Shown here: positions 1-64,000 of the stretch, piece after piece | Position numbering within the stretch: the first letter of the stretch is position 1 | Layout of the letters: every line of letters starts with the position of its first letter | DNA from: an uncultured Clostridium sp. | Lineage (GTDB): Bacteria; Bacillota; Clostridia; TANB77; CAG-508 | Direction of reading: 5' to 3' | DNA: 64,000 bases | NCBI GenBank assembly: GCA_945919455.1 | Contig: CAMEJH010000003.1 | Coordinates: 807 to 64,806, forward strand | Position numbers and translations under genes: made by a program | Notes under the pieces: model-generated | The model's database searches: none | What the model was told of the DNA's origin: nothing | The model's input: only the letters and a program-made list of their open reading frames with translations

Positions 1-851
1 TAATAGCAATATTCTTAATAGTTCTAACTATTGTATTAGTAATTATGATATATGAAATATATAGGCAGGTATTATTAGAAAAAGTATATATATCATATTC
101 AAAACAATATGAGCAAATACTAGCTGAAGCACAAATTAAGTTAGAACAACAAAAAGCGGAAGAAGAAAGAATAAAAAAAGAAAGATTGCCTAATTTTACA
201 GAACAAGGTATAGCGAATATGGCTAATTTGTATCATTCAGACACAAAAAGAGTGTTTTTAACATTTGATGATGGACCTTCACAAGCTGTAACAATACCAA
301 TATTAGACACATTAAAACAAGAAAATGTAAAAGCAACATTCTTTTTATTAGGAAGTAGAGTGGATTTATATCCTGATATTGTAAAAAGAGAATATCAAGA
401 AGGACATTATTTAGCTAGTCATGGATATTCACATGTGTATTCTCAAATATATGCTTCTCCACAAAGTGTATTAGATGAATATAATAAAGGAATTTCAGCA
501 ATAAGAAATGCAATTGGGGAACAAGAATATAATCCTCACTTATTTAGATTTCCTGGTGGATTTTCAGGAGGAAAATATGCTTCAATAAAAAGAGAAGCGG
601 CACAGCTATTGTCACAAAACGGAATCACATATGTGGATTGGAATGCTCTAACATCAGATGCAGCAGGTAAAAAAACAACAGAAGAATTCATTGCAGAACT
701 AGAAAAAACAGTGCCAAAACATAATAGTGTTGTAGTTTTAATGCATGATGCTGGAACAAAAAAGGCAACTGCAGAAGCATTGCCAACAATAATTTCATAT
801 TTCAGAGATAGAGGATTTGAATTTGAAAATTTCTATAGTATAATTAAATAA
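1..851 (+). CDS. Polysaccharide/peptidoglycan deacetylase (NodB homology domain), probably 5'-truncated by the window edge
   Basis: ORF 45..851. The same frame stays open back to base 3 and encodes a hydrophobic helix (IAIFLIVLTIVLVI), so the true start probably lies upstream of the window. NodB motifs are FLTFDDGP, HGYSH and LMHD. Confidence 0.8.
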   Translation, partial: IAIFLIVLTIVLVIMIYEIYRQVLLEKVYISYSKQYEQILAEAQIKLEQQKAEEERIKKERLPNFTEQGIANMANLYHSDTKRVFLTFDDGPSQAVTIPILDTLKQENVKATFFLLGSRVDLYPDIVKREYQEGHYLASHGYSHVYSQIYASPQSVLDEYNKGISAIRNAIGEQEYNPHLFRFPGGFSGGKYASIKREAAQLLSQNGITYVDWNALTSDAAGKKTTEEFIAELEKTVPKHNSVVVLMHDAGTKKATAEALPTIISYFRDRGFEFENFYSIIK

Positions 852-916
852 CATAAATTGTTCCCGGTACTTTTTAACATTTTTATAAATTGTAAATTAG
901 TGCCGGTTCTTTTTTT
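852..916. repeat. Dispersed intergenic CCGG-core repeat, tandem pair (inverted orientation relative to the 17895 locus)
   Basis: The reverse complement reads aaaaaaagaaCCGGcactAATTTAC ... aaaaagtaCCGGgaacAATTTAT. It matches the units at 6812, 17895, 57279 and 59496. Confidence 0.6.
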
Positions 917-923
917 ATGTTTT

Positions 924-1961
924 TTATAAATCAAAATTTAAAAATACAAAATTTTTTAATATCAAAAAAGTATAAGTCGCAGAAATACAAGCATGGAGTA
1001 GTTTCCCTAAAATATAAGGTTTTATAGAAAGATCTGTTTTTGAAATAGTACTCCAAACTTGTAATAAAATAGAAATACCACCAAAACCTAAAAGAAAAGA
1101 AGCCATAATTATATTAATAGAAATTTTCTTTTCAGGAATATTACAAATTATATTCAAACCATTAGTAAGTTCTAAAATTCCAGAAATAAAACCAGAAGAA
1201 AAACTTTCAGGAATATTAAAAATACTAAGTAAAGGTTCAACACAATTAGATAAAGTTTCTAATAAATGACTAGTTTGTAAGATAGATATAATTACAGAAA
1301 AGAGTACAACAAAACCGCCAATTAATAAAATAGTGTTAATCGAACTAGTGATGCTAGCTCCTATAATTCCACCCAAATTAGATAAAGTAATATCATTATT
1401 TGAATATTTGAAAGATCCATTTGCATCAGATTTAGAATTATATTTCCAAAATCTAAAAATAATTCCAACTGTAATTGAAGCCAATATGTGTGAAATTAAT
1501 AGCAAAAAACCAATAGTAGAATTACCAAACATAGCAACTCCAACAGTTCCAACAATAAATAAAGGACCTGAATTATTAGTAAAACTTAATAATCTTTCAC
1601 ATTCTTCTTTTGAACAAATATTATTTTCACGAAAATTAGCAGCAATTTTAGCACCCATAGGATAGCCACTAATAATACCCATAATAAATGCAAAACTTCC
1701 TTCACCACGAACATTGAAAATAGGCTTCATAAATCTATTTAATAATTTACCAAGATAATATGTAAAATTAGTATGAGAAAGTAATTCTGTAGCAACGAAA
1801 AAAGGAAATAGAGATGGAACAACAGAATTTGCCCATAAAACAAGTCCATTTTTTGCAGCTAATAAATTGGTTCTAGAAAATATAACAAGACAAGCAGTAA
1901 ACATAATTAAAACAAAAGGTAATATAAGTTGATTTAATTTAAAAATATAAAAACGTTTCAT
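924..1961 (-). CDS. ylbJ: Sporulation integral membrane protein YlbJ (nucleoside-recognition/Gate domain family)
   Basis: 345-aa polytopic protein. The N-terminal signature AAKNGLVLWANSVVPSLFPFFVATELL is typical of YlbJ. A GGAGG-like RBS (ggaggtgtgtt) precedes the ATG on the minus strand. Confidence 0.7.
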   Translation of the reverse strand: MKRFYIFKLNQLILPFVLIMFTACLVIFSRTNLLAAKNGLVLWANSVVPSLFPFFVATELLSHTNFTYYLGKLLNRFMKPIFNVRGEGSFAFIMGIISGYPMGAKIAANFRENNICSKEECERLLSFTNNSGPLFIVGTVGVAMFGNSTIGFLLLISHILASITVGIIFRFWKYNSKSDANGSFKYSNNDITLSNLGGIIGASITSSINTILLIGGFVVLFSVIISILQTSHLLETLSNCVEPLLSIFNIPESFSSGFISGILELTNGLNIICNIPEKKISINIIMASFLLGFGGISILLQVWSTISKTDLSIKPYILGKLLHACISATYTFLILKNFVFLNFDL

Positions 1962-2091
1962 AACACACCTCCGTAAAATATATGAAATAGAATAAAATTT
2001 TAGTATAAAATATTTTATATTGATTAAAACATAGTAAAATCAGTGATTAGAAAAATATTCAAAAAAATCGAACATTTTTTTGAAAAAAGTA

Positions 2092-2120
2092 TTGACAAAA
2101 AATAAAAATGGATATAAAAT
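2092..2120 (+). promoter_or_regulatory. Sigma-A-type promoter candidate (TTGACA-17-TAAAAT)
   Basis: TTGACA at 2092-2097, a 17-nt spacer, then TAAAAT at 2115-2120, about 50 nt upstream of the 2169 ATG. Confidence 0.45.
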
Positions 2121-2168
2121 AAGAACAATAAAACGAACAAGAGTTCAAAAAACAAGGAGGAAATAACA

Positions 2169-2855
2169 ATGAGTATATTTGGAAAAAGAGAAAAAGTAAT
2201 AGCATATACAGTAAATAAAGCAGCAAACAAAGATATGTATATAACTGTACAAAATGGTGAAGTTGTAGTAAATGCACCATGGTATTTTTCATCAAATAAA
2301 ATACAAGAAATAGTTCAAGAAAAGAAAAACTGGATATTAAGTAAAATACAAGAATATGAAGAAAATATTCCAAATATACAATCTGTAAAAATATTTGGAA
2401 AAAACTATGATATAAAAGTAATATATAAAAATGTAAAGTCAACAGAATTAAATATAGAAGCAAATTCAGAAATAAACATAATATTACCAAATAAATATAA
2501 AAAAATAGGAAATGAACAAATATTAAAAATGTCAATTCAAAAAATGTATGAGCAAATAGCAAACAATGAAATTGAAGATATAATGGAAAAAGTTAGAATA
2601 ATGTTAGGCATTGCTCCAGAAGAATATAAAATATCACGAATTCAAAATACATTGGGAAAATGCATAGATGGAAAAACTATCATAATTAATCCTGAATTAA
2701 TGCAATTTAAAAGAGAAATAATAGAATATGTAGTAGCACATGAATTTTGTCATATAAAATATAAAACACATGGAAAAAAATTCTATGAAATAATTGAAAA
2801 AAATATTCCAAACTATAAAAAATATGAAAGAGAAATTCAAAATTACATATACTAA
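2169..2855 (+). CDS. YgjP-like metal-dependent hydrolase (DUF45 / M48-related zincin)
   Basis: C-terminal HExxH context VVAHEFCHIKYKTHGKKFYEIIEKNIPNYKKYE, typical of the DUF45 family. RBS aaggagg lies 7 nt upstream. Confidence 0.7.
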   Translation: MSIFGKREKVIAYTVNKAANKDMYITVQNGEVVVNAPWYFSSNKIQEIVQEKKNWILSKIQEYEENIPNIQSVKIFGKNYDIKVIYKNVKSTELNIEANSEINIILPNKYKKIGNEQILKMSIQKMYEQIANNEIEDIMEKVRIMLGIAPEEYKISRIQNTLGKCIDGKTIIINPELMQFKREIIEYVVAHEFCHIKYKTHGKKFYEIIEKNIPNYKKYEREIQNYIY

Positions 2856-2951
2856 AGAAAAAAGGTATTATCTTTACATAAAGATAATGCTTTTTTTTCA
2901 AAACTAATAGACAATTCTAAGAAAATGTGTTAATATATATAAGTGTAATAT

Positions 2952-3026
2952 TGGGGCATCGCCAAGCGGTAAGGCATCGGACTCTGACTCCGACATTCCT
3001 GTGTTCGAATCACAGTGCCCCAGCCA
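2952..3026 (+). tRNA. tRNA-Gln (anticodon CUG), CCA encoded
   Basis: Cloverleaf read by eye. Acceptor tggggca pairs with tgcccca. D-arm is gccaagcggtaaggc. The anticodon stem tcgga/tccga has loop ctCTGac. T-arm is gtgttcgaatcac. Discriminator G is followed by CCA. Confidence 0.85.
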
Positions 3027-3051
3027 AAAAAGAAAGGAAATGAAGCAAAAA

Positions 3052-4143
3052 ATGAAAATAGGAATAGTAGGGCTACCAAATGTAGGAAAAAGCACAATGT
3101 TTAACAGTATAACAAAAGCAGGAGCAGAATGTGCAAACTATCCATTTTGTACAATTGAACCAAATGTAGGTGTTGTAGCTGTTCCAGACGAAAGAATTGA
3201 CAACTTGGCAAAAATATATAATCCACAAAAAATAACAAAAGCGATAGTAGAATTTGTAGATATAGCTGGATTAGTAAGAGGTGCAAGCAAAGGTGAAGGA
3301 TTAGGAAACAAATTCTTATCACATATACGTGAAGTTGATGCAATAGCTCAAGTTGTAAGATGCTTTGAAGATTCTAATGTAATACATGTAGATGGAAGTG
3401 TAGATCCATTAAGAGATATTGAAACAATAAATTTAGAATTAATATTTGCAGATATGGAAACACTAGATAAAAGATTAGATAAAGCAAAAAAGAATTTAAA
3501 AGCAGACAAAAAATATCAAGCAGAAATAGATTTAATAGAAAAAATAAAAGCAAATCTAGAAAAAGGAATTCCAGTAAGGGCAATCGTTTTTAATGAAGAT
3601 GAACAAGAAATAGTAAAAGAAATGTTTTTATTAACAGCAAAACCTATAATATATATAGCAAATATATCAGAAGCTCAAATTGCAAATGCAGAAAATGAAG
3701 AAATGGTAAAACAAGTAAAAGAATATGCAGCAAAAGAAAATGCAGAAGTAATACCATTATGTGTAAAAATAGAAGAGGAATTATCTGGACTAGAAGAAAA
3801 TGATAAGAAAGAAATGCTAGAAGCATTAGGTCTAGAAGAATCAGGATTAGATAAATTAATAAAGAAAAGTTATGATTTATTAGGATTAATGTCATTTATA
3901 ACAGCTGGAGAACCAGAAGTTAGAGCATGGACAATAAAAAAAGGAACCAAAGCTCCAAAGGCTGCAGGAAAAATTCACTCTGATATAGAAAGAGGATTTA
4001 TAAAAGCCGAAATAGTTTCTTATGATGACTTAATGAGAGAAGGTTCAATGCTTGCTGCAAAAGAAAAAGGACTTGTAAGACAAGAAGGTAAAGAATATAT
4101 TATGCAAGATGGAGATATAGTACTTTTTAAATTTAATGTATAA
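3052..4143 (+). CDS. ychF: Redox-regulated ATPase YchF (Obg-family GTPase)
   Basis: MKIGIVGLPNVGKSTMFN P-loop, a TGS-like C-terminus and a full-length match to the YchF pattern. The track ORF start (3001, GTG) overlaps tRNA-Gln, so the internal ATG at 3052 is preferred (3040 is also possible). Confidence 0.9.
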   Translation: MKIGIVGLPNVGKSTMFNSITKAGAECANYPFCTIEPNVGVVAVPDERIDNLAKIYNPQKITKAIVEFVDIAGLVRGASKGEGLGNKFLSHIREVDAIAQVVRCFEDSNVIHVDGSVDPLRDIETINLELIFADMETLDKRLDKAKKNLKADKKYQAEIDLIEKIKANLEKGIPVRAIVFNEDEQEIVKEMFLLTAKPIIYIANISEAQIANAENEEMVKQVKEYAAKENAEVIPLCVKIEEELSGLEENDKKEMLEALGLEESGLDKLIKKSYDLLGLMSFITAGEPEVRAWTIKKGTKAPKAAGKIHSDIERGFIKAEIVSYDDLMREGSMLAAKEKGLVRQEGKEYIMQDGDIVLFKFNV

Positions 4144-4251
4144 AAAAATAAAAAAATATATAAAAAAACTTGCAATTATATAAAAAATGTAGTATAAATA
4201 TATAGAAGGGATAAAATACTACAGATAAGAAAATAGAAAGAGGTAGAAGAA

Positions 4252-4629
4252 ATGAAGAAAGAAAAATTATTAAAATTAATATTAGTTGCAATTATGGCAG
4301 TTGTATTATTAGGAATGTCAATAAATGTATTTGCAGCAACAACAAATGACGATGTTGATATAATAGATATTACAAACACAATAGGAACAAACACAAATAC
4401 AAATACTGGAAGTGGAACTGGTACTGGTGTAAATTTAAATACTAATACAGGAACAAATTCATTAAATACAAATCTTAATACAAGTACAGTAAACACTAAT
4501 AATAATTACAATACTAATTTGCCTCATACAGGTATAGCTGAAAACACAATGTTAGGAGTAGCATTAACAGTATTAGTAATAATTGCTATATATGCATACA
4601 GAAAAGTTAAATATTATACAAATATATAA
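4252..4629 (+). CDS. Small LPXTG-anchored surface protein with a Thr/Asn-rich low-complexity region
   Basis: Signal peptide MKKEKLLKLILVAIMAVVLLGMSINVFA. TN/TG-rich repeats. C-terminal sorting signal LPHTG plus a hydrophobic stretch plus RKVK. RBS agaggtagaag. Confidence 0.7.
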   Translation: MKKEKLLKLILVAIMAVVLLGMSINVFAATTNDDVDIIDITNTIGTNTNTNTGSGTGTGVNLNTNTGTNSLNTNLNTSTVNTNNNYNTNLPHTGIAENTMLGVALTVLVIIAIYAYRKVKYYTNI

Positions 4630-4644
4630 GAGAAAAGTAAAATA

Positions 4645-4835
4645 AAGGTTATCAACAGAGAAAATTAGTCACAGGCTGAGAACTAATTGTGAAAAACATA
4701 TTTGAAAAACTAACTCTTTAGATTTCTAGCGAACAAACTAGACGTGTAAGATGCGTTAAATCAAATTAAGTAAAAAATGGGATGGAACCGTGTAAAGCAC
4801 TCCTATAGGCATAAAGGTCTATAGGAGTGTTTTTG
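4645..4835 (+). promoter_or_regulatory. T-box leader (threonine specifier) controlling thrS
   Basis: AGAGA-like stem I element (cagagaaaa) and distal GCTGAGA. Candidate specifier ACU followed by A at 4709-4712. T-box core AATGGGATGGAACCGTG at 4776-4792. Terminator cactcctatag/ctataggagtg plus a T-run at 4798-4835, directly upstream of thrS. Confidence 0.75.
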
Positions 4836-4869
4836 TATGGTTTGCATTCGCAAAAAGGGAGGAATTATT

Positions 4870-6804
4870 ATGATTAAAGTAACACTAAAAGATGGAAAAG
4901 TATTAGAGGTAGAAGAAGGGAAAAACGTATTAGAAGTTGCAAAAGAAATAAGTGAAGGATTAGCAAGACAAGCTACATGTGCAGAAGTAAATGGAGAAAT
5001 AAAAGACTTAAGATATGAATTAAAAGAAGACTGCAAATTAAATATACATACATTTGAAAGCAGTGAAGATGGTAAAAAAGCTTATTGGCATACAGCATCT
5101 CATATATTAGCACAAGCAGTAAAAAGACTATATCCAAACACAAAATTAGGAATAGGACCAGCAATAGATAATGGATTTTACTATGATTTTAAAGTAGAAA
5201 AACCACTTACAGAAGAAGACCTAAATAAAATAGAAGAAGAAATGAAAAAAATAATAAAAGAAGACTTATCATTAGAAAGAAGTTCACTACCAAGAGCAGA
5301 AGCTATTAAATTAATGAAAGATAGAAAAGAAGACTATAAAGTTCAATTAATAGAAGAATTACCAGAAGGAGAAGAAATTTCTTTCTACAAACAAGGAGAA
5401 TATATTGATCTTTGTGCAGGACCACATATAGAAAGTACAGGAAAAATAAAAGCAATAAAACTATTATCAACATCAGCTGCTTACTGGAAAGGTAACCAAG
5501 AAAATGACTCAATGCAAAGAGTTTATGGAATAGCATTTCCAAAAGCTAGTTTACTTGAAGAACATTTAAAATTGTTAGAAGAAGCAAAAGAAAGAGATCA
5601 TAGAAAAATAGGAAAAGAATTGGAACTATTTATGACACATGAATTAGTTGGTTCAGGACTTCCAATGTATTTACCAAACGGAGCAAAAATAAGAATGATA
5701 CTAGAAAGATATATAGCAGATAAAGAGGTTGCATTAGGATATAAACATGTATATACACCATCACTTGCAAATGTAGAATTATATAAAACAAGTGGACACT
5801 GGGATCATTATAAAGATGATATGTTCCCACCAATGAAGCTAGACAATGAAGAAATAGTATTAAGACCAATGAACTGCCCACATCATATGTTAATATTCAA
5901 AAATAAGACACGTTCATATAGAGACCTACCAATACGTATTGGAGAACTAGCACATGACTTTAGATATGAAGCAAGTGGAAATGTATGTGGACTAGAAAGA
6001 GTAAGAGAAATGTGTCAAAATGATGCTCATCTTTTTGTAAGACCAGATCAAATAAAAGAAGAAGTTGGAAGAGTTGTAGAATTAATACTATCTGTATATA
6101 AAGACTTTGGATTTAAAGATTATACATTTAGATTATCATTAAGAGATCCAAAAGATAAGAAAAAGTATTTTGATGATGATAAAATGTGGGAAGATGCAGA
6201 AAGTCAATTAAGAGAAATTTTAAAAGAATTAAACTTAAATTTCTACGAAGCAGAAGGAGAAGCAGCTTTCTATGGACCAAAACTAGACGTACAAATAAAA
6301 ACAGCATTAGGACATGATGTAACAATATCAACATGTCAATTAGACTTCTTATTACCACGTAGATTTGAGTTATCATATGTAGGAGAAGACAACAAAGACC
6401 ATACACCAGTTGTAATACACAGAGCAATACTTGGAACATTTGATAGATTTATATCATTCTTAATAGAAGAAACAAAAGGTGCATTCCCAATATGGTTATC
6501 ACCAATACAAGCAAAAATATTACCAATAACAGATTCACAAAATGAATATGCAAATGAATTATTAATCAAATTACAAGCAAAAGGAATAAGAGCAGAAATA
6601 GATGATTCAAACGAAAAAATAGGTTATAAAATCAGAAAAGCTCAACTTGAAAAAGTTCCATATATGTTAGTACTAGGAGCAAAAGAAGTTGAAGCAAATG
6701 CAGTTGCAGTACGTTCAAGAAAAGCAGGAGACATTGGTCAAATGCCAATAGATGAATTTATTGCAAAAATACAAGAAGAAATTGAAACAAAAGCAATAGA
6801 CTAA
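4870..6804 (+). CDS. thrS: Threonine--tRNA ligase
   Basis: TGS N-terminus (MIKVTLKDGKVLEV), an editing domain and class II core motifs (RPMNCPHH, FRYEASG, QNDAHLF). RBS gggagg is upstream of the ATG at 4870. The track start at 4837 would lie inside the T-box terminator. Confidence 0.95.
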   Translation: MIKVTLKDGKVLEVEEGKNVLEVAKEISEGLARQATCAEVNGEIKDLRYELKEDCKLNIHTFESSEDGKKAYWHTASHILAQAVKRLYPNTKLGIGPAIDNGFYYDFKVEKPLTEEDLNKIEEEMKKIIKEDLSLERSSLPRAEAIKLMKDRKEDYKVQLIEELPEGEEISFYKQGEYIDLCAGPHIESTGKIKAIKLLSTSAAYWKGNQENDSMQRVYGIAFPKASLLEEHLKLLEEAKERDHRKIGKELELFMTHELVGSGLPMYLPNGAKIRMILERYIADKEVALGYKHVYTPSLANVELYKTSGHWDHYKDDMFPPMKLDNEEIVLRPMNCPHHMLIFKNKTRSYRDLPIRIGELAHDFRYEASGNVCGLERVREMCQNDAHLFVRPDQIKEEVGRVVELILSVYKDFGFKDYTFRLSLRDPKDKKKYFDDDKMWEDAESQLREILKELNLNFYEAEGEAAFYGPKLDVQIKTALGHDVTISTCQLDFLLPRRFELSYVGEDNKDHTPVVIHRAILGTFDRFISFLIEETKGAFPIWLSPIQAKILPITDSQNEYANELLIKLQAKGIRAEIDDSNEKIGYKIRKAQLEKVPYMLVLGAKEVEANAVAVRSRKAGDIGQMPIDEFIAKIQEEIETKAID

Positions 6805-6811
6805 AAACAGT

Positions 6812-6870
6812 AAATTGGTGCCGGACCTTAAATTGCGAAAAAAACGTAAAAAAAGGCCCGGCACCAATTT
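6812..6870. repeat. Dispersed CCGG-core repeat pair that also forms a long-loop palindrome; probable bidirectional terminator between thrS and the convergent deacetylase gene
   Basis: aaattggtgCCGGaccttAAATTGCg aaaaaaacgt aaaaaaaggcCCGGcaccAATTTAT. Arms aaattggtgccgg (6812-6824) and ccggcaccaattt (6858-6870) are perfectly complementary. Confidence 0.55.
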
Positions 6871-7648
6871 ATTGAATTTCTTCTATAATTTCTTTTCCTG
6901 TCATCTCGCAAGGAACATTAATTCTTTTAACAAAATCTTTATCAAAAGAATTGAAATGATTTATTCCTATATCATAAATTTGAAAATCAATACCATTATT
7001 CTTTAAAGCTCTTACAGTCTCATTTGTATAAGCACCATAGGGATAAGCAAATGCTTTAAAATCTTTTTTTCCTAAATGTTCTTCTATTATTTTATAAGAC
7101 TCAATTACATCATCACGAACTTTTCGTGCAGGAAGTTTATCAAAAAAAACATGTTTTTTACTATGGCTAAATATTTCTACAAGTCCACTATTCTGCATTT
7201 CTAAACATTCATTCCAACCTAAATATTTTATTCCATTAATTTCTTTACCAACTTTATCAGTTACTATAAAAATAGAGGCCTTAATATTATATTTTTGTAA
7301 AATAGGATATATATATTCATAATTACTATAATATCCATCGTCAAAAGTTATTAAAATTGGTTTAGATGGAAGTTCTATTTTTTCTTTAGTTGCGTTATTT
7401 AATTCACTCATTGATAGTACTGTATAACCATTATCAAGAAAAGTTTTAATATTTTCTTCAAAACTTTGTGGTGTATTTATATAACTAAAATTATCAGGAT
7501 CACTATCAGGAACAGTAGTTACGAAATCATGATAAAGTAATATTGGAATTTTAACATCATTTCTTTGATGATATTTATATTGTTTAAAGATAAATAACCC
7601 AGTAATCACTATAATTGCTAAAATAATTATTATAATTAATTTTTTCAT
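6869..7648 (-). CDS. Membrane-anchored polysaccharide deacetylase (NodB domain; IcaB/PgaB-like role plausible)
   Basis: N-terminal TM (MKKLIIIIILAIIVITGLFIF), NodB motif ILITFDDGY and HSKKH. The start at 7648 is preferred over 7717 because of RBS agaggtgat. Confidence 0.75.
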   Translation of the reverse strand: MKKLIIIIILAIIVITGLFIFKQYKYHQRNDVKIPILLYHDFVTTVPDSDPDNFSYINTPQSFEENIKTFLDNGYTVLSMSELNNATKEKIELPSKPILITFDDGYYSNYEYIYPILQKYNIKASIFIVTDKVGKEINGIKYLGWNECLEMQNSGLVEIFSHSKKHVFFDKLPARKVRDDVIESYKIIEEHLGKKDFKAFAYPYGAYTNETVRALKNNGIDFQIYDIGINHFNSFDKDFVKRINVPCEMTGKEIIEEIQ

Positions 7649-7759
7649 CAATTTTAAATCACCTCTATTTATTATATTCATTAAAAAAATTTTTCGACAA
7701 TTATTTACATTTATCACCGTTTTTACACAATTTTCATACGATAATATGAGGTGATGAAA

Positions 7760-9031
7760 ATGTTTTTAATATCAGTTATGTTTGCATTATTATGTTTAAT
7801 ATGTTCAATATTAATAAGTATTAATTGGATTAATGATATTGCTTGTTATTTTGGATATTTTTTAGCAATTTATCTTGTAACATTTATAGCGTTAGTACCA
7901 GGATTTAATTATGTATTTACATTTATAAGCCTATTATTTAATAAAAAGGATAAAAAGGAATGCAAGAAAGAAAAAGATGTAACAGTATTAATACCAGTAT
8001 ATAATGCGAAAAAAACAATAAAAGAAACAATAGAATCAATTCAAAAACAAAAATATTGCGGAAATATTTATATAAACATCATAGATGATGGTTCAACAGA
8101 TGGAACATTAGAACTATTGGAATCAATGGATTTAGATTCTAATATAACTCTGTTAAAATCAGAGAATAAAGGCAAAGCTTTAGCCTTAAATAAAGGTTTA
8201 CAACATGTAGAAACAGAATATACTATAACAGTAGATAGTGACACAGCCCTTCATCCACTAGCAGTAAGAAATATTATGAATAAATTAGTAAATTCTAATA
8301 AAAAAACAGCAGCTACAGCTGGATGCTTATTTGTTAAAAACACTAAAAGAAGTTTTATTACAAAATTACAAGAATGGGATTATACATTAGGAATATTTGG
8401 AGTAAAACTAGTACAAAGTAATTATAATTCAACATTAGTTGCACAAGGTGCATTTAGTGCCTATAAAACAGAAATAATAAGAGAAATTGGTGGATGGGAA
8501 AATTGTGTAGGAGAAGATATTGTTCTAACTTGGCAATTGTTAAGCAAGGGATATGAAACTAATTTTGCAAAAAATGCAATTGCTTTTACAGAAGTTCCTG
8601 AAAAATTAGGTAATTTAGGCAAACAAAGAAGAAGATGGGCAAGAGGTATGATTGAAGCATTCAAAAAAGTAAAAATATATAAATCAAAAAAGATTGACTT
8701 CAAGTCCAAATTCTTAATGAGTCTAAATATATTTTTCCCTTTTATAGATCTTGCTCTCCTTATTTTTGTACCACTTGGATTAATACTATTGGCTTTAGGA
8801 AATCCATTATTAATTGGTTGGATATCTTTACTTGTAATTCCATTAGGAATGTTACTATGCTTATTGATTGAAATTAGAAGAAAAAACATGCTAAGAGAAA
8901 TCGATTGCAAATTAGAAAAAAGAAGTATACTAGCATTTATAGCTTATGTTTTAATATATGCATTTATTTTAGCTCCTTATTGCTTAATTGGATATGTTTC
9001 AGAATTAATAAATAGTAAGAAGGAATGGTAA
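7760..9031 (+). CDS. Family 2 glycosyltransferase, processive beta-glycan synthase type (PgaC/IcaA-like poly-beta-1,6-GlcNAc synthase candidate)
   Basis: N- and C-terminal TM helices flank a GT2 core with IIDDGSTDGT, TVDSDT and the QxxRW motif (QRRRWARG). It is divergent from the deacetylase gene. Start candidates are 7751, 7754 and 7760; RBS gaggtg favours 7760. Confidence 0.8.
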   Translation: MFLISVMFALLCLICSILISINWINDIACYFGYFLAIYLVTFIALVPGFNYVFTFISLLFNKKDKKECKKEKDVTVLIPVYNAKKTIKETIESIQKQKYCGNIYINIIDDGSTDGTLELLESMDLDSNITLLKSENKGKALALNKGLQHVETEYTITVDSDTALHPLAVRNIMNKLVNSNKKTAATAGCLFVKNTKRSFITKLQEWDYTLGIFGVKLVQSNYNSTLVAQGAFSAYKTEIIREIGGWENCVGEDIVLTWQLLSKGYETNFAKNAIAFTEVPEKLGNLGKQRRRWARGMIEAFKKVKIYKSKKIDFKSKFLMSLNIFFPFIDLALLIFVPLGLILLALGNPLLIGWISLLVIPLGMLLCLLIEIRRKNMLREIDCKLEKRSILAFIAYVLIYAFILAPYCLIGYVSELINSKKEW

Positions 9032-9042
9032 ATGCAAATACG

Positions 9043-9069
9043 AGAGGGTTCCTATCTAGGATACCCTCT
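9043..9069. terminator. Hairpin between convergent genes (GT2 and feoB)
   Basis: agagggttcct-atct-aggataccctct forms a stem of about 11 bp with one bulge. The sequence is nearly identical to the hairpin at 51877-51904. Confidence 0.5.
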
Positions 9070-9074
9070 TATAT

Positions 9075-10997
9075 TTATACAAATATATTATAAACTAAAG
9101 TAGTACACATACAAAGCAAAACACCACAAATAGTAGGAAGAACAAAAGCAAGAGCAGTCCATTTTAAACTACCAGTTTCTTTTTTTATAGAAAGCAAAGT
9201 AGTACCACAAGGAAAATGTAAAACAATAAAAATCATAACATTAATGGCAGTTAAAATAGTCCAACCATTTTGAATAAGAATATTACCAATAGCAAAAGTA
9301 TCATTTAAGTTACTTAAAGAAGTACCACCAAGATATCCCATCAAAATAATAGGAAGAACAATTTCATTTGCAGGAAGTGCTAATAAAAAGGCAGTTAAAA
9401 TATATCCATCAAGTCCCATAAGTTTTGCAAAAGGGTTTAAAAAGTTAGCAACAATACTAAGTAAACTAGAACCACCAATTCCAATATTGGCAAAAATCCA
9501 AATAACTAGCCCAGCAGGAACTGCAACACTTAAAGCTCTACCAAGAACAAAAATAGTTCTATCAAAAATAGATCTAACAATAATCTTTCCAAACTGCGGT
9601 TTTCTATAAGGAGGAAGTTCCAATACAAAAGAAGAGGGCATTCCTTTTAGAATAGTATGTGATAATAGTTTAGAGATTAGTAAAGACATTATTATTCCAA
9701 GTAAAATTACACAAACTACTGCTAATGTAGAAACAATAGAAGCGGTAAAACCTGTAAAACTAGCTGCTATAAAAATTGTAGCAATTGTAATTAAAAAAGG
9801 AAATCTACCATTACATGGAACAAATGCATTTGTCAAAATTGCAATTAAACGTTCTCGAGGAGAATCTATAATTTTGCATCCACAAACACCAGCTGCATTA
9901 CAACCAATCCCCATGCACATAGTAATCATTTGTTTACCATTAGTACATGCTTTTTTAAAGCACTTATCCATATTAAAAGCAATACGAGGTAAATAGCCCA
10001 AATCTTCCATAATAGTAAACAATGGAAAAAATATAGCCATCGGTGGTAGCATAACAGCAATAATCCAAGTAACAGTTTGATAAACTCCAAGAATAAGCAT
10101 AGAAGAAAGCCACTCAGGCATATGTATAGTTTTAGCGCCAATAATTAATTTTTCTTGGAGCCAGCTAAAAAAATTAGAAAGGATAGAAGATGGATAATTT
10201 GCTCCAACAATAGTAATCCAAAAAATCAATCCTAAAAAGAGTAACATGATTGGAATTCCTAAAGTTTTTGATGTAAGAACTTTGTCAATATTTCGAGTAA
10301 AAGAAGTATAATCACTTCTTTCAAAAGAGCAAACCTTATCACATATTTCTTCACAATGTTTTATAATAATAGAAGGAATTTCATCTGAAGTAACACCATC
10401 TGGATAAACAATTTTCTTTGGGCACATAGCAGTTTCTCCAGAGCAGACTTTGTATATAGTATTTAGCAAATTATCAAGAGTTTTTTTCTTTCTAGCAGTA
10501 GTTCCAACAACAGGAACGCCAAGTAGATCTGAAAGCAGATCTAAATCAATTTTAATTTTTTTCTTTTTAGCTTCATCAAGTAAATTAACACAAACAATAA
10601 CATTAGGAGTAATATCCATAATTTGAAAAACTAAATTTAAATTTCTTTCTAAGCAAGTAGCATCAACAACTACAACTGTAGCATCAGAAATATCAGAACG
10701 AATAAAATCACTTGCTATTTCTTCTTCTTTAGAATGAGTAGTAATAGAATAAGTTCCAGGAATATCAACAAACAAAAATTTTTTATCTAGATATGTACAC
10801 TGACCGGCAGCATTACTAACAGTTTTTCCAGTCCAATTGCCAGTATGTTGATTCATACCAGTTAAACCATTAAAAACAGTAGACTTTCCAACATTAGGAT
10901 TACCAGCGAGAGTAATAGTAAAATCAGCTTGATCCTTTAAAAGGGTAAAATTTTCGTTTAATAAATTAGAACCAGTAGAAGCAGATGTTAGTCCCAT
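9075..10997 (-). CDS. feoB: Ferrous iron transporter FeoB
   Basis: N-terminal G-domain (GNPNVGKSTVFN, DIPGTYS) followed by a polytopic permease with Gate motifs. 640 aa. No feoA is visible upstream. Confidence 0.9.
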   Translation of the reverse strand: MGLTSASTGSNLLNENFTLLKDQADFTITLAGNPNVGKSTVFNGLTGMNQHTGNWTGKTVSNAAGQCTYLDKKFLFVDIPGTYSITTHSKEEEIASDFIRSDISDATVVVVDATCLERNLNLVFQIMDITPNVIVCVNLLDEAKKKKIKIDLDLLSDLLGVPVVGTTARKKKTLDNLLNTIYKVCSGETAMCPKKIVYPDGVTSDEIPSIIIKHCEEICDKVCSFERSDYTSFTRNIDKVLTSKTLGIPIMLLFLGLIFWITIVGANYPSSILSNFFSWLQEKLIIGAKTIHMPEWLSSMLILGVYQTVTWIIAVMLPPMAIFFPLFTIMEDLGYLPRIAFNMDKCFKKACTNGKQMITMCMGIGCNAAGVCGCKIIDSPRERLIAILTNAFVPCNGRFPFLITIATIFIAASFTGFTASIVSTLAVVCVILLGIIMSLLISKLLSHTILKGMPSSFVLELPPYRKPQFGKIIVRSIFDRTIFVLGRALSVAVPAGLVIWIFANIGIGGSSLLSIVANFLNPFAKLMGLDGYILTAFLLALPANEIVLPIILMGYLGGTSLSNLNDTFAIGNILIQNGWTILTAINVMIFIVLHFPCGTTLLSIKKETGSLKWTALAFVLPTICGVLLCMCTTLVYNIFV

Positions 10998-11105
10998 AAA
11001 AACCTCCTTAACATATAATATGAAAAATAATAAAAAAAGTTAAAAAAATAAAGACAAAAAAGCATTAATATGATATAATCTTAAAATAAGAAAGGGCGAA
11101 TACGG

Positions 11106-12422
11106 ATGAATATTAGATTATGTAGAAAAAAAGGTAACCCAACAAGAAAAGGAAAATATATAGATAAAGAAATAGCAGTACAACTTATAGAAATAAGCAG
11201 AGGAGTAAGAGCTTTTAGAGAAAAAAAATATGCCAAAGCAGCACAATATTTAGAAAAAAAAGCTCAAAATCCAAAGGCAACAGACCGTATAAAATTTATT
11301 GTTGGAGCAAGTTATACAGAAATAAAAGTACATGAAAAAGAAGCAGCAGATTTATTAAAATCAATAATTCAAAAATATAAAGATGATCCTAAAGAAAAAA
11401 GGCCATTAGTGTATTCTGGAGCAATGCTAGAATATGCAAAGATTCAATTAAGAAATGACCTAACCGAATTTGCAATATATCTTTTAGAAGACATAACAAT
11501 ACAAAACGGAAAAGAAAACTTATATGCATTAACAGAATTGGCACAAGCATATGATATGCAAGCACAAGTTTTAAGGGAAAAAGAAAAAAATGAAGAAGCA
11601 TTAGAGGCAGAAAAAAAAGCAGAAAAAACATGTTTAAAATGCAAAGAACTATCAATAGGAAATCCAAAACTAATAAAAGTAACACTTTCAGCAAGAACAT
11701 TATTGGGAATATTGTATATAAGACAAGGTAGAATTTCTATGGCTGAACAAGAATTTAGTGCAGTAAAAGTAATTTGTCCAGAAAGCAAAATAAAAAGTAA
11801 TTTATCTGATATGAATTATATAGAATTATTCAAACACACGTATTTTAAAGAAGAAAGCGAAGAAGATGTTAACAAAAGAATAAAAAGATTAGAAAAAAAA
11901 TTAGAAGCAATAGAGAATGGTGAAGAAGAGCAGAAAAAAGAATATGCAAGAGAACTAAATGCAGTAAGCAGAATAGAATATTATGAAGAATTATCACCAG
12001 AATTAAAAATATCTAATGGAATAGACATATTTGCTGGATTCAAAATGTATGAATATCCAAGTAAAGGAATATGTGTTATAGACAAAATATTTAGTGAAAT
12101 AAAAGATGGAAAAAAAATAGTAGGAACAACATATATATTCCCATTAAATATAACATTTGAATTAACAAAATTATCTAGATATGAAGTATTAAAAATGCTT
12201 TCAACAGAAAATAGCATACAAAAACAAGAACATAAAGGAGACTATTACAATTTAGTTCAAGAAAAAATGAAAAGAGCTGAACTAGAAGGTTTAATTATAG
12301 AAGAAAAGGGATTAAAAGAAAAAGAAGAAGAGATAGAAAAATTGACCAAAAGAAAAGAACAATTAGAAAAAGAATTAAATGGAAAAATTCCAGAAGAAAA
12401 CAAAAAAGAAGGAGAACAATAA
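11106..12422 (+). CDS. Hypothetical protein, helical-repeat (TPR-like) N-half and Glu/Lys-rich coiled-coil tail
   Basis: 438-aa ORF with coding-like composition. I recognise no catalytic motif. Confidence 0.5.
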   Translation: MNIRLCRKKGNPTRKGKYIDKEIAVQLIEISRGVRAFREKKYAKAAQYLEKKAQNPKATDRIKFIVGASYTEIKVHEKEAADLLKSIIQKYKDDPKEKRPLVYSGAMLEYAKIQLRNDLTEFAIYLLEDITIQNGKENLYALTELAQAYDMQAQVLREKEKNEEALEAEKKAEKTCLKCKELSIGNPKLIKVTLSARTLLGILYIRQGRISMAEQEFSAVKVICPESKIKSNLSDMNYIELFKHTYFKEESEEDVNKRIKRLEKKLEAIENGEEEQKKEYARELNAVSRIEYYEELSPELKISNGIDIFAGFKMYEYPSKGICVIDKIFSEIKDGKKIVGTTYIFPLNITFELTKLSRYEVLKMLSTENSIQKQEHKGDYYNLVQEKMKRAELEGLIIEEKGLKEKEEEIEKLTKRKEQLEKELNGKIPEENKKEGEQ

Positions 12423-12441
12423 ATTGGATAATAATAAATGG

Positions 12442-13287
12442 ATGATTGTAAAAAAAGAAAAAATGTCAACTAAAATAAAAAACTATTTTAAAAATATTTT
12501 TTCTAAAATATTGAATCAAGGCAAGAAAAATAAAAATAAATCAAAAGGAATATGGCCAAAAAAACAACAAGAACCAGTAAATATTAACCATAATAATGAA
12601 ATAAAAGAGAAAACTAAAAAAACAGAACATATGCAACAACCGAAATCTAAAACAGTAGTTGAACAAACAAAAGGAAAAAAAGAAATAACAATTGAAGTTA
12701 AACCAAATAAAAGAAAACCAAGAGAAATAGTAATAGAATATGAGAACAAAAACAAACCTAAGAAAAAAGAAATTGTTGTTGAATATGAACATAAAAATAA
12801 AAAAGTACAAAATGTTAAGCCAAAGCCAACTGAAGCAAATGTTAATAGCAAAAATCAAGTAAAAAAAGAAATAAAAGTAGAGCAACAACCTGTAAAGCAA
12901 AATAAAATACAATTAGAAACAAAACCAATAAAAGTAGAAGTAAAACAGAAAAACACTATAAAAAAACAGGTTAAAGAACAAAAAAAAGAAGAACCACAAT
13001 TAGCATTAAAACCAGTTAAGCCAAAAAAAGAAAAAAAACCGATTAATATTAATATTAATATATTCCAGTTATTTAAAGATAAAGAAAGAAAGAAAAGAAA
13101 AGAAATTTTAAATAGAATTAGAGAAAATAAAGTTGATGATTATGAAACTATATCTACAAAAGCCAAACTATCAAAAGGAAGTATAGCAGTTGATGATGTT
13201 GATGCAAATGAATTAGATCCACTTATAGATTTATATAGAGATAGTAATACTAAACTAAGAAATAGGATAAAAGAATCTCAACAATAA
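12442..13287 (+). CDS. Lysine-rich low-complexity protein with internal repeats
   Basis: Repeat units K(P)REIVIEYENKNK / KKEIVVEYEHKNK. The start is uncertain (ATGs at 12379, 12442 and 12463, none with a strong RBS). Confidence 0.45.
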   Translation: MIVKKEKMSTKIKNYFKNIFSKILNQGKKNKNKSKGIWPKKQQEPVNINHNNEIKEKTKKTEHMQQPKSKTVVEQTKGKKEITIEVKPNKRKPREIVIEYENKNKPKKKEIVVEYEHKNKKVQNVKPKPTEANVNSKNQVKKEIKVEQQPVKQNKIQLETKPIKVEVKQKNTIKKQVKEQKKEEPQLALKPVKPKKEKKPINININIFQLFKDKERKKRKEILNRIRENKVDDYETISTKAKLSKGSIAVDDVDANELDPLIDLYRDSNTKLRNRIKESQQ

Positions 13288-13321
13288 AAAAAGCGACAGA
13301 GAATTCTCTGTCGCTTTTTTA
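13286..13321. terminator. Bidirectional rho-independent terminator
   Basis: Stem gcgacagag (13293-13301), loop aatt, stem ctctgtcgc (13306-13314). It is flanked by an A-run and a T-run and sits between convergent genes. Confidence 0.85.
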
Positions 13322-13332
13322 GGAGTTACCTC

Positions 13333-14289
13333 TTATCCCAAAACCCTGAAAGCATCCAAGATTTTGGAAACAGCATCCAGCTTGGAGGCAACCTCGACGG
13401 GGTCGAATCCGGTGTCCTTAACCTTGTTGCAAACATCCAGAAAAGCCTCAAAGACTTCAGGATTTGCAACTACGTCACTGGACGTAAGCTGCCTGGAAAC
13501 AGTTTCGGAAGCATTTTCTTCGGGCTTTGCTTCTTCAACCTTGGGAGTCTCGGGAGCAGTAGGAACCTCAGCTTCGGCAGGCTGCTGTTCAGTGTTGCGG
13601 TCCTGATGTTCCTGGAGCATTTGACCAAGGTTTGCCATAGGAGTATTGGGCTTCGAAAGCTTTCGCTTTTCTTCCCACATTGCGGAAAAAAGATCAGCAA
13701 TCTGCTGGGCATATGGCTTGAGGTAAAGGGCCTCTTCGTAGCCGAAGTGCAGGCTGCGGATTCCGCCAAAGTAATTTTCCTCACGAGGATTTTTCAGAAG
13801 AGCAAGGGTTCGACTGATAGTGTCCTCTGTGTAACAGTTGACAAGAGCCGAGCATGCACGGAAGACGATCACCGTAGTGATAATGTCTTGACCAGTAGCA
13901 TTGTTGAAAGCTTCAAAAGCTTCCTTGCAACTGTCCGGGACAGAAACTTCGGGGAAATTGCTGATGAGATTACGCTGATAGCGCAGCTCATTTCTGAAAG
14001 ACTTGACAAGGTCTTCAGAGATGAAGTCAACATTTTCGGCTTCCTCTTCCGAGACGGTGGCAGGATCAATGGAAGTGAATCCAAAGGTCCGCAGTACCAA
14101 CTCGGGTTTGTAGGTGAGCTTCCAGATAGTGCTCAAAGCCGTTTCTGCAGTCATGGAGTTGACTGAAAGAACAGCCTGGACAAACTTGTCATGGAGTTCC
14201 TCGGGAATTTTGTCTCCAAACTTCTTAGGACGGAACTGAATATCAGTGCTGGTGATGGGCTGAGAAGTAATAATGATGTCGTTGTTCAT
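13333..14289 (-). CDS. Hypothetical protein encoded by a compositionally foreign (high-GC) gene
   Basis: 318-aa ORF with RBS aggagg 7 nt upstream of the ATG and an AT-rich promoter-like region containing tataat at 14290-14345. GC is about 45-47% in two hand-counted 60-nt samples, against about 25% in the flank. The protein has a Pro/Glu/Ala-rich linker (EQQPAEAEVPTAPETPKVEEAKPEE) between two domains. Confidence 0.75.
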   Translation of the reverse strand: MNNDIIITSQPITSTDIQFRPKKFGDKIPEELHDKFVQAVLSVNSMTAETALSTIWKLTYKPELVLRTFGFTSIDPATVSEEEAENVDFISEDLVKSFRNELRYQRNLISNFPEVSVPDSCKEAFEAFNNATGQDIITTVIVFRACSALVNCYTEDTISRTLALLKNPREENYFGGIRSLHFGYEEALYLKPYAQQIADLFSAMWEEKRKLSKPNTPMANLGQMLQEHQDRNTEQQPAEAEVPTAPETPKVEEAKPEENASETVSRQLTSSDVVANPEVFEAFLDVCNKVKDTGFDPVEVASKLDAVSKILDAFRVLG

Positions 14290-14382
14290 AGAGCAACCTC
14301 CTAAAAATAAATATTGTATACATAATATTATACTATATTTTCTAAATTATGTCAATTTGGTTCATCTTTAGGAATAAAATGA

Positions 14383-15523
14383 CTATGCTAAAATAGCACT
14401 CAAAACTAAAATTCCTAAATTATCAGAATAAATTTTGTCAAATTGATAAAGAGGAAGAGGACTTTGGCCTAAGCCAACTTCAATTGTATATCCAGGCCTA
14501 TTAAAATCTTGAATAAACCAATCTTTATATCCTGCAAAACTAGAGTTATATGGAGTACTCTCAAGAGAATAACCACTAACAATGGATAATTGAGTACCTA
14601 TATAAAATGCTCTAGGAGGATTGTAATTTTGAAATTGCCAGTAAATAACTTCTCCTTGTGCATGATATGCCAAAATAAGTCTAAAATTATGTCTAAGCGT
14701 AAAATTATATACCGCAAGAGATTCTGGTTCAGTAAGAGGTCCGAAAACCAACAAAATCACGAGGTGCTGGTTGAGTAAATCCTTGTGAAAATTTAATTTG
14801 CTTTGCTTGTTCCCAGCCAGCAGGAAATTGTAAATTTAAATCTATACCTCTAATATTTGCTTTCCATCCATCAGTAAAAGGAATAGAAGGATAATTATTT
14901 GCAATTCTTTGAGCAGATAGATACAAAGGAGAACCCACAGGAATCTCACCAGTAACTAAATCTACACCATCAGGATTAACCATAGGAATGATATAAATAG
15001 TAGCATTATCATATAAACTTCTGGCAGAATAACCAAATATAGATAAATTGTTCTGATAAGTATAACAATAATCAGCCAGAAATTTCATTAGCACAACAGA
15101 AGTAATCCATTCATTTGCATGGAAAGAAGCAGAATAAAAGACTTCTTTTTGACCACGACCAATTTTAATATAAGGAATATTTTTACCTAAAACACTTTTT
15201 CCAGCAGAACCTATGCTTATAAAAGGATAAAGCATTCTTAAAGAATTTAAATTAATATTTAAAATACTAGAACTATAACTGATATTAGTTGGAATAATAA
15301 ATCCAAGAGCGCCATTAATATAAGGAGATAAAGCATTCCAAGTAGTAGCTCCAACAATGCCATCAGGAAAAAGTCCAAAATTTCTTTGAAAAGCTAAAAC
15401 AGCATAAAGAGTAGTAGTACCAAAAATTCCATCAATAATTCCAGTATAAAATCCAAGTTTTTGCAACAAATTTTGTAAAAATTCTACCATTGGACCAGTA
15501 GATCCAAGCCTTAAAGTTTTCAT
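14383..15523 (-). pseudogene. Gamma-D-glutamyl-meso-diaminopimelate peptidase (M14 family with N-terminal peptidoglycan-binding domain), interrupted by a frameshift
   Basis: ORF 14729..15523 carries PG_binding_1 ([29 protein letters not shown]) and the zinc motif HANEW. ORF 14383..14760 continues in another frame with the conserved C-half ([31 protein letters not shown]). The two ORFs overlap at 14729-14760. Confidence 0.75.
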
Positions 15524-15779
15524 AAAATCACCTAAGACATATTATGAAAAAAATTATACAATGTTTACAAAAAAATTATTAATGATAAATAGATAAAACA
15601 AATTCTAATATTACAAAAGATACAATGGAATAGAATATATTGTTAAATATAATGATATTAATATTGTAATCTTGATTAAATATATGCTATAATAATTATT
15701 GCGTATGGAATTTCCAAAGTAACTTTTCCTATGTGTATTTAATAATAATTATTATAATATAAATTTAGGAGGAAAAATC

Positions 15780-16439
15780 ATGGTTATAACTAAGGCAGAA
15801 CCAGCAAATGGTGTGCATCGGATTGTTGTTGATAGTGATATAAAAGTGAAAATGTCTGGGTGCAATACAAATGAAATAATTGCTTGTGTTTATGGTGTAA
15901 GTATGGAGGATAAAGAGGCTAAACTTTCTGTTACGAGATTTGGCGATGAAATAATGGTATTTGTAAGAGCAGGAAAGCCTACGAATAGCAGAGTGTCTGG
16001 CAAAGAGGGGAGTGCTAATGTAGTTGGCTCGGATAAAGAAAGTGGTTTTACTCTGAATGTTCAAATACCTACTAAAGTATTTGAAAAGATCTATGTTAAA
16101 AGCAAAAATTCTAACATTGACCTGAAATCTTCTGTTCATGCTAATACCATTACAGCTGATAATAAAAACGGAAATGTTTATATATCAGCGATTTTTAAAA
16201 CACTTAATATCGATTGTGAAAATGGCAATGTTGAGGTTGATACAGAAGCGTGTGGTGACATCAAATTGAATATTACAAACAAAAATGGTAATGTTGATGT
16301 AATTATTGAAAACATTGGTGTTTATGAAGTATTGGTTGATTCTAAGAATGGCACTTGCAGAAACAATCCAAAATTAAAAGGAAAATATACCGTGTCTGGT
16401 TATATTATGACTAGAAATGGTCATACGAAAATTCACTAA
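15780..16439 (+). CDS. DUF4097-like beta-strand repeat protein (putative adhesin family)
   Basis: Repeated KNGNVxV / ENGNVEV strands typical of DUF4097. RBS aggagg. GC is somewhat higher than the surroundings. Confidence 0.6.
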   Translation: MVITKAEPANGVHRIVVDSDIKVKMSGCNTNEIIACVYGVSMEDKEAKLSVTRFGDEIMVFVRAGKPTNSRVSGKEGSANVVGSDKESGFTLNVQIPTKVFEKIYVKSKNSNIDLKSSVHANTITADNKNGNVYISAIFKTLNIDCENGNVEVDTEACGDIKLNITNKNGNVDVIIENIGVYEVLVDSKNGTCRNNPKLKGKYTVSGYIMTRNGHTKIH

Positions 16440-16446
16440 ATGATTT

Positions 16447-16486
16447 TACCGGCTCTCTTTTTATAATATAAGAGAGCCGGTTTTAT
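16447..16486 (+). terminator. Rho-independent terminator
   Basis: ccggctctct (16449-16458) pairs with agagagccgg (16471-16480), followed by TTTT. Confidence 0.85.
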
Positions 16487-16614
16487 TTTTAAATAATTAC
16501 GTCGGAATGATCACTTTTATAAATTTAAAAATTTCTTATTAATTCATTGTTAAAATAAATAAATAATGGTAAGATATAGTTATATTTGTTATTTAAGTAA
16601 GAGGAGGTGAAAAA

Positions 16615-17394
16615 ATGGAAGAAAATAAAGTGAAAAGAATAAGTTTATCTACATTTTTGCTAATAATAGCTATTATTGTAATTATTATCATGGCATATTT
16701 TTTGTATAAAATTAATAATGAAAGAATAGTAAAAACAGAAGAAGTTATTAGTTTACAAAATGAAGTTAGTAACTTGGAAAGTAAAGTTAATAGTTTAAAC
16801 GAAAAAATAAATAACAATTCAAATACAAATAATGATAATATTAATTACATCGAGATGACAGAAGCAAATTATCAAACATATAATAGTAATGGATATCGAT
16901 TTGAAATATCTGATATGATTAGTAATACTGATAGTACAGTAACAATAAAAGGAAGAGTATATAAATTAAAAGATTTACCTACTTTGAGCCAAAAGCAATA
17001 TCAAGATTTACTTGAAGGAAAAACTATAACTTTAATGGATTATGAAATGAAAATAAGCGAAGATGAAAACGGAAAGGATTCAGGACATGATTTTCTAATA
17101 GAATCAACAGGAGATTGGATAAAATTCTATGTAGACCAAAATAGTGACGGAACAGGAAAATTATCTGATTATACTGAAGCAGCACTATATGAAAGCACAG
17201 ATATATATATGCAAATAACTGTTGATAACAGTATATCAACAAAATCTGGATATGGAGATATTTCCTTAAAACAGTATTTAAATAATTGGATAGGTAAAAA
17301 AGAACTAAAAGATACTGAACTGTTACCTGGTTATAATACAGAATTTATTTTTGAAAACGGAAAATGTAGTTCAATATTATTTACTAGTGTATAA
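16615..17394 (+). CDS. Membrane-anchored hypothetical protein with a short coiled coil
   Basis: RBS gaggaggtg, N-terminal TM (LSTFLLIIAIIVIIIMAYFLY) and heptad-like VISLQNEVSNLESKVNSLNEKI. Confidence 0.55.
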   Translation: MEENKVKRISLSTFLLIIAIIVIIIMAYFLYKINNERIVKTEEVISLQNEVSNLESKVNSLNEKINNNSNTNNDNINYIEMTEANYQTYNSNGYRFEISDMISNTDSTVTIKGRVYKLKDLPTLSQKQYQDLLEGKTITLMDYEMKISEDENGKDSGHDFLIESTGDWIKFYVDQNSDGTGKLSDYTEAALYESTDIYMQITVDNSISTKSGYGDISLKQYLNNWIGKKELKDTELLPGYNTEFIFENGKCSSILFTSV

Positions 17395-17410
17395 TATTGT
17401 TTGGAAAAAT

Positions 17411-17445
17411 AGAGCTAAATCTGCACATTTAGCTCTACTTTTATT
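17411..17445 (+). terminator. Rho-independent terminator
   Basis: agagctaaat (17411-17420) pairs with atttagctct (17427-17436), followed by a T-rich tail. Confidence 0.7.
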
Positions 17446-17496
17446 TTAGCAACAGTAAAACACAGGGGGCCTGTGTTAGTAAAAAACTTATATTTT

Positions 17497-17850
17497 TGGT
17501 GGAGATGAGGAGAGTCGAACTCCTGTCCATAATACTTTCCACACAAACTTCTCCGAGTGCAGTTTGTTATTAAAATTCATTTAACGATCATTAACAAACA
17601 AACGACGGTTAAATATATCTATATAAGTACCCACTGTTCCTATAGAAAAAACAGCTTTGTTTCCCACTAAAATGACACCAAATTAAAATATGTGGGGATA
17701 CTTTAACAGGCGTTGCCGCAACTAGGCAGCAAATGCTAATTCTCTATTATCAGCGTTTATATTTAAATTTCCCGTTTTTTTAAGTGGCCAACGAGAATCC
17801 ACTACTCGCTATTCATGCTTCTGGTATAATGTCGAAACCATTACATCCCC
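17497..17850 (-). ncRNA. ssrA: tmRNA (SsrA)
   Basis: On the minus strand the 5' end is GGGGATGTAATGGTTTCGAC and the 3' end is GGAGTTCGACTCTCCTCATCTCCACCA (tRNA-Ala-like). The internal tag reading frame ends ...GAU AAU AGA GAA UUA GCA UUU GCU GCC UAG (..DNRELAFAA*). A downstream hairpin acacagg/cctgtgt is followed by a T-run. Confidence 0.9.
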
Positions 17851-17863
17851 ATATGCAATATAT

Positions 17864-17892
17864 ATTATAATATATTTTGTGAATAAATTCAA
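17864..17892 (-). promoter_or_regulatory. ssrA promoter candidate (TTGAAT-17-TATAAT)
   Basis: On the minus strand, TTGAAT (17892-17887), a 17-nt spacer, then TATAAT (17869-17864), about 13 nt upstream of the mature 5' end. Confidence 0.55.
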
Positions 17893-17894
17893 TA

Positions 17895-17959
17895 GGGAAA
17901 AAAGAAAACCGGGACCAAATTACCCAAAGGGAAAAAAGAGACCCGGAATAAAATTACCC
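17895..17959. repeat. Dispersed CCGG-core repeat, two tandem 31-nt units
   Basis: gggaaaaaagaaaaCCGGgaccAAATTACCC (17895-17925) and gggaaaaaagagacCCGGaataAAATTACCC (17929-17959). The pair lies between the spoVT stop codon and the ssrA -35 element. Confidence 0.7.
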
Positions 17960-18513
17960 TAAATTTCCATTTGACTTCCTAAAAAAGTAGCAGCTGACTG
18001 AGCAACCTTTTTTTCAACCTCATTCATTTTTGTATTAGCTTCTTTAGAAAGTAAAATAACTGTTCCAATAGTATCTCCATTAGAAATAATAGGATATACA
18101 ACTTGTGCATTATATTTTCTTTCATTATTATCATTTTTTGTTATTGGAACTGCAACATCGCTATTTTCTTTACTTGTATAAATTTCTTTATCTTCCATTA
18201 ATTGTTCTAACTCTTCACTTATGTTTTGCTCCAAAAATTCTTTTTTTGGTCCTCCTGAAACTGCAATTACTGTATCTTTATCTGTTATGCATGCAATATG
18301 TCCAGTTGTTTTTGAAAGTGTTTCTGCATATCCAGTAGCAAATTCTGAAAGTTCTCCAATAGGAGAATATTTTTTTAATATTACTTGGCCTTCTCTGTCT
18401 GTAAAAATTTCTAAAGGTTCACCTTCTTTTATTCTTAAAGTTTTTCTTATTTCTTTTGGTATAACAACTCTACCTAAATCATCTATTCTTCTTACAACAC
18501 CTGTTGCTTTCAT
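17959..18513 (-). CDS. spoVT: Stage V sporulation protein T (AbrB-type DNA-binding domain plus GAF-like domain)
   Basis: MKATGVVRRIDDLGRVVIPKEIRKTLRIKEGEPLEIF is the canonical SpoVT/AbrB swapped-hairpin N-terminus. The 184-aa length fits SpoVT rather than AbrB. Confidence 0.9.
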   Translation of the reverse strand: MKATGVVRRIDDLGRVVIPKEIRKTLRIKEGEPLEIFTDREGQVILKKYSPIGELSEFATGYAETLSKTTGHIACITDKDTVIAVSGGPKKEFLEQNISEELEQLMEDKEIYTSKENSDVAVPITKNDNNERKYNAQVVYPIISNGDTIGTVILLSKEANTKMNEVEKKVAQSAATFLGSQMEI

Positions 18514-18587
18514 AATTTTCCTCCTTTTTAAATTTTAAGTATACTCTTATTATGACAAAAAAGGAAAAAAATATACATTTAAAAAAA

Positions 18588-20939
18588 TTATTTTATTTTC
18601 AAATTAACAACAGTAACTCCCGTTTCGCCTTCGCCAAAAGTACCAAGTCTAAAAGAATCTACAAGCTTATTTGTTTTTAAAAATTTATGAATGCCATTGC
18701 GTAATGCACCAGTGCCTTTACCATGAACAATACGAACAGGGGAAAGTTTTGCCATAAAACAATCATCTAAATATTTATCAACAATTGGAATTGCTTCGTC
18801 AACGGTTAAACCTAAAAGATTAATTTCAGGGCTAACTGATTGAGATTTTAAAGAAGAACGCTTTGTATAAGCATAATCTTGTTTATTAGATGAATGCTTA
18901 GCTTCTTGCAAATATTTAATATTAACATTCATTTTCATAGCTCCAATTTGAACTTGAACAGTGTTATCTTTTGAAATGTTAGAAAGAACAACACCATCAG
19001 CATTTAAATTAGAAACAAAAACATTTAAATTAGGTTTAATATTTTCTCTAGGAATTGAATGACTAACTTGTACATCTTCTATATTAGTTTTTACAGAAGC
19101 AATTTGTTCATTCAATTTATTTCTAAGTTTATTAGCTTGAGACATAGAAGATGAAGAGTTTAGCTCTTTTATAATTGAATTTGCGGTTTCTTTTGCATCA
19201 ATAAGAATTTGCTTAGCTTCTTGCTTTGCATTTGCAATTAATTCTTTTTCTTTATTTAGAACATCAGAAGTTTGATGCTTTAGATTTTTCTTTAATTCTT
19301 CAGCTTCTTTTAAGGCTGCAGATGTTTTTTCTTTTTCATTTTCAATTTGTGCTTGAGTATCATAAATGCTTTTTAACAAGTCTTCAAAATTAATAGTGTC
19401 TTTATCAAGTCTAGAAGAAGCTCGAGCGATAATATCTTCACTTAAACCAAGTTTTCTGCTAATAGCAAAAGCATTGCTTTTTCCTGGAATTCCTATTAAA
19501 AGTCTGTAAGTTGGTTTTAAATTTTCAATATCAAATTCAACACTAGCATTTTTAAAATTAGGAGTAACTAGTGCATATTTTTTTAATTCTTGATAATGAG
19601 AAGTAGAAACAGTTATAGCGCCTAATTCTGAAAAATATTGTAAAATGCTAATTGCAAGATTAGCACCTTCAAGAGGATCTGTTCCAGAACCTAGCTCATC
19701 AAGAAGAATAAGACTTTCTTTAGTTGCTGTATGAGTAATATTTATAATGTTACTCATATGAGAAGAAAAAGTACTTAAAGACTCACTAATACTTTGTTCA
19801 TCACCAATATCTGCAAATATATGGTCAAAAACATAAATACTAGAATGTTCATCTGCTGGAATGTTCAAACCACTGCAAGCCATTGCAGTTAAAAGCCCAA
19901 TAGTTTTTAGTGTTACTGTTTTTCCACCAGTATTAGGACCAGTAATTACCAAACTAGAAAAATCTTTTCCTAATTCTAATGAAATTGGAATAACAACAGA
20001 TTGATCAATAAGGGGATGTCTTGCATTTTTTAAAACTACTAATTTATCATCATTTATTTCTGGTGTACTACAATTATAATCTAAAGAAAAATGAGCTTTT
20101 GCAAAAATAAAGTCAAGTTTTCCTATAATTTCTACATTATTTTTTAATTCTTTTGTATATGGATATAATAAACCACTTAAATTTTGTAAAATTCTTTCTA
20201 TTTCTAAACTTTCTTCGATATGTAAATTAGAAAGTTCATTATTTAAATCAAAAACAGCAATAGGCTCAATAAAAATAGTAGAACCACTGCTAGAAACATC
20301 ATGTACAAACCCTTTAATATTTCCGCGATATTCTTCTTTAACAGGTATTACAAAACGACCATTACGAATTGTAACAATATTTTCTCTAATATATTTTGAA
20401 TAAGTAGAAGAATGCAATATAACATTAAGCTTAGAACGAATATCTTGTTCAATTTTTCTTTGTCTTCTACGAATATCTTGTAATTTGCTAGAAGCAGAAT
20501 CTGCAATAGTTTCTTCATCAAGAATAGATTTCATAAAAATTGAAAGCATACTTGGATTTACATATAAATCAGTAAAGTAATGTTCAACAGCAGAAAAATC
20601 TGATGAAGTAAGATAATCTTTTTCAAAATAGTCTTTCAAATCAGAAGACATTTGTAAAATATTTTGTAACTCTAATAGAGCCTTAATACTTAATGTACCA
20701 CATCCATCTAGAGTTTTTAAATAAACTGTTATATCTGCAATTTCACCTAAAGGTGGTGTACTATTTCTTTGAATAAGTACAACACCTTGGCTTGTTTCGT
20801 CAAGCATTTTTTGAACTTCTAATTTATCTTGTGATGGACGAAGCTCAAGAGCATATTTTTTTCCAATATAAGTTTTACAATAGCTTGAAATTTTTTCTAA
20901 AATTATATTATATTCTAATTTGTTTAAATTATTATTCAT
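18588..20939 (-). CDS. mutS2: Endonuclease MutS2
   Basis: MutS ATPase Walker A GPNTGGKT, DELGSGTD, and a C-terminal Smr domain (VRIVHGKGTGALR). RBS ggagg supports the start at 20939 rather than 20957. Confidence 0.9.
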   Translation of the reverse strand: MNNNLNKLEYNIILEKISSYCKTYIGKKYALELRPSQDKLEVQKMLDETSQGVVLIQRNSTPPLGEIADITVYLKTLDGCGTLSIKALLELQNILQMSSDLKDYFEKDYLTSSDFSAVEHYFTDLYVNPSMLSIFMKSILDEETIADSASSKLQDIRRRQRKIEQDIRSKLNVILHSSTYSKYIRENIVTIRNGRFVIPVKEEYRGNIKGFVHDVSSSGSTIFIEPIAVFDLNNELSNLHIEESLEIERILQNLSGLLYPYTKELKNNVEIIGKLDFIFAKAHFSLDYNCSTPEINDDKLVVLKNARHPLIDQSVVIPISLELGKDFSSLVITGPNTGGKTVTLKTIGLLTAMACSGLNIPADEHSSIYVFDHIFADIGDEQSISESLSTFSSHMSNIINITHTATKESLILLDELGSGTDPLEGANLAISILQYFSELGAITVSTSHYQELKKYALVTPNFKNASVEFDIENLKPTYRLLIGIPGKSNAFAISRKLGLSEDIIARASSRLDKDTINFEDLLKSIYDTQAQIENEKEKTSAALKEAEELKKNLKHQTSDVLNKEKELIANAKQEAKQILIDAKETANSIIKELNSSSSMSQANKLRNKLNEQIASVKTNIEDVQVSHSIPRENIKPNLNVFVSNLNADGVVLSNISKDNTVQVQIGAMKMNVNIKYLQEAKHSSNKQDYAYTKRSSLKSQSVSPEINLLGLTVDEAIPIVDKYLDDCFMAKLSPVRIVHGKGTGALRNGIHKFLKTNKLVDSFRLGTFGEGETGVTVVNLKIK

Positions 20940-21060
20940 TTTAACCTCCGAACACATATATTATGCCACAAAAATGCTTAAAATTCAATATATTTGCTTT
21001 TTTAGCAAAAATATATTATAATAAATATATTACTTTTTGAATAAAAGGGGGACAAAGAAA

Positions 21061-21348
21061 ATGTTATTTTCTTTGGATGAGTTAGAAAAAATCTTTCCGG
21101 GTAACACATACAAACAGAACAGACAAATTCTAAGAGAAATCCGGCTTATCAAAAAAGCATACAGAAAGCAAAAAGGTTTTTTAAAATCCCTTAAGCTTAC
21201 AAGGAAAAAAATTTTACGAAAGTTTTCTTTTTACGAATATGATTGCTTCTGCATGTTTCAGAGGCAAGACACAATGGAAAATTGGAATGAGTTTGTGTCT
21301 ATTTGTACTGAAAAAAGAGGGGCTGAATTTTTGGAGATTTATATCTAA
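21061..21348 (+). CDS. Small hypothetical protein
   Basis: ORF with RBS aaggggga upstream of the ATG at 21061. No motif recognised. Followed by a hairpin. Confidence 0.4.
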   Translation: MLFSLDELEKIFPGNTYKQNRQILREIRLIKKAYRKQKGFLKSLKLTRKKILRKFSFYEYDCFCMFQRQDTMENWNEFVSICTEKRGAEFLEIYI

Positions 21349-21350
21349 CA

Positions 21351-21382
21351 GCAAAGAGCTAGTCGAAAGGCTAGCTCTTTTG
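21351..21382 (+). terminator. Stem-loop downstream of the 21061 ORF
   Basis: gcaaagagctag pairs with ctagctctttgc across an 8-nt loop. There is no clean T-run after the stem. Confidence 0.45.
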
Positions 21383-21497
21383 CTATATAAATAAACATTT
21401 TTACAAAAGTTCAAGTAAAAACTTGCCAAAACTGAGAAATAAAGTTATAATATAAATATACTAGAAAATAAAAACAAAATAGAGAGGAGCGATTTTT

Positions 21498-22022
21498 ATG
21501 AAAATAAAAATAACAGGAAAGGAACTAAAGGTAACAGATGCAATTAACGATTATGTAGAAAGAAAAATGGAAAGAGTTGAAAAATACTTTGAAGATGCAG
21601 AAGCAGATGTAACAATAAGAACAGAAAGAAATGCTCAAATTGCAGAAATGAGAGTATCAGCAAATGGAGAAATTTATAGAGCAGTAGCAGAAGAAAAAGA
21701 TTTATATGCATCTATAGATAAAGATCTAGATATATTAGAAGGACAAATTAGAAAAGCAAAAACTAAAAAAGAAAGAATGTTAAAAGATTCAACATTAAAA
21801 GTACTAGAAGTTGAAGATGCAAAACATGAAGTAACAGATGAAATACTAAAAGTAGAATATTATGAAATAAAGCCAATGACACCAGAAGATGCAAAACTAA
21901 AATTACAAGAAAGACCAACACAACTTTTCTTAACATTTGTTAATGTAGAAACAGGAAAAGTAAATGTTATACATAAATTAAAAGATGGAAAAAATTATGG
22001 TTTAATAGAACCAGAAGCATAG
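21498..22022 (+). CDS. hpf: Ribosome hibernation promoting factor, long form
   Basis: MKIKITGKELKVTDAINDYVERKMERVEKYF N-terminal S30AE domain plus a C-terminal dimerisation domain (EIKPMTPEDA...FVNVETGKVNVIHKLKDGNYGLIEP-like). RBS agaggag. Confidence 0.9.
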   Translation: MKIKITGKELKVTDAINDYVERKMERVEKYFEDAEADVTIRTERNAQIAEMRVSANGEIYRAVAEEKDLYASIDKDLDILEGQIRKAKTKKERMLKDSTLKVLEVEDAKHEVTDEILKVEYYEIKPMTPEDAKLKLQERPTQLFLTFVNVETGKVNVIHKLKDGKNYGLIEPEA

Positions 22023-22028
22023 AAGTAA

Positions 22029-22058
22029 TTAAGCCTTGGACAAAGTCTAAGGCTTTTA
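22029..22058 (+). terminator. Rho-independent terminator
   Basis: aagcctt pairs with aaggctt, followed by TTT. Confidence 0.65.
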
Positions 22059-22165
22059 TGTTGCCAAAAAAAAGAAAAGTTACAAAAAATTACTAGTATA
22101 AAAAACTAAAAAAACTAATAAAAACTATTGCAAATTTTTTTTAGTAAATATATAATGAACAAGAA

Positions 22166-22654
22166 ATGAAAAATTTAGACACAAAAAAACAAATAAAAAT
22201 ATTTAAAATATTATTAATTTTAATATGGATGATAGTAATATTTATGTTTTCTAATGAAAAGGGTGCTAAGTCAACTAGCACTAGTAGAAAAGTAACAGAA
22301 GCTATAGTACAAACTGTATCCAGTAAAAGCATAGAGGAAAATGAACCAATAATAGTTAGTTTAGACAAAGTAATAAGAAAACTAGCACATTACACAATTT
22401 ATACTATTGGAGGAATTGTAATTTTTAACTATGCTAAAACAACAGAAAAGACTAAAAAAGAAAAGATACTATATAGTATAGCTTTTGGGGCATGCTATGC
22501 GATTACAGATGAAATACATCAATTTTTTGTATCTGGAAGGAGTGCAAGAATTTTTGACGTAGGTATAGACACTTTAGGAGTAATTACAGGAATATTAATA
22601 TATCTTGCAATTATGAAAATTATTGAGACAACAAAATTAAAGATACAAGAGTAA
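22166..22654 (+). CDS. VanZ family membrane protein
   Basis: Four TM segments. Motifs KLAHYTIYTIGG and DEIHQFFVSGRSARIFDVGIDTLG are typical of VanZ-like proteins. Confidence 0.8.
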   Translation: MKNLDTKKQIKIFKILLILIWMIVIFMFSNEKGAKSTSTSRKVTEAIVQTVSSKSIEENEPIIVSLDKVIRKLAHYTIYTIGGIVIFNYAKTTEKTKKEKILYSIAFGACYAITDEIHQFFVSGRSARIFDVGIDTLGVITGILIYLAIMKIIETTKLKIQE

Positions 22655-22676
22655 AATTACAAGGGGGAAAACAAAA

Positions 22677-23375
22677 GTGAATATTAACGTGACTAATGAG
22701 AATGTTATTGATAATATTTCAATTTTAAAATTACCTGCAAAAGGATATAGAGAACTTTTAGGAAAAAATATACCATATAAATTTGTTAAAAGAACAACAG
22801 ATGTTACATTGTCTACTATTGCAATGGTAGTGCTATTACCAGTTTTTGCAATAATAGCATTAGCAATTAAATTAGAATCAAAAGGACCAGTATTTTTTAA
22901 ACATACACGTATTGGTAAAGATGGTAAAATAATTAAAATTTACAAATTTAGGTCAATGGTTGATAATGCAGAAGATTTAATAAAGAATTTTACACCAGAG
23001 CAAATGAAAGAATACAAAGAAAATTATAAATTATCAAATGATCCAAGAGTTACAAAAGTAGGTAAATTTTTAAGAAAAACTAGCTTGGACGAATTACCTC
23101 AACTTATTAATATTATAAAAGGGGATTTATCTATTATTGGTCCTAGACCAGTTGTTGCAGAAGAATTAAAAAAATATGGAGCTAATATTGAAAAGTTTTT
23201 GAGTGCAACTCCTGGACTAACAGGTTATTGGGCTGCTAATGGTAGAAGTTGTACAAGCTATGAACAAAGAATGCAAATGGAATTGTTCTATATTGATAAT
23301 ATGTCTTTAAAAATGGATCTTAAAGTGTTTTTTAAGACTATAGATGCAGTTGTGAAGAAAAGGGGCGCAATATAA
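22677..23375 (+). CDS. Undecaprenyl-phosphate sugar phosphotransferase (small bacterial sugar transferase, initiating enzyme)
   Basis: GTG start with RBS aaggggga. One TM followed by GPVFFKHTRIGKDGKIIKIYKFRSM, DELPQLINIIKGDLSIIGPRP and TPGLTGYW. Confidence 0.85.
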   Translation: MNINVTNENVIDNISILKLPAKGYRELLGKNIPYKFVKRTTDVTLSTIAMVVLLPVFAIIALAIKLESKGPVFFKHTRIGKDGKIIKIYKFRSMVDNAEDLIKNFTPEQMKEYKENYKLSNDPRVTKVGKFLRKTSLDELPQLINIIKGDLSIIGPRPVVAEELKKYGANIEKFLSATPGLTGYWAANGRSCTSYEQRMQMELFYIDNMSLKMDLKVFFKTIDAVVKKRGAI

Positions 23376-23948
23376 TTAAACAATCCATTATTATATTAGC
23401 ATATAATAATAAGATGTTTTTTAGAAAGAGAAAAACTAATGCTAATAAGGGGTAAAACGTTATTCCATAATTGTAAAAGAATAAAAATGAAAAATGTTTC
23501 GAAATGTATAAATTTAGCATAATACTACTAAATATTGATGAAAAATATTAAACTATTGCAGAATGATGAAAAGGTTAGAAAAGAATGAAACGAAACTAGA
23601 AGAATAATAGAAAATATTAAAATTACAAAAAGCGGAAGTTTTTAAGAAAAAAAGTTTTAGCTAGATGAAGTGCTTCAGCTTTTATGTATTTTTATGGACA
23701 AATAACTCCGGTGTTTCTAACTATGTTGTAGATTATGAAATTGAAAAATATGAGACTTACTAGAAGAAACACTTTCCTATTAAACTAGGAATTATAGGAC
23801 ATCGGGGCAAAAGGTATAAGTGATGCTACTCATTAAGAAATAGGTTTGGGAAAATATAAGTATGTAAGAGAATTTACACTAGGAAAGGATATCAAATCTT
23901 ATTAAAAAATGTTATTATAATTTTGAATAAAGAGGGAGCTGTTTAATT

Positions 23949-25097
23949 ATGGAAAAAGAGCCAATTAGGATTGCTCAAATAATGGGAAAATGGCTTGGAG
24001 GGGGAGTAGAGTCAGTAGTAATGAATTATTATAGACATATAGACAAAAATAAAATACAATTTGATTTTATATGTGATGATGATTCAACTAATATTCCTTA
24101 TGAAGAAATAGAAAGAATGGGTGGAAACATTATATTAATTCCTCCATATCAAAAATTTTTAAAATATCATAAAGAATTAAAAAAAGTTTTAAAAGATGGT
24201 AAATATAAAATAGTGCATTCACATATTAATACATTGTCTGTTTTTAGTTTGTTTGCTGCAAAATGTGCAGGAGTTCCTATTAGAATAGCACATTCTCATA
24301 GTACGACAAATAAAAGAGAAAAAAAGAAAAATCTAATGAAACAAATATTAAGATTATTTGCAAAAGTATTTGCTACAGACTATATGTGTTGCTCTGAATT
24401 AGCAGGAAGATGGCTTTTTGGAAATAAACAATTTGAAAAAGGGAATGTTTACATTCTTAATGATGCTATAGATTTGAAAAAATTTAAATTTGATGAACAA
24501 ATTAGAATAAATGTGAGAAAAGAATTAAATATTTCAAATGATACTTATGTGATTGGTCATGCTGGAAGATTTGTTGAACAGAAAAATCATAATTTTTTAC
24601 TAGATATTTTCGAAAAATTAGTTTTAAAAGAAAAAAATGTCATGTTAATGCTTATTGGGCAAGGTCCATTAGAAGAAAATATACACACGAAAGTAAAAAA
24701 ATTAGGTTTAGAAAAAAAAGTTATATTTTTAGGACAAAGAGATGATATAAATGATTTGTATCAGTCAATGGATGTTTTTGTATTTCCTAGTATTTATGAA
24801 GGCTTAGGAATGGTGGCAGTAGAGGCACAAGTTAATGGATTGAGTGTTGTTTGTTCGACCAATGTTCCGAAGGAAGCAATGATTTCAGATAAAATGACTT
24901 TTTTAAGTTTAAATGAAAATGAAAAATGGGTAAATGAGTTGGAAAAACAAATGAACAATAGGAAAGCTATACCTCAATTTAATAAAGAATTATATAAATA
25001 TGATATAGAAAGGCAATGTAAAAGCCTTGAGAAGAAATATTTGGAGATGATAATAAATGAAAAAAACATTAAAAGATTTGAGATTAAGAATAAATAA
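23949..25097 (+). CDS. Glycosyltransferase, GT4 (GT-B, EpsF-like)
   Basis: IGHAGRFVEQKNH and the E-x7-E region FPSIYEGLGMVAVEAQVNG. RBS agagggag. Confidence 0.8.
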   Translation: MEKEPIRIAQIMGKWLGGGVESVVMNYYRHIDKNKIQFDFICDDDSTNIPYEEIERMGGNIILIPPYQKFLKYHKELKKVLKDGKYKIVHSHINTLSVFSLFAAKCAGVPIRIAHSHSTTNKREKKKNLMKQILRLFAKVFATDYMCCSELAGRWLFGNKQFEKGNVYILNDAIDLKKFKFDEQIRINVRKELNISNDTYVIGHAGRFVEQKNHNFLLDIFEKLVLKEKNVMLMLIGQGPLEENIHTKVKKLGLEKKVIFLGQRDDINDLYQSMDVFVFPSIYEGLGMVAVEAQVNGLSVVCSTNVPKEAMISDKMTFLSLNENEKWVNELEKQMNNRKAIPQFNKELYKYDIERQCKSLEKKYLEMIINEKNIKRFEIKNK

Positions 25098-25686
25098 AAT
25101 TGGAGCAAAAAGTAGATACAAAAAATTAAAAATTAAAAATCCAACAATAATTTCAAACAATTGTTGGGCGGGAATAGTTTCACAGTATTTGGGTATAAAG
25201 TATTATACACCTACAGTTGGGCTATATTTCTATGCTGATGAGTATATTAAGTTTTTATCAGATTTTAAAAGTTATATAAAAAAACCATTAAATTTTATAA
25301 AAACAGAAAACTCAAAGCACTATAATGAAATGATTAGTAAACATCATGACAATGCAATTGTTGGAATATTAGGAGATGTGGAAATAGTTTTTTTACATTA
25401 TAAAGACAAGAAAGAAATTTTAGAAAAATGGAGAAGGAGGGTAGAAAGAATAAATTATAATTGTATTATATTTAAGTTCTGCAATCAAAATTCATGTACA
25501 GATGAATTAATAAAGAAATTTGATGAATTACCATTAGAAAATAAAATTTGTTTTTCTTCTAAAGAATATAAAAATTTAAAAAGTGTCATATGGATTAAAG
25601 AAGATAATGGAAAAAAAGAGGTAGAGAGAGATTATTATAAATCTCATAAATATTTTAATATAATTAATTACATTAATAGTTTATGA
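25057..25686 (+). CDS. DUF1919-family exopolysaccharide biosynthesis protein
   Basis: IISNNCWAGIVSQYLGIKYYTPTVGLYF matches the characteristic DUF1919 N-terminus. It overlaps the upstream gene by 41 nt. Confidence 0.65.
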   Translation: MKKTLKDLRLRINKIGAKSRYKKLKIKNPTIISNNCWAGIVSQYLGIKYYTPTVGLYFYADEYIKFLSDFKSYIKKPLNFIKTENSKHYNEMISKHHDNAIVGILGDVEIVFLHYKDKKEILEKWRRRVERINYNCIIFKFCNQNSCTDELIKKFDELPLENKICFSSKEYKNLKSVIWIKEDNGKKEVERDYYKSHKYFNIINYINSL

Positions 25687-26819
25687 AAAAACTAAAAAAG
25701 CAGGTGATTTTATTGATAAAAGTATTGCAAATTGGAGCAACTAATAATCTTGGGGGGATTGAAAATTATTTGATTAATTATTATAGAAATATTGATAAAG
25801 AATTGGTAATGATGGATTTTGTTAATATGTACGATAAAATATGTTTTCAAGATGAAATTTTAGGTAATGGCTCAAAAATATACAATATTGTTGATTATAA
25901 GAAGAGACCATTTAAATATATTCGTGAATTAAAAAAAATTCTTATAGATGGTGAATATGATGTTTTACATTTTAATATGAATTCTGCTATTTTTCTACAA
26001 CCGTTAATTGCTGCAAAAATCGCTAAGATACCAGTTATAATTGCGCATTCACATAATTCTTCAAGCGATAAGGGTTTTTTAAAAGAATTATTACATAGAA
26101 TAATGAAAAAATTTATACCTATATTTTCAAATACATTTTTTGCATGTTCAGATTATGCAGGAAATTGGTTTTTTTCAAAAAAAATTCTTAGGAGTAATAA
26201 CTTTTATATTATAAATAATGCAATTGAAACCCAAAAATTTGAGTTTAATGAAGAAATAAGAGAAAAGATGAGAAAAGAATTTAACATTGATAATGATGAA
26301 ATTGTTATTGGACATATTGGGAGATTTAATAAACAAAAGAATCACGAATTTTTAATTAAATCTTTTAAAATAGCTTTAGAATCAAATCTTAAATTAAAAT
26401 TGATTTTAGTTGGTACAGGACCATTAAAGGAAAAAATTGAAAGTTTGGTAAAAAAAATGAATATTACTGATAATGTTATATTTTTAGGACAACGAAATGA
26501 TGTCTGTAATTGCTATCAAGTATTTGATATTTTTGCATTGCCTAGTTTATATGAAGGATTACCGTTAGTTGGAATTGAGGCACAAGCATCAGGATGCCGA
26601 TGCTTATTTAGCGATAGGATAACTGCTAAGCTAAAAATAACAGATACAGTAAAATATTTAAGCATTGATAGTTATGACGAATGGGTAAGAGAGTTTATTA
26701 ATGAAAAAATTAACTTAAAAAAAAGAAAGTCTGTAAATTTATCAAATTATGATATTAAGACAAATGTAAGAAGAATTTGTGAAATATATTCTTCAAAGTT
26801 AACGGAAGGAAAAAAGTGA
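25683..26819 (+). CDS. Glycosyltransferase, GT4 (paralogue of 23949..25097)
   Basis: IGHIGRFNKQKNH and LPSLYEGLPLVGIEAQASG. It overlaps the upstream stop (ATGA). Confidence 0.8.
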   Translation: MKKLKKQVILLIKVLQIGATNNLGGIENYLINYYRNIDKELVMMDFVNMYDKICFQDEILGNGSKIYNIVDYKKRPFKYIRELKKILIDGEYDVLHFNMNSAIFLQPLIAAKIAKIPVIIAHSHNSSSDKGFLKELLHRIMKKFIPIFSNTFFACSDYAGNWFFSKKILRSNNFYIINNAIETQKFEFNEEIREKMRKEFNIDNDEIVIGHIGRFNKQKNHEFLIKSFKIALESNLKLKLILVGTGPLKEKIESLVKKMNITDNVIFLGQRNDVCNCYQVFDIFALPSLYEGLPLVGIEAQASGCRCLFSDRITAKLKITDTVKYLSIDSYDEWVREFINEKINLKKRKSVNLSNYDIKTNVRRICEIYSSKLTEGKK

Positions 26820-26820
26820 T

Positions 26821-28041
26821 ATGAAAGTAAAAAAAGAAGAAAGAATATCTTTAGATGCGTGTATATTTGCACTAAGCTTTTGGTTAATTTTTATTACAAT
26901 AGAAGGAAGTTTTTCTATTCAGATATTATTACCATTTTTAATAATTACTATGTTTTATAATATTATTATAAGAAGAGATTATACTTTAAAAATTAATAAA
27001 GAAAGTAAAATATTATTTATTTTTATTCTTTCACTTATTTTTTCTACAGTAGTAAACTTATTTAAGAATACAAGCTATATTGGATTTGACACAATAATTG
27101 GAGTCTTATATTTTATTGTAATTTTTTTGTGGTATTGGTTTAATACGAATAAAAAGTATAATTCTTTAGAAATTCAAATGATGACTAATTCATATATTTG
27201 GATGAGTGTAGTATGTAGTGTGTTTTTAATTTTGAGATTTCTTAAAGGACAAACTGGAAAAATAGCAATGATTAATCTTATTAATGTTGAAATTGACGAA
27301 AATTATGTTAGTGCTTTAATTGCATTAGCAACAATGTATATATTTAATAAAATATTAAATAAAAAAAGTGATTTTAAAGAAAAAGGTATTAGTATTTGCT
27401 TAATTATGATAAATTCTTTGGCGATAGCATTATCTGGATCAAGGGCAGCATTGATTGCGACGATAATAGCAATGATATTGGCATTTTTATTTTCATTTTA
27501 TAAAGATTTGAATTTTAAGAAACTTGTTAAGATTGCTATGGTAATTATCATAGCAATATGTATTGGAAGAAAAATATTAGATTATATTCCTGCTTGGACT
27601 TATAACAGATATTTTAATAGTAATTATGCTGATAATAGTAATAATACGAGAATATTATTGTGGAAAAATGGGATAGACGGTATTTTTAACAGTCCGATAT
27701 TTGGTTATAGCATTCGTGTATTTGATAAATTACCAGAGTATTCTTATATTAATGGATTCAAAATTCCAGCTAGAGTGCCTGCGCATCAAACATATTTAGA
27801 TTTATTACTATATACAGGGATTCTAGGATTTATTCCCTTTATGATTTTTTTATGTATGATTTTTAAAAAATTTTTAAAAAATAAAAATAAAATATATATA
27901 CCAATGATATTTGTTTTGATTTTTATTACAAATATCATAGGAGCTGAGAAAAGTGTGTTTTTGTGGAATAATTTGATTTTACTCACAATTATTGGAGATT
28001 ACTTATTAAAAGACGAAAGCAATATAGATGATATTTTATAG
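26821..28041 (+). CDS. O-antigen/EPS polymerase (Wzy-like, O-antigen ligase family)
   Basis: Roughly 10-12 predicted TM helices with a larger loop (NNTRILLWKNGIDGIFNSPIFGYS) resembling the Wzy_C motif region. Its position in the polysaccharide locus fits. Confidence 0.65.
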   Translation: MKVKKEERISLDACIFALSFWLIFITIEGSFSIQILLPFLIITMFYNIIIRRDYTLKINKESKILFIFILSLIFSTVVNLFKNTSYIGFDTIIGVLYFIVIFLWYWFNTNKKYNSLEIQMMTNSYIWMSVVCSVFLILRFLKGQTGKIAMINLINVEIDENYVSALIALATMYIFNKILNKKSDFKEKGISICLIMINSLAIALSGSRAALIATIIAMILAFLFSFYKDLNFKKLVKIAMVIIIAICIGRKILDYIPAWTYNRYFNSNYADNSNNTRILLWKNGIDGIFNSPIFGYSIRVFDKLPEYSYINGFKIPARVPAHQTYLDLLLYTGILGFIPFMIFLCMIFKKFLKNKNKIYIPMIFVLIFITNIIGAEKSVFLWNNLILLTIIGDYLLKDESNIDDIL

Positions 28042-28058
28042 GAAATGTAGGGGATTAA

Positions 28059-29216
28059 ATGAAAAAATATATAGAAAAGGTTATAGTAAAATTAAATTTA
28101 GTTAATATTATTGCAATTTTTTATTACATTTTTAGAATTTTTAAAATAAAAAACAACAAGGTGTTTTGTCAAAATTTTACAAGTGGAAAAGGTGTTGGGG
28201 ATAGTCCTAAATATATTGCAATGTATTTATTAAATAATACAAAAAATAAATACGACATAGTTTGGGCTGTAAAAAAAATAGATTATAAAAATGTGCCTGT
28301 AGGTATAAGACTAGTAAAAATCTATAGTTTTAGATATTTCTATGAAATGGCAACATCTAAAATATGGATTTCAAACACTAGGTTTGAATTATTTACTAGA
28401 AAGAGAAAGAATCAATATTATATACAAACATGGCATAGTCCGTTAAGACTTAAAAAAATTGAAAAAGATGCTTATGATTATTTGAGTGATTATTATAAAA
28501 AATGTATGGTAAATGATTCAAAATTAATAGATGTAATATTAAGTGGATGCGATTTTAGTACTAACATTTATAAAAATTCATTTGAGTATTATGGTAAAAT
28601 TCTTGAAATAGGTACACCTAGATGTGATGTGTTTTTTGATAACATTGCGAATCAAAAAAAATTAAAAAAGATAAAAGAAGAATACAATTTAAACGAAAAA
28701 AAAATTATGCTTTATGCACCGACATTTAGAAAAAGGGCGTTAGACAATAAATATTTAATGGATTTCAAGCTAATATATGAAAAATTTGGAGATAATTATA
28801 ACATTCTAGTAAGGTCACACCCAAGCGCAAAAATTGACTTTACGCCTTATTCTGGAATAATAGATGTAAGTGATTATCCAGATATGCAAGATTTGCTATG
28901 CTGTGCAGATATTTTAATAACAGATTATTCAAGTTGCTGTTTTGATATGTTAATTGCGAATAAGCCATGTTATTTATTAATAAAAGATGTCGATAACTAT
29001 TTAAGTTCAGAAAGAGATTTGTATTTTAAGCTTGAAGAGTTACCTTTTGTTATTTGTAGGGATGAAAATAAATTAGTTGAAGAAATAAATAATTTTAATA
29101 TTGAAAAATATAATGAAGAAGTTTTCAAATTTAAAGAGAAAATAGGACTTTTTGAAGAAGGGAAAGCATGTATGAAAATTTGTGAAATTATTGATACAAA
29201 ATGTTTTGGTGATTAA
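28059..29216 (+). CDS. CDP-glycerol glycerophosphotransferase (TagB/TagF family)
   Basis: YAPTFR, VRSHP and ILITDYSSCCFD motifs. tagD lies nearby. Confidence 0.75.
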   Translation: MKKYIEKVIVKLNLVNIIAIFYYIFRIFKIKNNKVFCQNFTSGKGVGDSPKYIAMYLLNNTKNKYDIVWAVKKIDYKNVPVGIRLVKIYSFRYFYEMATSKIWISNTRFELFTRKRKNQYYIQTWHSPLRLKKIEKDAYDYLSDYYKKCMVNDSKLIDVILSGCDFSTNIYKNSFEYYGKILEIGTPRCDVFFDNIANQKKLKKIKEEYNLNEKKIMLYAPTFRKRALDNKYLMDFKLIYEKFGDNYNILVRSHPSAKIDFTPYSGIIDVSDYPDMQDLLCCADILITDYSSCCFDMLIANKPCYLLIKDVDNYLSSERDLYFKLEELPFVICRDENKLVEEINNFNIEKYNEEVFKFKEKIGLFEEGKACMKICEIIDTKCFGD

Positions 29217-29218
29217 AA

Positions 29219-30124
29219 ATGAAAAAGAGAGAATTTGTAGTTAAAGCATATTTAGAAACTTTTAGAAGAATAAGATTATTTAACATAAAAAATAGTAATA
29301 TTAGAGGTTTAGCAGATAGAGAATATTGCTATAAAAAGATGAAAAGAAAATTTAGAAAAATAATTAAAAATGAACGAATTCATATGAAAGAATATGATAA
29401 CATAGAATACTCAAATAAAATTTGGATATGCTGGTTTCAGGGATTGGACAATGCACCGATATTAGTAAAAAAGTGTGTTGATTCTATTATGAATCATATG
29501 CCAAATTCAGAAATAATAATTATTACAAGTGAAAACTTCAGTAAGTATGTAGATATTCCTGAATATATAATAAAAAAGTTTAATAAAGGAATTATATCAT
29601 ATGCCCATTTTTCAGATATTTTAAGAATGGAATTGCTTACGAAGTATGGCGGCTATTGGATAGATGCAACGGTATATATGACTGATAAACAAAATATTTT
29701 TGAACAACAAAATACTCCTCTTTTTGTTTACAAAAATGTAAGTTTAAATAGAAAAGAGGGACTAGCTGTTGTAGCGTCAAGTTGGCTAATATATTCTTGC
29801 AAGAATAATCATATATTAGAATTTACGAAACAATTATTATATACTTATTGGAAAAAAAATAATATATTAATTAATTATAATTTAGTACATATATTTTTCA
29901 CAATAGCTACAGAAATATATTACAAAGAGTGGGAAAAAGTACCAACTTTTAGTAATATTCCGCCACATTTATTACAATTTGAATTATTAAATAAATTTGA
30001 CAATGAACGATTAAATCAATTGAAACAAATGAGTTGCTTTCACAAATTAAATAGAAGAGTTGAAAGTGAAAATAAAGATAATTTTTATTATTATATTGTA
30101 GGAGGAAAAAATGAAAAAATATAA
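29219..30124 (+). CDS. Capsular polysaccharide synthesis protein (Caps_synth / GT32-like glycosyltransferase)
   Basis: WICWFQG and FSDILRMELLTKYGGYWIDATV motifs. Confidence 0.6.
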   Translation: MKKREFVVKAYLETFRRIRLFNIKNSNIRGLADREYCYKKMKRKFRKIIKNERIHMKEYDNIEYSNKIWICWFQGLDNAPILVKKCVDSIMNHMPNSEIIIITSENFSKYVDIPEYIIKKFNKGIISYAHFSDILRMELLTKYGGYWIDATVYMTDKQNIFEQQNTPLFVYKNVSLNRKEGLAVVASSWLIYSCKNNHILEFTKQLLYTYWKKNNILINYNLVHIFFTIATEIYYKEWEKVPTFSNIPPHLLQFELLNKFDNERLNQLKQMSCFHKLNRRVESENKDNFYYYIVGGKNEKI

Positions 30125-30542
30125 AATTGGATACACAACAGGTGTTTTTGATATGTTTCATATAGGGCATTTAAACATTTTAAAAAAAGCTAAAGAACAG
30201 TGCGAATATTTAATTGTTGGGGTTTCGACTGATGAGTTGGTTCAAATTTCAAAAAATAAAATGCCAATAATACCATTTGAAGAAAGAATGGAAATTGTTT
30301 CTTCAATAAAATATGTTGACAGAGTGGTTCCACAAGTAAATAAGGATAAAATAGCTGCATTTGAGAAGTATCATTTTGATGTAATGTTCGTGGGAGATGA
30401 TTGGAAAGGTTCTGAATTATTTACAAAATGTGAGAAAGAACTTAATAAAAGAGGTAGTAATGTTATATATTTTCCATATACAAAAGGGATATCATCGACT
30501 ATATTAAGAGAAAAAGTGTTAACTAGAGGAGAAAATAAATAG
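30111..30542 (+). CDS. tagD: Glycerol-3-phosphate cytidylyltransferase
   Basis: GYTTGVFDMFHIGHLNILKKAK (HxGH), VGVSTDE and ISSTILRE. The size of about 140 aa fits. Confidence 0.9.
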   Translation: MKKYKIGYTTGVFDMFHIGHLNILKKAKEQCEYLIVGVSTDELVQISKNKMPIIPFEERMEIVSSIKYVDRVVPQVNKDKIAAFEKYHFDVMFVGDDWKGSELFTKCEKELNKRGSNVIYFPYTKGISSTILREKVLTRGENK

Positions 30543-30544
30543 TA

Positions 30545-31957
30545 ATGGAAAAGAGTAAGGTATTTGTTAAAAATACAATAATTCTATTTATTGGTAAATT
30601 TGCAACTCAATTTATGTCATTATTACTTTTACCACTTTTTACACATTTTTTATTAATTGAAGATTTTGGTGCTGTTGATCTATTACAAACATATATAACT
30701 TTATTTATTCCCATATTAACCTTGAGAGTAGATAGTGCAATATTTAGATTTTTGATTGATAAAAGAGATGATGAAAATGGAATGAAAAGTATTATTAGTA
30801 ATGTGTTTTTTTTATTAATAATAGGTGTTTTCATTACTATAATAGGATTTGCAATATTGAATTATTTTGTTGTAATTAATTATTCAAAATATGTAATATT
30901 AAACTTGATAATTTTGATGATATCAAATATATTCTTACAATTGTTAAGAGGTCTTGGAAAAAATAAAGAATATTCTATTGCAAGTATCATTACAGGTGTT
31001 GCTACATTAATTATTAATATATTGTTAATAGTTGTGTTTAGATTTAATGCTAGAAGTATTTTAATTTCATCATCTGTAGCTAATTTATTATGTATTTATT
31101 ATGTGTTTTTTAAAATAAAGGTTTTTAGATATGTAGAAATAAGATTGATTAGAAAAAAAATAATTAAGGAGATATTGTCATATTCTTTACCTATGATTCC
31201 AAATTCGCTTTCGTGGTGGATTGTAAATGTGTCCGATAGAACAATCATTTCAATGTTTTTAGGAACAGCATTTAATGGGATATATACAGTCTCTTGTAAA
31301 TTTTCGAATATTTTAAATAGTGTATATTCTATTTTTAATATGTCATGGCAAGAAACGGCTACTTTACATATTAATGATGATGATAAAAATGAATTTTTTA
31401 CAGATATGATTAATAAATTATTTATTTTGTTTTCTAGTTTAGCGATATTAATACTCGTTTGTTTACCGTTCGTATATGACATATTGATAGGAAATGACTA
31501 TATTAATTCATATAATTATATACCAATTTTATTATATGCAAATTCTTGGAATGTGTTGATTGGATTAATTGGTGCAATCTATGTGGCAAAGAAAAAGTCA
31601 AAGGAAATTGCTGCTACAACGCTTGTTTCAGCGTTAATAAATATAATAATAAATATTATTCTAATAAAATTTATTGGATTATATGCTGCTTGTGTATCTA
31701 CTTTAATTTCGTATTTTATAATGAGTATATATAGATATATAGATTGTCAAAAGTATGTAAAAGTTAGGCTAGATATCAAGAAAATAACTATTTTTACAGC
31801 ACTATATATCTTGTCTTCCATAATATATTTAATTAATAATATTTGGATGAATATTATTAATTTAGTGGTTGTAATCGTATATTCACTAATTGTAAATAAA
31901 TATATAATTACTATTTGTTTAAACTTTATAAAAAATAAATTAAGCAAAAATGAGTGA
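30545..31957 (+). CDS. Oligosaccharide flippase (Wzx, MOP superfamily)
   Basis: 470 aa with about 12-14 TM helices. The N-terminus KNTIILFIGKFATQFMSLLLLPLFT is typical of polysaccharide biosynthesis (PST) flippases. Confidence 0.75.
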   Translation: MEKSKVFVKNTIILFIGKFATQFMSLLLLPLFTHFLLIEDFGAVDLLQTYITLFIPILTLRVDSAIFRFLIDKRDDENGMKSIISNVFFLLIIGVFITIIGFAILNYFVVINYSKYVILNLIILMISNIFLQLLRGLGKNKEYSIASIITGVATLIINILLIVVFRFNARSILISSSVANLLCIYYVFFKIKVFRYVEIRLIRKKIIKEILSYSLPMIPNSLSWWIVNVSDRTIISMFLGTAFNGIYTVSCKFSNILNSVYSIFNMSWQETATLHINDDDKNEFFTDMINKLFILFSSLAILILVCLPFVYDILIGNDYINSYNYIPILLYANSWNVLIGLIGAIYVAKKKSKEIAATTLVSALINIIINIILIKFIGLYAACVSTLISYFIMSIYRYIDCQKYVKVRLDIKKITIFTALYILSSIIYLINNIWMNIINLVVVIVYSLIVNKYIITICLNFIKNKLSKNE

Positions 31958-32131
31958 ATCTAAAAATGTGAATAACTCTATGAAAAAGAATATAGATAGA
32001 TTTTCAAAAGATTTTTTGCTTACAATTAATACAGAAAAAACTAAAAGAAATGAGGTTACAAAATGGAACTACATTTGACAAAAGATAAAAAATATTACCA
32101 AAAAATACCTAAAATTTTTTTCTAAAAACTA

Positions 32132-32160
32132 TTGCATAAAAAAATATGTAATGTTATAAT
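32132..32160 (+). promoter_or_regulatory. Sigma-A-type promoter (TTGCAT-17-TATAAT)
   Basis: TTGCAT at 32132-32137, a 17-nt spacer, then TATAAT at 32155-32160, upstream of the 32198 gene. Confidence 0.55.
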
Positions 32161-32197
32161 CAAATAGAAATTTAACAAAGGAAAGGGAGAATGAAAA

Positions 32198-32725
32198 ATG
32201 AAAAAATTTTTAACAGTATCATTATTAGTTGTAATGTTAGTAATGGCAGCTGCTACAGTAGTAAATGCTGCAACATCAGCAACACTAGCAGATGAGCTAT
32301 ATGCAAAAGGAGCAAAATATGGAATGACATCATCAGACAAAGTAAAAATAGAAAGATACTTATCTGAAAATCCAGTTACAGACGCACAAGCTGATGCAGT
32401 ATTAGCAAAAGCAGATGAAGCAGTAGCTGTAATGGAAAGAGCAGGAGTAACAAATTATGATAAATTAACAACAGCACAAAAAGATGAATTAAAAGCAATA
32501 GCTAAATCAGCAGCAGAATTAATAGATGTTAAATTAGTTTTCAAAGCAGGATCAGTAGAAATTTACAACAAAGATGGAAAATTAATAGAAACAGTTACAG
32601 AAAATAATGGAAAATTAGCATACACAGGAAATAACGTAAATGTTGTTTTAGTTGTTTCTATAATAGCAATAATTGCCCTAGCTATCACTGTTGTAGCAAA
32701 GAAAACATTTGCAAATGCAAAATAA
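32198..32725 (+). CDS. Secreted protein with a variant cell-wall sorting signal (LAYTG)
   Basis: Signal peptide MKKFLTVSLLVVMLVMAAATVVNA. The C-terminus has LAYTG, a hydrophobic helix and a KKTFANAK tail. RBS aagggag. The gene sits directly upstream of a sortase gene. Confidence 0.6.
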   Translation: MKKFLTVSLLVVMLVMAAATVVNAATSATLADELYAKGAKYGMTSSDKVKIERYLSENPVTDAQADAVLAKADEAVAVMERAGVTNYDKLTTAQKDELKAIAKSAAELIDVKLVFKAGSVEIYNKDGKLIETVTENNGKLAYTGNNVNVVLVVSIIAIIALAITVVAKKTFANAK

Positions 32726-33338
32726 ATTAGTACAAGCATTAAAAGCAACTATTAGTAGCATAATAGTTGCTTTATTAATTACAGGGTTACTAATACTTGT
32801 AATATATCTATTTCTAGGGCAAGAGATAGGAGAAATTTTTTCATTAGTAAATAAAGTATCAATAACAATTGATGAAAATAGAGAACAAAAGCCAACAACA
32901 ATAAGTGAAGAAAAAAACACACTAGAAAACTATCCAGAATATGGAACTCAATATGCAACAATAGAAATAGACAAAATAGATGTTAACTTACCAGTATATT
33001 TTGGAGATACATTAGAAATCCTAAAAAAAGGAGTAGGACATTCTAGTGGAAGTTACTTCCCAGGAGAAGGTGGCTCAATAGTATATATGGGGCACAACTC
33101 TAAGAAAATGTTTAGAAGATTTTCAGAACTACAAATTGGAAACGAAATAAAAGTAACAACAAACTATGGAGAATATAAATATAAAATATATGATATGCAA
33201 CTAATAAAAGAAACAGAATTAGATAAACTCCCAATACAAAGAGAAAAAGAAATTCTAATGGTATATACATGCTATCCATTTAATAATGTTGGATATGCAA
33301 CACAAAGATATGTAGTATATGCAGAACTAGAAAAGTAG
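32709..33338 (+). CDS. Sortase (cysteine transpeptidase)
   Basis: N-terminal TM, catalytic His context VYMGHNS, Cys motif MVYTCYPF and Arg context TQRYVVYA. The start is uncertain because the RBS is weak. Confidence 0.8.
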   Translation: MQMQNKLVQALKATISSIIVALLITGLLILVIYLFLGQEIGEIFSLVNKVSITIDENREQKPTTISEEKNTLENYPEYGTQYATIEIDKIDVNLPVYFGDTLEILKKGVGHSSGSYFPGEGGSIVYMGHNSKKMFRRFSELQIGNEIKVTTNYGEYKYKIYDMQLIKETELDKLPIQREKEILMVYTCYPFNNVGYATQRYVVYAELEK

Positions 33339-33351
33339 AAAGGAAGAAAAA

Positions 33352-34206
33352 ATGAAAGTAATAACAAACATCATAAAATTTATTGTTTTAACAATACTTA
33401 CAGTATGCATTGTTTCAGTAGGAATAATTACAATAGTTTCTTCTACAATTCTAGATCAAAACTATATTATGCAAAAATTAGAAGAAACCAATTTTTACTC
33501 AGACACATATGAACTAGTAAAATCAAATTTTGAAAATTATATATATCAATCAGGACTTGACGAAGAAGTATTAAATGATATATGTACAAAAGAAAAAGTT
33601 AAACAAGACTTAAACTTAATATTAACAAATATATATCAAGGAACAGATAAAAAAATAGATACAGCAGAAATTGCAGATAAACTTAATGCAAATATAGATA
33701 AATTAGACATAAGAAATAGTAAAAACTCAAAAGCAATAGAACAATTTGTAACACATATATGTGATGAATATACAAATACATTAATTCATACAAAATATGA
33801 AAATGATATAAATGAAATGTATAGTAAAGTTACAAAATTATTGGACAAACTATATAATGCAATAGTTATAGTAATGGTTGTAGATATAATAATATTAATA
33901 ATTATAAACATAAAAAAATCAAGAAAAATTATACAAGATTTAGGAATTGCATTATTATCAACTTCAGTATTTAACATAATAATTAATAATATTGTAAATT
34001 CAAAAGTTAATATACAAGGAATTAAGATATTTAATGATACATTTTCAAATTCAATAATATCAATCATACAAGAAGTATTAGAAAAGATATTATCATTTGG
34101 AATTGGTGCATTAGTAATATCATTAATACTAATTGCAATATATGCTGGAATAACAGCAAAAACAGAACTTCAAGATAAAAAAGAAGAAAAAACAACAGAT
34201 AAATAG
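33352..34206 (+). CDS. Hypothetical membrane protein
   Basis: N-terminal TM plus three C-terminal TM segments. RBS aaggaag. No motif recognised. Confidence 0.5.
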   Translation: MKVITNIIKFIVLTILTVCIVSVGIITIVSSTILDQNYIMQKLEETNFYSDTYELVKSNFENYIYQSGLDEEVLNDICTKEKVKQDLNLILTNIYQGTDKKIDTAEIADKLNANIDKLDIRNSKNSKAIEQFVTHICDEYTNTLIHTKYENDINEMYSKVTKLLDKLYNAIVIVMVVDIIILIIINIKKSRKIIQDLGIALLSTSVFNIIINNIVNSKVNIQGIKIFNDTFSNSIISIIQEVLEKILSFGIGALVISLILIAIYAGITAKTELQDKKEEKTTDK

Positions 34207-34215
34207 GGGGAAGAG

Positions 34216-34947
34216 ATGGAAGAATTAGATTTAAAAGAACTATTACAAATATTTTGGGAAAAGAAATTACAAATAATATTAATAACAGCAATATTTATGA
34301 CTATTGGAGTAATATATACTATAGCATTTGTAACACCAAAATATGAATCAAAAACAACACTATTATTAGCAACAAATTCCTCAGGAGATACAAATGGAAA
34401 GGAATCTATAACAACAACAGATGTAACATTAAACTCAAAATTAGTATCTACATATAGTGGACTTGTAAAAAGTGATAAAATTATAAGAACTGTAATATCA
34501 AACTTAGGAATAGATGAAACTGCAGAAGAAGTTAAAAAAAGTGTAAGTGTAACACAAGTATCAGATGCAGAAATAATAGAAATAAAAGTAAAAAATGAAG
34601 ATCCAGTTTTAGCATCAAAAATAACAAATGAAATAGCAAAAGTATTTATAGAAAGAGTAAAAGATGAATTTTATGGAATAGACAATTTACGTATAGTAGA
34701 TGAAGCAGAGGTTTCAGAAAAACCATACAATATAAATCATGTAAAAGATATTGTAATATTTGGATTTGTAGGACTAGTAATAGCATCAATGTATGTACTT
34801 GTAGCAAATATGCTAGATACAACAATAAAATCATCAGAGGATATAGAAAAAATAGCAGGAATAACAGTACTAGCATCTATACCTGTTTATGAAACAGCAC
34901 TAGAAGAGAAAAAAACTAAAAACAAAAGAAAAGGAGGAAAAAGATAA
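34216..34947 (+). CDS. Polysaccharide chain-length determinant / BY-kinase transmembrane modulator (Wzz, CpsC/YwqC-like)
   Basis: MEELDLKELLQIFWEKKLQIILITAIF N-terminus (Wzz motif) and a second TM near the C-terminus. It immediately precedes the kinase gene with an ATGA overlap. Confidence 0.8.
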   Translation: MEELDLKELLQIFWEKKLQIILITAIFMTIGVIYTIAFVTPKYESKTTLLLATNSSGDTNGKESITTTDVTLNSKLVSTYSGLVKSDKIIRTVISNLGIDETAEEVKKSVSVTQVSDAEIIEIKVKNEDPVLASKITNEIAKVFIERVKDEFYGIDNLRIVDEAEVSEKPYNINHVKDIVIFGFVGLVIASMYVLVANMLDTTIKSSEDIEKIAGITVLASIPVYETALEEKKTKNKRKGGKR

Positions 34948-35984
34948 TGAAAAAAGAATTAATAGCGCATAAAGATCCAAAATCTCCTGTTTCTGAAATT
35001 TTTAGAACTTTAAGAACAAATATACAATTTATGAATTCAAACAAACAGCTAAAAACTTTATTAGTAACTTCAACATTACCAGGTGAAGGAAAAAGTTGGG
35101 TTTCTTCAAACTTAGCTGTAGCATTTGCACAAGCAGGAAAAAGAGTTGTATTAATAGATGCAGATATGAGAAAAGGAAGATTATATAATATATTTGGTGT
35201 ATTACCAAGACCTGGATTATCAAACTATCTTTCAGGAGTAAATGAAAATAGTTTCGAAAAAAATAATTTAGTAAATTTTTTAAGAGAAACAGAAGTACCA
35301 AACTTATATGTAATGCCAGCAGGTAATATTCCACCAAACCCATCAGAACTATTAATAACACCTCAGATGGTGAATTTACTAGATGAATTAAAACAAGAAT
35401 GTGATTTAATAATAATAGATGGTACACCATCAAAACTAGTTACAGATGCAGTAATATTATCTAGAATAGTAGATTCTACAATTGTAGTTACTGCACATAA
35501 TCAAACCAAAAAAGATGATTTACAAAAAGTAATTAGAGATATAAAAAATGTTGGAGGAAATGTTGCCGGAGTAGTATTTAATAAAATACCAGTTTCTGCA
35601 AAAAAATACAATGAAACATATTATTATTCATCAGTTACTCAAAAAACACAGGTAAAACCTAAAACAGAAGTTAATTATGAACAAAAAAGAGAAATACAAA
35701 GAAGCAGAACAATAGAAAATAATAGTAATGACAGAGAAACAAGAGAAACTCAAGAAAATTTAAAAACAAAAAGCAATGAATTAGAAGTTGAGGTTGAAAT
35801 ACCAAAGGCATTAAGAAAAGAAAAAACAGAACAGTTTATAACAATTCCAATGAGAGAAGAAACCAAAATACAAATAGAACCAGAAATTCCAAAAGAAAAA
35901 ACAGCAGAAGAAAGAACTGCAGAAGTACTTAAAGAATTTAATGAATATCTAAAGAAAGAAAAGAGAAGGAAAAACTATAAATAG
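34947..35984 (+). CDS. Tyrosine-protein kinase (BY-kinase, CpsD/YwqD-like) with a long C-terminal extension
   Basis: Walker A TSTLPGEGKS, Walker A' VVLIDADMRKG, Walker B LIIIDGTP and Tyr cluster YNETYYYSS. About 115 extra Lys/Glu-rich residues follow. Confidence 0.85.
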   Translation: MKKELIAHKDPKSPVSEIFRTLRTNIQFMNSNKQLKTLLVTSTLPGEGKSWVSSNLAVAFAQAGKRVVLIDADMRKGRLYNIFGVLPRPGLSNYLSGVNENSFEKNNLVNFLRETEVPNLYVMPAGNIPPNPSELLITPQMVNLLDELKQECDLIIIDGTPSKLVTDAVILSRIVDSTIVVTAHNQTKKDDLQKVIRDIKNVGGNVAGVVFNKIPVSAKKYNETYYYSSVTQKTQVKPKTEVNYEQKREIQRSRTIENNSNDRETRETQENLKTKSNELEVEVEIPKALRKEKTEQFITIPMREETKIQIEPEIPKEKTAEERTAEVLKEFNEYLKKEKRRKNYK

Positions 35985-35993
35985 GAGAGGAAC

Positions 35994-36698
35994 ATGATAG
36001 ACTTTCATTCACACATATTACCCAATGTAGATGACGGTTCTACAAGTATGGAAGAAACATTAAAGTTAATACAAGAAGCAAAAAATGCAGGTTTTACAAA
36101 AATAATTTCTACATCTCATTATATAGAGGACTATTATGAATGTGATGAAGAAACTAGAAAAGAACTTTTAGAACAAATCAGAGCAAGTTATTTAGATATA
36201 GAAATATGTCTTGGAAATGAAATATATTTAACAAGCGAAATTCCACAATTAATAAAAGAAAAAAAGGCATCAACTATAAACAATTCAAGATATGTATTAT
36301 TTGAACTTCCAATGAATGCAAAACCATTTAATGCAAAAGAAACAGTATATAGGCTAATAGAAAATGGATATACACCTGTAATAGCACATCCAGAAAGATA
36401 TAGTTATGTGCAAGAAACTCCTGAATATGTAGAAGAATTAGCTAATATGGGGGCATTATTTCAAGCAAATTTTGGAAGTGTAATAGGTTTATATGGAAAA
36501 AAAGCAGAAAAGAATGTACAAAAATTACTAAAACAAGATCTTATACCCTTTTTGGGCTCAGATGTTCATAGAACAGATCAAATTTATACAAAAGTACCAA
36601 AAATTTTAAAAAAATTAAATAAAATTATTTCAGAAGAAAAAATACAAGAACTTACAGAAATAAATCCACAAAAAGTTCTTAATAATGAAGAAATTTAA
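35994..36698 (+). CDS. Tyrosine-protein phosphatase, PHP family (CpsB/YwqE-like)
   Basis: MIDFHSHILPNVDDGS, SHY, AHPERY and GSDVH metal-binding motifs. Confidence 0.85.
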   Translation: MIDFHSHILPNVDDGSTSMEETLKLIQEAKNAGFTKIISTSHYIEDYYECDEETRKELLEQIRASYLDIEICLGNEIYLTSEIPQLIKEKKASTINNSRYVLFELPMNAKPFNAKETVYRLIENGYTPVIAHPERYSYVQETPEYVEELANMGALFQANFGSVIGLYGKKAEKNVQKLLKQDLIPFLGSDVHRTDQIYTKVPKILKKLNKIISEEKIQELTEINPQKVLNNEEI

Positions 36699-36710
36699 TG
36701 AATATAATAT

Positions 36711-36740
36711 AAAGGCAGGAGCACATCTCCTGCCTTTATG
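36711..36740 (+). terminator. Rho-independent terminator closing the polysaccharide locus
   Basis: aaaggcaggag (36711-36721) pairs with ctcctgccttt (36727-36737). Confidence 0.8.
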
Positions 36741-36811
36741 TATGCTTAAAACATATATAAAATCAAGAAAAATACTTCTGCCAAAATTTAAAAATCTAAA
36801 TATAGTAAAAA

Positions 36812-37021
36812 CTATTTGTTAGCCATATTATTTTCAACTTGTTGTATCATTTTTCTAACCATATTTCCACCGATTTTACCAGCATCTTTAGCTGATATAT
36901 CTCCATTATATCCGTCCTTTAAAGTTACACCAACTTCTGAAGCAACTTCATATTTGAATTTATCTAAAGCGCTCATAGCTTCTGGAACTAATTTTTTATT
37001 ACTGTTGTTTGAGTTTGCCAT
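36812..37021 (-). CDS. Alpha/beta-type small acid-soluble spore protein
   Basis: KLVPEAMSALDKFKYEVASEVGV and GGNMVRKMI signatures. 69 aa. RBS ggaggtg. Confidence 0.9.
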   Translation of the reverse strand: MANSNNSNKKLVPEAMSALDKFKYEVASEVGVTLKDGYNGDISAKDAGKIGGNMVRKMIQQVENNMANK

Positions 37022-37179
37022 GTTTTTTCACCTCCTGCTATATATAACATTTCTTAGAAAAAACTATTGCTTTTTCTAAATATATGATGTACAATTTTTG
37101 TGAAAATAAACAGGAAAAATTTTGAAAAAAACAAAAAAAACGTAGATTTTTGCTTTTTATGAAAGGAATGAACATAAAT

Positions 37180-38052
37180 ATGTATAAGCTAGTTGCAATA
37201 GATTTAGACGGCACTTTACTAAATCCTTATGGAGAAGTAAGCGAAGAAACAAAAGAAACTATAAAAATGGTTAAAAACAAAGGCGTAGAAGTAGTAATAG
37301 CATCAGGAAGACCAATTGATTCGATAAAAACAATTGCAAAAGAAATTGAAAGTGATAAATATTTTATATCAGGAAATGGTGCTATACTATATGATGTAAA
37401 AAATAATGAAATTTTATACGAAAATACACTAAAAAAATCAAAAGTTTTAGACATAATAAAAATATGTGAAGAAAACAGTATTTATTACAATATTTACACA
37501 GAAAAAGAAATAATTGCTAAAGGATTAAATTTTAATGTTTTATATTATTATAAAGAAAATCTAAATAAAGATGAAGACAATAAAACACATATAAATATTA
37601 TAGAAAATATATATGACTATATTTCTCAAAGAGAAGAAAAAATATTAAAAATTACAATATGTGATGACAATCAAACAATATTTAATTCTATTATGAGAAA
37701 ATTAAAAGAAATTAATGACATAGAAATACTAGAAGTTTCACATATGTCAAGAAAAATAATAAGACAAGGGACAGAAGAAGTACCTATAGAATATTTTTAT
37801 ACAGAAATATCTGCAAAAAATGTAGATAAATGGGATGCAATAGAACAATTAGCTCAGAAATTAAATATAAAAAATGAAGAAATAATTGCTATAGGAGACA
37901 ATATAAATGATAAAAAAATGATACAAAATGCTGGTATGGGAATTGCTATGGAGGGAAGCACAAACGAAGTGACTCAAATTGCAAATTATGTGACAACCAA
38001 TAATAGTGAAAACGGTGTTGCAAAAGCTCTTAAAAAATTAATTCTAGAATAA
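37180..38052 (+). CDS. Cof-type HAD-IIB phosphatase
   Basis: MYKLVAIDLDGTLL (motif I), ASGRP, and GDNINDKKMIQNAGMGIAM (motif III/IV). The start at 37180 is preferred over the track start at 37150. Confidence 0.8.
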   Translation: MYKLVAIDLDGTLLNPYGEVSEETKETIKMVKNKGVEVVIASGRPIDSIKTIAKEIESDKYFISGNGAILYDVKNNEILYENTLKKSKVLDIIKICEENSIYYNIYTEKEIIAKGLNFNVLYYYKENLNKDEDNKTHINIIENIYDYISQREEKILKITICDDNQTIFNSIMRKLKEINDIEILEVSHMSRKIIRQGTEEVPIEYFYTEISAKNVDKWDAIEQLAQKLNIKNEEIIAIGDNINDKKMIQNAGMGIAMEGSTNEVTQIANYVTTNNSENGVAKALKKLILE

Positions 38053-38107
38053 ATATTACAACAATATTACAATTATATTAAGTTTATATTACAAAACAAA
38101 AAGTTTG

Positions 38108-38136
38108 TTGATTTTAATCTAAAAAAGATGTAAAAT
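38108..38136 (+). promoter_or_regulatory. Candidate promoter for the filament operon (TTGATT-17-TAAAAT)
   Basis: TTGATT at 38108-38113, a 17-nt spacer, then TAAAAT at 38131-38136. Confidence 0.35.
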
Positions 38137-38180
38137 AAATAAAGATAGCATATAAATGCGTATATAAGGAGGAATAAAAT

Positions 38181-39401
38181 ATGGCAGTAAATCCAATGCA
38201 AAGAAAATCAAGGAATTCATTTTTATTAGGAATAATAATAACATTATTAATTACAGGAATAATAATAATATTTTTATTCTTACAATTAAAAAAAGTAAAG
38301 GATGAACAAGCAGCAGCAGCAGCTTTGTTAGCTAATGTATATACATTGAATCAGGATGTAAAATCAGGTCAAATATTAACAGAAGATATGTTTTCATTAA
38401 AAAGTGTTGATAGAACAACAATACCAAGTAATGCAACTTCTGTTTTTGATGTAATATCTACATGGTTTTTACAAACAAAAGATGGAGAACCAGTACATAG
38501 AGACAAAGATGGATTATATTTAAATACTCCAGATTATATAATAGAAATATATTCTGAAAATGGAGGATATTATAAATTAAATAATGGTGAACATGAAACT
38601 ATAAGTATAAGAAATGATCCATATTCAGATGATGATGGAAGTTATGTTATTGATAGTAATAATATAGATACAACAACTAGAATATATGAAGAACCAACAG
38701 GAAATTTATACACATATAAGTGGGACAATGCTAACAAAACTAGAACGAAAGTGTACTTAGAATTAAATAATGTACCAGTGTTAGCTAAAGTTGATATGAA
38801 TGCTAATACAGTTATTACACCAGATCTTGTTGTTCAATCAGATGCAGTTGTTACTGATGATGTAAGAAGAGAAGAATATAATATGATAGTATTGCCAATG
38901 GATTTGATGACAGATGATTATATAGATATAAGATTAATGCTTCCTAACGGACAAAACTTTATAGTTATATCAAAAACACAAGTAGAAGTTCCTACAAATC
39001 AAGATGGATCTTATGTAGCTGATACTTTATGGTTAGAATTAAGAGAAGATGAAATTTTAGCATTATCTAGTGCTATAGTAGAAGCATATGGTATACCAGG
39101 TGCAAAATTATATGCAAATAAATATGCAGAACCTGGAATGCAAAACGCAGCTGTACCAAATTATACACCAAATAATGCTGTAACAGCTTTAATTAATGAA
39201 AATCCAAATATTGTTGAACAAGCATCACAAGAATTAGCTGCTAGATACTCACAACATTCAAAAGATGTAAGAAATCAATATTTGCAATCAGTAATAAATG
39301 ACGAAATGGGATATGATTCAAATACTCAATCTGGACTAGATGAATCATCATCAAATACACAAGCAACAAGAAAACAATACTTAGAATCTTTAACTTATTA
39401 A
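38181..39401 (+). CDS. CpaB/RcpC-like pilus assembly protein (N-terminal TM, SAF-like segment, beta-clip-like C-domain) with a large insertion
   Basis: TM FLLGIIITLLITGIIIIFLFL, then VYTLNQDVKSGQILTEDMFSLKSVDRTTIP (SAF-like), then DDYIDIRLMLPNGQNFIVISKTQV (resembling the CpaB GDxVDV...V strand). RBS aaggagg. Context with a Tad-type ATPase supports the call. Confidence 0.5.
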   Translation: MAVNPMQRKSRNSFLLGIIITLLITGIIIIFLFLQLKKVKDEQAAAAALLANVYTLNQDVKSGQILTEDMFSLKSVDRTTIPSNATSVFDVISTWFLQTKDGEPVHRDKDGLYLNTPDYIIEIYSENGGYYKLNNGEHETISIRNDPYSDDDGSYVIDSNNIDTTTRIYEEPTGNLYTYKWDNANKTRTKVYLELNNVPVLAKVDMNANTVITPDLVVQSDAVVTDDVRREEYNMIVLPMDLMTDDYIDIRLMLPNGQNFIVISKTQVEVPTNQDGSYVADTLWLELREDEILALSSAIVEAYGIPGAKLYANKYAEPGMQNAAVPNYTPNNAVTALINENPNIVEQASQELAARYSQHSKDVRNQYLQSVINDEMGYDSNTQSGLDESSSNTQATRKQYLESLTY

Positions 39402-39407
39402 TACAAT

Positions 39408-39428
39408 AAGGGCATGTAAAATGCCCTT
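39408..39428 (+). terminator. Intra-operon hairpin (possible attenuator or processing site)
   Basis: aagggcat (39408-39415) pairs with atgccctt (39421-39428). No T-run follows. Confidence 0.3.
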
Positions 39429-39479
39429 ACTGTGAAGTTTTAATACATTATTAGAAATAAGAAAGGAAGAAAAAACAAT

Positions 39480-40166
39480 ATGAAAAAAATCGGGTTTATA
39501 GGCGTATATGACAAAATCGATTTAGTGTTATGTATTGCAAAAATACTAACAAAAGCAGATAAAAAAGTTTTAGTTGCAGATGCTACCAAAATGCAAAAAA
39601 GCAAATATGTAGTACCAGCTATAAACCCTACAAAATCATATATAACAGAATTTGAGGGAATAGATGTAGCTATTGGATTTGATTCTATAGAGAATATAAA
39701 ACAATATTTAGGAATAGAAAAACAAGAAGATTTTGAATATGACATAATGCTAGTTGATACTGATGATTATGAAGGCGTAATTAATTATAATATCCAAGAT
39801 TCAGAAAAAATATATTACATAAGTTCATTTGATGCATATTCATTAAAAAAAGGAATTGAAATATTAACAAGAGTACAAGTTCCAATGCATATGACAAAAA
39901 TATTTTATTCGAAATCAATGCTAAAAGAGGAAGAAGATTATTTTGATTATTTAGCATTAGGACTAAAAATTGTGTGGAATGAAGAAAAATTATATTTTCT
40001 ATTAGAAAACGGAGATCTGGCAGCAATAATAGAAAATCAAAGAGTTTCAAAAATTAAATTAAAAAATTTAAGTAATGAATACAAAGAAAATGTAATTTTT
40101 TTAGTTAATGATATAGATAAAGAAATTGGAGAGAGAAAAATAAGAGGCATAGTGAAAAATCTATAA
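39480..40166 (+). CDS. ParA/MinD-fold protein lacking a Walker A lysine (TadZ/CpaE-like, degenerate)
   Basis: MKKIGFIGVYDKIDLVLCIAKILTKADKKVLVADAT follows the beta1-P-loop-helix layout of MinD/ParA, but GxxGKT is replaced by VYDKID. A later DIMLVDTD is Walker B-like. Confidence 0.45.
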   Translation: MKKIGFIGVYDKIDLVLCIAKILTKADKKVLVADATKMQKSKYVVPAINPTKSYITEFEGIDVAIGFDSIENIKQYLGIEKQEDFEYDIMLVDTDDYEGVINYNIQDSEKIYYISSFDAYSLKKGIEILTRVQVPMHMTKIFYSKSMLKEEEDYFDYLALGLKIVWNEEKLYFLLENGDLAAIIENQRVSKIKLKNLSNEYKENVIFLVNDIDKEIGERKIRGIVKNL

Positions 40167-40179
40167 AAGGAGAATTAGA

Positions 40180-41046
40180 ATGTCAATTGTAACATTTTGG
40201 AATGAAGATAGAGAACAAACTGGAAAAACTTTAACCGCAGTAGCTGTGGCAACAAAAATGGCAATAGAACGTAATTTTAAAATATTGTTATTATCAACAA
40301 GTTATATGGAACCAACAGTAAAAAATTGCTTTTGGACAGACAGTGCTCAAAAAAATTTAGGCATATTAGCAGGAAAAGGCAGTAACATAGCAGTTGAAAG
40401 TGGAATAGAAGGTTTATCAAAGTTAATTGCAAGCAATAAAATACAACCAACAATAATTACAGATTACACAAGAGTAATATTTAAAGACAGATTAGAAGTT
40501 CTAAATGGCTTTTCTGGATCACCAGATGCAACAGATGATGGCAATTTGCTAAATTATAAAAAAACATCAGAAAGTTATCCGGAATTAATAAAATTAGCAA
40601 ATCAATTTTATGATATGGTATTAGTCGATATTGATAGTATGTTGGATAAAACAATAAGAGATCAAATATTAGAAATGGCAAATGTTAATGTTTTAGTAAT
40701 TAGCCAAAGACTAGAAAGTCTAAATAGATATAACGAACGAAAAAAAACAGATAAACAAATAATAGGACCAAAATGTATACCTGTAATAGGAAAATATAAT
40801 AAAAATTCTAAATACAATAAGAAAAATATGATGAGATATTTGAATGAGAAAAAAGATTTAAATCTTGTTCCATTTAATACATTATTTTTTGAAGCAGCAG
40901 AAGAAGCTTCTGTAACAGAATTCTTCTTAAAGATGAGAGATATAAAAGATACTACTGATGATAATTATATTTTTATGTCAGAAGTATTAAAATTAACAAA
41001 TAATATTATAACTAGATTACAAGACTTGCAAATGAAAATGAGGTGA
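40180..41046 (+). CDS. ParA/MinD-fold protein with a deviant P-loop (TadZ/CpaE-like)
   Basis: SIVTFWNEDREQTGKTLTAVAVATKMA (GKT retained) and a Walker B-like MVLVDID. It lies adjacent to the Tad-type ATPase. Confidence 0.5.
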   Translation: MSIVTFWNEDREQTGKTLTAVAVATKMAIERNFKILLLSTSYMEPTVKNCFWTDSAQKNLGILAGKGSNIAVESGIEGLSKLIASNKIQPTIITDYTRVIFKDRLEVLNGFSGSPDATDDGNLLNYKKTSESYPELIKLANQFYDMVLVDIDSMLDKTIRDQILEMANVNVLVISQRLESLNRYNERKKTDKQIIGPKCIPVIGKYNKNSKYNKKNMMRYLNEKKDLNLVPFNTLFFEAAEEASVTEFFLKMRDIKDTTDDNYIFMSEVLKLTNNIITRLQDLQMKMR

Positions 41047-41050
41047 GAAA

Positions 41051-43039
41051 ATGTCAATATTTAACACAATTCTAATAATTGTTATATTTGTTGTAGCAAT
41101 AATGGCAGTTCTATATTATGTTAATAAAAACAAAAATGCAGAAGTAGAGCAAGAGGTTGAAAAAGATGATAAAACATATACTCTTGAAAAAATGAGAGAC
41201 TATGTAAAAAAGAGATTAGATGAAATAACTAAAATAAACTTATATGATATAGGATTATCAGAAGAGGAATTAAAAAGAAGAAAAAATAAAAAATATGCAT
41301 TAAAAAAGGCATTAAAAGGATGTACATATGGAGATGTTAATGATAAAAGATATGTAAAAGAACTAATTGGGGATCTATTATCAAAAGAATATGGTATAGA
41401 CGAAACAAATATATCAAACGCAATTCCATTTGACATTCCATCATTGCTTACATCTCAAGATAAATTTGACATTTTACTTTATACATATAAAAAAGAATTT
41501 GGATATGAAGCTTTAACACAGTTAATTAAAAGATATAATTTAGCAACATTAAAATATATCCAAGGAGAGACAAAGCCTTGTTATGTAATAACAGATGATG
41601 AGATTGATGAAATATATGAAAAAGAAAATATAGTATTATCGTTCCAAGATAAACTAGAAGTAGTAGTACAAAGAATTTATCAACACTATAAAGGATATAG
41701 TTCTATAGATGAAATAAGAGACATGAATATAGACGGTGTATCTGGAGGTGTATCTGGATTACCAGAAAGCTTCTTAAGTCAAGTTGCACAAACAGAGGGA
41801 GATTATTTAGAACAAGTAAGTGAGCACAAAGTTCCAAGAGCTTGTGATAGTATATGGATATTTTTCCAAGGTAAATCAATACGTTTAGCATTTTTATCAT
41901 TTGGAACAGAATCAGAACTAAAAAGAGTTTGTCAAAATATTTACAAATATAATAATCCTGGACAATTATCAGATACAAATGGTTATAAGATCAATGAAAT
42001 GAAAGATGGTTCACGTGTTGTTGTAGTAAGACCAAGCATGTCAGAAACATGGGCATTCTTTGTAAGAAAATTTGACGTAAAAAGAGCTACACTAGAACAA
42101 ATAGTAACTTACCCAGGATATGAAGAAACAATTAATTTATTAAAATATCTTGTAAAAGGTGCAAGAATTATATCACTAACAGGTGAGCAGGGTTGTGGTA
42201 AAACAACAATGCTTATGGCAATGATAGAAAACATATATGAAACAATGAACTTACGTATTACAGAAACTGCATTTGAGTTACACTTAAGAAAAATTTATCC
42301 AACAAGAAACATATTATCAATGCGAGAGACAGATACAATAGCTGGACAAGAGTGTTTGGACGTTCAGAAAAAAACAGATGGTTCTGTAAACATCATAGGT
42401 GAGGTTGCAACAGACCCCGTAGCATCTTGGATGATACAATCTGCACAGGTTGCATCTAAATTTACATTATTTACTCACCACGCTAAAACATTTCCAGATT
42501 TAGTAACAGCTCTTCGTAACTCAATGTTAAGAGCAGGAGTATTCAAAAACGAAAAAACTGCAGAAGAACAAGTTGTACAAGTACTAAACTTTGATATACA
42601 TTTAGTAAAAGACTTTAGAGGAAGAAGATATATAGAAAGAGTAACAGAATGTATACCAGTAGAAGATCAATCAACATATGATCATGACTACAAAAGTGAA
42701 AAAACAATGGATGGAAAAGTAGAAAAATTTTTCCAAAATGCAACAACATATTTTTCAAAATCAACAGAACAAAAATTATATACATATCAAAATATATTAG
42801 AATATGTCGATGGAGAATATGTTATAACCAATAAAATATCAGATAAAAATCTTCAAGAAATGAGAGCTAATATGGATGAATCAGATGTTGAAGAGTTTGA
42901 TAAATTTGTTGAAAGAAATTGGGGAGAACAAATAAGAAAAGAAAAATTGGAAAGACAAGCAGAAAACGTTGGAGTATCAGTTAGTTTAGCAGATACAGAT
43001 TCTCCAAAAAGAAGAGGAAGAAAACCAAAAAATGCATAA
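41051..43039 (+). CDS. Type II/IV secretion-family ATPase (CpaF/TadA/VirB11-like) with an N-terminal transmembrane helix
   Basis: Walker A LTGEQGCGKTT (about 42182-42208), ITETAFEL (Asp box-like), Walker B-like DGSVNIIGEV and His box FTLFTHHAKT. N-terminus MSIFNTILIIVIFVVAIMAVLYY. The C-terminal tail is basic (PKRRGRKPKNA). Confidence 0.75.
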   Translation: MSIFNTILIIVIFVVAIMAVLYYVNKNKNAEVEQEVEKDDKTYTLEKMRDYVKKRLDEITKINLYDIGLSEEELKRRKNKKYALKKALKGCTYGDVNDKRYVKELIGDLLSKEYGIDETNISNAIPFDIPSLLTSQDKFDILLYTYKKEFGYEALTQLIKRYNLATLKYIQGETKPCYVITDDEIDEIYEKENIVLSFQDKLEVVVQRIYQHYKGYSSIDEIRDMNIDGVSGGVSGLPESFLSQVAQTEGDYLEQVSEHKVPRACDSIWIFFQGKSIRLAFLSFGTESELKRVCQNIYKYNNPGQLSDTNGYKINEMKDGSRVVVVRPSMSETWAFFVRKFDVKRATLEQIVTYPGYEETINLLKYLVKGARIISLTGEQGCGKTTMLMAMIENIYETMNLRITETAFELHLRKIYPTRNILSMRETDTIAGQECLDVQKKTDGSVNIIGEVATDPVASWMIQSAQVASKFTLFTHHAKTFPDLVTALRNSMLRAGVFKNEKTAEEQVVQVLNFDIHLVKDFRGRRYIERVTECIPVEDQSTYDHDYKSEKTMDGKVEKFFQNATTYFSKSTEQKLYTYQNILEYVDGEYVITNKISDKNLQEMRANMDESDVEEFDKFVERNWGEQIRKEKLERQAENVGVSVSLADTDSPKRRGRKPKNA

Positions 43040-43073
43040 GAATTTTAAGAGCATAGGAGGTGTTTTTATATAA

Positions 43074-45140
43074 ATGGATACAAGTATACTAAAATATATT
43101 ATGATTGGGACAGGTGTACTATTTGCTATTGTTATTGGAGTATATATAATCTTAACCAAGAAAATGGGTAAGTCTGAATATAGACAAATGAAAAAACTGC
43201 AAGAAGGAACAAAAGCAGATTCATTTTCTATGGATGTATTGTATCAAAAGTTGTATTTAACATATATAAAAATGCCTTTTATAAAAAGATACATATATAA
43301 ATTAAGAAGAAGACTAGAAATATTAAATATAGATGATGAATATACAACAAGAAAAGATTCTGCAAGAATATTGACAAATGCAATACTTATATTAATACCT
43401 ATTGTTGCGTTGACAATAATAATAACACATAATAATACTTTACTTATGAGTATACTATTAATTTTTGAATTATTTATTGTAGATACAGCAGTAGATGGAA
43501 TGGTCGATAAAATAGATAATAATCTACTAAGAGAACAAATAGACTTTTTTGCAGAAATAAGACATGCATACCATGAATATAATATGGTTGAAGAAGCAAT
43601 ATACCAAGTATCATTAGATGATGAAAAAAATGTTTCAAAGCAAGGTGAAAAAATTTATGAAATATTAAGCTCTGATGATCCAGAGACAGAACTTGAAAAA
43701 TACTATGATATTGCACCAAATAGCTATTTAAAAGAATTTGCTGGAATATCATATTTAACACAAGAATTTGGAGATAGACAAGAAGATGGATCTTCTTTAT
43801 ATCTTAAAAATATAAACAACATAACACAAGAAATGCAGATAGAAATATTAAAGAGGGATAAATTAAATTATGTATTCCAAAGTTTAGCGTTTATCTCAAT
43901 TGCGCCAGTACTATTGCTAGAACCATTAAAGAATTGGTCAGTTTCTAACTTTACATTTACTACTAGTTTTTATAATGGAAAATTAGGAATGATTATACAA
44001 ATATTAATTGTATTATTAACAGTAATATCATATATCATGACAAGAAAACTAAAAGATAATGGAGGAGTACAAGTAGATATATCTACAAATCAGCATCCAT
44101 GGCAAGAAAAAGTATACAAAAATCCAGCTTTAAAGAAAATAATAAATGCATTTATACCAAAAAAAGGTTCAAAGGATTATAGAAAAATGCAGAAATTATT
44201 AAAGGATTCTGCATCAAAATCTAAAATGGAATGGGTGTATATAAATAGAATTTGCTTAGCAATAGTTGCATTTATTGCAACAATAATATTATCAGCACAG
44301 TTACATAGAATAGCTATAAACTATATATATACAGAACCAACAACAGAAACAGTAGTTATGGGAACATTATCAGAAGCGAACCAAAGAAAAGCAGATGAAC
44401 TTACAAAACAAGATAATTATTTTCTGGACAAGCTAAAAGGTAAACTAGATATAACCCAAGAGGAAATTGAAAAAGAGATGATAAAATCTCCTTATTATGA
44501 AGAAGGCGATGAAAAATTACATACAGATGCAGAAAGAATTTTGGAAAAACTGAACGTAGTAAATTCTGAAAATATGCAGTGGTTTGAAGAATTATTAGCA
44601 ATAGTATTTGCAATAGTTGCTTATATGGCTCCAGTTTGGATGATGTACTTCCAAAAGAAAATGAGACAAATGGATATGGAAAGCGAAGTAATGCAGTTCC
44701 AAACAATTATAGTAATGTTAATGAAAATAGAAAGAGTAAATGTAGAAATGATTCTTGAATGGTTAGAAAGATATGCAAACATATTCAAAGAACCTATATC
44801 AAGATGTGTAAACAATTATGAAGCTGGAGCTTGGGAAGCACTAGAAGAACTAAAAAATTCAGTAACAAATCAAGATATGATAAGAATTGCAGAAAGCTTA
44901 CAGGCAGCAGTAGAAAAAATTCCAATTAGAGAAGCTTTTGATGAGTTAGATGCAGATAGAGATTATCACCAAGAAAAGAGAAAAGAAACAAACAATCAAT
45001 TAATATCAAGAAAAGGACTAATAGGAAAAGGTGTAGGTTTTGCACCTATGATATGTCTATTTGTTGGATATTTAATAGTTCCATTAGTTGTAATAGGAAT
45101 CTCAAGTATGTCAGGAGCATTTACTCAATTAGGTGGATAA
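43074..45140 (+). CDS. Polytopic platform protein, TadB/TadC (GspF-fold)-like
   Basis: About 7 TM helices. The C-terminal cytoplasmic helical bundle MESEVMQFQTIIVMLMKIERVNVEMILEWLERYANIFKEPISRCVNNY...AWEALEELK...IAESLQAAVEKIPIREAFDEL follows the T2SSF repeat pattern and is followed by a TM. It sits immediately after the ATPase. Confidence 0.5.
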   Translation: MDTSILKYIMIGTGVLFAIVIGVYIILTKKMGKSEYRQMKKLQEGTKADSFSMDVLYQKLYLTYIKMPFIKRYIYKLRRRLEILNIDDEYTTRKDSARILTNAILILIPIVALTIIITHNNTLLMSILLIFELFIVDTAVDGMVDKIDNNLLREQIDFFAEIRHAYHEYNMVEEAIYQVSLDDEKNVSKQGEKIYEILSSDDPETELEKYYDIAPNSYLKEFAGISYLTQEFGDRQEDGSSLYLKNINNITQEMQIEILKRDKLNYVFQSLAFISIAPVLLLEPLKNWSVSNFTFTTSFYNGKLGMIIQILIVLLTVISYIMTRKLKDNGGVQVDISTNQHPWQEKVYKNPALKKIINAFIPKKGSKDYRKMQKLLKDSASKSKMEWVYINRICLAIVAFIATIILSAQLHRIAINYIYTEPTTETVVMGTLSEANQRKADELTKQDNYFLDKLKGKLDITQEEIEKEMIKSPYYEEGDEKLHTDAERILEKLNVVNSENMQWFEELLAIVFAIVAYMAPVWMMYFQKKMRQMDMESEVMQFQTIIVMLMKIERVNVEMILEWLERYANIFKEPISRCVNNYEAGAWEALEELKNSVTNQDMIRIAESLQAAVEKIPIREAFDELDADRDYHQEKRKETNNQLISRKGLIGKGVGFAPMICLFVGYLIVPLVVIGISSMSGAFTQLGG

Positions 45141-45155
45141 AATCAGGAGGTTTAG

Positions 45156-45959
45156 ATGGAAAATGCAACAAAAGCTTTGTTAATAGCTGCTGGAGTTATG
45201 ATAGCAGTTATGATATTATCATTATTGCTTATTGGGTATAATCAAATTTCTGATTACTATAACAAACAACATGAAAGTACTGAAGTAGATCAATTAACAA
45301 AATTTAATAGTAAATTTGAAAATTACCATAGAAACAAAATAAGAGGTAGTGACATGATATCTCTTATGAATAGAGTAAGAGATTACAATGCAACACAACA
45401 TTACCAACAAGGAACAGGATATGAAAGAATAATTGTAAAAATATCTATAGGAACGAGTAATTTAGACAGTTTTAGATATATTACACAGTCAAATAAAACT
45501 AATTATAATTTTACATATGAATCAATACTTCCTAATACAGGAATTATAACAAATGAATCTGGATCTGATGATCAATTAGTAAGTGTAACTAGTAAAATTA
45601 CTGATGAAATTAATAATAATTCATCATTAGGAGTATCTGATACAAATCTACAAACTCTAGCAGCAAATATATCTAATATTGTATTAGCAACTAGTATAGA
45701 GAATTCATCCTTAGAATATGATCAAAGAACAAGGGAAAAAAGAATAAATTTATTGAAAAACACATTAAAATTATCAGAAGATCAGATAAATAGCAATTTA
45801 GAAAAAATTAAAAAGATAACTTGTCAATATTATGAATATACTCAATTTAAAAGAGCATATTTTGACTGTACAGAAGTTAAATATGATGAAAAAACAGGAA
45901 GAGTTTGTGAAATGAACTTTGAAGTTAGAACAAATGGCGGAAATGTAGAATTCAATTAA
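45156..45959 (+). CDS. Pilin-like protein, MENATKALLIAA family (large paralogue, 267 aa)
   Basis: N-terminus MENATKALLIAAGVMIAVMILSLLLIGYNQ. RBS caggagg. C-terminal motif YFDCTEVKYDEKTGRVCEMNFEV. Many N-x-S/T sequons. Confidence 0.6.
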   Translation: MENATKALLIAAGVMIAVMILSLLLIGYNQISDYYNKQHESTEVDQLTKFNSKFENYHRNKIRGSDMISLMNRVRDYNATQHYQQGTGYERIIVKISIGTSNLDSFRYITQSNKTNYNFTYESILPNTGIITNESGSDDQLVSVTSKITDEINNNSSLGVSDTNLQTLAANISNIVLATSIENSSLEYDQRTREKRINLLKNTLKLSEDQINSNLEKIKKITCQYYEYTQFKRAYFDCTEVKYDEKTGRVCEMNFEVRTNGGNVEFN

Positions 45960-45981
45960 TATATGTGAAAGGAAATTATAG

Positions 45982-46509
45982 ATGGAAAATGCAACCAAAG
46001 CATTATTAATAGCTGCTGGGGTATTAATAGGAATAATGATAATTTCATTAGGTGTTGTGTTATATTATTCATTGCAAGTATATGTTGTAGAAACACAACA
46101 AACTATGGAAGAAAATGCTATTAGTAAATTTAATACACAATTTTTGAAATATATTAATATGACAGAAGATTCAAGTGGTGCTATTATTTTAAATGGTAAA
46201 AAATATAATATGGATTTTAGACTTAGACTACAAGATGTAATTACTGCTGCTAATATAGCCTATGAAAATAATAAACAGCTTGGACTAGAAGAAGGACAAA
46301 CAGCTGATGCAAATGAAAATAATTTATATGTACGAGTAAATGTACTTTTTAATGGGGTAACACCACAAAAAAACAGTATAGAAAAAGATATAAATAAAAC
46401 AGCTTCAGAGTTATTGCAACAAGACAATGATTATGAATATAAATGTACTGATATTGATATAAAAATAAGTGAAAAAACAGGAAGAGTTTATGAAATAACT
46501 TTTAAATAA
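45982..46509 (+). CDS. Pilin-like protein, MENATKALLIAA family (175 aa)
   Basis: N-terminus MENATKALLIAAGVLIGIMIISLGVVLYYS. C-terminal motif YKCTDIDIKISEKTGRVYEITFK. Confidence 0.6.
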   Translation: MENATKALLIAAGVLIGIMIISLGVVLYYSLQVYVVETQQTMEENAISKFNTQFLKYINMTEDSSGAIILNGKKYNMDFRLRLQDVITAANIAYENNKQLGLEEGQTADANENNLYVRVNVLFNGVTPQKNSIEKDINKTASELLQQDNDYEYKCTDIDIKISEKTGRVYEITFK

Positions 46510-46552
46510 CTCTTGAGTTAATAAAAACAAAATGATATAATGAGGATAGAAT

Positions 46553-46987
46553 ATGAAAAAAATATTTATATTTTTTGCAATTGTTATAATAGTAGTTGCT
46601 ATAATAGGAGTTAGATATTATTCTTATAAAGTAGATTATAATGCAATATTAAAAGAAAATGCAGAATATGAACAGTATAAAGATAAAGAAATATATGGAT
46701 TAGACTTAGCTTCTATGATAAACAAGACTGTTGATAAAAATTTAAAAAATAAAATAGAAAAATCAGAAGATGGAAATTTTATACAAAATGATGAAAATTC
46801 TATAGAAATAGAAATATATATTTTAGACAATGAAACAACATATAAAATGGAAACTTTCTATAATAAAGGAACAGAGCAATTTGTGCAATATTATGGAAAT
46901 ATAAAATTTAAATGTTCAAAAATAGAATATCATAAAAATACAGGAAAAATAAAATATCTATTATTTGAACAAATATCAGATAGTTAA
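46553..46987 (+). CDS. Small membrane-anchored protein sharing the C-terminal module of the pilin-like paralogues
   Basis: N-terminus MKKIFIFFAIVIIVVAIIGVRYY (not MENAT). C-terminal FKCSKIEYHKNTGKIKYLLFEQ aligns with the Cys...KTG[RK] motif of 45156 and 45982. Confidence 0.55.
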   Translation: MKKIFIFFAIVIIVVAIIGVRYYSYKVDYNAILKENAEYEQYKDKEIYGLDLASMINKTVDKNLKNKIEKSEDGNFIQNDENSIEIEIYILDNETTYKMETFYNKGTEQFVQYYGNIKFKCSKIEYHKNTGKIKYLLFEQISDS

Positions 46988-47049
46988 TAAAGTTCGATAA
47001 AATATTTTATCGATTTCAATAAACAAAAGTAAAAAGGAGGGAAAAAACT

Positions 47050-47475
47050 ATGGAGAACGCAACCAAAGCATTGCTAATTGCAGCAGCAGTTTTAGTAGCA
47101 ATACTAATTATCTCTTTAGGACTAGTTGTTTACAATATGGCTGCAGAGACAGTACAAAGTGTAAACATTGACGAGACAGAAATACAAGCACACAACGAAA
47201 AATTCACTAGATATGAAGGAGAGGCTAAAAGAGGTAATGATGTTAATGGTTTACTAAACCAAGCTTTAAATTACAATATGGCTCAAACAGATGATGCTAA
47301 AAAAGTACAAATAAGCTACAAAGGTTCAGGAGCAGGTGCAGCAACAGAAGTTCTTTTATATACTAGCCAAAAAACAAGTGCAAAAAAGGTTGACACAGGA
47401 AGAACATATAAAGTTGTAGGTATTCGTGATACAGTATCTGGATTAATAACAAAAATTGAAATAACACAAAATTAA
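47050..47475 (+). CDS. Pilin-like protein, MENATKALLIAA family; candidate major subunit (141 aa)
   Basis: N-terminus MENATKALLIAAAVLVAILIISLGLVVYNM. It has the best RBS in the operon (aaaaggaggg) and is the smallest paralogue. The sequence is Ala/Gly/Thr-rich and the C-terminus is SGLITKIEITQN. Confidence 0.6.
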   Translation: MENATKALLIAAAVLVAILIISLGLVVYNMAAETVQSVNIDETEIQAHNEKFTRYEGEAKRGNDVNGLLNQALNYNMAQTDDAKKVQISYKGSGAGAATEVLLYTSQKTSAKKVDTGRTYKVVGIRDTVSGLITKIEITQN

Positions 47476-47502
47476 TTTAATATAAGAGAAAGGAGATATA
47501 CT

Positions 47503-48120
47503 ATGGAAAATATAACAGAAGCATTAAAAATTGCATTTGGAGTTATGATGTTTGTGTTAGCATTAACCCTTAGTATATCTTGTTTTTCTCAAGCTAGAGT
47601 TGCAATTGACAATGTAATTACAATAAAAGATAGGGAATCAGAATATACATATGTTAAAACTTCAAGTAATACAAAAAATAGAATTGTTAGTGTAGAAACA
47701 ATAATTCCTACAATTTATAAGGCATACAAAGAAAATTTTAGTATAGAGTTTTATAAATCAGATGGAGTAACTCCATTATATTTATATACATATGTAGATC
47801 CAAATCATATAAAAACAAATGTAAATTATATTGATTTAAAAAGAGAAATATTGCCAGATGCAACAGAAGCAATTAAACATTTCGATACATTATTAGGATC
47901 TGAAACTAATAAGCCGTTAAATTTTAGAGATAATTTTATATATACAGATGGATTATATGAATTTTTTAAAAACAATAAATTTGAAGAACGATTGGGAGAA
48001 TATTACCAAGAAGACGCCTTAGAAGGAACTGTAACAAATACATTAGAAATAAATAAAACTAAAAAAAGAATTATATCATATATATTACAGGAACCAGCTA
48101 ATGGAGTAAGAGAACCATAA
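47503..48120 (+). CDS. Pilin-like protein, divergent MENxT family member (205 aa)
   Basis: N-terminus MENITEALKIAFGVMMFVLALTLSISCFSQ. RBS aaaggag. Confidence 0.55.
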   Translation: MENITEALKIAFGVMMFVLALTLSISCFSQARVAIDNVITIKDRESEYTYVKTSSNTKNRIVSVETIIPTIYKAYKENFSIEFYKSDGVTPLYLYTYVDPNHIKTNVNYIDLKREILPDATEAIKHFDTLLGSETNKPLNFRDNFIYTDGLYEFFKNNKFEERLGEYYQEDALEGTVTNTLEINKTKKRIISYILQEPANGVREP

Positions 48121-48169
48121 TAAAATTAGAAAGGAGAAATGTTAGTATTTTTGCTAACAATTGTTATAT

Positions 48170-48739
48170 ATGGAAGATTCAACAATTTCAATAATAGGAA
48201 TTATAATAGCATCAATATTAATGTTTATAGTTCCACTTGTTTTAATTGCAGACAGGAGTGACGATATATCACATTTAACTGTACAAACTCTTACAGCTCA
48301 ATTTGTTGATAATATTATTAAGCATGGAAAGATAACTAATGAGGATTATGGAAGGTATATTTCATCATTATCTTCTACTGGAAATACTTATGATATTGAA
48401 ATAGAAATAAAAATTTTAGATGAAAATACTGCTCAAAGAGAAACTAATAATGATACTAATGCAGGAATAGGACAAAATTCATATTATTCAATATATACTA
48501 GTCAGATTGAAGAAAAATTAGCGGAAACACAACCAGATCTATCTAACCCAACTAATTCTTTAAATAAAACAGGACAACTAATTTTAAAAGAAGGAGATGT
48601 AATTTCAGTAACTGCTAAAAATAGTAGTAAAACATTATCTCAGACACTAAAAAGCATTTATTATAATATAAAGGGAGAAGATCTTCATATTATAGCGGGT
48701 GCAAGTACTGGAACAATTGCTGTTAATGGAGCAATATAA
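48170..48739 (+). CDS. Pilin-like protein, divergent MEDxT family member (about 189 aa)
   Basis: N-terminus MEDSTISIIGIIIASILMFIVPLVLIADRS. The start is uncertain (TTG 48161 or ATG 48170). The only SD (aaggag, 48131-48136) sits 2 nt before an out-of-frame ATG at 48139. Confidence 0.5.
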   Translation: MEDSTISIIGIIIASILMFIVPLVLIADRSDDISHLTVQTLTAQFVDNIIKHGKITNEDYGRYISSLSSTGNTYDIEIEIKILDENTAQRETNNDTNAGIGQNSYYSIYTSQIEEKLAETQPDLSNPTNSLNKTGQLILKEGDVISVTAKNSSKTLSQTLKSIYYNIKGEDLHIIAGASTGTIAVNGAI

Positions 48740-48743
48740 ATAA

Positions 48744-48781
48744 AAATGGTTATTAGTGTAAATAATCATTTTATTTTTTTA
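48744..48781 (+). terminator. Rho-independent terminator ending the filament operon
   Basis: aaaatggttatt (48744-48755) pairs with aataatcatttt (48762-48773) with one G-U pair, followed by a T-run. Confidence 0.6.
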
Positions 48782-48807
48782 TTATATATAAATAAGGGAG
48801 ACCAACT

Positions 48808-50601
48808 ATGAATATAATTTATACATTAACGACAGTATTAATACTTGTTTTGCATATATTAATATATAAAAAAGAGGAAAAAGAAAATATTATAAAATGG
48901 ATAGTAATAAGTATAATGCTTCTATTTTGTTATAATATTTGTATAAGTGTTATAATGTCATTAATACATATACCGATAAATTTGTTAAGTTTAACAATAA
49001 TCAATATAATAATATTATTATTACTAAGTATAAAGATTTATAAAAATAAAAAAATTCAAAAATATACAATAAATAAAATAGATATTATTGGTATTATAAT
49101 ATTTTCTTTAATTACACTAATAGTAGTAATAAAAGAATACGGAATACCATTAAATATGAATAATTCAATTACAGATGGAGCAGTACATTATTTTGCAGCA
49201 GATGAATTTTATAAATCATCAAAATTACTAGATAAAAATTCAGAAACATTTGATTTTTGGAATTTTTCAACCTTTATGCCAGGTGCATATATTAATACTG
49301 GAATTTTATTTAAAATGTTTTCTGGAATAATTGATGAAATATATTTTTGCAAAATATATTTAATATTGAATGTATTTATTTGGTATTTATCAGGTGTACT
49401 AATGTATATATTATTAAGTAAAGACAAAAAACAAGAAAAGCAAAAAATTTTACCATTAATATTTTCGTTAGTATATATGTTAGCATATCCCTTAAATAGC
49501 TTAATTGCTGGATTCTCATATCTTTCTTTAGCATTAAACTTTATAATTACAATATTAATAGTTACACAACTTAAAATTAATAGTTACTATAAATATATCA
49601 TAATGTTTTTACTAAATTTTGGATTATTCTTCTCTTACTATTATTTTTTGCCAGTAGTATATGTAGCACTATTTTTACAAATAATAATAGATGCAAAGAA
49701 AAATAAAAACAAAATATTTGCCAAAGAAAATATAGTTAATGTAATATATACTTTACTATTTCCGGGATTATTTGGACTGATGTATTTTGAAATATTCCCA
49801 CTTATTACAGCTTCACAAAATCCTATTTCAGAAACTGCTGTAGCTCTTGGAATAGAGGGCAGTATTTATAGCAATTTTATAACAAACATATTAATATTTT
49901 TAGTATTATCAATATGTCAAATAATATACAATTTAAAAAATAAAAAAACAAATATATCAGAAACAATGTTAATTTTAAATCTAATATTTTTAGTAATTAT
50001 ATTTATTGGAATGAAATCTAACATAGTTTCAAATTATTACTATTATAAATTATATTATTTAATTTGGATATTTGTTTTAATTGTAGGATATAATATGATT
50101 GAAACAATAATCTCAAAAGGAAAAATAATAAAGATTGTAGCATATATTTTAACTACAATATACTGTTTGGGAATAGTAATAGCTATGTGTTTTAACAAAA
50201 ATTTTATATTTTTTGATATATATAAAGAAAACCGCAATAATTTAAATTCTGAAATTAAAATAATATATGAAGAGGAATTAGAAGTTATTAAATACTATAA
50301 TGAAAATATTAATATAGATAAGCATAAAGACAGTAAAACATATTTTTGTGTAACACCATATGAAGCTGCTAGAGCATATTGGATATATGCACTTACTAAA
50401 AATCCATTTGACTATATAGATGTGTCATATGGAGAATATGCATATGATTTAAAATGGTTTATAGAAAGTGAGAATAATTATGCTGTAATATTTAAAGAAG
50501 ATTATTTTGGAAACTTTGATGAGATAGATAAAGAAATAGAAAAGGAAGATGTAAAAATACTTTTTAGAAATAAAATGGGAATCATCCTTGAGAAAAATTA
50601 A
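48808..50601 (+). CDS. Large polytopic membrane protein with a C-terminal soluble domain (possible GT-C-fold glycosyltransferase; function unknown)
   Basis: 597 aa with more than 12 hydrophobic segments and an early extracytoplasmic loop containing ITDGAVHYFAADEF. The soluble tail of about 120 aa starts near YKENRNNLNSE. RBS aagggag. Confidence 0.45.
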   Translation: MNIIYTLTTVLILVLHILIYKKEEKENIIKWIVISIMLLFCYNICISVIMSLIHIPINLLSLTIINIIILLLLSIKIYKNKKIQKYTINKIDIIGIIIFSLITLIVVIKEYGIPLNMNNSITDGAVHYFAADEFYKSSKLLDKNSETFDFWNFSTFMPGAYINTGILFKMFSGIIDEIYFCKIYLILNVFIWYLSGVLMYILLSKDKKQEKQKILPLIFSLVYMLAYPLNSLIAGFSYLSLALNFIITILIVTQLKINSYYKYIIMFLLNFGLFFSYYYFLPVVYVALFLQIIIDAKKNKNKIFAKENIVNVIYTLLFPGLFGLMYFEIFPLITASQNPISETAVALGIEGSIYSNFITNILIFLVLSICQIIYNLKNKKTNISETMLILNLIFLVIIFIGMKSNIVSNYYYYKLYYLIWIFVLIVGYNMIETIISKGKIIKIVAYILTTIYCLGIVIAMCFNKNFIFFDIYKENRNNLNSEIKIIYEEELEVIKYYNENINIDKHKDSKTYFCVTPYEAARAYWIYALTKNPFDYIDVSYGEYAYDLKWFIESENNYAVIFKEDYFGNFDEIDKEIEKEDVKILFRNKMGIILEKN

Positions 50602-50652
50602 CTTGAATAAAAACAATATAAATACAAATAATAAATTAAAAGGAGTGAAATT

Positions 50653-51876
50653 ATGAAAACACTCAAAAAAATTAGTTTATTATTTGTATTATTTTTTATA
50701 TTTATATATACAATTTCAATAGAAAATATTCCAAAAACAATATTTATATTTGAAGGAGAAAAAATTAATTTTTCTACATTATGGGGAATACAAATAAAAA
50801 GACAAGACAGTTCAATAGAAACTTCTACTAATTTATCTTCAGATATTTTTGAAAAAGCTGGTAATGAAAAGTTAACAGTAAGTTTATTTAATAAAATTGA
50901 TATAAAAACAATTGATGTAAATGTGATGGAAGAAACAGAGATTATACCAGTTGGAGAAATTGTAGGAATAAAGTTATATACAAGTGGAGTATTAGTAGTT
51001 GGAACTTCTTCAATAGAGAATAAAGATGGAGAGATATGTAAACCATTTGAAAACACAGGAATACAAGAAGGAGACTCTATAATTGCTATAAATCAAAATA
51101 TAGTAAATAATACAGAAGAATTAATAAATGCAGTAAATGAAGCACAAGGAGAGAGTATAAACATAACTTATGTAAGAAATGATGAAGAAAAGACATGTGA
51201 GATAAAACCTGTTAAAGATAAAGATGATAAATATAAAATTGGATTATGGGTTAGAGATAGTGCAGCAGGGGTAGGAACAATAACTTTTTATAATGAACAA
51301 ACAAATAGTTTTGCTGCATTAGGTCATGCAATAACAGATATAGATACAGGGGATATAATAAACACATCATCTGGAGAAATTGACAATGTTAATATTATAT
51401 CAATTGTTAAAGGAGCGAAAGAAGAGCCTGGTAAAATACAGGGAACTTTAAAGAATAATACAGCCATAGGAAATATATATAAAAACACAAAATATGGTAT
51501 TTATGGAGTAATAAAAAATGCAGATGATTTATCAATAAATTATAATAACAAAATGAAAGTAGCGTCAAGGCAAGAAATAAAAACAGGAGCAGCCAAGCTT
51601 CTATGTGGTGTAGATAATGGAATAAAAGAATATGATATAGAAATACAAAAGATTTATTTAAATAATAATTATGATAATAAAAGTATGTTAATAAAAGTTA
51701 CAGATCAAGAACTTATAAATAAAACAGGTGGAATAGTACAAGGAATGAGTGGTTCTCCTATTATTCAAAATGGAAAATTTGTTGGAGCAGTAACACATGT
51801 ATTTGTAAATGATCCACAGATTGGATATGCTGTTTTTGGAGATATTATGATAAAACAATTAAGTGAAATTAAATAA
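50653..51876 (+). CDS. spoIVB: Stage IV sporulation protein B (S55 signalling serine peptidase)
   Basis: Signal anchor, PVGEIVGIKLYTSGVLVVG, a PDZ segment (GIQEGDSIIAINQ), GTITFYNEQTNSFAALGH and catalytic GMSGSPI. Confidence 0.9.
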   Translation: MKTLKKISLLFVLFFIFIYTISIENIPKTIFIFEGEKINFSTLWGIQIKRQDSSIETSTNLSSDIFEKAGNEKLTVSLFNKIDIKTIDVNVMEETEIIPVGEIVGIKLYTSGVLVVGTSSIENKDGEICKPFENTGIQEGDSIIAINQNIVNNTEELINAVNEAQGESINITYVRNDEEKTCEIKPVKDKDDKYKIGLWVRDSAAGVGTITFYNEQTNSFAALGHAITDIDTGDIINTSSGEIDNVNIISIVKGAKEEPGKIQGTLKNNTAIGNIYKNTKYGIYGVIKNADDLSINYNNKMKVASRQEIKTGAAKLLCGVDNGIKEYDIEIQKIYLNNNYDNKSMLIKVTDQELINKTGGIVQGMSGSPIIQNGKFVGAVTHVFVNDPQIGYAVFGDIMIKQLSEIK

Positions 51877-51904
51877 TGAGGGTTCCTATTTTAGGAGACC
51901 CTCA
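51877..51904. terminator. Hairpin between convergent genes (spoIVB and the 51909 gene)
   Basis: tgagggttcct-atttt-aggagaccctca. It shares gagggttcctat...agga.accctc with the hairpin at 9043-9069. Confidence 0.5.
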
Positions 51905-51908
51905 TATT

Positions 51909-52175
51909 TTAGTTGAACACAACTCCAGTTCCGTTTAAATTTTCGCTTTGGACATCATTTATATTATTAATTCCTTCATAACCTAAAAATCTATTAACAT
52001 TTTTTTGCGCAATTCCAGTTTCTGTAGCTATAGTATCTACTGAAGAAAAGCCATTTTGTTCAATATAAGATTTAAATGTAGATAATTCTAAATTATCTTT
52101 ACTAGCACATTTTGGACAGACATCTCCATCATTAGCATAAAAAGCTCCACAACGACTACATTTATTTAGTTCCAT
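51909..52175 (-). CDS. Zinc-ribbon protein of the YvyF / TIGR03826 'flagellar operon protein' type
   Basis: MELNKCSRCGAFYANDGDVCPKCASKD followed by a helical HTH-like region (SVDTIATETGIAQKNVNRFL). This resembles B. subtilis YvyF. The start at 52175 is preferred (RBS agaaagga). Confidence 0.55.
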   Translation of the reverse strand: MELNKCSRCGAFYANDGDVCPKCASKDNLELSTFKSYIEQNGFSSVDTIATETGIAQKNVNRFLGYEGINNINDVQSENLNGTGVVFN

Positions 52176-52279
52176 AAGATCAGATCCTTTCTCTAAAGTA
52201 TATTCTGGCTGCATTTTATCATAAAAAGAAGAAAATAGAAAGGGGTTTTAAAAAATATTTAAAAAATTTATAAAAATCC

Positions 52280-52308
52280 TTGACAAAATTTAAATAATAT
52301 CTTATAAT
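52280..52308 (+). promoter_or_regulatory. Consensus sigma-A promoter for the tRNA-Gly pair (TTGACA-17-TATAAT)
   Basis: TTGACA at 52280-52285, a 17-nt spacer, then TATAAT at 52303-52308, about 20 nt before the first tRNA. Confidence 0.65.
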
Positions 52309-52327
52309 CTATAAATGTCAGGGAAAT

Positions 52328-52401
<74 letters not shown>

Positions 52402-52429
52402 AAATCCTGACAATTATAACTTCATATAT

Positions 52430-52503
<74 letters not shown>

Positions 52504-52506
52504 GAT

Positions 52507-52533
52507 AAAACAAACGGGAAATCGTTTGTTTTT
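52507..52533 (+). terminator. Rho-independent terminator after the tRNA pair
   Basis: aaacaaacg (52508-52516) pairs with cgtttgttt (52523-52531), followed by a T-run. Confidence 0.85.
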
Positions 52534-52609
52534 ATTATTTTATATGTAGAAATACATATCCTTACTCATATGTATGTGTGAGTTGAATATCCAAGAGGAG
52601 GTGAATATA

Positions 52610-52888
52610 ATGAACAAATACGAAAGTGTTATCATTATTAATCCAAATTTAGACGAAGCTGCATTAAAAGCTTTAGAAGAAAAATTTACAGGATTAATTA
52701 ATGAAAATGGAAAAGTAGAAAATGTTGTAGATATGGGAAAAAGAAAATTAGCTTATGAAATAAAAAAATTCAAAGAAGCATTTTATGTACAATTTGAATT
52801 CGAAGCAAAACCAGAATCTATAAAAGAAATTGAAAGAGTTTATAGAATTACAGATGAAATTTTAAAATTCATTACAATAAGAAAATAG
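52610..52888 (+). CDS. rpsF: 30S ribosomal protein S6
   Basis: MNKYESVIIINPNLDEAALKAL and KRKLAYEIKKF. RBS gaggaggtg supports 52610 over the track start at 52574. Confidence 0.95.
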   Translation: MNKYESVIIINPNLDEAALKALEEKFTGLINENGKVENVVDMGKRKLAYEIKKFKEAFYVQFEFEAKPESIKEIERVYRITDEILKFITIRK

Positions 52889-52938
52889 TTAGGAAACATA
52901 GGGGCCTGAATTAAAGTAGAAAGGTAAAGTGATAAAAT

Positions 52939-53361
52939 ATGAACAAAGTAATTTTAATGGGTAGATTAACAAGAGACCCAGAAGTAAGATATACACAAAC
53001 AAATAATACAGTAGTTGCATCATTCTCATTAGCTGTAAACAGAAGATTTGTAAGACAAGGAGAAGAAAGACAAGCAGATTTTATAAATATTGTTGCTTGG
53101 AGCAAATTAGGAGAGTTTTGTAGCAAATACTTTAAAAAAGGTCAACAAGTAGGAATAATAGGAAGAATTCAAACAAGAACATGGGACGATGATCAAGGTC
53201 AAAAACACTACGTTACAGAAGTAGTTGCTGAAGAAGCATATTTTGCAGATAGTAGAAGAGATGGAGAAGCTTCAAGCTCTTCATTTGAAAATACATTTGG
53301 TAATACAGTACCAGGAGGAGCAGATTTTGAAGTATCTTCAAGCGATGACCTACCATTTTAA
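52939..53361 (+). CDS. ssb: Single-stranded DNA-binding protein
   Basis: MNKVILMGRLTRDPEVRYT OB-fold N-terminus and an acidic tail ending DDLPF. Confidence 0.95.
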   Translation: MNKVILMGRLTRDPEVRYTQTNNTVVASFSLAVNRRFVRQGEERQADFINIVAWSKLGEFCSKYFKKGQQVGIIGRIQTRTWDDDQGQKHYVTEVVAEEAYFADSRRDGEASSSSFENTFGNTVPGGADFEVSSSDDLPF

Positions 53362-53381
53362 AACAAGGAGGGGAATAGAAA

Positions 53382-53669
53382 ATGGCTGATAAGAACAAAA
53401 AAAGAAATAATAAAAATAATAATAACTATGATGAAGATTACAATCCAAAGTTTAGAAAACAAAGAAAAAAAGTTTGCGTATTATGTAGTGACAAAAACTT
53501 TGAATTAGATTATAAAAATCCTGAACAATTAAAGAAATTTATTAATGATAAAGGAAAAATCTTACCAAGAAGAACAACAGGAGCTTGTGCTAAACATCAA
53601 AGAGACATAACACTTGCTGTAAAAAGAGCTAGACATATTGCTATATTACCATATGCAGCAAAAGATTAG
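53382..53669 (+). CDS. rpsR: 30S ribosomal protein S18 (with an Asn/Lys-rich N-terminal extension)
   Basis: [61 protein letters not shown]. Confidence 0.95.
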
Positions 53670-53730
53670 AAAAAATGTGGGGAAAACTAACAGTGGAATT
53701 TATTCCAGAGTGAGCTTTCTCCATTTTTGT

Positions 53731-53913
53731 TTAGTTATATAAATTTCTTTCATATAAATCTTCAATAAAAACATCTTTTTCTTCAAAATTATCAATAAAA
53801 CCAACTTTAGCAATATTATCATTTACACCTTGTATCCACACAGGGCGTTCATCATAAAAAATATCAACTTTCTCTTTGTTATTTAAAACACTTTGAACTC
53901 TATCAAGTTTCAT
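53731..53913 (-). CDS. H-type small acid-soluble spore protein (SspH-like)
   Basis: 60 aa. KVDIFYDERPVWIQGVNDNIAKVGFID...DVFIEDLYE parallels B. subtilis SspH (VTYNGVPVYIQHVNEE...). RBS gaggtgg. Confidence 0.6.
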   Translation of the reverse strand: MKLDRVQSVLNNKEKVDIFYDERPVWIQGVNDNIAKVGFIDNFEEKDVFIEDLYERNLYN

Positions 53914-54028
53914 ATAACCACCTCGTAAATAATTATATACATAAAAATATTAATTATTCATTTAATAAAAAAATCGTTTGACTTATTATGTAGAATAATG
54001 TAAAATATATCTGTGGAGGAAGAAAAAA

Positions 54029-55312
54029 ATGGTTGAAAGAAAAACGTTTTTAGATACATTACAAACAACAATTAGGCAACTAGAAAAAGAAGGAATAATA
54101 ACAAAGGAACAATTAGAAGAAAAAATAAATGTGCCTATTGAATGGTTGTATAGCAGTGGGATAGATAGGAAAGTTTTAACCAAAACAATGGATAATATAT
54201 GTAAAATGATAAATCCTGTATATAAAAACTCAGTAAAAAGGGAATATGCAATTGACCATATAAGAATTTCCGAAAGACTAGACAGAATTATAATAGAAGT
54301 ACCAGGAAGAGATGATTGGACATATTTTTGCTTATCTGATGAAAAATTTCATAAAAAAGGAAAAATAGCATATTTTAGTAGTGAAGAATTTATTCAAGAA
54401 ATACATAAAACAATGAAAGAAGCAAAACAAGAAAGACTAAGATCAAAAATAGATTCTATATCAACAGAAGATTTAACAGAAATTATAAGTGTAATGTTTG
54501 ATCAAAGACAAAAGGAAAATGAATTAAAAGGATTATCAATATCATTATCAGAAATGATAGAAAATTTTGGAGAATATTATAAATATTTGTGTAATGAAAA
54601 GCAACAAATTAGAAATGAGCTACAAGAAGAAGGACAGATTATTTCAGGAGGACTAATAGAACAAGATATAGATCAAAGAAATTATGGAGCAAAAACAAAT
54701 GGTGAATTATCCGAAAAAACTGAAAGAAAAAATGAAATTTATCCATTTGAAGAAAGAGATGAAATATTTAGAAGACTAAAGCCAATAAAAATAATATCAT
54801 TTGACTCAATAGATGAAAATAGACAAGTGCAAAAGGGAACATATATGAGCTATGTTTATAAGAACAATAGAGAAAATGGAGGATATTTTTTGATTTCTGA
54901 GCCATACCAAGGAGATAAATCTTGTAGAGCAGTGTATTTAACAGATGAATATATAGAAAATATGCAAGATGGAGAAAAAAATTCGAGTTTTTGGGTGGAT
55001 ATAGCAAGAGCTTATTTAGAAATGTCAGGACAAGAATTTCATGATGAAAATGGAACATATACTTTTAAACATAGAGCGTTAGATACATATGCAGCAAGAA
55101 TGAAATATATTGTTTCAGGAGAAGTTGACAAAAATGTATCTAAAAGTGTAATATATAGTGCAAAAATGAATTTAGCTCAATTATTTGGAATAGAGATAAA
55201 TAAAGGAAAATTAGGCAAAATTGTAGAAGGAGTTACCAAAAGCGAAATAGATGCAGCAAGAGCTGTTGTTACTCCTAGAACATTAGAAAATAATGTAGGA
55301 GGAAGAGAATAA
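54029..55312 (+). CDS. Hypothetical protein (427 aa)
   Basis: RBS ggaggaag. No motif recognised. Its stop overlaps the start of the next ORF (TAATG). Confidence 0.5.
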   Translation: MVERKTFLDTLQTTIRQLEKEGIITKEQLEEKINVPIEWLYSSGIDRKVLTKTMDNICKMINPVYKNSVKREYAIDHIRISERLDRIIIEVPGRDDWTYFCLSDEKFHKKGKIAYFSSEEFIQEIHKTMKEAKQERLRSKIDSISTEDLTEIISVMFDQRQKENELKGLSISLSEMIENFGEYYKYLCNEKQQIRNELQEEGQIISGGLIEQDIDQRNYGAKTNGELSEKTERKNEIYPFEERDEIFRRLKPIKIISFDSIDENRQVQKGTYMSYVYKNNRENGGYFLISEPYQGDKSCRAVYLTDEYIENMQDGEKNSSFWVDIARAYLEMSGQEFHDENGTYTFKHRALDTYAARMKYIVSGEVDKNVSKSVIYSAKMNLAQLFGIEINKGKLGKIVEGVTKSEIDAARAVVTPRTLENNVGGRE

Positions 55313-55590
55313 TGTCAGATACAAAAGAAGATTACAGAGAAGCAATATCAGAAACATTAGAGATATTGCAATTTGCAGATGAAGAAATAATAAACAAAAT
55401 ACCATTAGAAGTATTGCAAAAATTAAATTCTCAAAAATCAATAACATATATACCTAAGTTCAAAGAAATTGAGGGAGTTAGTGAAGAAAAAATAAGTAAA
55501 AAGGCAAAAGCAATATTAGCAGTATTATATCGTGATTATATATGTACAGAAGAAGAAAAAATAGAATTTGATAAAAAACAGTACCAGTAG
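55312..55590 (+). CDS. Hypothetical small acidic protein (92 aa), translationally coupled to 54029..55312
   Basis: The ATG overlaps the upstream TAA. RBS ggaggaagag lies within the end of the upstream gene. Confidence 0.45.
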   Translation: MSDTKEDYREAISETLEILQFADEEIINKIPLEVLQKLNSQKSITYIPKFKEIEGVSEEKISKKAKAILAVLYRDYICTEEEKIEFDKKQYQ

Positions 55591-55640
55591 AGGTAAAAAA
55601 ATATTTAAGTAAAGAGCATTAAATGAGGAGGAAACAAAAA

Positions 55641-57284
55641 ATGGAAGATACAAAAAAAGAAAAACTAATAATGAAAACAGAAGAAAACACAAAAATATCA
55701 GAATTATTAAAACAACAAATAGAAGATAGTGAATATCCAGTAGTTGGAGCAAAATTTAATAATGAATATAAAAACTTAGATTATCCGTTAGAAGAAAGTG
55801 GAAAAATTGAATTAATAGATTTATCTTCAAAAGAAGGAATGAAAATATATAGGAGAACACTTACATTTATAATGGGAAAAGCATTTTGGAATACATATCC
55901 AAAAGCCCATGTAATAGTTGATTATCAATTGTCTAATGCAATGTACTGTACAATCGAGAATATGGAAGTTACAGAAACAATGATAGAAAAAGTAAAACAA
56001 AAAATGAAAGAAATTATAGATCAAGACTTAAAAATAGAAAAAAGGACAATGACAAGGGAAGAAGCGGAAAAATTTTATAAGAAAACAAATACTCCAAAAG
56101 GAAGATTACAATTTGACTTGAAAGATAATCAAGAAATAAATATGTATTATTGTAAAGACTATTATAATTACATATATGAAACTATAGCAACACATACAGG
56201 AATCACAAAGGTATTTGATTTACAAAAGTATAGTAAAGGATTTTTACTAAGATATCCAAGTAGTAATGACATTAATACATTACCAAAATTCCAAGAAACA
56301 AAAAAATTATTATGGGCATTACAAGAATATGAAACAATATATAAAGTACTTAATGTAGGAACAGTATATAGATTGAACACAGCAGTAAAAGAAAATAGAA
56401 TAAAAGATTTAATATTACTTTCAGAAGCTTTACATGAGAAAAAGATTTCTCAAATAGCAGATAAAATAGCTGAAAGAAAAGGTGTTAAAATAATATTAAT
56501 AGCTGGTCCATCATCTTCAGGAAAAACAACATTTGCTCAAAGATTAGGAATACAATTAAAACTTAATGGACTAAAACCTGTAACAGTTTCAGTGGATAAT
56601 TATTTTGTGGAAAGAGAACAAACTCCAAAAAATGAAAAAGGCGAATATGATTTTGAATGTATAGAAGCTATAGACACAGAACTATTTAATAAACATTTAT
56701 TAGCATTATTAAATGGTGAAGAAGTAGAAATGCCAGAATTTGATTTCCATGAAGGAACTAAAAAATATAATGGAAACAAAATAAAAATGGGAAAAGATGA
56801 TGTTTTAGTTATAGAAGGAATTCACTGTTTGAATGATAAACTAACAGAAAAAATACCTCATGACCAAAAATATAAAATATATATAAGTGCATTAACAGTA
56901 TTAAATATGGATGCATTTAATAGAATTTCAACGACAGATACAAGATTAATAAGAAGAATTGTAAGAGATAATCAATTTAGAGGATATACTGCAAAAGATA
57001 CTATATCTACGTGGGATAATGTAAATAAAGGAGAAGCAAAAAATATTTTTCCATTTCAAGAAGAATCAGATAGTATATTCAATACATCATTAATATATGA
57101 ATTAGGAGCTTTAAAAGAAGAAGCTATGCCACTATTAGAACAAATAACAAATGATCAGCCAGAATATGCAGAAGCAAGAAGGTTGATAGAAATATTAAGA
57201 TATTTTGAACCAATACCAAAAGAATTAGTTCCATCAAATTCTTTATTAAAAGAATTTTTAGGAGGAGGAGACTTTAAAGGGTAA
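55641..57284 (+). CDS. Nucleoside/uridine kinase-family protein with an N-terminal TGS/ThrRS-like domain
   Basis: P-loop ILIAGPSSSGKTTFAQRLG, VIEGIH and RRIVRDNQFRG. The start at 55641 is preferred (RBS gaggagg 8 nt upstream). Confidence 0.7.
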   Translation: MEDTKKEKLIMKTEENTKISELLKQQIEDSEYPVVGAKFNNEYKNLDYPLEESGKIELIDLSSKEGMKIYRRTLTFIMGKAFWNTYPKAHVIVDYQLSNAMYCTIENMEVTETMIEKVKQKMKEIIDQDLKIEKRTMTREEAEKFYKKTNTPKGRLQFDLKDNQEINMYYCKDYYNYIYETIATHTGITKVFDLQKYSKGFLLRYPSSNDINTLPKFQETKKLLWALQEYETIYKVLNVGTVYRLNTAVKENRIKDLILLSEALHEKKISQIADKIAERKGVKIILIAGPSSSGKTTFAQRLGIQLKLNGLKPVTVSVDNYFVEREQTPKNEKGEYDFECIEAIDTELFNKHLLALLNGEEVEMPEFDFHEGTKKYNGNKIKMGKDDVLVIEGIHCLNDKLTEKIPHDQKYKIYISALTVLNMDAFNRISTTDTRLIRRIVRDNQFRGYTAKDTISTWDNVNKGEAKNIFPFQEESDSIFNTSLIYELGALKEEAMPLLEQITNDQPEYAEARRLIEILRYFEPIPKELVPSNSLLKEFLGGGDFKG

Positions 57285-57343
57285 TTTTATCACAGTTTTC
57301 TTTTTTACCTTTGGGCAAATTTATCCCAGGTCTACTTTTTCCC
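57279..57343. repeat. Dispersed CCGG-core-family repeat, tandem pair (inverted orientation, degenerate core)
   Basis: The reverse complement reads gggaaaaagtagaCCTGGgataAATTTGCCC and aggtaaaaaagaaaaCTGTGataAAATTACCC. The first unit overlaps the stop codon of the kinase gene. Confidence 0.55.
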
Positions 57344-57376
57344 TAAAGGGAACATAATATATATAAAGGAGAAAGA

Positions 57377-57691
57377 ATGTTAGAGAAGAGTAAGTTTATC
57401 AGAATAGATGAAGAATTTGTATGTGAAAACTGTGGTAAGAAAGTACCTAAATTAGGATATACTTGTAGAAATCATTGTCCATATTGCTTACATTCTAAGC
57501 ATATGGACATTAACCCAGGAGATAGAGCAGAAAACTGCCATGGCATATTAGAACCAATAGGTCTTGAAACAAATAGTAAAAAAGGCTATGTAATTATATT
57601 TAAATGCAAAAAATGTGGAGCTATTAGAAAGAATAAGGCGGCAGAAGATGATGATATGAATGAATTAATAAAATTAAGTGCAAAACACTAA
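57377..57691 (+). CDS. RNHCP domain-containing zinc-ribbon protein
   Basis: CENCGK...CRNHCPYCLHSKH...CKKCG. RBS aaggag. Confidence 0.7.
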   Translation: MLEKSKFIRIDEEFVCENCGKKVPKLGYTCRNHCPYCLHSKHMDINPGDRAENCHGILEPIGLETNSKKGYVIIFKCKKCGAIRKNKAAEDDDMNELIKLSAKH

Positions 57692-57705
57692 ATATATTTT
57701 AGACA

Positions 57706-57733
57706 AAATAAAAAACGCTTTTCGCGTTTTTTT
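57706..57733. terminator. Bidirectional rho-independent terminator
   Basis: aaaaaacgc-ttttc-gcgttttttt between convergent genes. Confidence 0.8.
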
Positions 57734-57735
57734 AT

Positions 57736-57936
57736 TTATTGTGCTCTTTTTACTTTTCCATTTTTTAAACATTTAGCGCATACATGGATTCTTTTTATTT
57801 CTCCATCAACATCAGCTTTTACTGTTCTTAAATTAGGCTTCCAAGTTCTTGGAGCTCTTTTACTTATATGAGAACGAGTTATACTCAATTTATTTCCATG
57901 AATAGCTGTTTTTTCACAAATTTCACATTTTGCCAT
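57736..57936 (-). CDS. rpmB: 50S ribosomal protein L28
   Basis: MAKCEICEKTAIHGNKLSITRSHISKRAPRTWKPNL. RBS ggaggtg supports the start at 57936. Confidence 0.9.
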   Translation of the reverse strand: MAKCEICEKTAIHGNKLSITRSHISKRAPRTWKPNLRTVKADVDGEIKRIHVCAKCLKNGKVKRAQ

Positions 57937-58075
57937 GATTAAATGCACCTCCCAATTTAAATAATAAATTTGACTAATAACTAGTTTACCACAAATAATA
58001 CAAAATTACAAGTGTTTTCCATAAAAAAAATAAAAATACAAATTTATGATAAATTCAAGTATTTTCAAAAAAGTA

Positions 58076-58103
58076 TTGCAAAATGGAAAAAATATGATAT
58101 AAT
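58076..58103 (+). promoter_or_regulatory. Promoter candidate for tig (TTGCAA-16-TATAAT with TG extension)
   Basis: TTGCAA at 58076-58081 and TATAAT at 58098-58103, preceded by tga. Confidence 0.5.
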
Positions 58104-58140
58104 ATAAAAGCTATAAGCAAGACAAGAAAGGAAGATTATA

Positions 58141-59424
58141 ATGAATTGTAAAGTAGAAAAAACAGAAAACGCAAATGAAGTAAAACTAGAAATCACAATA
58201 GAAGCAGAAAAATTTGAAAATGCAATGAAAAAAGTATATTTTCAAAATGCAAAATATTTTAATATACCAGGATTCAGAAAAGGAAAAGCTCCAATGAATA
58301 TAGTAGAAAAATACTATGGAGCACAAATCTTTTATGAAGATGCATTTAACGAAGTTGCAACAGAAAGTTATGATGAAGCATTAAAAGAAAATAAAATAGA
58401 AGCAGTTAGTAGACCAACAGTAGATATCAAACAAATGGAAAAAGGAAAAGATGTTATATTTACAGCAGTAGTACAAACAAAACCAGAAGTTGAACTAGGA
58501 AAATATAAAGGAATAGACTTAAAAAAAGTTGAGTATACTGTAGAAGATAAAGACATCGAGCATGAATTAGGACATATGCAAGAACATAATTCAAGACTAG
58601 TAAGCATAGACAACAGAGCACTAGAAAATGGAGATATAGCAACAATAGATTTTGAAGGATTTGTAGATGGAGTTGCATTTGACGGTGGAAAAGCAGAAGG
58701 ACATGAATTAGAAATAGGAAGTGGAGCATTTATTCCAGGATTTGAAGACCAATTAGTAGGAATGAATATAGATGAAGAAAAAGAAATAACAGTAACATTC
58801 CCAAAAGAATATTTTTCAAAAGATTTAGCTGGAAAAGAAGCAATGTTCAAAGTTAAATTACATGAAATAAAGAAAAAAGAATTACCAGAACTAGATGACG
58901 AATTTGCAAAAGATGTAAGCGAATTCGATACATTAGAAGAGTTAAAAGCAAGCATTAAAGAAAAATTAGAAAAAGATAATGAACAAAAAGCAAAATATGA
59001 AACTGAAGATGCTGCCATAAAAGCAGTATGTGAAAAAGTAAAAGTAGAAATCCCATCAGGAATGGTAGAGATGGAAGTTGAAAATATGCTAAAAGACTTT
59101 GAACAAAGACTAGCATATCAAGGACTAAAAATGGAACAATACCTAAAAATGATAGGAAAAACAGAAGAAGAAGTTAAAAAAGAATATGAACCACAAGCAA
59201 TCGAAGCTATAAAATCAAGACTTACTTTAGAAGCCATAATAAAAGCAGAAAAAATAGAAGCAACAGAAAAAGAAATAACAGAAAAATTAGAAGAAATGGC
59301 TAAAAACTATGGTAAAAAAGTAGAAGAAATAAGCGATAATGAAAACTTGAAAAAATACATAAAAGAAGGAATAGAATCAGAAAAAGCAATAGATTATATA
59401 GTAAAAAATGCAAAAATAAAATAG
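58141..59424 (+). CDS. tig: Trigger factor
   Basis: Ribosome-binding N-terminus with GFRKGKAP, an FKBP-type PPIase core (DFEGFVDGVAFDGGKAE...IPGFEDQLVGM) and a C-terminal chaperone arm. Its position before clpP-clpX fits. Confidence 0.95.
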   Translation: MNCKVEKTENANEVKLEITIEAEKFENAMKKVYFQNAKYFNIPGFRKGKAPMNIVEKYYGAQIFYEDAFNEVATESYDEALKENKIEAVSRPTVDIKQMEKGKDVIFTAVVQTKPEVELGKYKGIDLKKVEYTVEDKDIEHELGHMQEHNSRLVSIDNRALENGDIATIDFEGFVDGVAFDGGKAEGHELEIGSGAFIPGFEDQLVGMNIDEEKEITVTFPKEYFSKDLAGKEAMFKVKLHEIKKKELPELDDEFAKDVSEFDTLEELKASIKEKLEKDNEQKAKYETEDAAIKAVCEKVKVEIPSGMVEMEVENMLKDFEQRLAYQGLKMEQYLKMIGKTEEEVKKEYEPQAIEAIKSRLTLEAIIKAEKIEATEKEITEKLEEMAKNYGKKVEEISDNENLKKYIKEGIESEKAIDYIVKNAKIK

Positions 59425-59495
59425 TTTAAAGTAAAAGTTAGGGGAAGTTTTGATTATAAAAATTTTTACCTAACTTTTTGACTTAAAAAATATAT

Positions 59496-59558
59496 AAAAA
59501 AGCCCGGCACGAAATTACGATTTTGAAAAAAACGTGAAAAAGTCCGGCACAAAATTAA
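59496..59558. repeat. Dispersed CCGG-core repeat, tandem pair immediately upstream of the clpP RBS
   Basis: aaaaaagcCCGGcacgAAATTAC gattttgaaaaaaacgt gaaaaagtCCGGcacaAAATTAagg. The internal gaaaaaaacgtRaaaaa core is shared with 6836-6855. Confidence 0.65.
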
Positions 59559-59570
59559 GGAGGAAAGAAT

Positions 59571-60176
59571 ATGTTAGAAAGAGCGAGTTTAGTACCATAT
59601 GTAATCGAACAAACAAGTAAAGGAGAAAGGTCTTATGACATTTTTTCTAGATTATTAAAAGATAGAATAATATTTTTAGGAGAAGATGTAAACCCAACTA
59701 CATCAAGTTTGGTAATAGCACAAATGCTATTCTTAGAGTCAGAAGATCCAGATAAAGAAATATATTTTTATATAAATTCACCAGGGGGATCAATAACAGA
59801 CGGAATGGCAATAGTTGATACTATGAACTATATAAAATGTCCAGTATCAACATATTGTGTTGGATTAGCAGCAAGTATGGGAGCTGTATTATTATCAGCA
59901 GGAGAAAAAGGAAAAAGATTTGCAATGCCAAATTCAGAAATATTAATACATCAACCATTAATTGGAGGAAATGGAATTTCAGGTCAAGCAACAGAAGTAA
60001 AAATTCATGCTGATCACTTAGTAAAAACAAGAGAAAAATTAAATAAATTTTTAAGTGAAAGAACAGGAAAACCATTAGAACAAATAGAAAGAGATACAGA
60101 AAGAGATAACTATATGACAGCACAAGAAGCTTTAGAATATGGTTTAATAGATGGAATTATGGATAAAAGAGAATAA
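59571..60176 (+). CDS. clpP: ATP-dependent Clp protease proteolytic subunit
   Basis: [30 protein letters not shown], catalytic [12 protein letters not shown] and TERD. Confidence 0.95.
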
Positions 60177-60199
60177 AATATAAAAAAGGAGAATTTTAA

Positions 60200-61528
60200 A
60201 TGGCAAAAAATGATACACCTAAAAGTGTAAAATGTTCTTTTTGTGGTAAAACACAAGAAAATGTAAAAAGAATTATAGCTGGACCAGGAGTATATATATG
60301 TAATGAATGTGTAGAACTTTGCAATGAAATAATAGAAAATGAATATTATGAAGGCGATGATGATTCATATACATTATCTGGATTAGATAAAATACCAACT
60401 CCAAAAGAAATAAAAGAGACTTTAGATCAATATGTAATAGGACAAGATGAAGCTAAAAAAACATTAGCTGTATCAGTATATAATCATTATAAAAGAATTG
60501 CAAATGAAGAAGAAATAGAAGAAAAACATGAAAAAAATGATAATGATGTAGAAATACAAAAAAGTAATATATTATTATTAGGACCAACAGGTTGTGGAAA
60601 AACATTATTAGCAAGTACATTAGCAAAAATATTAAATGTACCATTTGCAATAGCTGATGCAACAACACTTACAGAAGCTGGATATGTTGGAGAAGATGTA
60701 GAAAATATACTTTTAAAACTAATCCAAGCAGCTGATGGAGATATAGAAAAAGCAGAAAAGGGAATAATCTATATAGATGAAATAGATAAAATTACAAGAA
60801 AATCAGAAAATCCATCAATAACAAGAGATGTAAGTGGAGAAGGAGTACAACAAGCTTTATTAAAAATAGTAGAAGGAACTATAGCATCAGTACCACCACA
60901 AGGAGGAAGAAAACATCCACAACAAGAACTATTACAAATAGATACAACTAATATCTTATTTATATGTGGAGGAGCTTTTGAAGGATTAGAAAATATTATA
61001 AAAGACAGAATTGGTAAAAAATCAATGGGATTTGGAGCTGAAATACAAAGTAAGAAAGATATAGATAGATACAAAGTATTTGAGCAATTATTACCACAAG
61101 ATTTATTAAAGTTTGGGATGATACCAGAATTTATTGGAAGATTACCTATAATTGCAACATTAAAAGAATTAGATAGAAATGCATTAATAAAAATTACTAC
61201 AGAACCAAAAAATGCTTTAGTAAAACAATATAAAAAGCTATTAGAAATGGATGATGTAGAATTAGAATTTGAACAAGAAGCACTAGAAGCTATAGTAGAT
61301 AAAGCAATAGAAAGAAAAACAGGAGCTAGAGGATTACGTTCAATAATAGAAGAAATAATGAGAGATATAATGTATGACATACCATCAAATGAAAAAATAG
61401 AAAAATGTATTATCACAAAATCTACAGTAAATGAAAATGCAGGACCAAAAATAATAGAAAATCCAAATAAAGTTAAAAAAGTTGCTAAAAAAGAAAGAGT
61501 AGCAGTAGAAGCTAAAGAAACTGCATAA
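60200..61528 (+). CDS. clpX: ATP-dependent Clp protease ATP-binding subunit ClpX
   Basis: Zinc finger CSFCGK...CNEC, Walker [18 protein letters not shown], and the pore loop and sensor motifs (GARGLR). Confidence 0.95.
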
Positions 61529-61534
61529 TATAAA

Positions 61535-61583
61535 AAAACAAGATTTTATATGAAATAATAATCATATAAGATTTTGTTTTTTT
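61535..61583 (+). terminator. Rho-independent terminator after clpX
   Basis: A long AT-rich stem aaaacaagattttatatga / tcatataagattttgtttt (with G-U pairs), followed by a T-run. Confidence 0.7.
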
Positions 61584-61732
61584 ATTAAAAAATATTGACA
61601 ATATGTAAAAATATGGTAAAATTAATACGTCTATATTTTATTATTTATTTCAATTTTTTAGTCAAGTAATTTTTATTCTGTAATAAGAAATTAAAAAAGT
61701 GTAAAAATATAATTAAGAAAGGTTGTGGTAAA

Positions 61733-61936
61733 ATGAAAACAATTTTGAAAAGAACAATTAGCCTAGGAAACTTTCCAAAAGTAAAAAGTGTAAAAAAAGG
61801 TAAGAGGTGTAAATGTGATTTTTTGAGCCAAAAAGATATCGAAATAATAAAGCAGTCAGAAAGAGAATTTGAAAATGGGGAAGAAATATCTGCTGAAGTT
61901 GTTTTTAAAGAACTAAGGGAGAAATATGGATATTAA
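61733..61936 (+). CDS. Small protein, possible antitoxin of a decayed type II TA pair
   Basis: 67 aa. It overlaps by 11 nt a downstream 45-codon ORF whose N-terminus looks ParE/RelE-like. A TTGACA-16-TAAAAT promoter lies at 61595-61622. Confidence 0.35.
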   Translation: MKTILKRTISLGNFPKVKSVKKGKRCKCDFLSQKDIEIIKQSEREFENGEEISAEVVFKELREKYGY

Positions 61937-62063
61937 TAAATACAAAATAGTTTTTTCTCCCACCAGTAAGAAACAATTTAAGAAAATATATAATTATATT
62001 TCTAATAATTTATTTGAAAAAAAAGAAAGTACGCATAACACATATATTTTACAACAAAAGTGA
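61926..62063 (+). pseudogene. Truncated ParE/RelE-like toxin remnant (45 codons)
   Basis: MDINKYKIVFSPTSKKQFKKIYNYISNNLFEKKEST... resembles the N-terminal third of ParE-family toxins (YxIxFSxxAxKDLxxIxxYI) and then stops early. The ORF is too short to appear in the ORF track. Confidence 0.35.
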
Positions 62064-62188
62064 CTATTTAGAAAAATTATAAAATTAAATCAAAGATTTT
62101 AAATCAAGAAATTTGATTCAAAAAATAAAAAATTCAAACAAAAAACTCTATGTAATTTAATTCACATAGAGTCTTATTTTTTATATAA

Positions 62189-62281
62189 CTATCTATTGTT
62201 ATTTTTTTGATTGTTGTTATTATTATTATTTTCATTATTTTTATTGTTGTTTTTATTTTGTTTATTATTTTTTTCTGACAT
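62189..62281 (-). CDS. 30-codon Asn/Lys-rich micro-ORF with its own RBS and terminator
   Basis: The minus strand reads ggaggtgttcttct ATG: MSEKNNKQNKNNNKNNENNNNNNNQKNNNR*. It is followed by hairpin actctatgtg/cacatagagt plus a T-run (62130-62175 on the minus strand). Confidence 0.4.
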   Translation of the reverse strand: MSEKNNKQNKNNNKNNENNNNNNNQKNNNR

Positions 62282-62408
62282 AGAAGAACACCTCCATTCA
62301 ATTTATATAATTATTTTGACCAAAAACTTCAATAAATATTCAAAAATATTGTCAATTGGGAAAAAAAGATATATAATAAAAAAAATGTTAAAAATGAAAG
62401 GAAAACAA

Positions 62409-63101
62409 ATGGAACAAGAAAACATAGTAATAGGCATAGAAGGAACAGTTGGAGCTGGAAAAACGTCAATATGTAGAAAATTATTAGAAAAAATAGACAA
62501 TTCAATAATAATACATGGGGGAAACATTTATAGAGCAATAGTATATGGAATATTAAGTTCAGAGCTAAAAACAGAAAAAATGGAAAATATTGATGCTTTC
62601 GAAATAATGAAAAAATTAGGAATAGAAATAAAACTAGAAAATAGAGAAACAGTTATATATATGAATGGAAAATTAATAAAAGAAGAAGACTTACAATCAA
62701 AACAAGCATCAATAGCAGTATCATCAATAAGTAATGTAGCCAACAACAAAAAATTATATGAATTTGGCAAAAATTTAATAGAAAGCTTTAGAAAAGACTA
62801 TAATATAATATTATCTTCAAGAGACATAGTAAAAATGTATCCAAATGTTACATATCATTTTTTTATAACGGCATCACTAGAAGAAAGAACAAATAGAAAA
62901 TACTTACAATATAATAAACAAATACCAAAAGAAAAAGTAAAAGAAATGATTTTAAAAAGAGACGAATTACAAGAAAAATCTGGATACTATAAAATATATC
63001 CACAAACAAAAGTCATAGATGTATCAAACTGTAAAAGTGTTGAAGAATCAACAAAAGAAGTACTAAAAAACATAAAGGAGTTATTAAAAAATGAAATTTA
63101 A
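62409..63101 (+). CDS. Cytidylate kinase-like P-loop NMP kinase family protein
   Basis: MEQENIVIGIEGTVGAGKTSICRKL P-loop with GGNIYRA and later SSRD motifs. The track start at 62211 is rejected because that region is antisense to the micro-ORF. Confidence 0.55.
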   Translation: MEQENIVIGIEGTVGAGKTSICRKLLEKIDNSIIIHGGNIYRAIVYGILSSELKTEKMENIDAFEIMKKLGIEIKLENRETVIYMNGKLIKEEDLQSKQASIAVSSISNVANNKKLYEFGKNLIESFRKDYNIILSSRDIVKMYPNVTYHFFITASLEERTNRKYLQYNKQIPKEKVKEMILKRDELQEKSGYYKIYPQTKVIDVSNCKSVEESTKEVLKNIKELLKNEI

Positions 63102-64000
63102 AAATGATCAATTAGAAAAATTTGAAAGAGAGCTAAAAAATAAAAAGGTAGCCGTTATAGGACTAGGAGTAAGCAATATTCCTCTTATCGAATATTTATA
63201 CCAAAAACAAGCAAAAGTTACAATATTTGATAATAGGGAAGAGGAAAAAATAGACCAAAGTATAATAAATGAGATAAAAAAATATAAATTTAAATATTAT
63301 TTAGGAGAAGATAGTTTATCAAACTTAAAAGGATTTGACTTAATATTTAGATCACCAAGTTGTTTACCTACAAAGCCAGAGTTATTAGCAGAAAAACAAA
63401 GGGGAGCAATAGTTACAACAGAAATTGAGCAACTGATAAAAATGGCTCCATGTAAAGTAATTGGTATCACAGGAAGTGATGGAAAAACAACAACAACAAC
63501 ATTAACATATGAAGTGTTAAAAAATGCAGGATATAAATGTTATTTAGGGGGAAATATTGGAATACCACTATTTACTAGACTAAATGAGATAGAGCCAGAA
63601 GATATAATTGTACTAGAACTTAGTAGTTTTCAATTAATGGAAATGGAAGTTAGCCCTCAAATAGCTGCAATAACCAATATAACACCAAATCATTTAAATG
63701 TACATAAAGATTATCAAGAATATATAGATGCTAAAAAGAACATATTTACACATCAAGATGAAAATGGAATATTAGTATTAAATGCAGACAATGAAATAAC
63801 TAATGGCTGTAAATCAGAGGCAAATGGAAAAGTAATATTATTTAGTAGTAGTCAAAAATTAGAAAATGGATATATAGTAGATGATGGTATAATAAAAGAA
63901 TGTAATAATGGAATAAGAAGACATATAATTTCTGCAAAAGACATAAAATTAAAAGGAATACATAACTATCAGAATATATGCACAACTTTGGCATTAACAA
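63091..64000 (+). CDS. murD: UDP-N-acetylmuramoylalanine--D-glutamate ligase, 3'-truncated by the window edge
   Basis: My own translation from the ATG at 63091: MKFKNDQLEKFERELKNKKVAVIGLGVSNIPLI..., GITGSDGKTTTTT P-loop, ELSSFQL and NITPNHLNVH. RBS aaggag. The frame is open to the end of the window. Confidence 0.85.
   Translation, partial: MKFKNDQLEKFERELKNKKVAVIGLGVSNIPLIEYLYQKQAKVTIFDNREEEKIDQSIINEIKKYKFKYYLGEDSLSNLKGFDLIFRSPSCLPTKPELLAEKQRGAIVTTEIEQLIKMAPCKVIGITGSDGKTTTTTLTYEVLKNAGYKCYLGGNIGIPLFTRLNEIEPEDIIVLELSSFQLMEMEVSPQIAAITNITPNHLNVHKDYQEYIDAKKNIFTHQDENGILVLNADNEITNGCKSEANGKVILFSSSQKLENGYIVDDGIIKECNNGIRRHIISAKDIKLKGIHNYQNICTTLALT

Follow-up and report, generated by a model that had tools for sequence, protein, structure and literature searches.

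The DNA analyzed here, referred to as the window, is a stretch of 64 kb in which one GC-rich gene on the minus strand stands between AT-rich neighbors. The gene is closely bracketed by candidate expression signals, and the locus reads as follows.

13287..13320, minus strand: predicted intrinsic terminator, a 17-bp perfect palindrome (inverted-repeat search, I3)
13316..13333, minus strand: 3'UTR arm complementary to the Shine-Dalgarno (SD) region (anti-SD ...ACUCCUAAAAA; inverted repeat I6, RNAduplex)
13333..14289, minus strand: ORF of 318 aa, GC-rich and NNA-poor, for an acidic all-helical orphan-family protein (composition, family comparison, model, dN/dS, pI)
14290-14307, minus strand: 5' arm of the predicted long-range pairing (inverted repeat I6, duplex prediction)
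14290..14320, minus strand: putative 5'UTR of ~31 nt with the SD AGGAGG (CCTCCT on the plus strand, 14297-14302; sequence, inverted repeat, duplex prediction)
14327..14355, minus strand: predicted sigma-A promoter, TTGACA-17 nt-TATAAT, with the -35 element at 14350-14355 and the -10 element at 14327-14332 (12/12 consensus match)
14383..15523, minus strand: upstream neighbor, an M14 peptidase with PG_binding_1, split by a frameshift (Pfam, synteny, frameshift analysis)
17497-17850: tmRNA gene, 3.2 kb from the ORF

The ORF contains 459 G+C in 957 nt (48.0%), whereas the remaining 957-nt windows of the 64 kb average 26.5% (sd 2.65, maximum 33.1%), which puts the gene ~8 sd from their distribution. 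Its GC3 is 0.52, compared with 0.05-0.24 in ~55 other genes of the window; one small doubtful ORF has a GC3 of 0.365. In sliding 30-nt windows, both GC transitions fall no farther than ~30 nt from the stop codon at one end and the start codon at the other. A first-pass annotation, made from the letters alone, had described a gene of sharply foreign composition whose edges coincide with those of the ORF. Both the atypical composition and the position of its edges hold, and the hand counts offered for them (27/60, 28/60, and 15/60 G+C) are exact on recount. The spurious long ORFs that it placed in four other frames do number four, but they occupy three frames. An assembly chimera is unlikely, because an independent assembly (L068) matches the window copy at 96.6% identity across both GC junctions, and three more assemblies (L004-L006) carry a sister allele in the same architecture.

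The product has a predicted pI of 4.7 and a GRAVY of -0.37, values of an acidic and soluble protein. An AlphaFold2 model (mean pLDDT 79) agrees with the layout proposed earlier of an N-terminal region, a linker, and a helical C terminus: the first 14 residues are disordered, residues ~20-232 are helical, 234-265 are disordered, and 270-317 form helices. Neither a signal peptide nor a transmembrane segment is visible on inspection of the sequence and the model, although the protein may leave the cell by a non-classical route. The earlier reader recognized no motif in the protein, and scans of Pfam, NCBIfam, PHROGs, and PADLOC are likewise without a match, both for the product and for 109 diverse members of its family. 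Foldseek comparison of the model yields no credible fold match (best E ~1 against the PDB and 0.19 against BFVD), and the matches from a PDB profile search are not credible. The family falls into no fewer than 332 clusters at 50% identity and has the conserved motifs RNELRYQR and FGGIRSL; none of the sources checked gives its cluster members a name. The family is thus uncharacterized, and its product is, as modeled, an orphan, acidic, all-helical protein of cytoplasmic type.

A local AT-rich promoter region with a tataat had been pointed out upstream of the gene, and the signal proves stronger than described, since all 12 positions of the TTGACA-17-TATAAT at 14355..14327 (minus strand) match the consensus. 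The AGGAGG ribosome-binding site also stands, 7 nt 5' of the ATG. Only one other 12/12 promoter exists in the window; it lies at 52280-52308 and precedes a pair of tRNA-Gly genes and the S6 operon. Across the family, 61 of the 63 copies examined, the window copy included, carry the exact TTGACA-N17-TATAAT at a distance of 19-62 nt 5' of the ATG, and in L063-L067 this promoter stands immediately 5' of the gene. It has been kept although spacers and flanks have diverged between copies. Transcription of the cassette is taken to start ~7 nt past the -10 element. Promoter strength and transcript ends are read from the DNA sequence, and on this reading the cassette would be transcribed at a tRNA-gene-like level. 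At the other end, the terminator palindrome can work in both directions because A and T runs border it, and it is common to the ORF and a convergent Lys-rich gene. Every allele has a hairpin at this site, different in sequence and equal in strength. Nearly every copy of the family is, judged by these predicted elements, a self-contained unit of promoter, SD, GC-rich ORF, SD-pairing 3'UTR, and terminator.

The two ends of this unit are complementary to one another. No direct repeats had been seen beside the gene, and indeed none flank it, but an inverted repeat (I6) of 18 nt and 83% complementarity was missed, the arms of which (14290-14307 and 13316-13333) exactly bracket the ORF. The final base of the stop codon is part of the 3' arm, which continues directly downstream and adjoins the terminator. 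The duplex predicted by RNAduplex has an energy of -17.8 kcal/mol in the window (z -3.4). Predicted energies are mostly -12 to -21 kcal/mol across alleles, with a mean z of -2.1 over 23 alleles compared with -0.12 over 94 control genes, and the arms display allele-specific compensatory extensions and changes. Pairing is weak or absent at L009, L018, and L036. The cassette thus shows the sequence feature expected of an hbs-type mRNA, namely complementarity of at least ~10-14 bp between 5'UTR and 3'UTR next to the terminator and in excess of that in other genes. A conserved stabilizing hairpin at the 5' terminus was also considered and rejected, being present in some lineages only and non-significant in most. 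Rfam has no match in the gene or its UTRs.

The family is found in ~30 independent contexts, all of them in AT-rich uncultured gut Clostridia, and at every locus the gene (32-50% GC) exceeds its flanks (19-33%). A frequent arrangement is M14 peptidase, gene, and ThrRS/YchF, with tmRNA, SpoVT, and MutS2 nearby; at syntenic loci, neighbor proteins are 75-98% identical compared with 31-36% for the gene. The neighbors are housekeeping genes (FeoB, ThrRS, YchF, MutS2, SpoVT, and M14). The M14 peptidase, correctly described as frameshifted, delimits the variable cassette on its conserved left side. Integrase, transposase, and tRNA genes had been reported as lacking beside the gene; the first two are absent, but the tmRNA gene is close by. 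No integrase was found adjoining the tmRNA gene, and no mobility genes, tRNA attachment site, or direct repeats were found at the ORF borders. The TraC/VirB4-like neighbors at one locus (L063) are not homologous to the Tad-like cluster of the window, so they provide no secretion link.

Alleles of the gene differ profoundly within species. Between L001 and L025 the flanks are 99.5% identical across 7.3 kb and the dS of ThrRS is 0.003, whereas the gene is 41-45% identical in protein and its pS is saturated. Identity returns just past the terminator, where the convergent ThrRS gene has its 3' end. A second species has a like pattern of divergent alleles between near-identical flanks; one species complex contains three allele classes, and another contains two. 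Such a pattern within a single species is the mark of a hypervariable locus of the antigen type. Since the flanks are nearly identical and the alleles only 41-45% so, the whole cassette must have been swapped; comparison of the loci shows predicted cassettes, promoter through terminator, replaced between conserved flanking genes. Hypermutation was rejected as a source of the variation, because diversity inside an allele class is no higher in the gene than in its flanks. Indels occur in multiples of three, motif conservation tracks the sense frame, and dN/dS of family alleles is 0.24-0.29; the predicted protein is under purifying yet relaxed or diversifying constraint.

These comparisons alter the interpretation of the gene as foreign. 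The compositional break is real and the cassette is exchanged horizontally, but a recent one-off import from a GC-richer donor is unsupported. The first-pass annotation had proposed looking at orthologues in relatives, and the GC excess recurs there in all ~30 AT-rich contexts, often in synteny. Neither absence from relatives nor an ordinary composition in them was found; related loci all carry the GC-excess gene. The GC excess is intrinsic to the family as a whole and has been maintained for a long time; it is not the trace of a recent foreign origin.

In a second version of foreign origin, the gene would have entered repeatedly from a reservoir of ~50% GC that has escaped sampling (phage, plasmid, or another lineage) and then been partly ameliorated, with high-GC alleles as recent arrivals and low-GC alleles as older ones. 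In keeping with such import, allele GC ranges from 0.32 to 0.50 independently of host GC (0.37, 0.41, and 0.44 in one species), alleles predate the species carrying them, and Mob_Pre, KilA-N, or TraC/VirB4-like genes occur in the vicinity of some copies. The architecture also resembles that of phage morons, which are autonomous promoter-gene-terminator units of deviant GC (PMC3594210): the cassette is a single gene with its own sigma-70-type promoter and terminator and a GC content unlike that of its neighbors. Unlike morons, however, it lies outside phage and prophage, with no phage genes near and no PHROG, IMG/VR, or INPHARED match, and it often occupies a conserved chromosomal site at which it is replaced allele for allele rather than being present or absent. 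No donor-like GC-rich context was found, and searches of IMG/VR, INPHARED, and PLSDB revealed no phage or plasmid copy. Among the AT-rich contexts the lone GC-rich flank, at L055, drops abruptly from 65% to 33% GC and was rejected as donor context because the contig is most likely chimeric. The family shares the genome-wide GATC avoidance of its hosts (ratio 0.47 compared with 0.41 in host genes), and at most loci, though not at all, its G/C skew at third positions broadly has the sign of the local GC skew; the two together argue for long residence in the clade. Moreover, the window and L004 alleles are ~0.96 apart in dS and both have a GC3 of ~0.52-0.53; had they been decaying neutrally to the GC3 of the genome (~0.12), the ancestor would need a GC3 greater than 1, which is impossible. 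The counts of S>W and W>S polymorphisms (74 and 66) are nearly balanced, in a test that had little power in low-GC alleles, and a donor composition would not keep a strand-specific bias. Repeated import is unlikely on this balance.

That bias, present at synonymous sites, is specific to the sense strand, goes against the codon usage of other highly expressed genes, and comes with a context-dependent avoidance of A/T-only runs. NNA codons are avoided whichever replication strand carries the gene. A4 is 0.22-0.31, compared with 0.55-0.63 in same-strand neighbors, and SSB, Tig, S6, and ClpP shift in the opposite direction (0.64-0.84). G-ending codons for Lys, Gln, and Glu reach 0.57 in the gene and 0.03-0.09 in these four genes; C-ending two-fold codons alone agree in direction (0.58, compared with 0.25-0.32 in S6, SSB, and Tig). 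Measured against synonymous-codon shuffles, A/T-only runs of 4, 6, and 8 occur at 0.90, 0.73, and 0.565 of expectation (z -6.1, -6.2, and -4.0), with negative values in 19 of 20 alleles; control genes give 0.99, 0.98, and 0.94.

Two simple accounts fail on these data. Ordinary translational selection, or major-codon bias, was rejected because family boxes and the Lys/Gln/Glu codons shift the wrong way. Plain GC enrichment combined with replication skew, which a strand-matched control had suggested, was rejected because opposite-strand loci show that NNA avoidance tracks the sense strand. S6, SSB, and Tig have strong expression signals yet are not GC-rich, so very high expression alone does not force a GC-rich composition. 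The sense-strand specificity of the bias instead points to selection at the level of the transcript rather than to a donor-derived composition.

Selection on codons as such is an alternative that we judge unlikely to be the main cause. The rare codons of the gene (NNY or NNG for NNA, with no TTA, ATA, or AGA) would be read by little-used tRNA isoacceptors, which would protect translation against a shortage of charged major tRNAs, for example during starvation, or gate it by a rare tRNA. Elf et al. reportedly supplied a precedent for isoacceptor charging in 2003. In Streptomyces, bldA and TTA codons exert rare-codon developmental control, and the present gene is similarly enriched in codons rare for its own genome; unlike the bldA/TTA case, its bias spans all codon families and includes nucleotide-context effects, and no tRNA devoted to it turned up among those examined. 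The sense-specific avoidance of NNA is consistent among alleles, ATA and TTA are nearly absent while AAG and CAG are favored, and other highly expressed genes shift the other way, all as this explanation would have it. The window even encodes a tRNA-Gln(CUG), though CAG makes up 9% of Gln codons. Preference for particular tRNAs predicts neither the depletion of A/T runs at codon junctions nor the pairing of the UTRs, however. Nor is the choice between C- and G-ending codons fixed, since it depends on the allele and broadly tracks the sign of the local GC skew, and GAA and GGA are still common.

Processes acting on DNA are a further candidate, either GC-biased gene conversion at a recombination hot spot or altered local mutation caused by extreme transcription or by head-on collisions of replication with transcription. 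The locus does recombine, with alleles replaced, and the gene in the window has a perfect promoter and is on the lagging strand. Changes polarized between the window and L068 comprise 10 AT>GC and 2 GC>AT, although they are few and the outgroups distant. Against such processes, the bias is sense-strand-specific rather than strand-symmetric, and the flanks, where crossovers must fall, are not GC-rich. Alleles ~55% diverged cannot form heteroduplex within the gene, and the within-class diversity of the gene is no higher than that of the flanks. Head-on orientation was rejected as a cause because the gene is co-directional with replication in five lineages and is GC-rich there all the same. A DNA-level origin is accordingly very unlikely.

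Least probable of all, to the point of being nearly negligible, is an overlapping second function, such as an antisense protein gene or a structured non-coding RNA, that forces the composition. It was suggested by long alternative-frame ORFs and by an in-phase antisense frame open for 277 of 319 codons, and avoidance of NNA does remove antisense stops. In other alleles, however, as many as 14 stop-generating codons break the antisense frame, at positions that are not conserved, and the antisense ORF was rejected as the cause of the composition on this ground. The indels in threes, the motif conservation in the sense frame, the dN/dS values, and the empty Rfam search weigh against a second function as well.

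The explanation that we favor, with belief and doubt in roughly equal measure, is a clade-restricted stand-alone cassette whose mRNA is under selection for stability and RNase resistance in an extremely highly expressed, diversifying gene. RNase Y favors G|A where the RNA is AU-rich, depleted in GC, and unstructured (PMC11780869). A GC-rich, structured, AU-poor mRNA body whose two UTRs are paired with each other, as they are in B. subtilis hbs, would be a poor substrate both for AU-seeking endoribonucleases of this kind and for exonucleases. The resulting transcript could sustain a very high and robust protein output amid an AU-rich transcriptome. Local mRNA folding energy of the gene is ~2 times that of other genes, with z values of -2.4 to -5.3 against synonymous shuffles in 7 alleles; strong folding is not unique to it, as Tig (-6.1) and MutS2 (-4.2) attest. 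RNase-Y-like GA sites in AU-rich context are not depleted beyond the expectation from codon composition. The EndoA motif UACAU has a raw count of 8 in 19.6 kb.

The closest known parallel is the hbs (HBsu) mRNA of Bacillus subtilis, in which a 14-bp interaction joins the 5'UTR to the part of the 3'UTR directly before the terminator and limits cleavage by RNase Y (Braun, Durand & Condon 2017, PMC5737220). Both are monocistronic genes with a strong SD and high expression, predicted in the case of the cassette, and in both the 5'UTR pairs with a terminator-adjacent 3'UTR (-19 kcal/mol in hbs, within the range of most alleles here). In contrast to hbs, pairing in the cassette covers the SD itself and its 3' arm begins at the stop codon. 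A GC-rich, AU-poor coding body, as in the cassette, has not been reported for hbs, and the proteins differ, one being basic HU and the other a predicted acidic orphan. The SD:anti-SD pairing could repress translation rather than stabilize the mRNA.

Deviant GC is routinely taken as evidence of recent horizontal transfer, and this family is a clear counter-example, with a composition 5-24 points above the genome maintained across the clade, apparently via selection on the transcript. It amounts to a natural experiment on synonymous sites in extremely AT-rich bacteria. The combination of a perfect promoter, SD/3'UTR closure, and an AU-poor body may represent a natural design for maximal, nuclease-resistant expression in low-GC Firmicutes, one that could serve the engineering of Clostridia.

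A more specific and decidedly improbable proposal is that the mRNA, with its low AU content, few NNA codons, and paired ends, is privileged, being made and translated while the AU-rich transcriptome is destroyed or stalled, and that the hypervariable protein is a phage-interacting or defense factor of a new kind in an arms race. The trigger might be an endoribonuclease toxin, an abortive-infection system, or phage takeover, and ribosomes terminating at the adjacent stop codon would open the SD:anti-SD lock. Under the favored explanation, alleles as deeply diverged as these suggest that phage or host exert negative frequency-dependent selection on the protein. The cassette probably yields one of the most abundant proteins in these uncultured human-gut Clostridia, a widespread group. 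The predicted abundance of the product, its orphan family, lack of fold relatives, and hypervariability make it a likely key player in interactions between strains, with phage, or with the host. Multi-allelic loci of the antigen type, such as flagellin fliC and the O-antigen and capsule loci, are replaced through flanking homologous recombination. Unlike these, the cassette is a single small gene without a signal peptide, flagellin domain, or glycosyl-transferase, but it shares with them their divergent alleles between near-identical flanks, their deviant composition, and, as predicted here, their high expression.

The open reading frame at 13333-14289 (-) breaks sharply with the composition of its surroundings. 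Its G+C content is 459/957, or 48.0%, vs a mean of 26.5% (sd 2.65, maximum 33.1%) for all other 957-nt windows in the 64 kb, and the per-kilobase profile outside the ORF stays between 20 and 32%. Third-position G+C (GC3) is 0.52, compared with 0.05-0.24 in about 55 other genes of the window, including those for S6, SSB, trigger factor, ClpP, and ClpX. The break described in the first-pass annotation is real: all three of its hand counts of G+C are exact on recount, and both transitions lie within about 30 nt of the start and stop codons. The four long spurious ORFs it reported are also present, in three other frames rather than four. It saw no tRNA and no direct repeats next to the ORF; a tmRNA gene lies 3.2 kb away, and an 18-nt inverted repeat flanks the ORF on both sides. 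Chimeric assembly is very unlikely as the source of the ORF, because an independent assembly (L068) matches at 96.6% identity across both junctions and a sister allele has an identical layout in three assemblies. The immediate neighborhood is as follows.

11106-13287 (+): two genes separating FeoB from the cassette, one for a TPR-like protein of 438 aa and one for a repetitive, very Lys-rich protein of 302 aa
14383-15523 (-): frameshifted M14 peptidase gene, adjoining the GC-rich gene; also frameshifted in other lineages (loci L001 6979-7885, L004 3740-4343, L009 8976-9864, and L025 4281-5226)
15780-16439 (+): DUF4097 ("toastrack") gene, found in the window's lineage only
17497-17850 (-): tmRNA gene; in other loci, L001 5300-5650, L018 9194-9555, and L036 8894-9255

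A protein search for the gene's product returned 48 relatives, unnamed and none with a Pfam domain, and a profile run against 1.84 billion representatives matched 332 clusters at 50% identity, all of about 300-360 aa; no source checked names any family member. The 69 loci recovered from genomes and metagenomes, equivalent to about 30 independent alleles or contexts, all belong to uncultured AT-rich Clostridia, most of them from the human gut, with Clostridium sp. CAG:245 among them. No copies were found in IMG/VR, the INPHARED phages, or the PLSDB plasmids. Many loci share the order HPF, MutS2, SpoVT, tmRNA, and, further along, M14 peptidase, the gene, ThrRS, and YchF; in other lineages the cassette, counted from promoter to terminator, lies between unrelated housekeeping genes.

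In every locus the gene exceeds its surroundings in G+C (0.32-0.50 vs 0.19-0.33), and in 12 of 12 species-representative genomes it is the top-GC window of its size in the locus (z 2.9-10.9). The GC excess is common to the whole family and involves no recent import. The first-pass annotation had called the gene's composition foreign and had named relatives of like composition as evidence against acquisition; such relatives, in AT-rich contexts, are what was found. That the gene was imported repeatedly, from a GC-richer pool not yet sampled, is rather improbable. The sole GC-rich flank, on metagenome contig L055, was rejected as a donor context: G+C drops abruptly from about 65% (1-4150) to about 33% (4200-6664), about 600 nt upstream of the cassette, and the contig is most likely chimeric.

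Horizontal exchange does occur, inside this AT-rich clade. The flanks of L001 and L025 are 99.5% identical across 7.3 kb (dS 0.003 for ThrRS and 0.013 for YchF), whereas the proteins encoded by the gene share 41-45% identity and synonymous sites are saturated. Just past the terminator, where the convergent ThrRS gene has its 3' end, identity returns to 100%, and upstream the divergence begins at the M14 stop codon. L025 carries an additional GNAT acetyltransferase gene (5282-5803, -) between M14 and the cassette, absent from the other allele class of the same species. A third class (L009, L026) has flanks 94.5-96% identical, and a second species (the CAG:245 group) has two classes with 45% identity and flanks 95-98% identical. 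Every class is seen in several independent assemblies. Hypermutation was ruled out, since nucleotide diversity inside a class is no higher in the gene than in the flanks. Near-identical flanks, deep recurrent classes, and varied sites together show that whole cassettes are old alleles swapped by recombination in the flanks. The deep alleles within species suggest that phage or host imposes frequency-dependent selection. For the gene, dN/dS is 0.24-0.29 vs 0.01-0.2 for neighboring genes.

The bias itself is specific. TTA, ATA, and CTA are missing from the gene, AAA gives way to AAG, CAA to CAG, and AGA to CGN relative to the window's genes overall, and the share of C at third positions is 0.32 vs 0.05. 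A tRNA-isoacceptor or rare-codon mechanism behind these shifts is unlikely. Ordinary translational selection was rejected because highly expressed genes shift the other way: SSB, Tig, S6, and ClpP use more A-ending (NNA) codons in family boxes and move toward A-ending Lys, Gln, and Glu codons, sharing with the gene only a preference for C-ending two-fold codons. Synonymous-codon order in the family avoids A/T-only runs beyond codon choice. Runs of 4, 6, and 8 have observed/expected ratios of 0.90 (z -6.1), 0.73 (z -6.2), and 0.565 (z -4.0), vs 0.99, 0.98, and 0.94 in controls, and runs of 6 are negative in 19 of 20 alleles. The most depleted tetramers are TTAA, ATTA, TATT, TAAT, and ATAA, together with GATC.

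Replication-strand A/T asymmetry at four-fold sites is very strong in this genome (A4 about 0.65-0.8 in plus-strand genes, T4 about 0.5-0.7 in minus-strand genes), as FeoB (9075-10997) and MutS2 (18588-20957) illustrate against plus-strand genes, so codon-usage comparisons here need strand matching. With strand-matched controls the bias at first looked like plain GC enrichment combined with this skew, an explanation overturned by loci on the opposite replication strand. There, same-strand neighbors have A4 of 0.55-0.63 and T4 of 0.30-0.33, compared with 0.22-0.31 and 0.41-0.58 in the gene. Because the pattern persists on the other replication strand, avoidance of NNA codons is tied to the sense strand and thus to the transcript. 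This weighs against explaining the bias in full by gene conversion, by effects at the duplex level, or by inherited donor composition, and DNA-level processes are a very improbable cause of the composition.

Several observations indicate long residence of the family in the clade. Relative to synonymous shuffles, GATC stands at 0.41 genome-wide (z -12; 144 controls drawn from the window and from loci L001-L036) vs 0.47 in the family, which therefore bears the restriction-avoidance signature of its host; the depletion suggests long-standing DpnII/MboI-type restriction pressure in the clade. The balance of third-position G and C roughly matches the sign of local GC skew in most, not all, loci. 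A simple decay calculation points in the same direction: the window and L004 alleles have diverged to dS of about 0.96 with GC3 of about 0.52-0.53 in both, and neutral decay to a genomic GC3 of about 0.12 would need an ancestral GC3 above 1. Polymorphisms within allele classes are balanced (74 S>W, 66 W>S) in a test of low power.

The cassette also carries extreme expression signals. Its promoter is an exact TTGACA-17-TATAAT, with one other exact match in the 64 kb, in front of tRNA genes.

52280-52308 (+): exact TTGACA-N17-TATAAT promoter
52328-52401 and 52430-52503: two tRNA-Gly(UCC) genes, driven by that promoter
52574-53361: S6/SSB genes, an operon just after the tRNA genes

Of 63 copies examined, the window copy counted, 61 have the exact promoter, at 19-62 nt ahead of the ATG; of the other two, one matches at 11/12 and one is a truncated fragment. 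L063-L067 likewise have it directly upstream of the gene. The hexamers are kept while spacers and surrounding sequence have diverged past alignment. All copies have a consensus (A)GGAGG Shine-Dalgarno sequence (SD) and a strong terminator hairpin of differing sequence. By these signals, each copy appears to be a self-contained expression unit.

The arms of the inverted repeat (14290-14307 and 13316-13333) are predicted to pair the two untranslated regions, and the arm complementary to the SD region is set between the stop codon, which it immediately follows, and the terminator just beyond. The predicted duplex in the window reaches -17.8 kcal/mol (z -3.4 against shuffles).

Predicted 5'UTR-3'UTR duplexes at other loci
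L025: -20.8 kcal/mol
L039: -19.4 kcal/mol
L007: -17.2 kcal/mol
L001: -14.7 kcal/mol

Paired nucleotides outside the SD vary by allele with complementarity kept. For 23 alleles z averages -2.1, with z < -2 in 9, whereas 94 SD-bearing control genes from the same genomes average -0.12, 4% fall below -2, and 5% reach -13 kcal/mol. The predicted pairing is conserved in the family.

The tRNA-class promoter, consensus SD, end-to-end pairing, and strong terminator jointly fit a transcript on which selection would favor very high output and resistance to nucleases. In Firmicutes the principal endonuclease for starting decay is RNase Y, which prefers sites between G and A where the RNA is AU-rich, depleted in GC, and weakly structured (PMC11780869). 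GA dinucleotides in AU-rich context number 0 per kb in the gene vs 12-62 in other genes, with no deficit beyond codon-composition expectation. Predicted folding per 150 nt is about twice as stable as in other genes, and the mRNA is more structured than synonymous shuffles in 7 of 7 alleles (z -2.4 to -5.3), although some controls are equally low. An overlapping antisense or RNA function as the cause has a next to negligible chance. An mRNA-level explanation of the composition has roughly an even chance of being correct. Since the 3' arm adjoins the stop codon, one may speculate that a terminating ribosome melts the pairing and releases the SD, in which case stability and re-initiation would both be coupled to translation while it continues.

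The closest precedent for the predicted pairing is the Bacillus subtilis hbs mRNA (PMC5737220). The cassette may work like an hbs-type stabilized mRNA, but its product is unrelated to HU. It looks like a phage moron (PMC3594210), yet lies outside any phage. In populations it behaves like an antigen-type multi-allelic locus, although its product has no visible sign of surface exposure or known domain. On three of four counts it does not resemble a recently acquired island. The cassette is a candidate new kind of feature: an orphan, hypervariable gene with extreme expression signals whose composition would be a selected property of the transcript.

In the AlphaFold2 model (pLDDT 79), residues from about 20 to 232 form a helical N-domain, residues 234-265 a disordered acidic Pro/Glu/Ala linker, and residues 270-317 a small helical bundle at the C terminus. 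R20, K23, F24, W56, E101-L102-R103, Q105, F112, L165, G175-G176-I177-R178, and L180 are invariant, and two Cys residues nearly so. The protein is acidic throughout (pI about 4.7), with no signal peptide or membrane segment visible by eye in sequence or model. Foldseek searches of PDB and BFVD gave no match, and Pfam, NCBIfam, PHROGs, and PADLOC returned nothing, including for 109 diverse members. There is no conserved partner gene besides the frequently adjacent M14 peptidase.

That peptidase gene is frameshifted at two sites within about 10 codons: in the window and L004 the shift follows DFVG[FY], and in L001, L009, and L025 it follows QGFT. The gene is intact in L010, L011, and L063 (155-1072). 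Its downstream half is under purifying selection (dN/dS 0.04-0.15). The frameshifts could be programmed, could mark a functional split of the gene, or could reflect recent decay that has recurred.

The region from ThrRS to tmRNA is a hot spot of variation. The TPR-like and Lys-rich genes are confined to the window's lineage, L004, and L064 (Lys-rich identity 64-74%) and are absent in L001-type genomes, where ThrRS adjoins the cassette. In many lineages the tmRNA gene is found 0.1-3 kb from the cassette, and in Clostridium sp. CAG:245 the two are direct neighbors; it has no associated integrase at these loci. The DUF4097 gene has an extended -10 promoter, an AGGAGG SD, and codon usage odd for its strand (A4 0.24 vs about 0.65-0.8 in other plus-strand genes; G4 0.17; GC3 0.24). 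It may show the NNA avoidance of the cassette gene in milder form, or may have been inverted or inserted recently.

The 7.1-kb contig L063 comes from an extremely AT-rich host (18.6% G+C; cassette 32%) and carries the cassette between the intact M14 peptidase gene on one side and TraC-like, VirB4/TraG-like, and ParA genes on the other. These TraC/VirB4-like and ParA genes have no homology to a filament cluster in the window.

38181-48739 (+): Tad-like type IV filament cluster

This cluster encodes a SAF-domain CpaB-like protein, ParA/CpaE-like proteins, and a T2SSE-family ATPase, and has five paralogous pilin-like genes, all starting MENATKALLIAAGV.

Follow-up and report, generated by a model that had tools for sequence, protein, structure and literature searches.

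A Tad-like gene cluster with leaderless pilin-like ORFs in an uncultured clostridium of the order TANB77

Which machine is encoded by a run of eleven genes of an uncultured Clostridium sp. that looks like a Tad-type operon with a non-canonical list of parts? The ORFs follow one another on the + strand at 38181-48739 of the window (the whole stretch of 64,000 nucleotides analysed), with 4-78 nt between neighbours and a GGAGG-like ribosome-binding site before 10 of the 11, in agreement with the tight same-strand packing described in the initial annotation. The locus is already known, a divergent relation of tight-adherence (Tad) pili that Kim et al. 2024 (PMC11680825) described as the “TANB77 pilus gene cluster” after the uncultured gut order TANB77. 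Their annotation is essentially equal, the orthologous cluster being assigned by structure to CpaB, TadZ, CpaE, TadA and a TadC+TadB fusion. What is added here are copies on plasmids, ORFs that lack a leader and carry 29 invariant residues, a missing peptidase, and the absence of the published large “938” pilin from this window. In our reading the genes quite probably make up a Tad-lineage (type IVc) machine for type IV filaments, one that is fitted to a single-membrane cell, uses leaderless subunits and is inherited vertically in TANB77.

The sole sizeable non-coding gap before the first gene is the upstream intergenic region of 128 nt (38053..38180, + strand), where the promoter of the operon is presumed to lie. 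This region has one weak sigma-70-like match (TTGATT-17-TAAAAT, 38108-38136), of a kind that is no commoner than in shuffled sequence. The terminator said to end the operon is present as a weak candidate, an AT-rich hairpin followed by a T-run (48743..48781, + strand), identified by RNA folding; its 12-bp stem (48743-48772, dG -8.6 kcal/mol, z -3.3) is equalled by one of 200 shuffles, but was not reported by a standard scan for GC-rich terminators. The cluster was also placed between a HAD phosphatase gene and spoIVB. Both do flank it, but spoIVB is preceded by g12 (48808..50601, + strand), an orphan ORF of 597 aa for a predicted membrane protein with about 12 TM helices. Family searches gave no match for g12, which is found in the five closest related loci only, in the slot where a “938”-type protein (540-870 aa, single TM) sits in most TANB77 genomes; it is uncertain whether it belongs to the pilus system. 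An EPS locus lies immediately upstream of the cluster.

The motor is the best-conserved gene of the cluster, with 75-94% identity over 80 species. It encodes a predicted secretion ATPase of 662 aa (g4, 41051..43039, + strand), placed in the CpaF/TadA clade by profile scores and conserved motifs, with an N-terminal TM anchor (residues 3-21) followed by a family-specific N-domain of about 250 aa. CpaF is its only match among PDB sequences (phmmer, E 8e-10), and the family profile compared with solved ATPases gives 2.5e-24 for CpaF, 1e-12 for archaeal FlaI, 1.6e-8 for GspE and about 6e-8 for VirB11. Walker A, Asp box, Walker B and His box are all conserved, and the three motifs on which a CpaF/VirB11-type ATPase had been proposed (GEQGCGKTT, DGSVNIIGEV and FTHHAKT) correspond in the alignment to CpaF’s own Walker A, Walker B and His box. 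By profile scores g4 groups with CpaF/TadA and archaeal ATPases, not with VirB11/TrbB, and no T4SS gene was found in or beside the cluster of the window.

Following the ATPase is g5 (43074..45140, + strand), a polytopic protein of 688 aa with about 8 TM helices, which hhalign comparisons suggest to be a fused two-module inner-membrane platform in the TadB/TadC position. The GspF/TadC-like pattern noted earlier in its C-terminal half is borne out by a match of residues 398-680 to the TadB/TadC profile (P 7.9e-4, score 37.3; P 4-8e-4 over the comparisons with canonical TadB/TadC), which exceeds the maximum of thirty block-shuffles (24.6) and the reversed sequence (22.4). Pfam T2SSF finds no match in g5. 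Compared directly with canonical T2SSF, the N-terminal half shows no similarity (P 0.2-0.4), and AF2 models the protein poorly (pLDDT 51). Both modules match genes of the Tad-like locus on the C. botulinum plasmid pCLK: residues 1-326 match the gene at 9368-10264 (P 2.3e-5, score 46; shuffled controls at most 25.2) and residues 311-680 the gene at 10284-11363 (P 4e-5, score 45; shuffled controls at most 29.4), these being the two split post-ATPase genes in the platform position. Sequence comparison supports a T2SSF-like C-terminal half and a platform-like role for the protein.

The three genes ahead of the ATPase resemble accessory components of Tad systems. The CpaB-like protein expected from a TM helix and SAF-like segment is g1 (38181..39401, + strand; 406 aa), predicted to be bitopic and CpaB/RcpC-like, with a TM helix at 14-32, a long extracytoplasmic part and a SAF domain (PF08666, 24.6 bits against a gathering cut-off of 21). 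It reaches only 16 bits with TIGR03177 CpaB, its collinear hhalign alignment to three CpaB sequences is not significant (P 0.22), and its plasmid orthologues are annotated as “SAF domain-containing protein”. Two ParA/MinD-fold proteins had also been claimed. This holds for g3 (40180..41046, + strand; 288 aa), a ParA/CpaE-like protein matching the CpaE ATPase domain (hhalign, P 1.7e-4), with weak CbiA, tyrosine-kinase and ParA matches. Its Walker A is deviant (TGKT): across orthologues G15 is invariant and K16 is not, the Walker A Lys being replaced by Gln in many. By contrast g2 (39480..40166, + strand; 228 aa) qualifies only as a paralogue of g3, probably a degenerate, TadZ-like ParA fold without P-loop: it gives no match in Pfam, NCBIfam or PDB sequence searches, aligns with g3 over its full length (hhalign, P 3.6e-4) and has a marginal match to the CpaE ATPase domain (P 0.011). 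TadZ structural homology is given for its counterpart by Kim et al. 2024 (PMC11680825). A CpaF-like g4, SAF-carrying g1, CpaE-like g3 and TadB/TadC-like g5 are what support the Tad-like reading at the level of homology, in line with that study.

The remaining six ORFs each encode a single N-terminal hydrophobic helix, as had been noted, and their size of 141-267 aa is one of the features that make the list of parts non-canonical. The candidate major pilin is g9 (47050..47475, + strand; 141 aa), which begins MENATKALLIAAAVLVAILIISLGLVVYN and continues into a variable alpha/beta head. Its AF2 model, the best among the small proteins (pLDDT 84), consists of a long N-terminal helix (2-36), a second helix (42-53) and a small alpha/beta head, an architecture like that of pilins; Foldseek finds no match in PDB (best E 0.5), and so no solved pilin that the head resembles. 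Residues 1-29 show little or no variation among 95 homologues, overall identity is 50-67% and the heads are about 50% identical, while the ATPase of those genomes is 75-94% identical, which is a pilin-like pattern. No other small-protein gene has so strong a ribosome-binding site or so wide an upstream gap as g9; some species have tandem duplicates, and some homologues have S/T/G-rich C-terminal tails. Candidate minor subunits are g6 (45156..45959, + strand; 267 aa) and g7 (45982..46509, + strand; 175 aa), both beginning MENATKALLIAAGV and sharing the N-terminal motif of g9, and g10 (47503..48120, + strand; 205 aa), which begins MENITEALKIAFGV with Glu6 and has orthologues beginning MEN(A/I)(V/T)(E/D)AL. 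The most variable gene of the cluster is g6 (23-51% identity). Lacking the MEN motif, g8 (46553..46987, + strand; 144 aa; MKKIFIFFAIV...) is a putative small signal-anchored protein with a hydrophobic segment at 4-22, 28-69% identity and a position kept in related loci. The last ORF, g11 (48170..48739, + strand), encodes a small, apparently bitopic protein (MEDSTISIIGIIIA...FIVPLVLIADRSDDISHL) conserved in TANB77 and plasmid clusters. Its start was revised from TTG 48161 to ATG 48170 (MEDSTIS...), giving the 189 aa found in independent gene calls on identical contigs; orthologues begin M(G/S/E)D(T/S), a type also found in pTHECO01, pBsph, pCY186, pBpOF4-01 and C. argentinense pRSJ17_1.

The pilin-like ORFs have MENA(T/S)KAL right at their start, with neither a leader peptide nor a Gly cleavage site. 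The initial annotation overlooked this complete absence of a leader. The motif is at offset 0 in 55 of 60 strict-motif ORFs, and MENATKAL is the start of all 95 aligned g9 homologues, the longer ones inspected extending C-terminally only. These ORFs, g6 included, open at the earliest start codon that follows an in-frame stop, with ribosome-binding sites ahead, and the leader is equally absent in the plasmid relatives. The earlier claim that the locus has no prepilin peptidase, Flp-sized pilin or TadE also stands: Pfam and NCBIfam detect no A24 peptidase, Flp or TadE, and a scan for the GxGD motif with TM helices over the window, 80 TANB77 loci (about 10 kb each side) and five plasmid loci found only the positive control, with no GxGD motif inside g1, g4, g5 or g12. 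A peptidase may be encoded elsewhere in the genome, and one probably exists in the clade, because one related genome has a canonical class III pilin gene near the cluster.

The TANB77 carriers are uncultured, and from their genes we infer how such a machine might work. The membrane-anchored, presumably hexameric g4 would drive the fused platform g5, with g2 and g3, the degenerate TadZ/CpaE-like ParA-fold pair, as a possible assembly or positioning hub and bitopic g1 as an extracytoplasmic collar. The platform would pull membrane-inserted subunits out and build a surface filament by stacking them through the invariant helices at their N-termini, with g9 as major subunit, g6, g7, g10 and g11 as minor or priming subunits, and adhesion or aggregation in the gut as a conceivable role. 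Subunits translated without a leader would need no prepilin peptidase step, which we propose as the reason why the gene is absent. The absence of leader and peptidase could equally mean that the small proteins are not pilins. That they are ordinary bitopic or secreted proteins, and that ATPase and platform drive a different membrane process, such as a sporulation-related one, would also suit the head without structural pilin match and the sporulation genes (spoIVB/SASP) adjoining the cluster in most related genomes. We consider it very improbable: the N-terminal 29 residues stay unchanged between species and the remainder diverges, whereas fast evolution is the rule for signal peptides and simple anchors; plasmid copies occur in Bacilli with their own complete sporulation machinery; and the genes are not in the order of the B. 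subtilis spoIIIA operon (spoIIIAA-AH).

The same machine is found on 34 Firmicute megaplasmids (pBsph, pBpOF4-01, pCY186 and others), and the cluster is therefore not exclusive to TANB77. Hosts of the plasmid version, among them L. sphaericus (pBsph), P. polymyxa M1 and A. pseudofirmus OF4, can be cultured. This distribution would suit a conjugative or mating apparatus, with a mating-pair-stabilising or DNA-transfer pilus such as the R64 thin pilus of IncI plasmids, of which the TANB77 copy would be a domesticated or integrated mobile-element remnant. Plasmids of the pBsph type are experimentally conjugative and carry VirD4/VirB4/VirB6-like genes (PMC13239906, PMC4363355). The pTHECO01 cluster is closely preceded by genes for a T4SS coupling protein and a replication-relaxation protein, and the best NCBIfam match of g4 is “TadA family conjugal transfer-associated ATPase”, far below the cut-off. 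In pCY186 and C. argentinense pRSJ17_1 the neighbours of the cluster include NlpC/P60 or C40 hydrolases of the sort typically seen in Gram-positive transfer regions. We nevertheless think such an apparatus unlikely, since the window and 80 related genomes share a single chromosomal site, with the order SASP-HAD-cluster-spoIVB in most genomes where flanks are present, no relaxase, coupling protein, VirB4 or integrase near the cluster, and the GC content of the flanks; the ATPase is CpaF-like and not VirB11-like, the fast divergence of the head fits exposure to host or environment, and the GGDEF and HD-domain genes and giant surface proteins that come after plasmid clusters are more often tied to adhesion. 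There is a similarly small chance of a short Com-like or T2SS-like pseudopilus or piston, pushing proteins, polysaccharide or DNA across the wall. It would account for the presence, as in Com and T2SS, of a number of distinct subunits alike in size, for the lack of a retraction ATPase and for the neighbouring EPS locus, but the cluster has no linked genes for ComEA/ComEC or secreted substrates, the ATPase is far nearer CpaF than ComGA or GspE, and the diversified g9 head and the S/T/G-rich tails suggest surface exposure.

Among the features that define type IV filaments are a class III signal peptide and a prepilin peptidase (PMC10191384). The subunits of characterised filaments carry the leader, whereas the TANB77-type pilin-like ORFs do not, their start M-E-N-A-T/S-K-A-L being approximately in register with the mature TadE/Flp N-terminus. 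The Tad-like locus of C. botulinum pCLK has classical Flp-like pilins with leaders, and split platform genes where g5 is fused.

The Tad-type reading of the initial annotation is supported, and the cluster between 38181 and 48739 is a Tad-lineage type IV filament locus whose parts list is truly non-canonical. It comprises eleven plus-strand ORFs, g1 to g11, with intergenic gaps of 4-78 nt and a GGAGG-type ribosome-binding site in front of ten of them. In order, their products measure 406, 228, 288, 662, 688, 267, 175, 144, 141, 205 and 192 aa. For g11 the ATG at 48170 (MEDSTIS..., 189 aa) is preferred over the TTG at 48161; independent gene calling on identical contigs gives the same start. 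The window is AT-rich throughout (24-32% GC) and has no compositional break at the cluster. The cluster is likely to encode a Tad-like filament machine.

Apart from the SAF domain of g1, no protein of the cluster rose above threshold in Pfam or NCBIfam. The ATPase g4 falls just under the Pfam T2SSE cut-off (22.9 against 24.9), and a phmmer search of the PDB with g4 returned CpaF structures only (E 8e-10), in an alignment spanning Walker A, the Asp box, Walker B and the His box. A family profile built from 23 diverse members matched CpaF best (2.5e-24), then archaeal FlaI (1e-12) and the archaeal GspE-like protein of A. fulgidus (2e-10), with weaker matches to GspE (1.6e-8), VirB11/HP0525 (about 6e-8) and PilB/PilT (near 1e-7). 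An ATPase of the conjugative VirB11/TrbB clade with type IV secretion system (T4SS) neighbours would overturn the Tad reading, and this was tested. The VirB11 matches of the profile are 16 orders of magnitude weaker than those of CpaF, and the Pfam and NCBIfam scans found no T4SS family match among the cluster and flanking genes. Given CpaF as the best match, FlaI as the second and VirB11 far behind, g4 is assigned on sequence to the Tad/archaeal branch and not to the conjugative VirB11 branch. Two unusual features of the protein, an N-terminal transmembrane (TM) helix and an additional N-domain of some 250 aa, are conserved in the family, which comprises 374 representative clusters at E < 1e-30, mostly of 600-700 aa among the matches listed.

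The three genes upstream of the ATPase are more divergent. g1 is the only cluster protein that passes a curated model (Pfam SAF, 24.6 bits against a cut-off of 21); against CpaB itself it reaches 16 bits in the equivalog model, where the cut-off is 71, and profile comparison is non-significant (P 0.22). Of the two proteins described as ParA/MinD-fold, g3 aligns in hhalign with the CpaE ATPase domain (P 1.7e-4), and g2 is connected through an end-to-end hhalign match to g3 (P 3.6e-4). The fold assignment thus stands for g3 directly and for g2 by way of g3. The P-loop is degenerate in both, g2 having lost the motif and g3 not conserving its lysine. Searches of PDB sequences with the g2 profile gave no match, and those with the g3 profile gave marginal matches to ParA, CooC and CapB only.

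The platform candidate g5 (43074-45140) has no Pfam match, PF00482 included, and its profile is likewise without a match among PDB sequences. The AlphaFold2 model of g5, made from a shallow alignment of 39 sequences that are at least 79% identical, has a pLDDT of 51; because of this low confidence the fold search is uninformative, and the Foldseek result was set aside. Profile comparison is more telling. A TadB/TadC profile derived from the genes of four annotated Tad loci is matched along its entire length by residues 398-680 (score 37.3, P 7.9e-4, range 3.5e-4 to 7.9e-4), and this score exceeds all 31 controls (best of 30 block-shuffles 24.6, reversed sequence 22.4). Furthermore, the Tad-like locus of the Clostridium botulinum plasmid pCLK has two consecutive genes after its ATPase gene, of which the first aligns end to end with the N-terminal half of g5 and the second with the C-terminal half (P 2.3e-5 and 4e-5; scores 46 and 45, where shuffled controls reach 25 and 29 at most). 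The N-terminal half is linked to platform proteins solely through this pCLK intermediate, and an internal repeat between the two halves is not significant. The view that the gene at 43074 is T2SSF-like is upheld, the C-terminal half matching TadB/TadC above controls and both halves matching the pCLK genes; at the level of sequence, support for T2SSF-family modules is weak. Since g5 combines the TadB/TadC match with the matches of both halves to pCLK genes, it is taken to be a fusion of the two platform modules that canonical Tad systems encode separately. TadB and TadC are not encoded as two proteins here: the platform is a single ORF in the window (688 aa), in all 80 related loci and in all five plasmid loci. 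In Tad systems the split of the platform is thought to come from fission of a two-domain ancestor (PMC10191384).

The non-canonical parts list was likewise borne out, with no prepilin peptidase, no Flp-sized pilin and no recognisable TadE/F/G protein at the locus, and with subunits of 141-267 aa. The cluster also lacks a recognisable secretin. No Pfam match to Flp_Fap or TadE was found in the cluster at E values up to 1, nor was an EY motif; the smallest subunit, g9 (47050-47475), has 141 aa and begins MENATKALL, so that a Flp-type major pilin is missing. None of the polytopic ORFs of the window is a prepilin peptidase according to Pfam. A scan for GxGD-type polytopic proteins, in which the positive control, Paracoccus TadV, was the sole detection, found none in the window, in the five plasmid loci or in 80 related loci with some 10 kb of flank to either side, and the GxGD motif is absent from within g1, g4, g5 and g12, the gene directly downstream of the cluster.

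Five of the six small proteins (g6 to g11) have a common N-terminal pattern, the exception being g8 (MKKIF...). It reads MENATKALLIAA(G/A)V in g6, g7 and g9, MENITEALKIAFGV in g10 and MEDSTISIIG in g11. There is no class III signal peptide, as M-E-N stands directly before the hydrophobic helix. The ORFs begin at the first start codon past an in-frame stop, with a ribosome-binding site in place, which leaves no room for a leader peptide. Across 95 g9 homologues with an overall identity of 50-67%, residues 1-29 show little or no variation. In the longer homologues inspected, the added length is all at the C-terminus, where some have tails rich in S/T/G. Such tails, of 10-25 residues, occur in the g9-type proteins P0124, P0166, P0169, P0173 and P0174 and are lacking in the window copy; they may be glycosylation or linker segments. 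Between the same genomes the ATPase is 75-94% identical and the pilin-like genes are down to 23-69%. To pair an unchanging hydrophobic N-helix with a head that evolves fast is the mark of filament subunits, and not of signal peptides or simple anchors.

The pilin-like architecture of helix plus head proposed for the small proteins was found in the AlphaFold model of g9 (pLDDT 84), which has a long N-terminal helix (residues 2-36), a break, a second helix (42-53) and a small alpha/beta head. Foldseek found no significant match for this model in the PDB, none being better than E 0.5; the predicted architecture is pilin-like, and the modelled head could be assigned to no known pilin fold. The best candidate for the major subunit is g9: no other of the six is as small, its ribosome-binding site is the strongest and its upstream gap the largest among the small-protein genes, and some species have it in tandem duplicates. 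Its comparison with Flp-like and TadE profiles is not significant. In the non-significant TadE alignment, K6 of MENATKALL lies opposite the conserved Glu of the mature TadE N-terminus. This register fits pilin-like ORFs that start where mature pilins start, and is only suggestive.

The cluster had been described as lying between a HAD phosphatase gene and spoIVB and as ending in a terminator. The upstream border holds; downstream, an orphan membrane protein gene, g12, comes before spoIVB. A hairpin with a T-run follows g11 on the plus strand (48743-48772, dG -8.6 kcal/mol, z -3.3). It is AT-rich and was not reported by a terminator scan demanding GC-rich stems, and it is for this reason a plausible, weak terminator only. 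The product of g12 (48808-50601, plus strand, 597 aa, about 12 TM helices) belongs to no Pfam or NCBIfam family, and among the related loci examined the gene is confined to the window and its five closest relatives. Its site is exactly where most TANB77 genomes have a large single-TM pilin-like protein, the "938" protein of Kim et al. On the 5' side are an EPS/capsule locus, an antisense SASP gene and the HAD phosphatase gene. The EPS/capsule locus (22000-36700, GC about 24%) is directly upstream of the pilus cluster and includes glycosyltransferases, a Wzy-like polymerase (26821-28041), a flippase (30545-31957), Wzz (34216-34947) and a CpsB phosphatase (35994-36698). It also encodes a CpsD-like tyrosine kinase (34947-35984), whose long tail is rich in K/E. 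Elsewhere in the window are a small LPXTG protein (4252-4629) and, between ssb and a uridine-kinase-like gene, a 427-aa cytoplasmic protein without a Pfam or NCBIfam family (54029-55312).

Other identities for the cluster were considered. A sortase-dependent pilus is ruled out: no LPXTG was seen in the small proteins when their sequences were read directly, and the sortase of the window (32709-33338) is in a separate gene group (32198-34206). Its neighbours there are a secreted 175-aa protein and a 284-aa protein with five TM helices, the latter with a weak match to the "pilin-like conjugal transfer protein" family NF045849 (E 0.007). Identity with the spoIIIA operon is ruled out by a mismatch in gene order and content. 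A prophage origin is rejected because no member of the family was found in the phage collection.

The exact window proteins are also found in gut metagenome assemblies, and related loci were found in at least 80 species (one genome per species). All of those among the matches listed are from uncultured gut or rumen Clostridia, including Clostridium sp. CAG:780, Ca. Merdicola and Ca. Scatovivens; Merdicola and Scatovivens are members of family CAG-508 of order TANB77 (PMC13106387). Most related loci with flanks present have the same arrangement of SASP (minus strand), HAD, g1-g11, a variable terminal gene and spoIVB. One of them (L003) encodes, just 3' of spoIVB (19348-20490 of that locus), a protein of 380 aa whose class III pilin signal is canonical (...SNAKG|VTLIALVV); it has no counterpart in the window. 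This pilin makes it probable that some TANB77 members, at least, have a conventional prepilin peptidase.

The locus is already known, having been published in 2024 as the TANB77 pilus gene cluster, and its novelty is therefore low. Kim et al. (Nat Commun 15:10726, PMC11680825) described a "pilus gene cluster" of 10-14 genes in 122 of 129 TANB77 species, annotated with AlphaFold and Foldseek as CpaB, TadZ, CpaE, TadA, a TadC+TadB fusion and pilin-like proteins. The sizes they give are 358 aa (CpaB-like), 231 aa (TadZ-like), 280 aa (CpaE-like), 640 aa with one TM helix (TadA-like) and 693 aa with eight TM helices (TadC+TadB fusion), followed by six small single-TM proteins (PMC11680825). Their genes 927-937 correspond one-to-one with the window in order, size and TM pattern. 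The terminal 621-aa "938" protein, which activates dendritic cells via TLR4 (PMC11680825), is present in their cluster but lacking in the window and in the related loci L001 and L003; in other loci read directly, "938" occurs as MKLQxLAV... proteins of 540-870 aa. To these authors the cluster is exclusive to TANB77; neither leader peptides nor a prepilin peptidase come up in their paper (PMC11680825).

This exclusivity needs qualifying, as culturable Paenibacillus, Lysinibacillus, Alkalihalophilus, Clostridium and Butyrivibrio have clear homologues on their plasmids. By tblastn the g4 family occurs on 34 large plasmids from Bacilli and Clostridia; the matches span about 89% of the length with 36-58% identity, and beyond them identity drops sharply to 24% or less. 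The hosts are Thermobacillus (T. composti pTHECO01), Cohnella, Paenibacillus, Alkalihalophilus pseudofirmus OF4 (pBpOF4-01), Sporosarcina, Cytobacillus and Lysinibacillus (L. sphaericus pBsph and relatives) among the Bacilli, and C. argentinense (pRSJ17_1), C. botulinum, C. beijerinckii and Butyrivibrio (B. proteoclasticus pCY186/pCY360) among the Clostridia. The homologous plasmid clusters are unannotated as such. All five plasmid loci inspected (pTHECO01, pBsph, pCY186, pRSJ17_1 and pBpOF4-01) resemble the window in encoding, in the same order, an SAF protein, TadZ-like and ParA-like proteins, the ATPase, a platform of about 680 aa, leaderless small proteins (N-termini MSTNASKAL, MDSVTKAI, MDSPVVKKI, MESPVVKAI and MGGSLSEGL) and a g11-type protein. 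They differ from TANB77 in having two pilin-like genes rather than four or five, and a short "938"-type protein of 320-370 aa. In four of the five (pTHECO01, pBsph, pRSJ17_1 and pBpOF4-01) there follow a protein of SLH or cell-wall-binding type and a giant one of 960-1200 aa, the latter annotated DUF5704 in three. GGDEF genes come after the giant protein in three of these four loci (not in pBsph), and HD-domain genes in two. The GGDEF/HD genes and the giant protein hint at c-di-GMP control and a displayed adhesin.

On the plasmids such a pilus could assist mating, because pBsph-type plasmids are conjugative, with separate VirD4/VirB4/VirB6-like genes (PMC13239906, PMC4363355). MOB-suite typed all 34 plasmids as non-mobilizable, though pBsph-like plasmids conjugate. 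The T4SS genes of pBsph are not beside its cluster in the 46 kb inspected, where there is a toxin island instead. In TANB77 no transfer genes are near the cluster and its position is fixed, both of which point to an organelle for adhesion or aggregation that is chromosomal and inherited vertically.

In a current review, the leader and its peptidase count as defining features of type IV filaments (PMC10191384), and the word "leaderless" occurs in none of the papers listed by our full-text search on type IV pilins and prepilin peptidases. Judged from the gene sequences, leaderless subunits with no linked peptidase are a real feature of TANB77 chromosomes and Firmicute megaplasmids alike, one undescribed in the literature found. 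Whether filament assembly is truly independent of a prepilin peptidase is a further step, to which we give slightly less than even chances. The same chances go to the reading that the clade of TANB77 chromosomal and Firmicute megaplasmid clusters is the first type IV filament lineage without a class III leader and prepilin peptidase. Its pilins would be translated "born mature", and a membrane-anchored CpaF-like ATPase would assemble them together with a fused TadB-TadC platform. If this is true, type IV filament assembly has no mechanistic need for leader cleavage, and if a filament is made, a step thought universal has been removed. As the machine occurs in culturable, genetically tractable hosts, the predicted pilus is experimentally testable, and the plasmid versions would be an experimental handle on the immunotherapy-associated TANB77 pilus. 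The pilus published in 2024 is a candidate that marks, and may mediate, the benefit of TANB77 in checkpoint-blockade cancer therapy. That the window genome lacks the "938" protein of the published immunology would matter for any use of the cluster as a biomarker.

Of known systems, the Com (type IVd) competence pilus does not fit: it has a ComGA-clade ATPase, ComGB, ComGC-G pilins with leaders, and ComC, whereas the ComGA model gives g4 19 bits against a cut-off of 300 and the candidate pilins of the window have no leaders. The archaeal type IV filaments (archaellum, Epd/Aap pili) provide the second-best ATPase matches, FlaI and the A. fulgidus GspE-like protein. They have a single-gene platform (FlaJ) and pilins typically of 130-270 aa. 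No archaeal subunit is known to lack the class III signal peptide, which FlaK/PibD/EppA cleave, and the archaeal accessory genes are absent from the window. The Tad/Flp (type IVc) pilus of Caulobacter, Aggregatibacter and Bifidobacterium has in common with the window a CpaF/TadA-clade ATPase, TadZ/CpaE-type proteins, a SAF protein that in the window may be of CpaB/RcpC type, TadB/TadC-type modules, clustered genes and no separate retraction ATPase. The Tad/Flp pilus has in addition a 50-80-aa Flp pilin with a G/XXXXEY motif, a TadV/CpaA peptidase, TadE/F/G and a secretin, none of them recognisable in the window, which has instead fused platform modules, a TM-anchored ATPase with the N-domain of about 250 aa, and leaderless subunits of 141-267 aa. 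A more distant Firmicute Tad-like locus is that of plasmid pCLK in C. botulinum A3 Loch Maree (7179-14248 of locus L084, annotated as hypothetical proteins only). Like the window it is from a monoderm Firmicute and encodes a bitopic protein, an ATPase and two genes in the platform position. Its ATPase, however, is 24% identical, has 468 aa and lacks an N-terminal hydrophobic segment, and its five small pilins (57-77 aa) have classical leaders (...KNKKGG|LSQLL, with ...KKGG|LS in all five), unlike the leaderless subunits of the window. With its platform split in two genes, pCLK is the "Rosetta stone" for g5, and the single-gene platform of g5 set against the two pCLK genes is a link for tracing the split and fusion of Tad platforms.

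Follow-up and report, generated by a model that had tools for sequence, protein, structure and literature searches.

To our knowledge, a cleavable leader is a defining trait of all known type IV pilins. These proteins carry Glu at mature position 5, and ~21 mainly hydrophobic residues make up their N-terminal assembly helix. The leader is hydrophilic, spans ~6-26 residues, ends in Gly at position -1 and is cut by a prepilin peptidase (PMC4471445). The Tad/Flp systems of Aggregatibacter, Caulobacter and Bifidobacterium combine a CpaF/TadA ATPase with a ParA-like TadZ/CpaE protein and a CpaB/RcpC protein with a SAF domain, and they have several subunit genes with an N-terminal hydrophobic helix, two larger "pseudopilin-like" genes following the major one. 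The window (the whole 64-kb stretch of DNA analyzed here) has such an ATPase and such a set of subunit genes, putative equivalents of the TadZ/CpaE and CpaB/RcpC proteins and, according to a published comparison (PMC11680825), a TadB/TadC-type platform. Flp pilins, however, are 40-80 aa long, with a Glu5-Tyr6 pair and a leader of 10-26 aa whose last residue is Gly, whereas the subunits in the window are 141-267 aa long, leaderless and carry Glu2 (with Lys6 in some). The window also differs from Tad systems in that TadB and TadC are presumably fused, the ATPase has a transmembrane (TM) helix and there is no linked TadV.

Two further systems offer partial parallels. Tad systems are thought to derive from archaeal type IV pili (PMC6668835), and the archaeal Epd-like, Aap and Ups pili resemble the window in having larger pilins with a shorter N-terminal helix and a compact globular domain; many archaeal pilins lack Glu5, and platforms are fused or two-domain in many of these systems (PMC6668835). 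Unlike the window subunits, archaeal pilins have class III signal peptides, which PibD, FlaK or EppA cleave after Gly or Ala, and archaeal-type profiles gave no match for the window subunits. The Com pseudopilus (ComGA-GG plus ComC) is likewise found in monoderms and is encoded by a single operon with one ATPase, one platform, and a major and four or five minor subunits, but its ComG proteins carry leaders of the canonical kind, which ComC processes.

The window operon corresponds to a gene cluster already published as a putative pilus of TANB77 (proteins 927-938 of HRGM_Genome_2725; Nat Commun 2024, PMC11680825). Proteins 927-937 have the same order and sizes as the window operon (PMC11680825, Table 1), including a TadA-like ATPase with one TM helix, a ~690-aa TadC+TadB fusion with eight TM segments, and six small single-TM proteins (932-937, the third with a signal peptide) that correspond to the genes we refer to as p1-p6. 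The two differ at the end of the cluster, where the published one has a 621-aa large single-TM protein, "pilin 938", and the window has a 597-aa polytopic protein instead. Pilin 938 is the sole cluster protein that was tested experimentally; proteins 932-937 were annotated as "pilin-like", a view reached independently of ours, with no homology found, and the paper is silent on N-terminus, leader peptide and prepilin peptidase (PMC11680825). Leaderless subunits are an unpublished aspect of this cluster.

We compared 79 genome loci of ~20 kb each. All 79 come from uncultured gut Clostridia MAGs, as do the published cluster and the window operon, and their gene order is HAD, CpaB-like, two ParA-like genes, ATPase, platform, p1 to p6, a variable gene and SpoIVB. 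Gene order around a MENASKALIIAG variant is identical. In the window p1-p6 lie directly 3' of the ATPase and platform genes, as they do in all genome loci of sufficient length, and homologues occur only in this one conserved context and only in uncultured gut Clostridia MAGs. The SpoIVB gene adjacent to the operon indicates that the host belongs to a spore-forming Clostridia lineage. We favor the view that p1-p6 make up the subunit half of a filament operon that is Tad-derived (type IVc-like) and fixed in the TANB77 chromosome, and we consider this explanation, including the predicted filament and taken as a whole, somewhat probable.

The machinery genes of the window, all on the forward strand like the other genes described here, point to the Tad family. 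The first operon gene (38181..39401) encodes a CpaB/RcpC-like protein with one TM helix and a SAF domain (Pfam SAF, E = 3.8e-5, 24.6 bits against a cut-off of 21; NCBIfam TIGR03177 CpaB, a weak match at 4.6e-3); it is syntenic in the 79 genome loci, and its counterpart is protein 927 (PMC11680825). Two ParA/MinD-like genes follow. The product of the first (39480..40166), at a conserved position, is degenerate and TadZ-like, had no significant match in a Pfam search and shows 32-80% identity across loci, and its counterpart, protein 928, has structural homology to TadZ (PMC11680825). The second (40180..41046) is TadZ/CpaE-like and gave weak profile matches only (CbiA, 7e-3, in Pfam; a tyrosine-autokinase P-loop family, 6e-5, in NCBIfam), and its counterpart, protein 929, has structural homology to CpaE (PMC11680825). 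The secretion ATPase (41051..43039; N-terminal TM helix at residues 3-21) belongs to the CpaF/TadA family: it matched the NCBIfam TadA family TIGR03819 at 1.2e-8 versus 4.3e-4 for ComGA, its nearest solved relatives are the CpaF structures 8rkd, 8rjf and 9e24 (E = 7.7e-10), and its Pfam T2SSE match (3.8e-5, 22.9 bits) falls slightly below the 24.9 cut-off. Always adjoining the ATPase gene is that for a 688-aa polytopic membrane protein with eight hydrophobic segments (43074..45140; 43-89% identity across genome loci). T2SSF and all other Pfam profiles failed to match it, searches of the PDB, including one with a 30-sequence profile, gave nothing, and it has no internal repeat at the sequence level; we presume that it is a TadC-TadB fusion platform from the structural comparison in PMC11680825, in which the two halves of its counterpart resemble TadC and TadB, and not from sequence.

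The slot after p6 is variable. In the window it holds an accessory polytopic membrane protein of 597 aa (48808..50601; ~12-14 TM segments followed by a soluble C-terminal domain), which had no Pfam or PDB match. Of the 79 genome loci, 17 have a gene of this type 3' of p6; in the others there is either no gene in the slot or one for a large single-TM "938-type" protein of 430-1239 aa that begins MK[IL]Q.L..IF.IIILP...

The six small ORFs at 45156-48739 lie where an earlier sequence-only reading had placed them and have the N-termini it had read: p1 (45156..45959, 267 aa, beginning MENATKALLIAAGV), p2 (45982..46509, 175 aa), p3 (46553..46987), p4 (47050..47475, 141 aa, beginning MENATKALLIAAAVLVAILIISLGL), p5 (47503..48120, 205 aa) and p6 (48170..48739, 189 aa, beginning MEDSTISIIG). 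All but p3 start with ME[ND] followed by a hydrophobic helix. That reading had claimed these five N-termini to be leaderless, and coordinates, starts, Shine-Dalgarno sites and homologue alignments bear it out. Across 82 related loci and the window, 323 genes are of the ME[ND..] type; no upstream in-frame start is possible in 298 of them (median 6 codons to the preceding stop), and 294 are preceded, at 4-12 nt, by a Shine-Dalgarno motif. In the window, a stop codon lies directly 5' of the ATG of p1 (45156) and p2 (45982), and nine in-frame codons without an alternative start separate stop and ATG in p4 (47050) and p5 (47503). For p6 there is a candidate TTG start three codons 5' (48161); p6 homologues annotated by others start at the ATG equivalent to 48170 and are 189 aa long. 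Furthermore, matches begin at residue 1 in all 270 homologues retrieved, namely the 120 closest ones and the 150 best cluster representatives. M-E-[ND] directly abuts the hydrophobic tract, with no Gly between them. Synonymous differences at the 5' ends of the genes for p1, p2 and p4 had also been pointed out, and among the first 25 codons identical residues are encoded by different codons at 5 (p1/p2), 11 (p1/p4) and 12 (p2/p4) positions.

Consistent with the lack of a leader, a motif scan and a Pfam scan of polytopic proteins revealed no A24 peptidase in the 64-kb window, and none was found in the 79 genome loci. We propose that subunits without a leader need no prepilin peptidase, and we infer that they are synthesized already mature, without any processing.

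The N-terminal helix is the most constant part of these proteins. Within residues 1-26 versus the rest, the majority fraction is 0.68 versus 0.34 in p1, 0.76 versus 0.39 in p2, 0.80 versus 0.41 in p4 and 0.72 versus 0.42 in p5, so that the N-terminal 26 residues of ME[ND] proteins are about twice as conserved as the remainder. By contrast, p3, which begins with MKK and a hydrophobic stretch (a signal peptide or anchor) and served as an internal control, has 0.52 in its N-terminus and 0.60 in its globular part. An alignment of 20 p4 sequences has 24 invariant N-terminal residues, with ~50% identity on average in the rest. A helix more conserved than the globular domain, unlike that of p3, is what would be expected of an assembly helix and not of a plain membrane anchor. 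The p4 protein is hydrophobic from residue 7 to residue 27, matching the ~21-residue tract of type IV pilins; position 5, however, is Thr or Ser instead of Glu. Glu2 is present in ~95% of p1, p2, p4 and p5 and is variable in p6, and Lys6 is conserved in p1, p2 and p4 (position 6 of p5 is acidic). The flank that follows the helix reads as acidic in the sequences, which predicts an N-in, C-out topology.

Below this shared helix, the proteins fall into distinct families. The globular parts of p1, p2, p3 and p4 (residue 33 on) are mutually homologous (HHalign probability 89-98.7%, E = 2e-6 to 3e-16), with p3 matching p1 at 98.7%, p2 at 97.3% and p4 at 88.9%. The C-terminal motif previously noticed in three proteins is therefore real, and the homology reaches further, over the whole globular part and to p4 as well. 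HHalign found no homology of the p5 and p6 globular domains to p1-p4 or to each other. Thus p1-p4 share a globular domain that p5 and p6 do not, which is new relative to the published cluster, and one N-terminal module common to five proteins is carried over three unrelated globular domains. A single Cys is conserved in p1 (87%), p2 (91%) and p3 (93%) and absent from p4.

Searches linked these proteins to no described family. None of p1-p6 matched PF07963, TIGR02532 or any pilin, Flp or TadE profile at E<=1 in Pfam and NCBIfam, and a PDB profile search, with a best E-value of 1.2, connected them to no known pilin either. The AlphaFold2 model of p4 (pLDDT 83) has a helix at residues 2-32 and a compact alpha/beta domain; the helix breaks at residues 30-37, a stretch of low confidence, and there is no single long alpha-1 helix. 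The p6 model has a continuous 50-residue helix (residues 3-52) followed by strands. Both layouts of secondary structure are compatible with a pilin fold, and with Foldseek neither model had a significant match in the PDB (the best E-values were 0.28 for p4 and 0.028 for p6, the latter to a kinesin, which is noise). The resemblance to the mature Flp N-terminus raised in the sequence-only reading has no profile or fold match behind it, and its remark that the Glu-Tyr pair is missing holds (no Glu-Tyr in p1-p6, no PF04964 match). Its pilin-like interpretation as such is supported: the models have no enzyme fold, no known non-filament family was matched in Pfam, NCBIfam or the PDB, and homologues stay with the ATPase and platform.

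We hypothesize that p1, p2, p4, p5 and p6 enter the membrane in such a way that the globular domain lies outside and the N-terminus inside, with Met-Glu-Asn/Asp alone on the cytoplasmic face. Such leaderless subunits would be assembly-competent as made, with no prepilin peptidase required; the CpaF-like ATPase, itself anchored in the membrane, and the presumed TadC-TadB fusion platform would pull them from the membrane, and they would stack via their near-invariant N-terminal helices. Glu2 (together with Lys6 in p1, p2 and p4) may take over the neutralization of charge for which classical pilins use Glu5 and the N-terminal amine. In this scheme p4 would be the major subunit and p1 and p2 paralogous low-abundance subunits. 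Because their globular domains differ, and p6 lacks a fixed acidic position 2, p5 and p6 may prime or cap the filament, like TadE/TadF or GspK-type minor pilins. We predict that p3 is a non-polymerizing paralogue that remains in the membrane or wall.

Real leaders are variable in sequence, whereas M-E-N is near-invariant across thousands of sequences and paralogues, which fits residues that function in the mature protein. This argues against these proteins being type IV-like pilins with a three-residue leader (MEN|ATKALL...) cut by an unlinked, divergent prepilin peptidase or another protease, an explanation that we hold to be unlikely. Its -1 residue would be Asn or Asp and not the Gly (Ala in archaea) needed by known enzymes, and a review of such leaders lists none shorter than 6 residues in bacteria (PMC4471445). 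On the other hand, prepilin peptidase genes often lie apart from the filament loci and serve more than one system (PMC6668835), our search for one covered the 64-kb window and ~20 kb per related locus, and a cleaved N-terminus, ATKALLIAA, would loosely resemble mature Flp. Quite improbable, in our judgment, is that nothing polymerizes, and that these are single-pass surface or wall proteins whose helices dock to the ATPase and platform or to one another in a static envelope complex. The lack of a fold match between p1-p6 and any pilin, the presence in p3 of the same globular domain on an ordinary anchor, and the single conserved Cys of p1, p2 and p3, which hints at a fixed hetero-complex, would fit this. 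Yet the helix is invariant over >1000 sequences, while plain anchors (that of p3 included) are usually poorly conserved; a dedicated secretion ATPase and platform have no obvious role for static anchored proteins; and one helix module on different ectodomains in five proteins is a signature of co-assembling subunits.

If the subunits do polymerize, the product could be a short wall-spanning pseudopilus, acting in protein secretion or DNA uptake as a piston or conduit (T2SS/Com-like), instead of a long surface pilus. The set of components resembles that of monoderm Com, with a single ATPase, a single platform, one major-like subunit and four or five minor-like ones (PMC4471445), clade genomes are small (one complete chromosome is 1.55 Mb), and the cluster is fixed and vertically inherited, as a housekeeping function would be, with the ATPase 66-94% identical across genome loci. 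We regard this as possible but doubtful, given that the machinery is of the Tad type (CpaF-like ATPase, TadZ-like and CpaB-like proteins) and not of the ComGA/GspE type, and that the globular domain of p4 evolves fast while its helix is frozen, as in exposed major pilins. In addition, a giant surface-type protein with Ig/Fn3 domains follows p6 in many loci, suggesting an adhesive tip.

Within the favored Tad-derived filament, p4 is the candidate major subunit, as the sequence-only reading had suggested. It is the shortest of the six proteins, and its gene has the best Shine-Dalgarno sequence (AAGGAGGG) and its product the highest A+G+T content (0.28 versus 0.12-0.22 in the others). A codon-usage hint of high p4 expression in the window mostly vanishes over orthologues. 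The family to which p4 belongs counts 5237 clusters (50% identity) at E<=1e-3. Finally, the spacer between p3 and p4 contains a conserved hairpin, UCGAUAAA-AUAU-UUUAUCGA (46994..47013, forward strand). All 29 orthologous spacers have a hairpin in the corresponding position, with 25 different 5' arms among them.

The window, which has a GC content of ~27% and comes from a spore-forming Firmicute, carries a series of eleven + strand genes arranged head to tail (38181-48739). A CpaB/RcpC-like SAF protein and two ParA/MinD-like proteins are followed by a CpaF/TadA-family ATPase of 662 aa with an N-terminal transmembrane (TM) helix (41051-43039), a protein of 688 aa that has eight hydrophobic segments (the presumed platform protein; 43074-45140), and six small ORFs, p1 to p6, starting at 45156, 45982, 46553, 47050, 47503 and 48170. 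The ATPase, which matches TIGR03819 (1.2e-8) and has CpaF as its closest solved relatives (7.7e-10), is the only operon assignment that is firm by sequence. Its TM helix (residues 3-21; 41051-41120) is unusual because the family is normally cytoplasmic, and the orthologue in the published TANB77 cluster likewise has one (PMC11680825). Searches of the platform protein against the PDB with a single sequence and with a 30-sequence profile gave no match, and HHalign comparison of its N- and C-terminal halves did not detect the expected TadC/TadB duplication; its identity as TadC/TadB rests on the published structural comparison (PMC11680825). When the small proteins and the machinery were searched against Pfam and NCBIfam, all six small proteins gave sub-threshold noise only.

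Exactly this cluster was described in 2024, when it was interpreted as a putative pilus locus; of the 129 species in the uncultured order TANB77, 122 carry it (PMC11680825). Table 1 of that paper lists CpaB, TadZ, CpaE, TadA (one TM helix), an 8-TM TadC+TadB fusion, six small single-TM proteins with no detectable homology, the third of which has a signal peptide, and a 621-aa protein, 938. We found that p1-p6 are the counterparts of proteins 932-937. The small proteins were termed pilin-like for their context, size and topology, the prepilin peptidase and the N-terminus go unmentioned, and work on recombinant protein 938 is the sole experiment (PMC11680825). Our searches found no further literature on the TANB77 pilus system and nothing relevant on leaderless or peptidase-independent pilins. 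The locus itself is already known; what is new is that the whole family lacks a class III signal peptide.

The five N-termini quoted in the sequence-only reading, which begin Met-Glu-Asn/Asp and run into a hydrophobic helix (p1, p2, p4, p5 and p6; p3 begins MKK), were borne out, and the leaderless starts are genuine. The ATGs of p1 and p2 are directly preceded by a stop codon, and p4 and p5 have no start codon between their ATG and the upstream in-frame stop. Among the 323 ME[ND]-type genes in 82 related loci and the window, 298 lack an alternative in-frame start (median of six codons back to the stop), and a Shine-Dalgarno motif precedes 294 of the 323 by 4-12 nt. MENATKAL is the N-terminus of all 120 nearest p4 homologues, and the best 150 family representatives all match from residue 1, starting MENA[ST]KAL or a close variant. 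The synonymous differences reported among the p1, p2 and p4 genes are also real. In the p6 region (48128-48261) of this genome, an AAAGGAG Shine-Dalgarno site serves an out-of-frame ATG at 48139, which opens a 40-codon ORF overlapping the p6 start; p6's own ATG lacks a Shine-Dalgarno site in the window, while other loci have one directly before p6. Methionine aminopeptidase leaves Met in place before Glu, and the expected mature N-terminus is therefore Met1-Glu2-Asn3. We rejected a cleaved Sec signal peptide, because the N-terminal helix is also the most conserved part of the protein; it spans 20 or more residues and has no good AXA site.

Residues 1-24 of p4 are invariant in the alignment, while the remainder averages ~50% identity. 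The majority-residue fraction for residues 1-26 versus the rest was 0.68/0.34 in p1, 0.76/0.39 in p2, 0.80/0.41 in p4 and 0.72/0.42 in p5. The reverse pattern (0.52/0.60) was seen in p3, which has the globular domain of p1, p2 and p4 behind an ordinary MKK and hydrophobic N-terminus, so p3 serves as an internal control for helix conservation. Glu2 is present in ~95% of p1, p2, p4 and p5; residue 6 is a conserved Lys in p1, p2 and p4, and Asp or Glu in p5. Position 2 of p6 is variable (E, G, S, D or N). Tip subunits of classical systems do without Glu5, which the variability in p6 may recall. Without their first 32 residues, p1-p4 are all related to one another (HHalign probability 89-98.7%), while p5 and p6 are unrelated to p1-p4 and to each other. 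The C-terminal motif ascribed to three of the proteins is real and is part of this wider homology, which takes in p4. Five neighbouring genes combine one N-terminal module with three ectodomains of unrelated type, as major and minor pilins do, and these comparisons favour an assembly role for the N-terminal helix over that of a plain anchor. A conserved Cys occupies the equivalent spot in the C-terminal hairpin of p1 (Cys238, 45867-45869; 87%), p2 (Cys155, 46444-46446; 91%) and p3 (Cys121, 46913-46915; 93%) and is absent from p4; as a single unpaired residue, it points to a link between molecules or to binding of a ligand or metal.

The p4 model (pLDDT 83) starts with a helix over residues 2-32 and is poorly defined at a hinge (30-37); its compact domain has two helices and five strands. 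The p6 model (pLDDT 75) has an unbroken helix at residues 3-52 followed by strands. Both predicted layouts are compatible with pilins. Foldseek searches of the two models against the PDB returned noise only (EcoRII, NTF2-like proteins, kinesin), and the best E-value of the p4 family profile against PDB sequences was 1.2. With no significant fold or sequence-profile match, these proteins are not simple anchors of recognisable enzymes, and pilin membership cannot be claimed from fold. In the review literature, type IV pilins are defined by a class III signal peptide whose hydrophilic leader of 6-26 residues ends in Gly, by 21 hydrophobic residues with Glu5, and by processing through a dedicated peptidase that is counted as one of four universal components (PMC4471445). 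The small proteins share the hydrophobic tract and the machinery context with type IV pilins but lack the leader, Gly(-1), Glu5 and profile matches. Some p4 homologues (P0046, P0206, P0225 and P0263) have Ser/Thr/Pro/Gly-rich low-complexity tails at the C-terminal end (e.g., TTTTPTPTPTP, SSSSSSSTP), which are typical of surface-exposed, possibly glycosylated proteins.

The p4 family profile retrieved 5237 clusters (made at 50% identity) when the cut-off was E<=1e-3 and 1941 when it was E<=1e-10, and all of them lack an annotation and a Pfam domain. Searching N-terminal patterns in one genome per species matched 158 places, from which 79 distinct loci were kept; every one belongs to an uncultured Clostridia or 'Clostridium sp.' MAG, with human, rabbit, goat and deer guts as the sources. 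The neighbourhood was invariable (HAD hydrolase, CpaB-like, two ParA-like, ATPase, platform, p1-p6, an optional gene and SpoIVB), and the layout was unchanged at a locus with the commoner MENASKALIIAG variant. Because all loci share this arrangement, the family was never found apart from the ATPase and platform, and their co-occurrence is essentially absolute. Identity across loci was 66-94% for the ATPase, 43-89% for the platform and only 25-82% for the small proteins. Because the operon is fixed in the chromosome between the HAD hydrolase gene and spoIVB in 79 species-level loci, we rejected an origin from a prophage, a plasmid or conjugation (TIGR03819 bears the name 'conjugal transfer-associated').

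The p3-p4 spacer (46988-47049) is the operon's longest (median 67 nt) and contains a hairpin at 46994-47013 (UCGAUAAA / AUAU / UUUAUCGA), ~9 nt past the p3 stop codon. All 29 orthologous spacers have a hairpin in this position, and their 5' arms come in 25 different versions, indicating that pairing is kept by compensatory changes. Downstream lie a conserved AAUAAACAAAAGU and a strong p4 Shine-Dalgarno site. The hairpin may set the dose of p4, acting either as a leaky terminator or in mRNA processing or stabilisation. Codon bias was not relied on as a sign of high p4 expression; the bias stands out in the window, where the fraction of C-ending codons is 0.40 in p4 (versus 0.04-0.16), and is weak when pooled over orthologues (0.18 versus 0.11-0.14).

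Together, these data support the pilin-like interpretation of the sequence-only reading. The mechanism we consider most likely, with modest confidence, is a Tad-derived filament with subunits synthesised already mature. Subunits would insert N-in, C-out, because the flank after the helix is strongly acidic, a topology also predicted previously (PMC11680825). The membrane-anchored CpaF-like ATPase and fused platform would then extract and stack them, with charges in the core neutralised by Glu2, Lys6 and the N-terminal amine. The major subunit would be p4, because it is the shortest, with the best Shine-Dalgarno site (both as first proposed), the most conserved helix and the fastest-evolving head; p1 and p2 would be minor paralogues, p5 and p6 would act in priming or at the tip, and p3 would be a retained paralogue that does not polymerise. 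A short pseudopilus serving secretion or DNA uptake is unlikely. Somewhat less probable still is a three-residue leader cut by an unlinked protease. A24 peptidase genes are absent from the 64-kb window and the 79 related loci, and prepilin peptidase genes can be unlinked (PMC6668835). A static membrane complex is improbable, given the pattern of one helix on three unrelated ectodomains beside an ATPase.

The broader proposal, that a whole order of gut Clostridia assembles type IV-class filaments whose subunits are translated mature, with no class III signal peptide, no need of a prepilin peptidase, and a Met1-Glu2(-Lys6) module replacing the processed N-terminus and Glu5, is tentative, with a chance a little short of even. 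Both the class III signal peptide and its dedicated peptidase count as defining, universal features of every type IV filament (PMC4471445, PMC6668835), and if the proposal is true, one of four components held universal in the superfamily would be dispensed with. A natural leaderless system would show the leader's real purpose to be membrane targeting and assembly control, not polymerisation, would explain why profile-based searches fail to find these pilins, and would offer a minimal machine for engineering. The clade is also of medical interest: TANB77 abundance and 'pilin-like' genes correlate with checkpoint immunotherapy response (PMC11680825), and the identity of the exposed, abundant subunit and its mature N-terminus bears directly on further work.

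The window differs from the published TANB77 cluster in lacking a 938 orthologue; a 597-aa polytopic protein (48808-50601) with ~12-14 TM segments and a soluble C-terminal domain occupies the slot. This protein, which has no match in Pfam or the PDB and is speculatively a pilin glycosyltransferase, follows p6 in 17 of 79 genome loci; elsewhere the slot is empty or encodes a '938-type' protein, a giant of 430-1239 aa with a single TM segment and, in one case, Ig/Fn3 domains. SpoIVB (50653-51876) and rpsF-ssb-rpsR (52.6-53.7 kb) lie downstream. In DNA this rich in AT, consensus scans for promoters and terminators were not informative (115 promoter-like sites found, 121 expected), and Rfam detected no riboswitch upstream of the operon, only two tRNAs near 52.3-52.5 kb. 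The tRNA genes (52328-52398 and 52430-52500; 73 bits and 71 nt each, ~100 nt apart) sit between a small minus-strand ORF (51909-52214) and rpsF. Upstream of the operon, a surface-polysaccharide region (22000-36700) encodes a Wzy-type polymerase, a flippase, glycosyltransferases, a Wzz-like protein, a tyrosine kinase and a PHP phosphatase, and within it a sortase gene (32709-33338) adjoins that of a small Ala-rich secreted protein (32198-32725).
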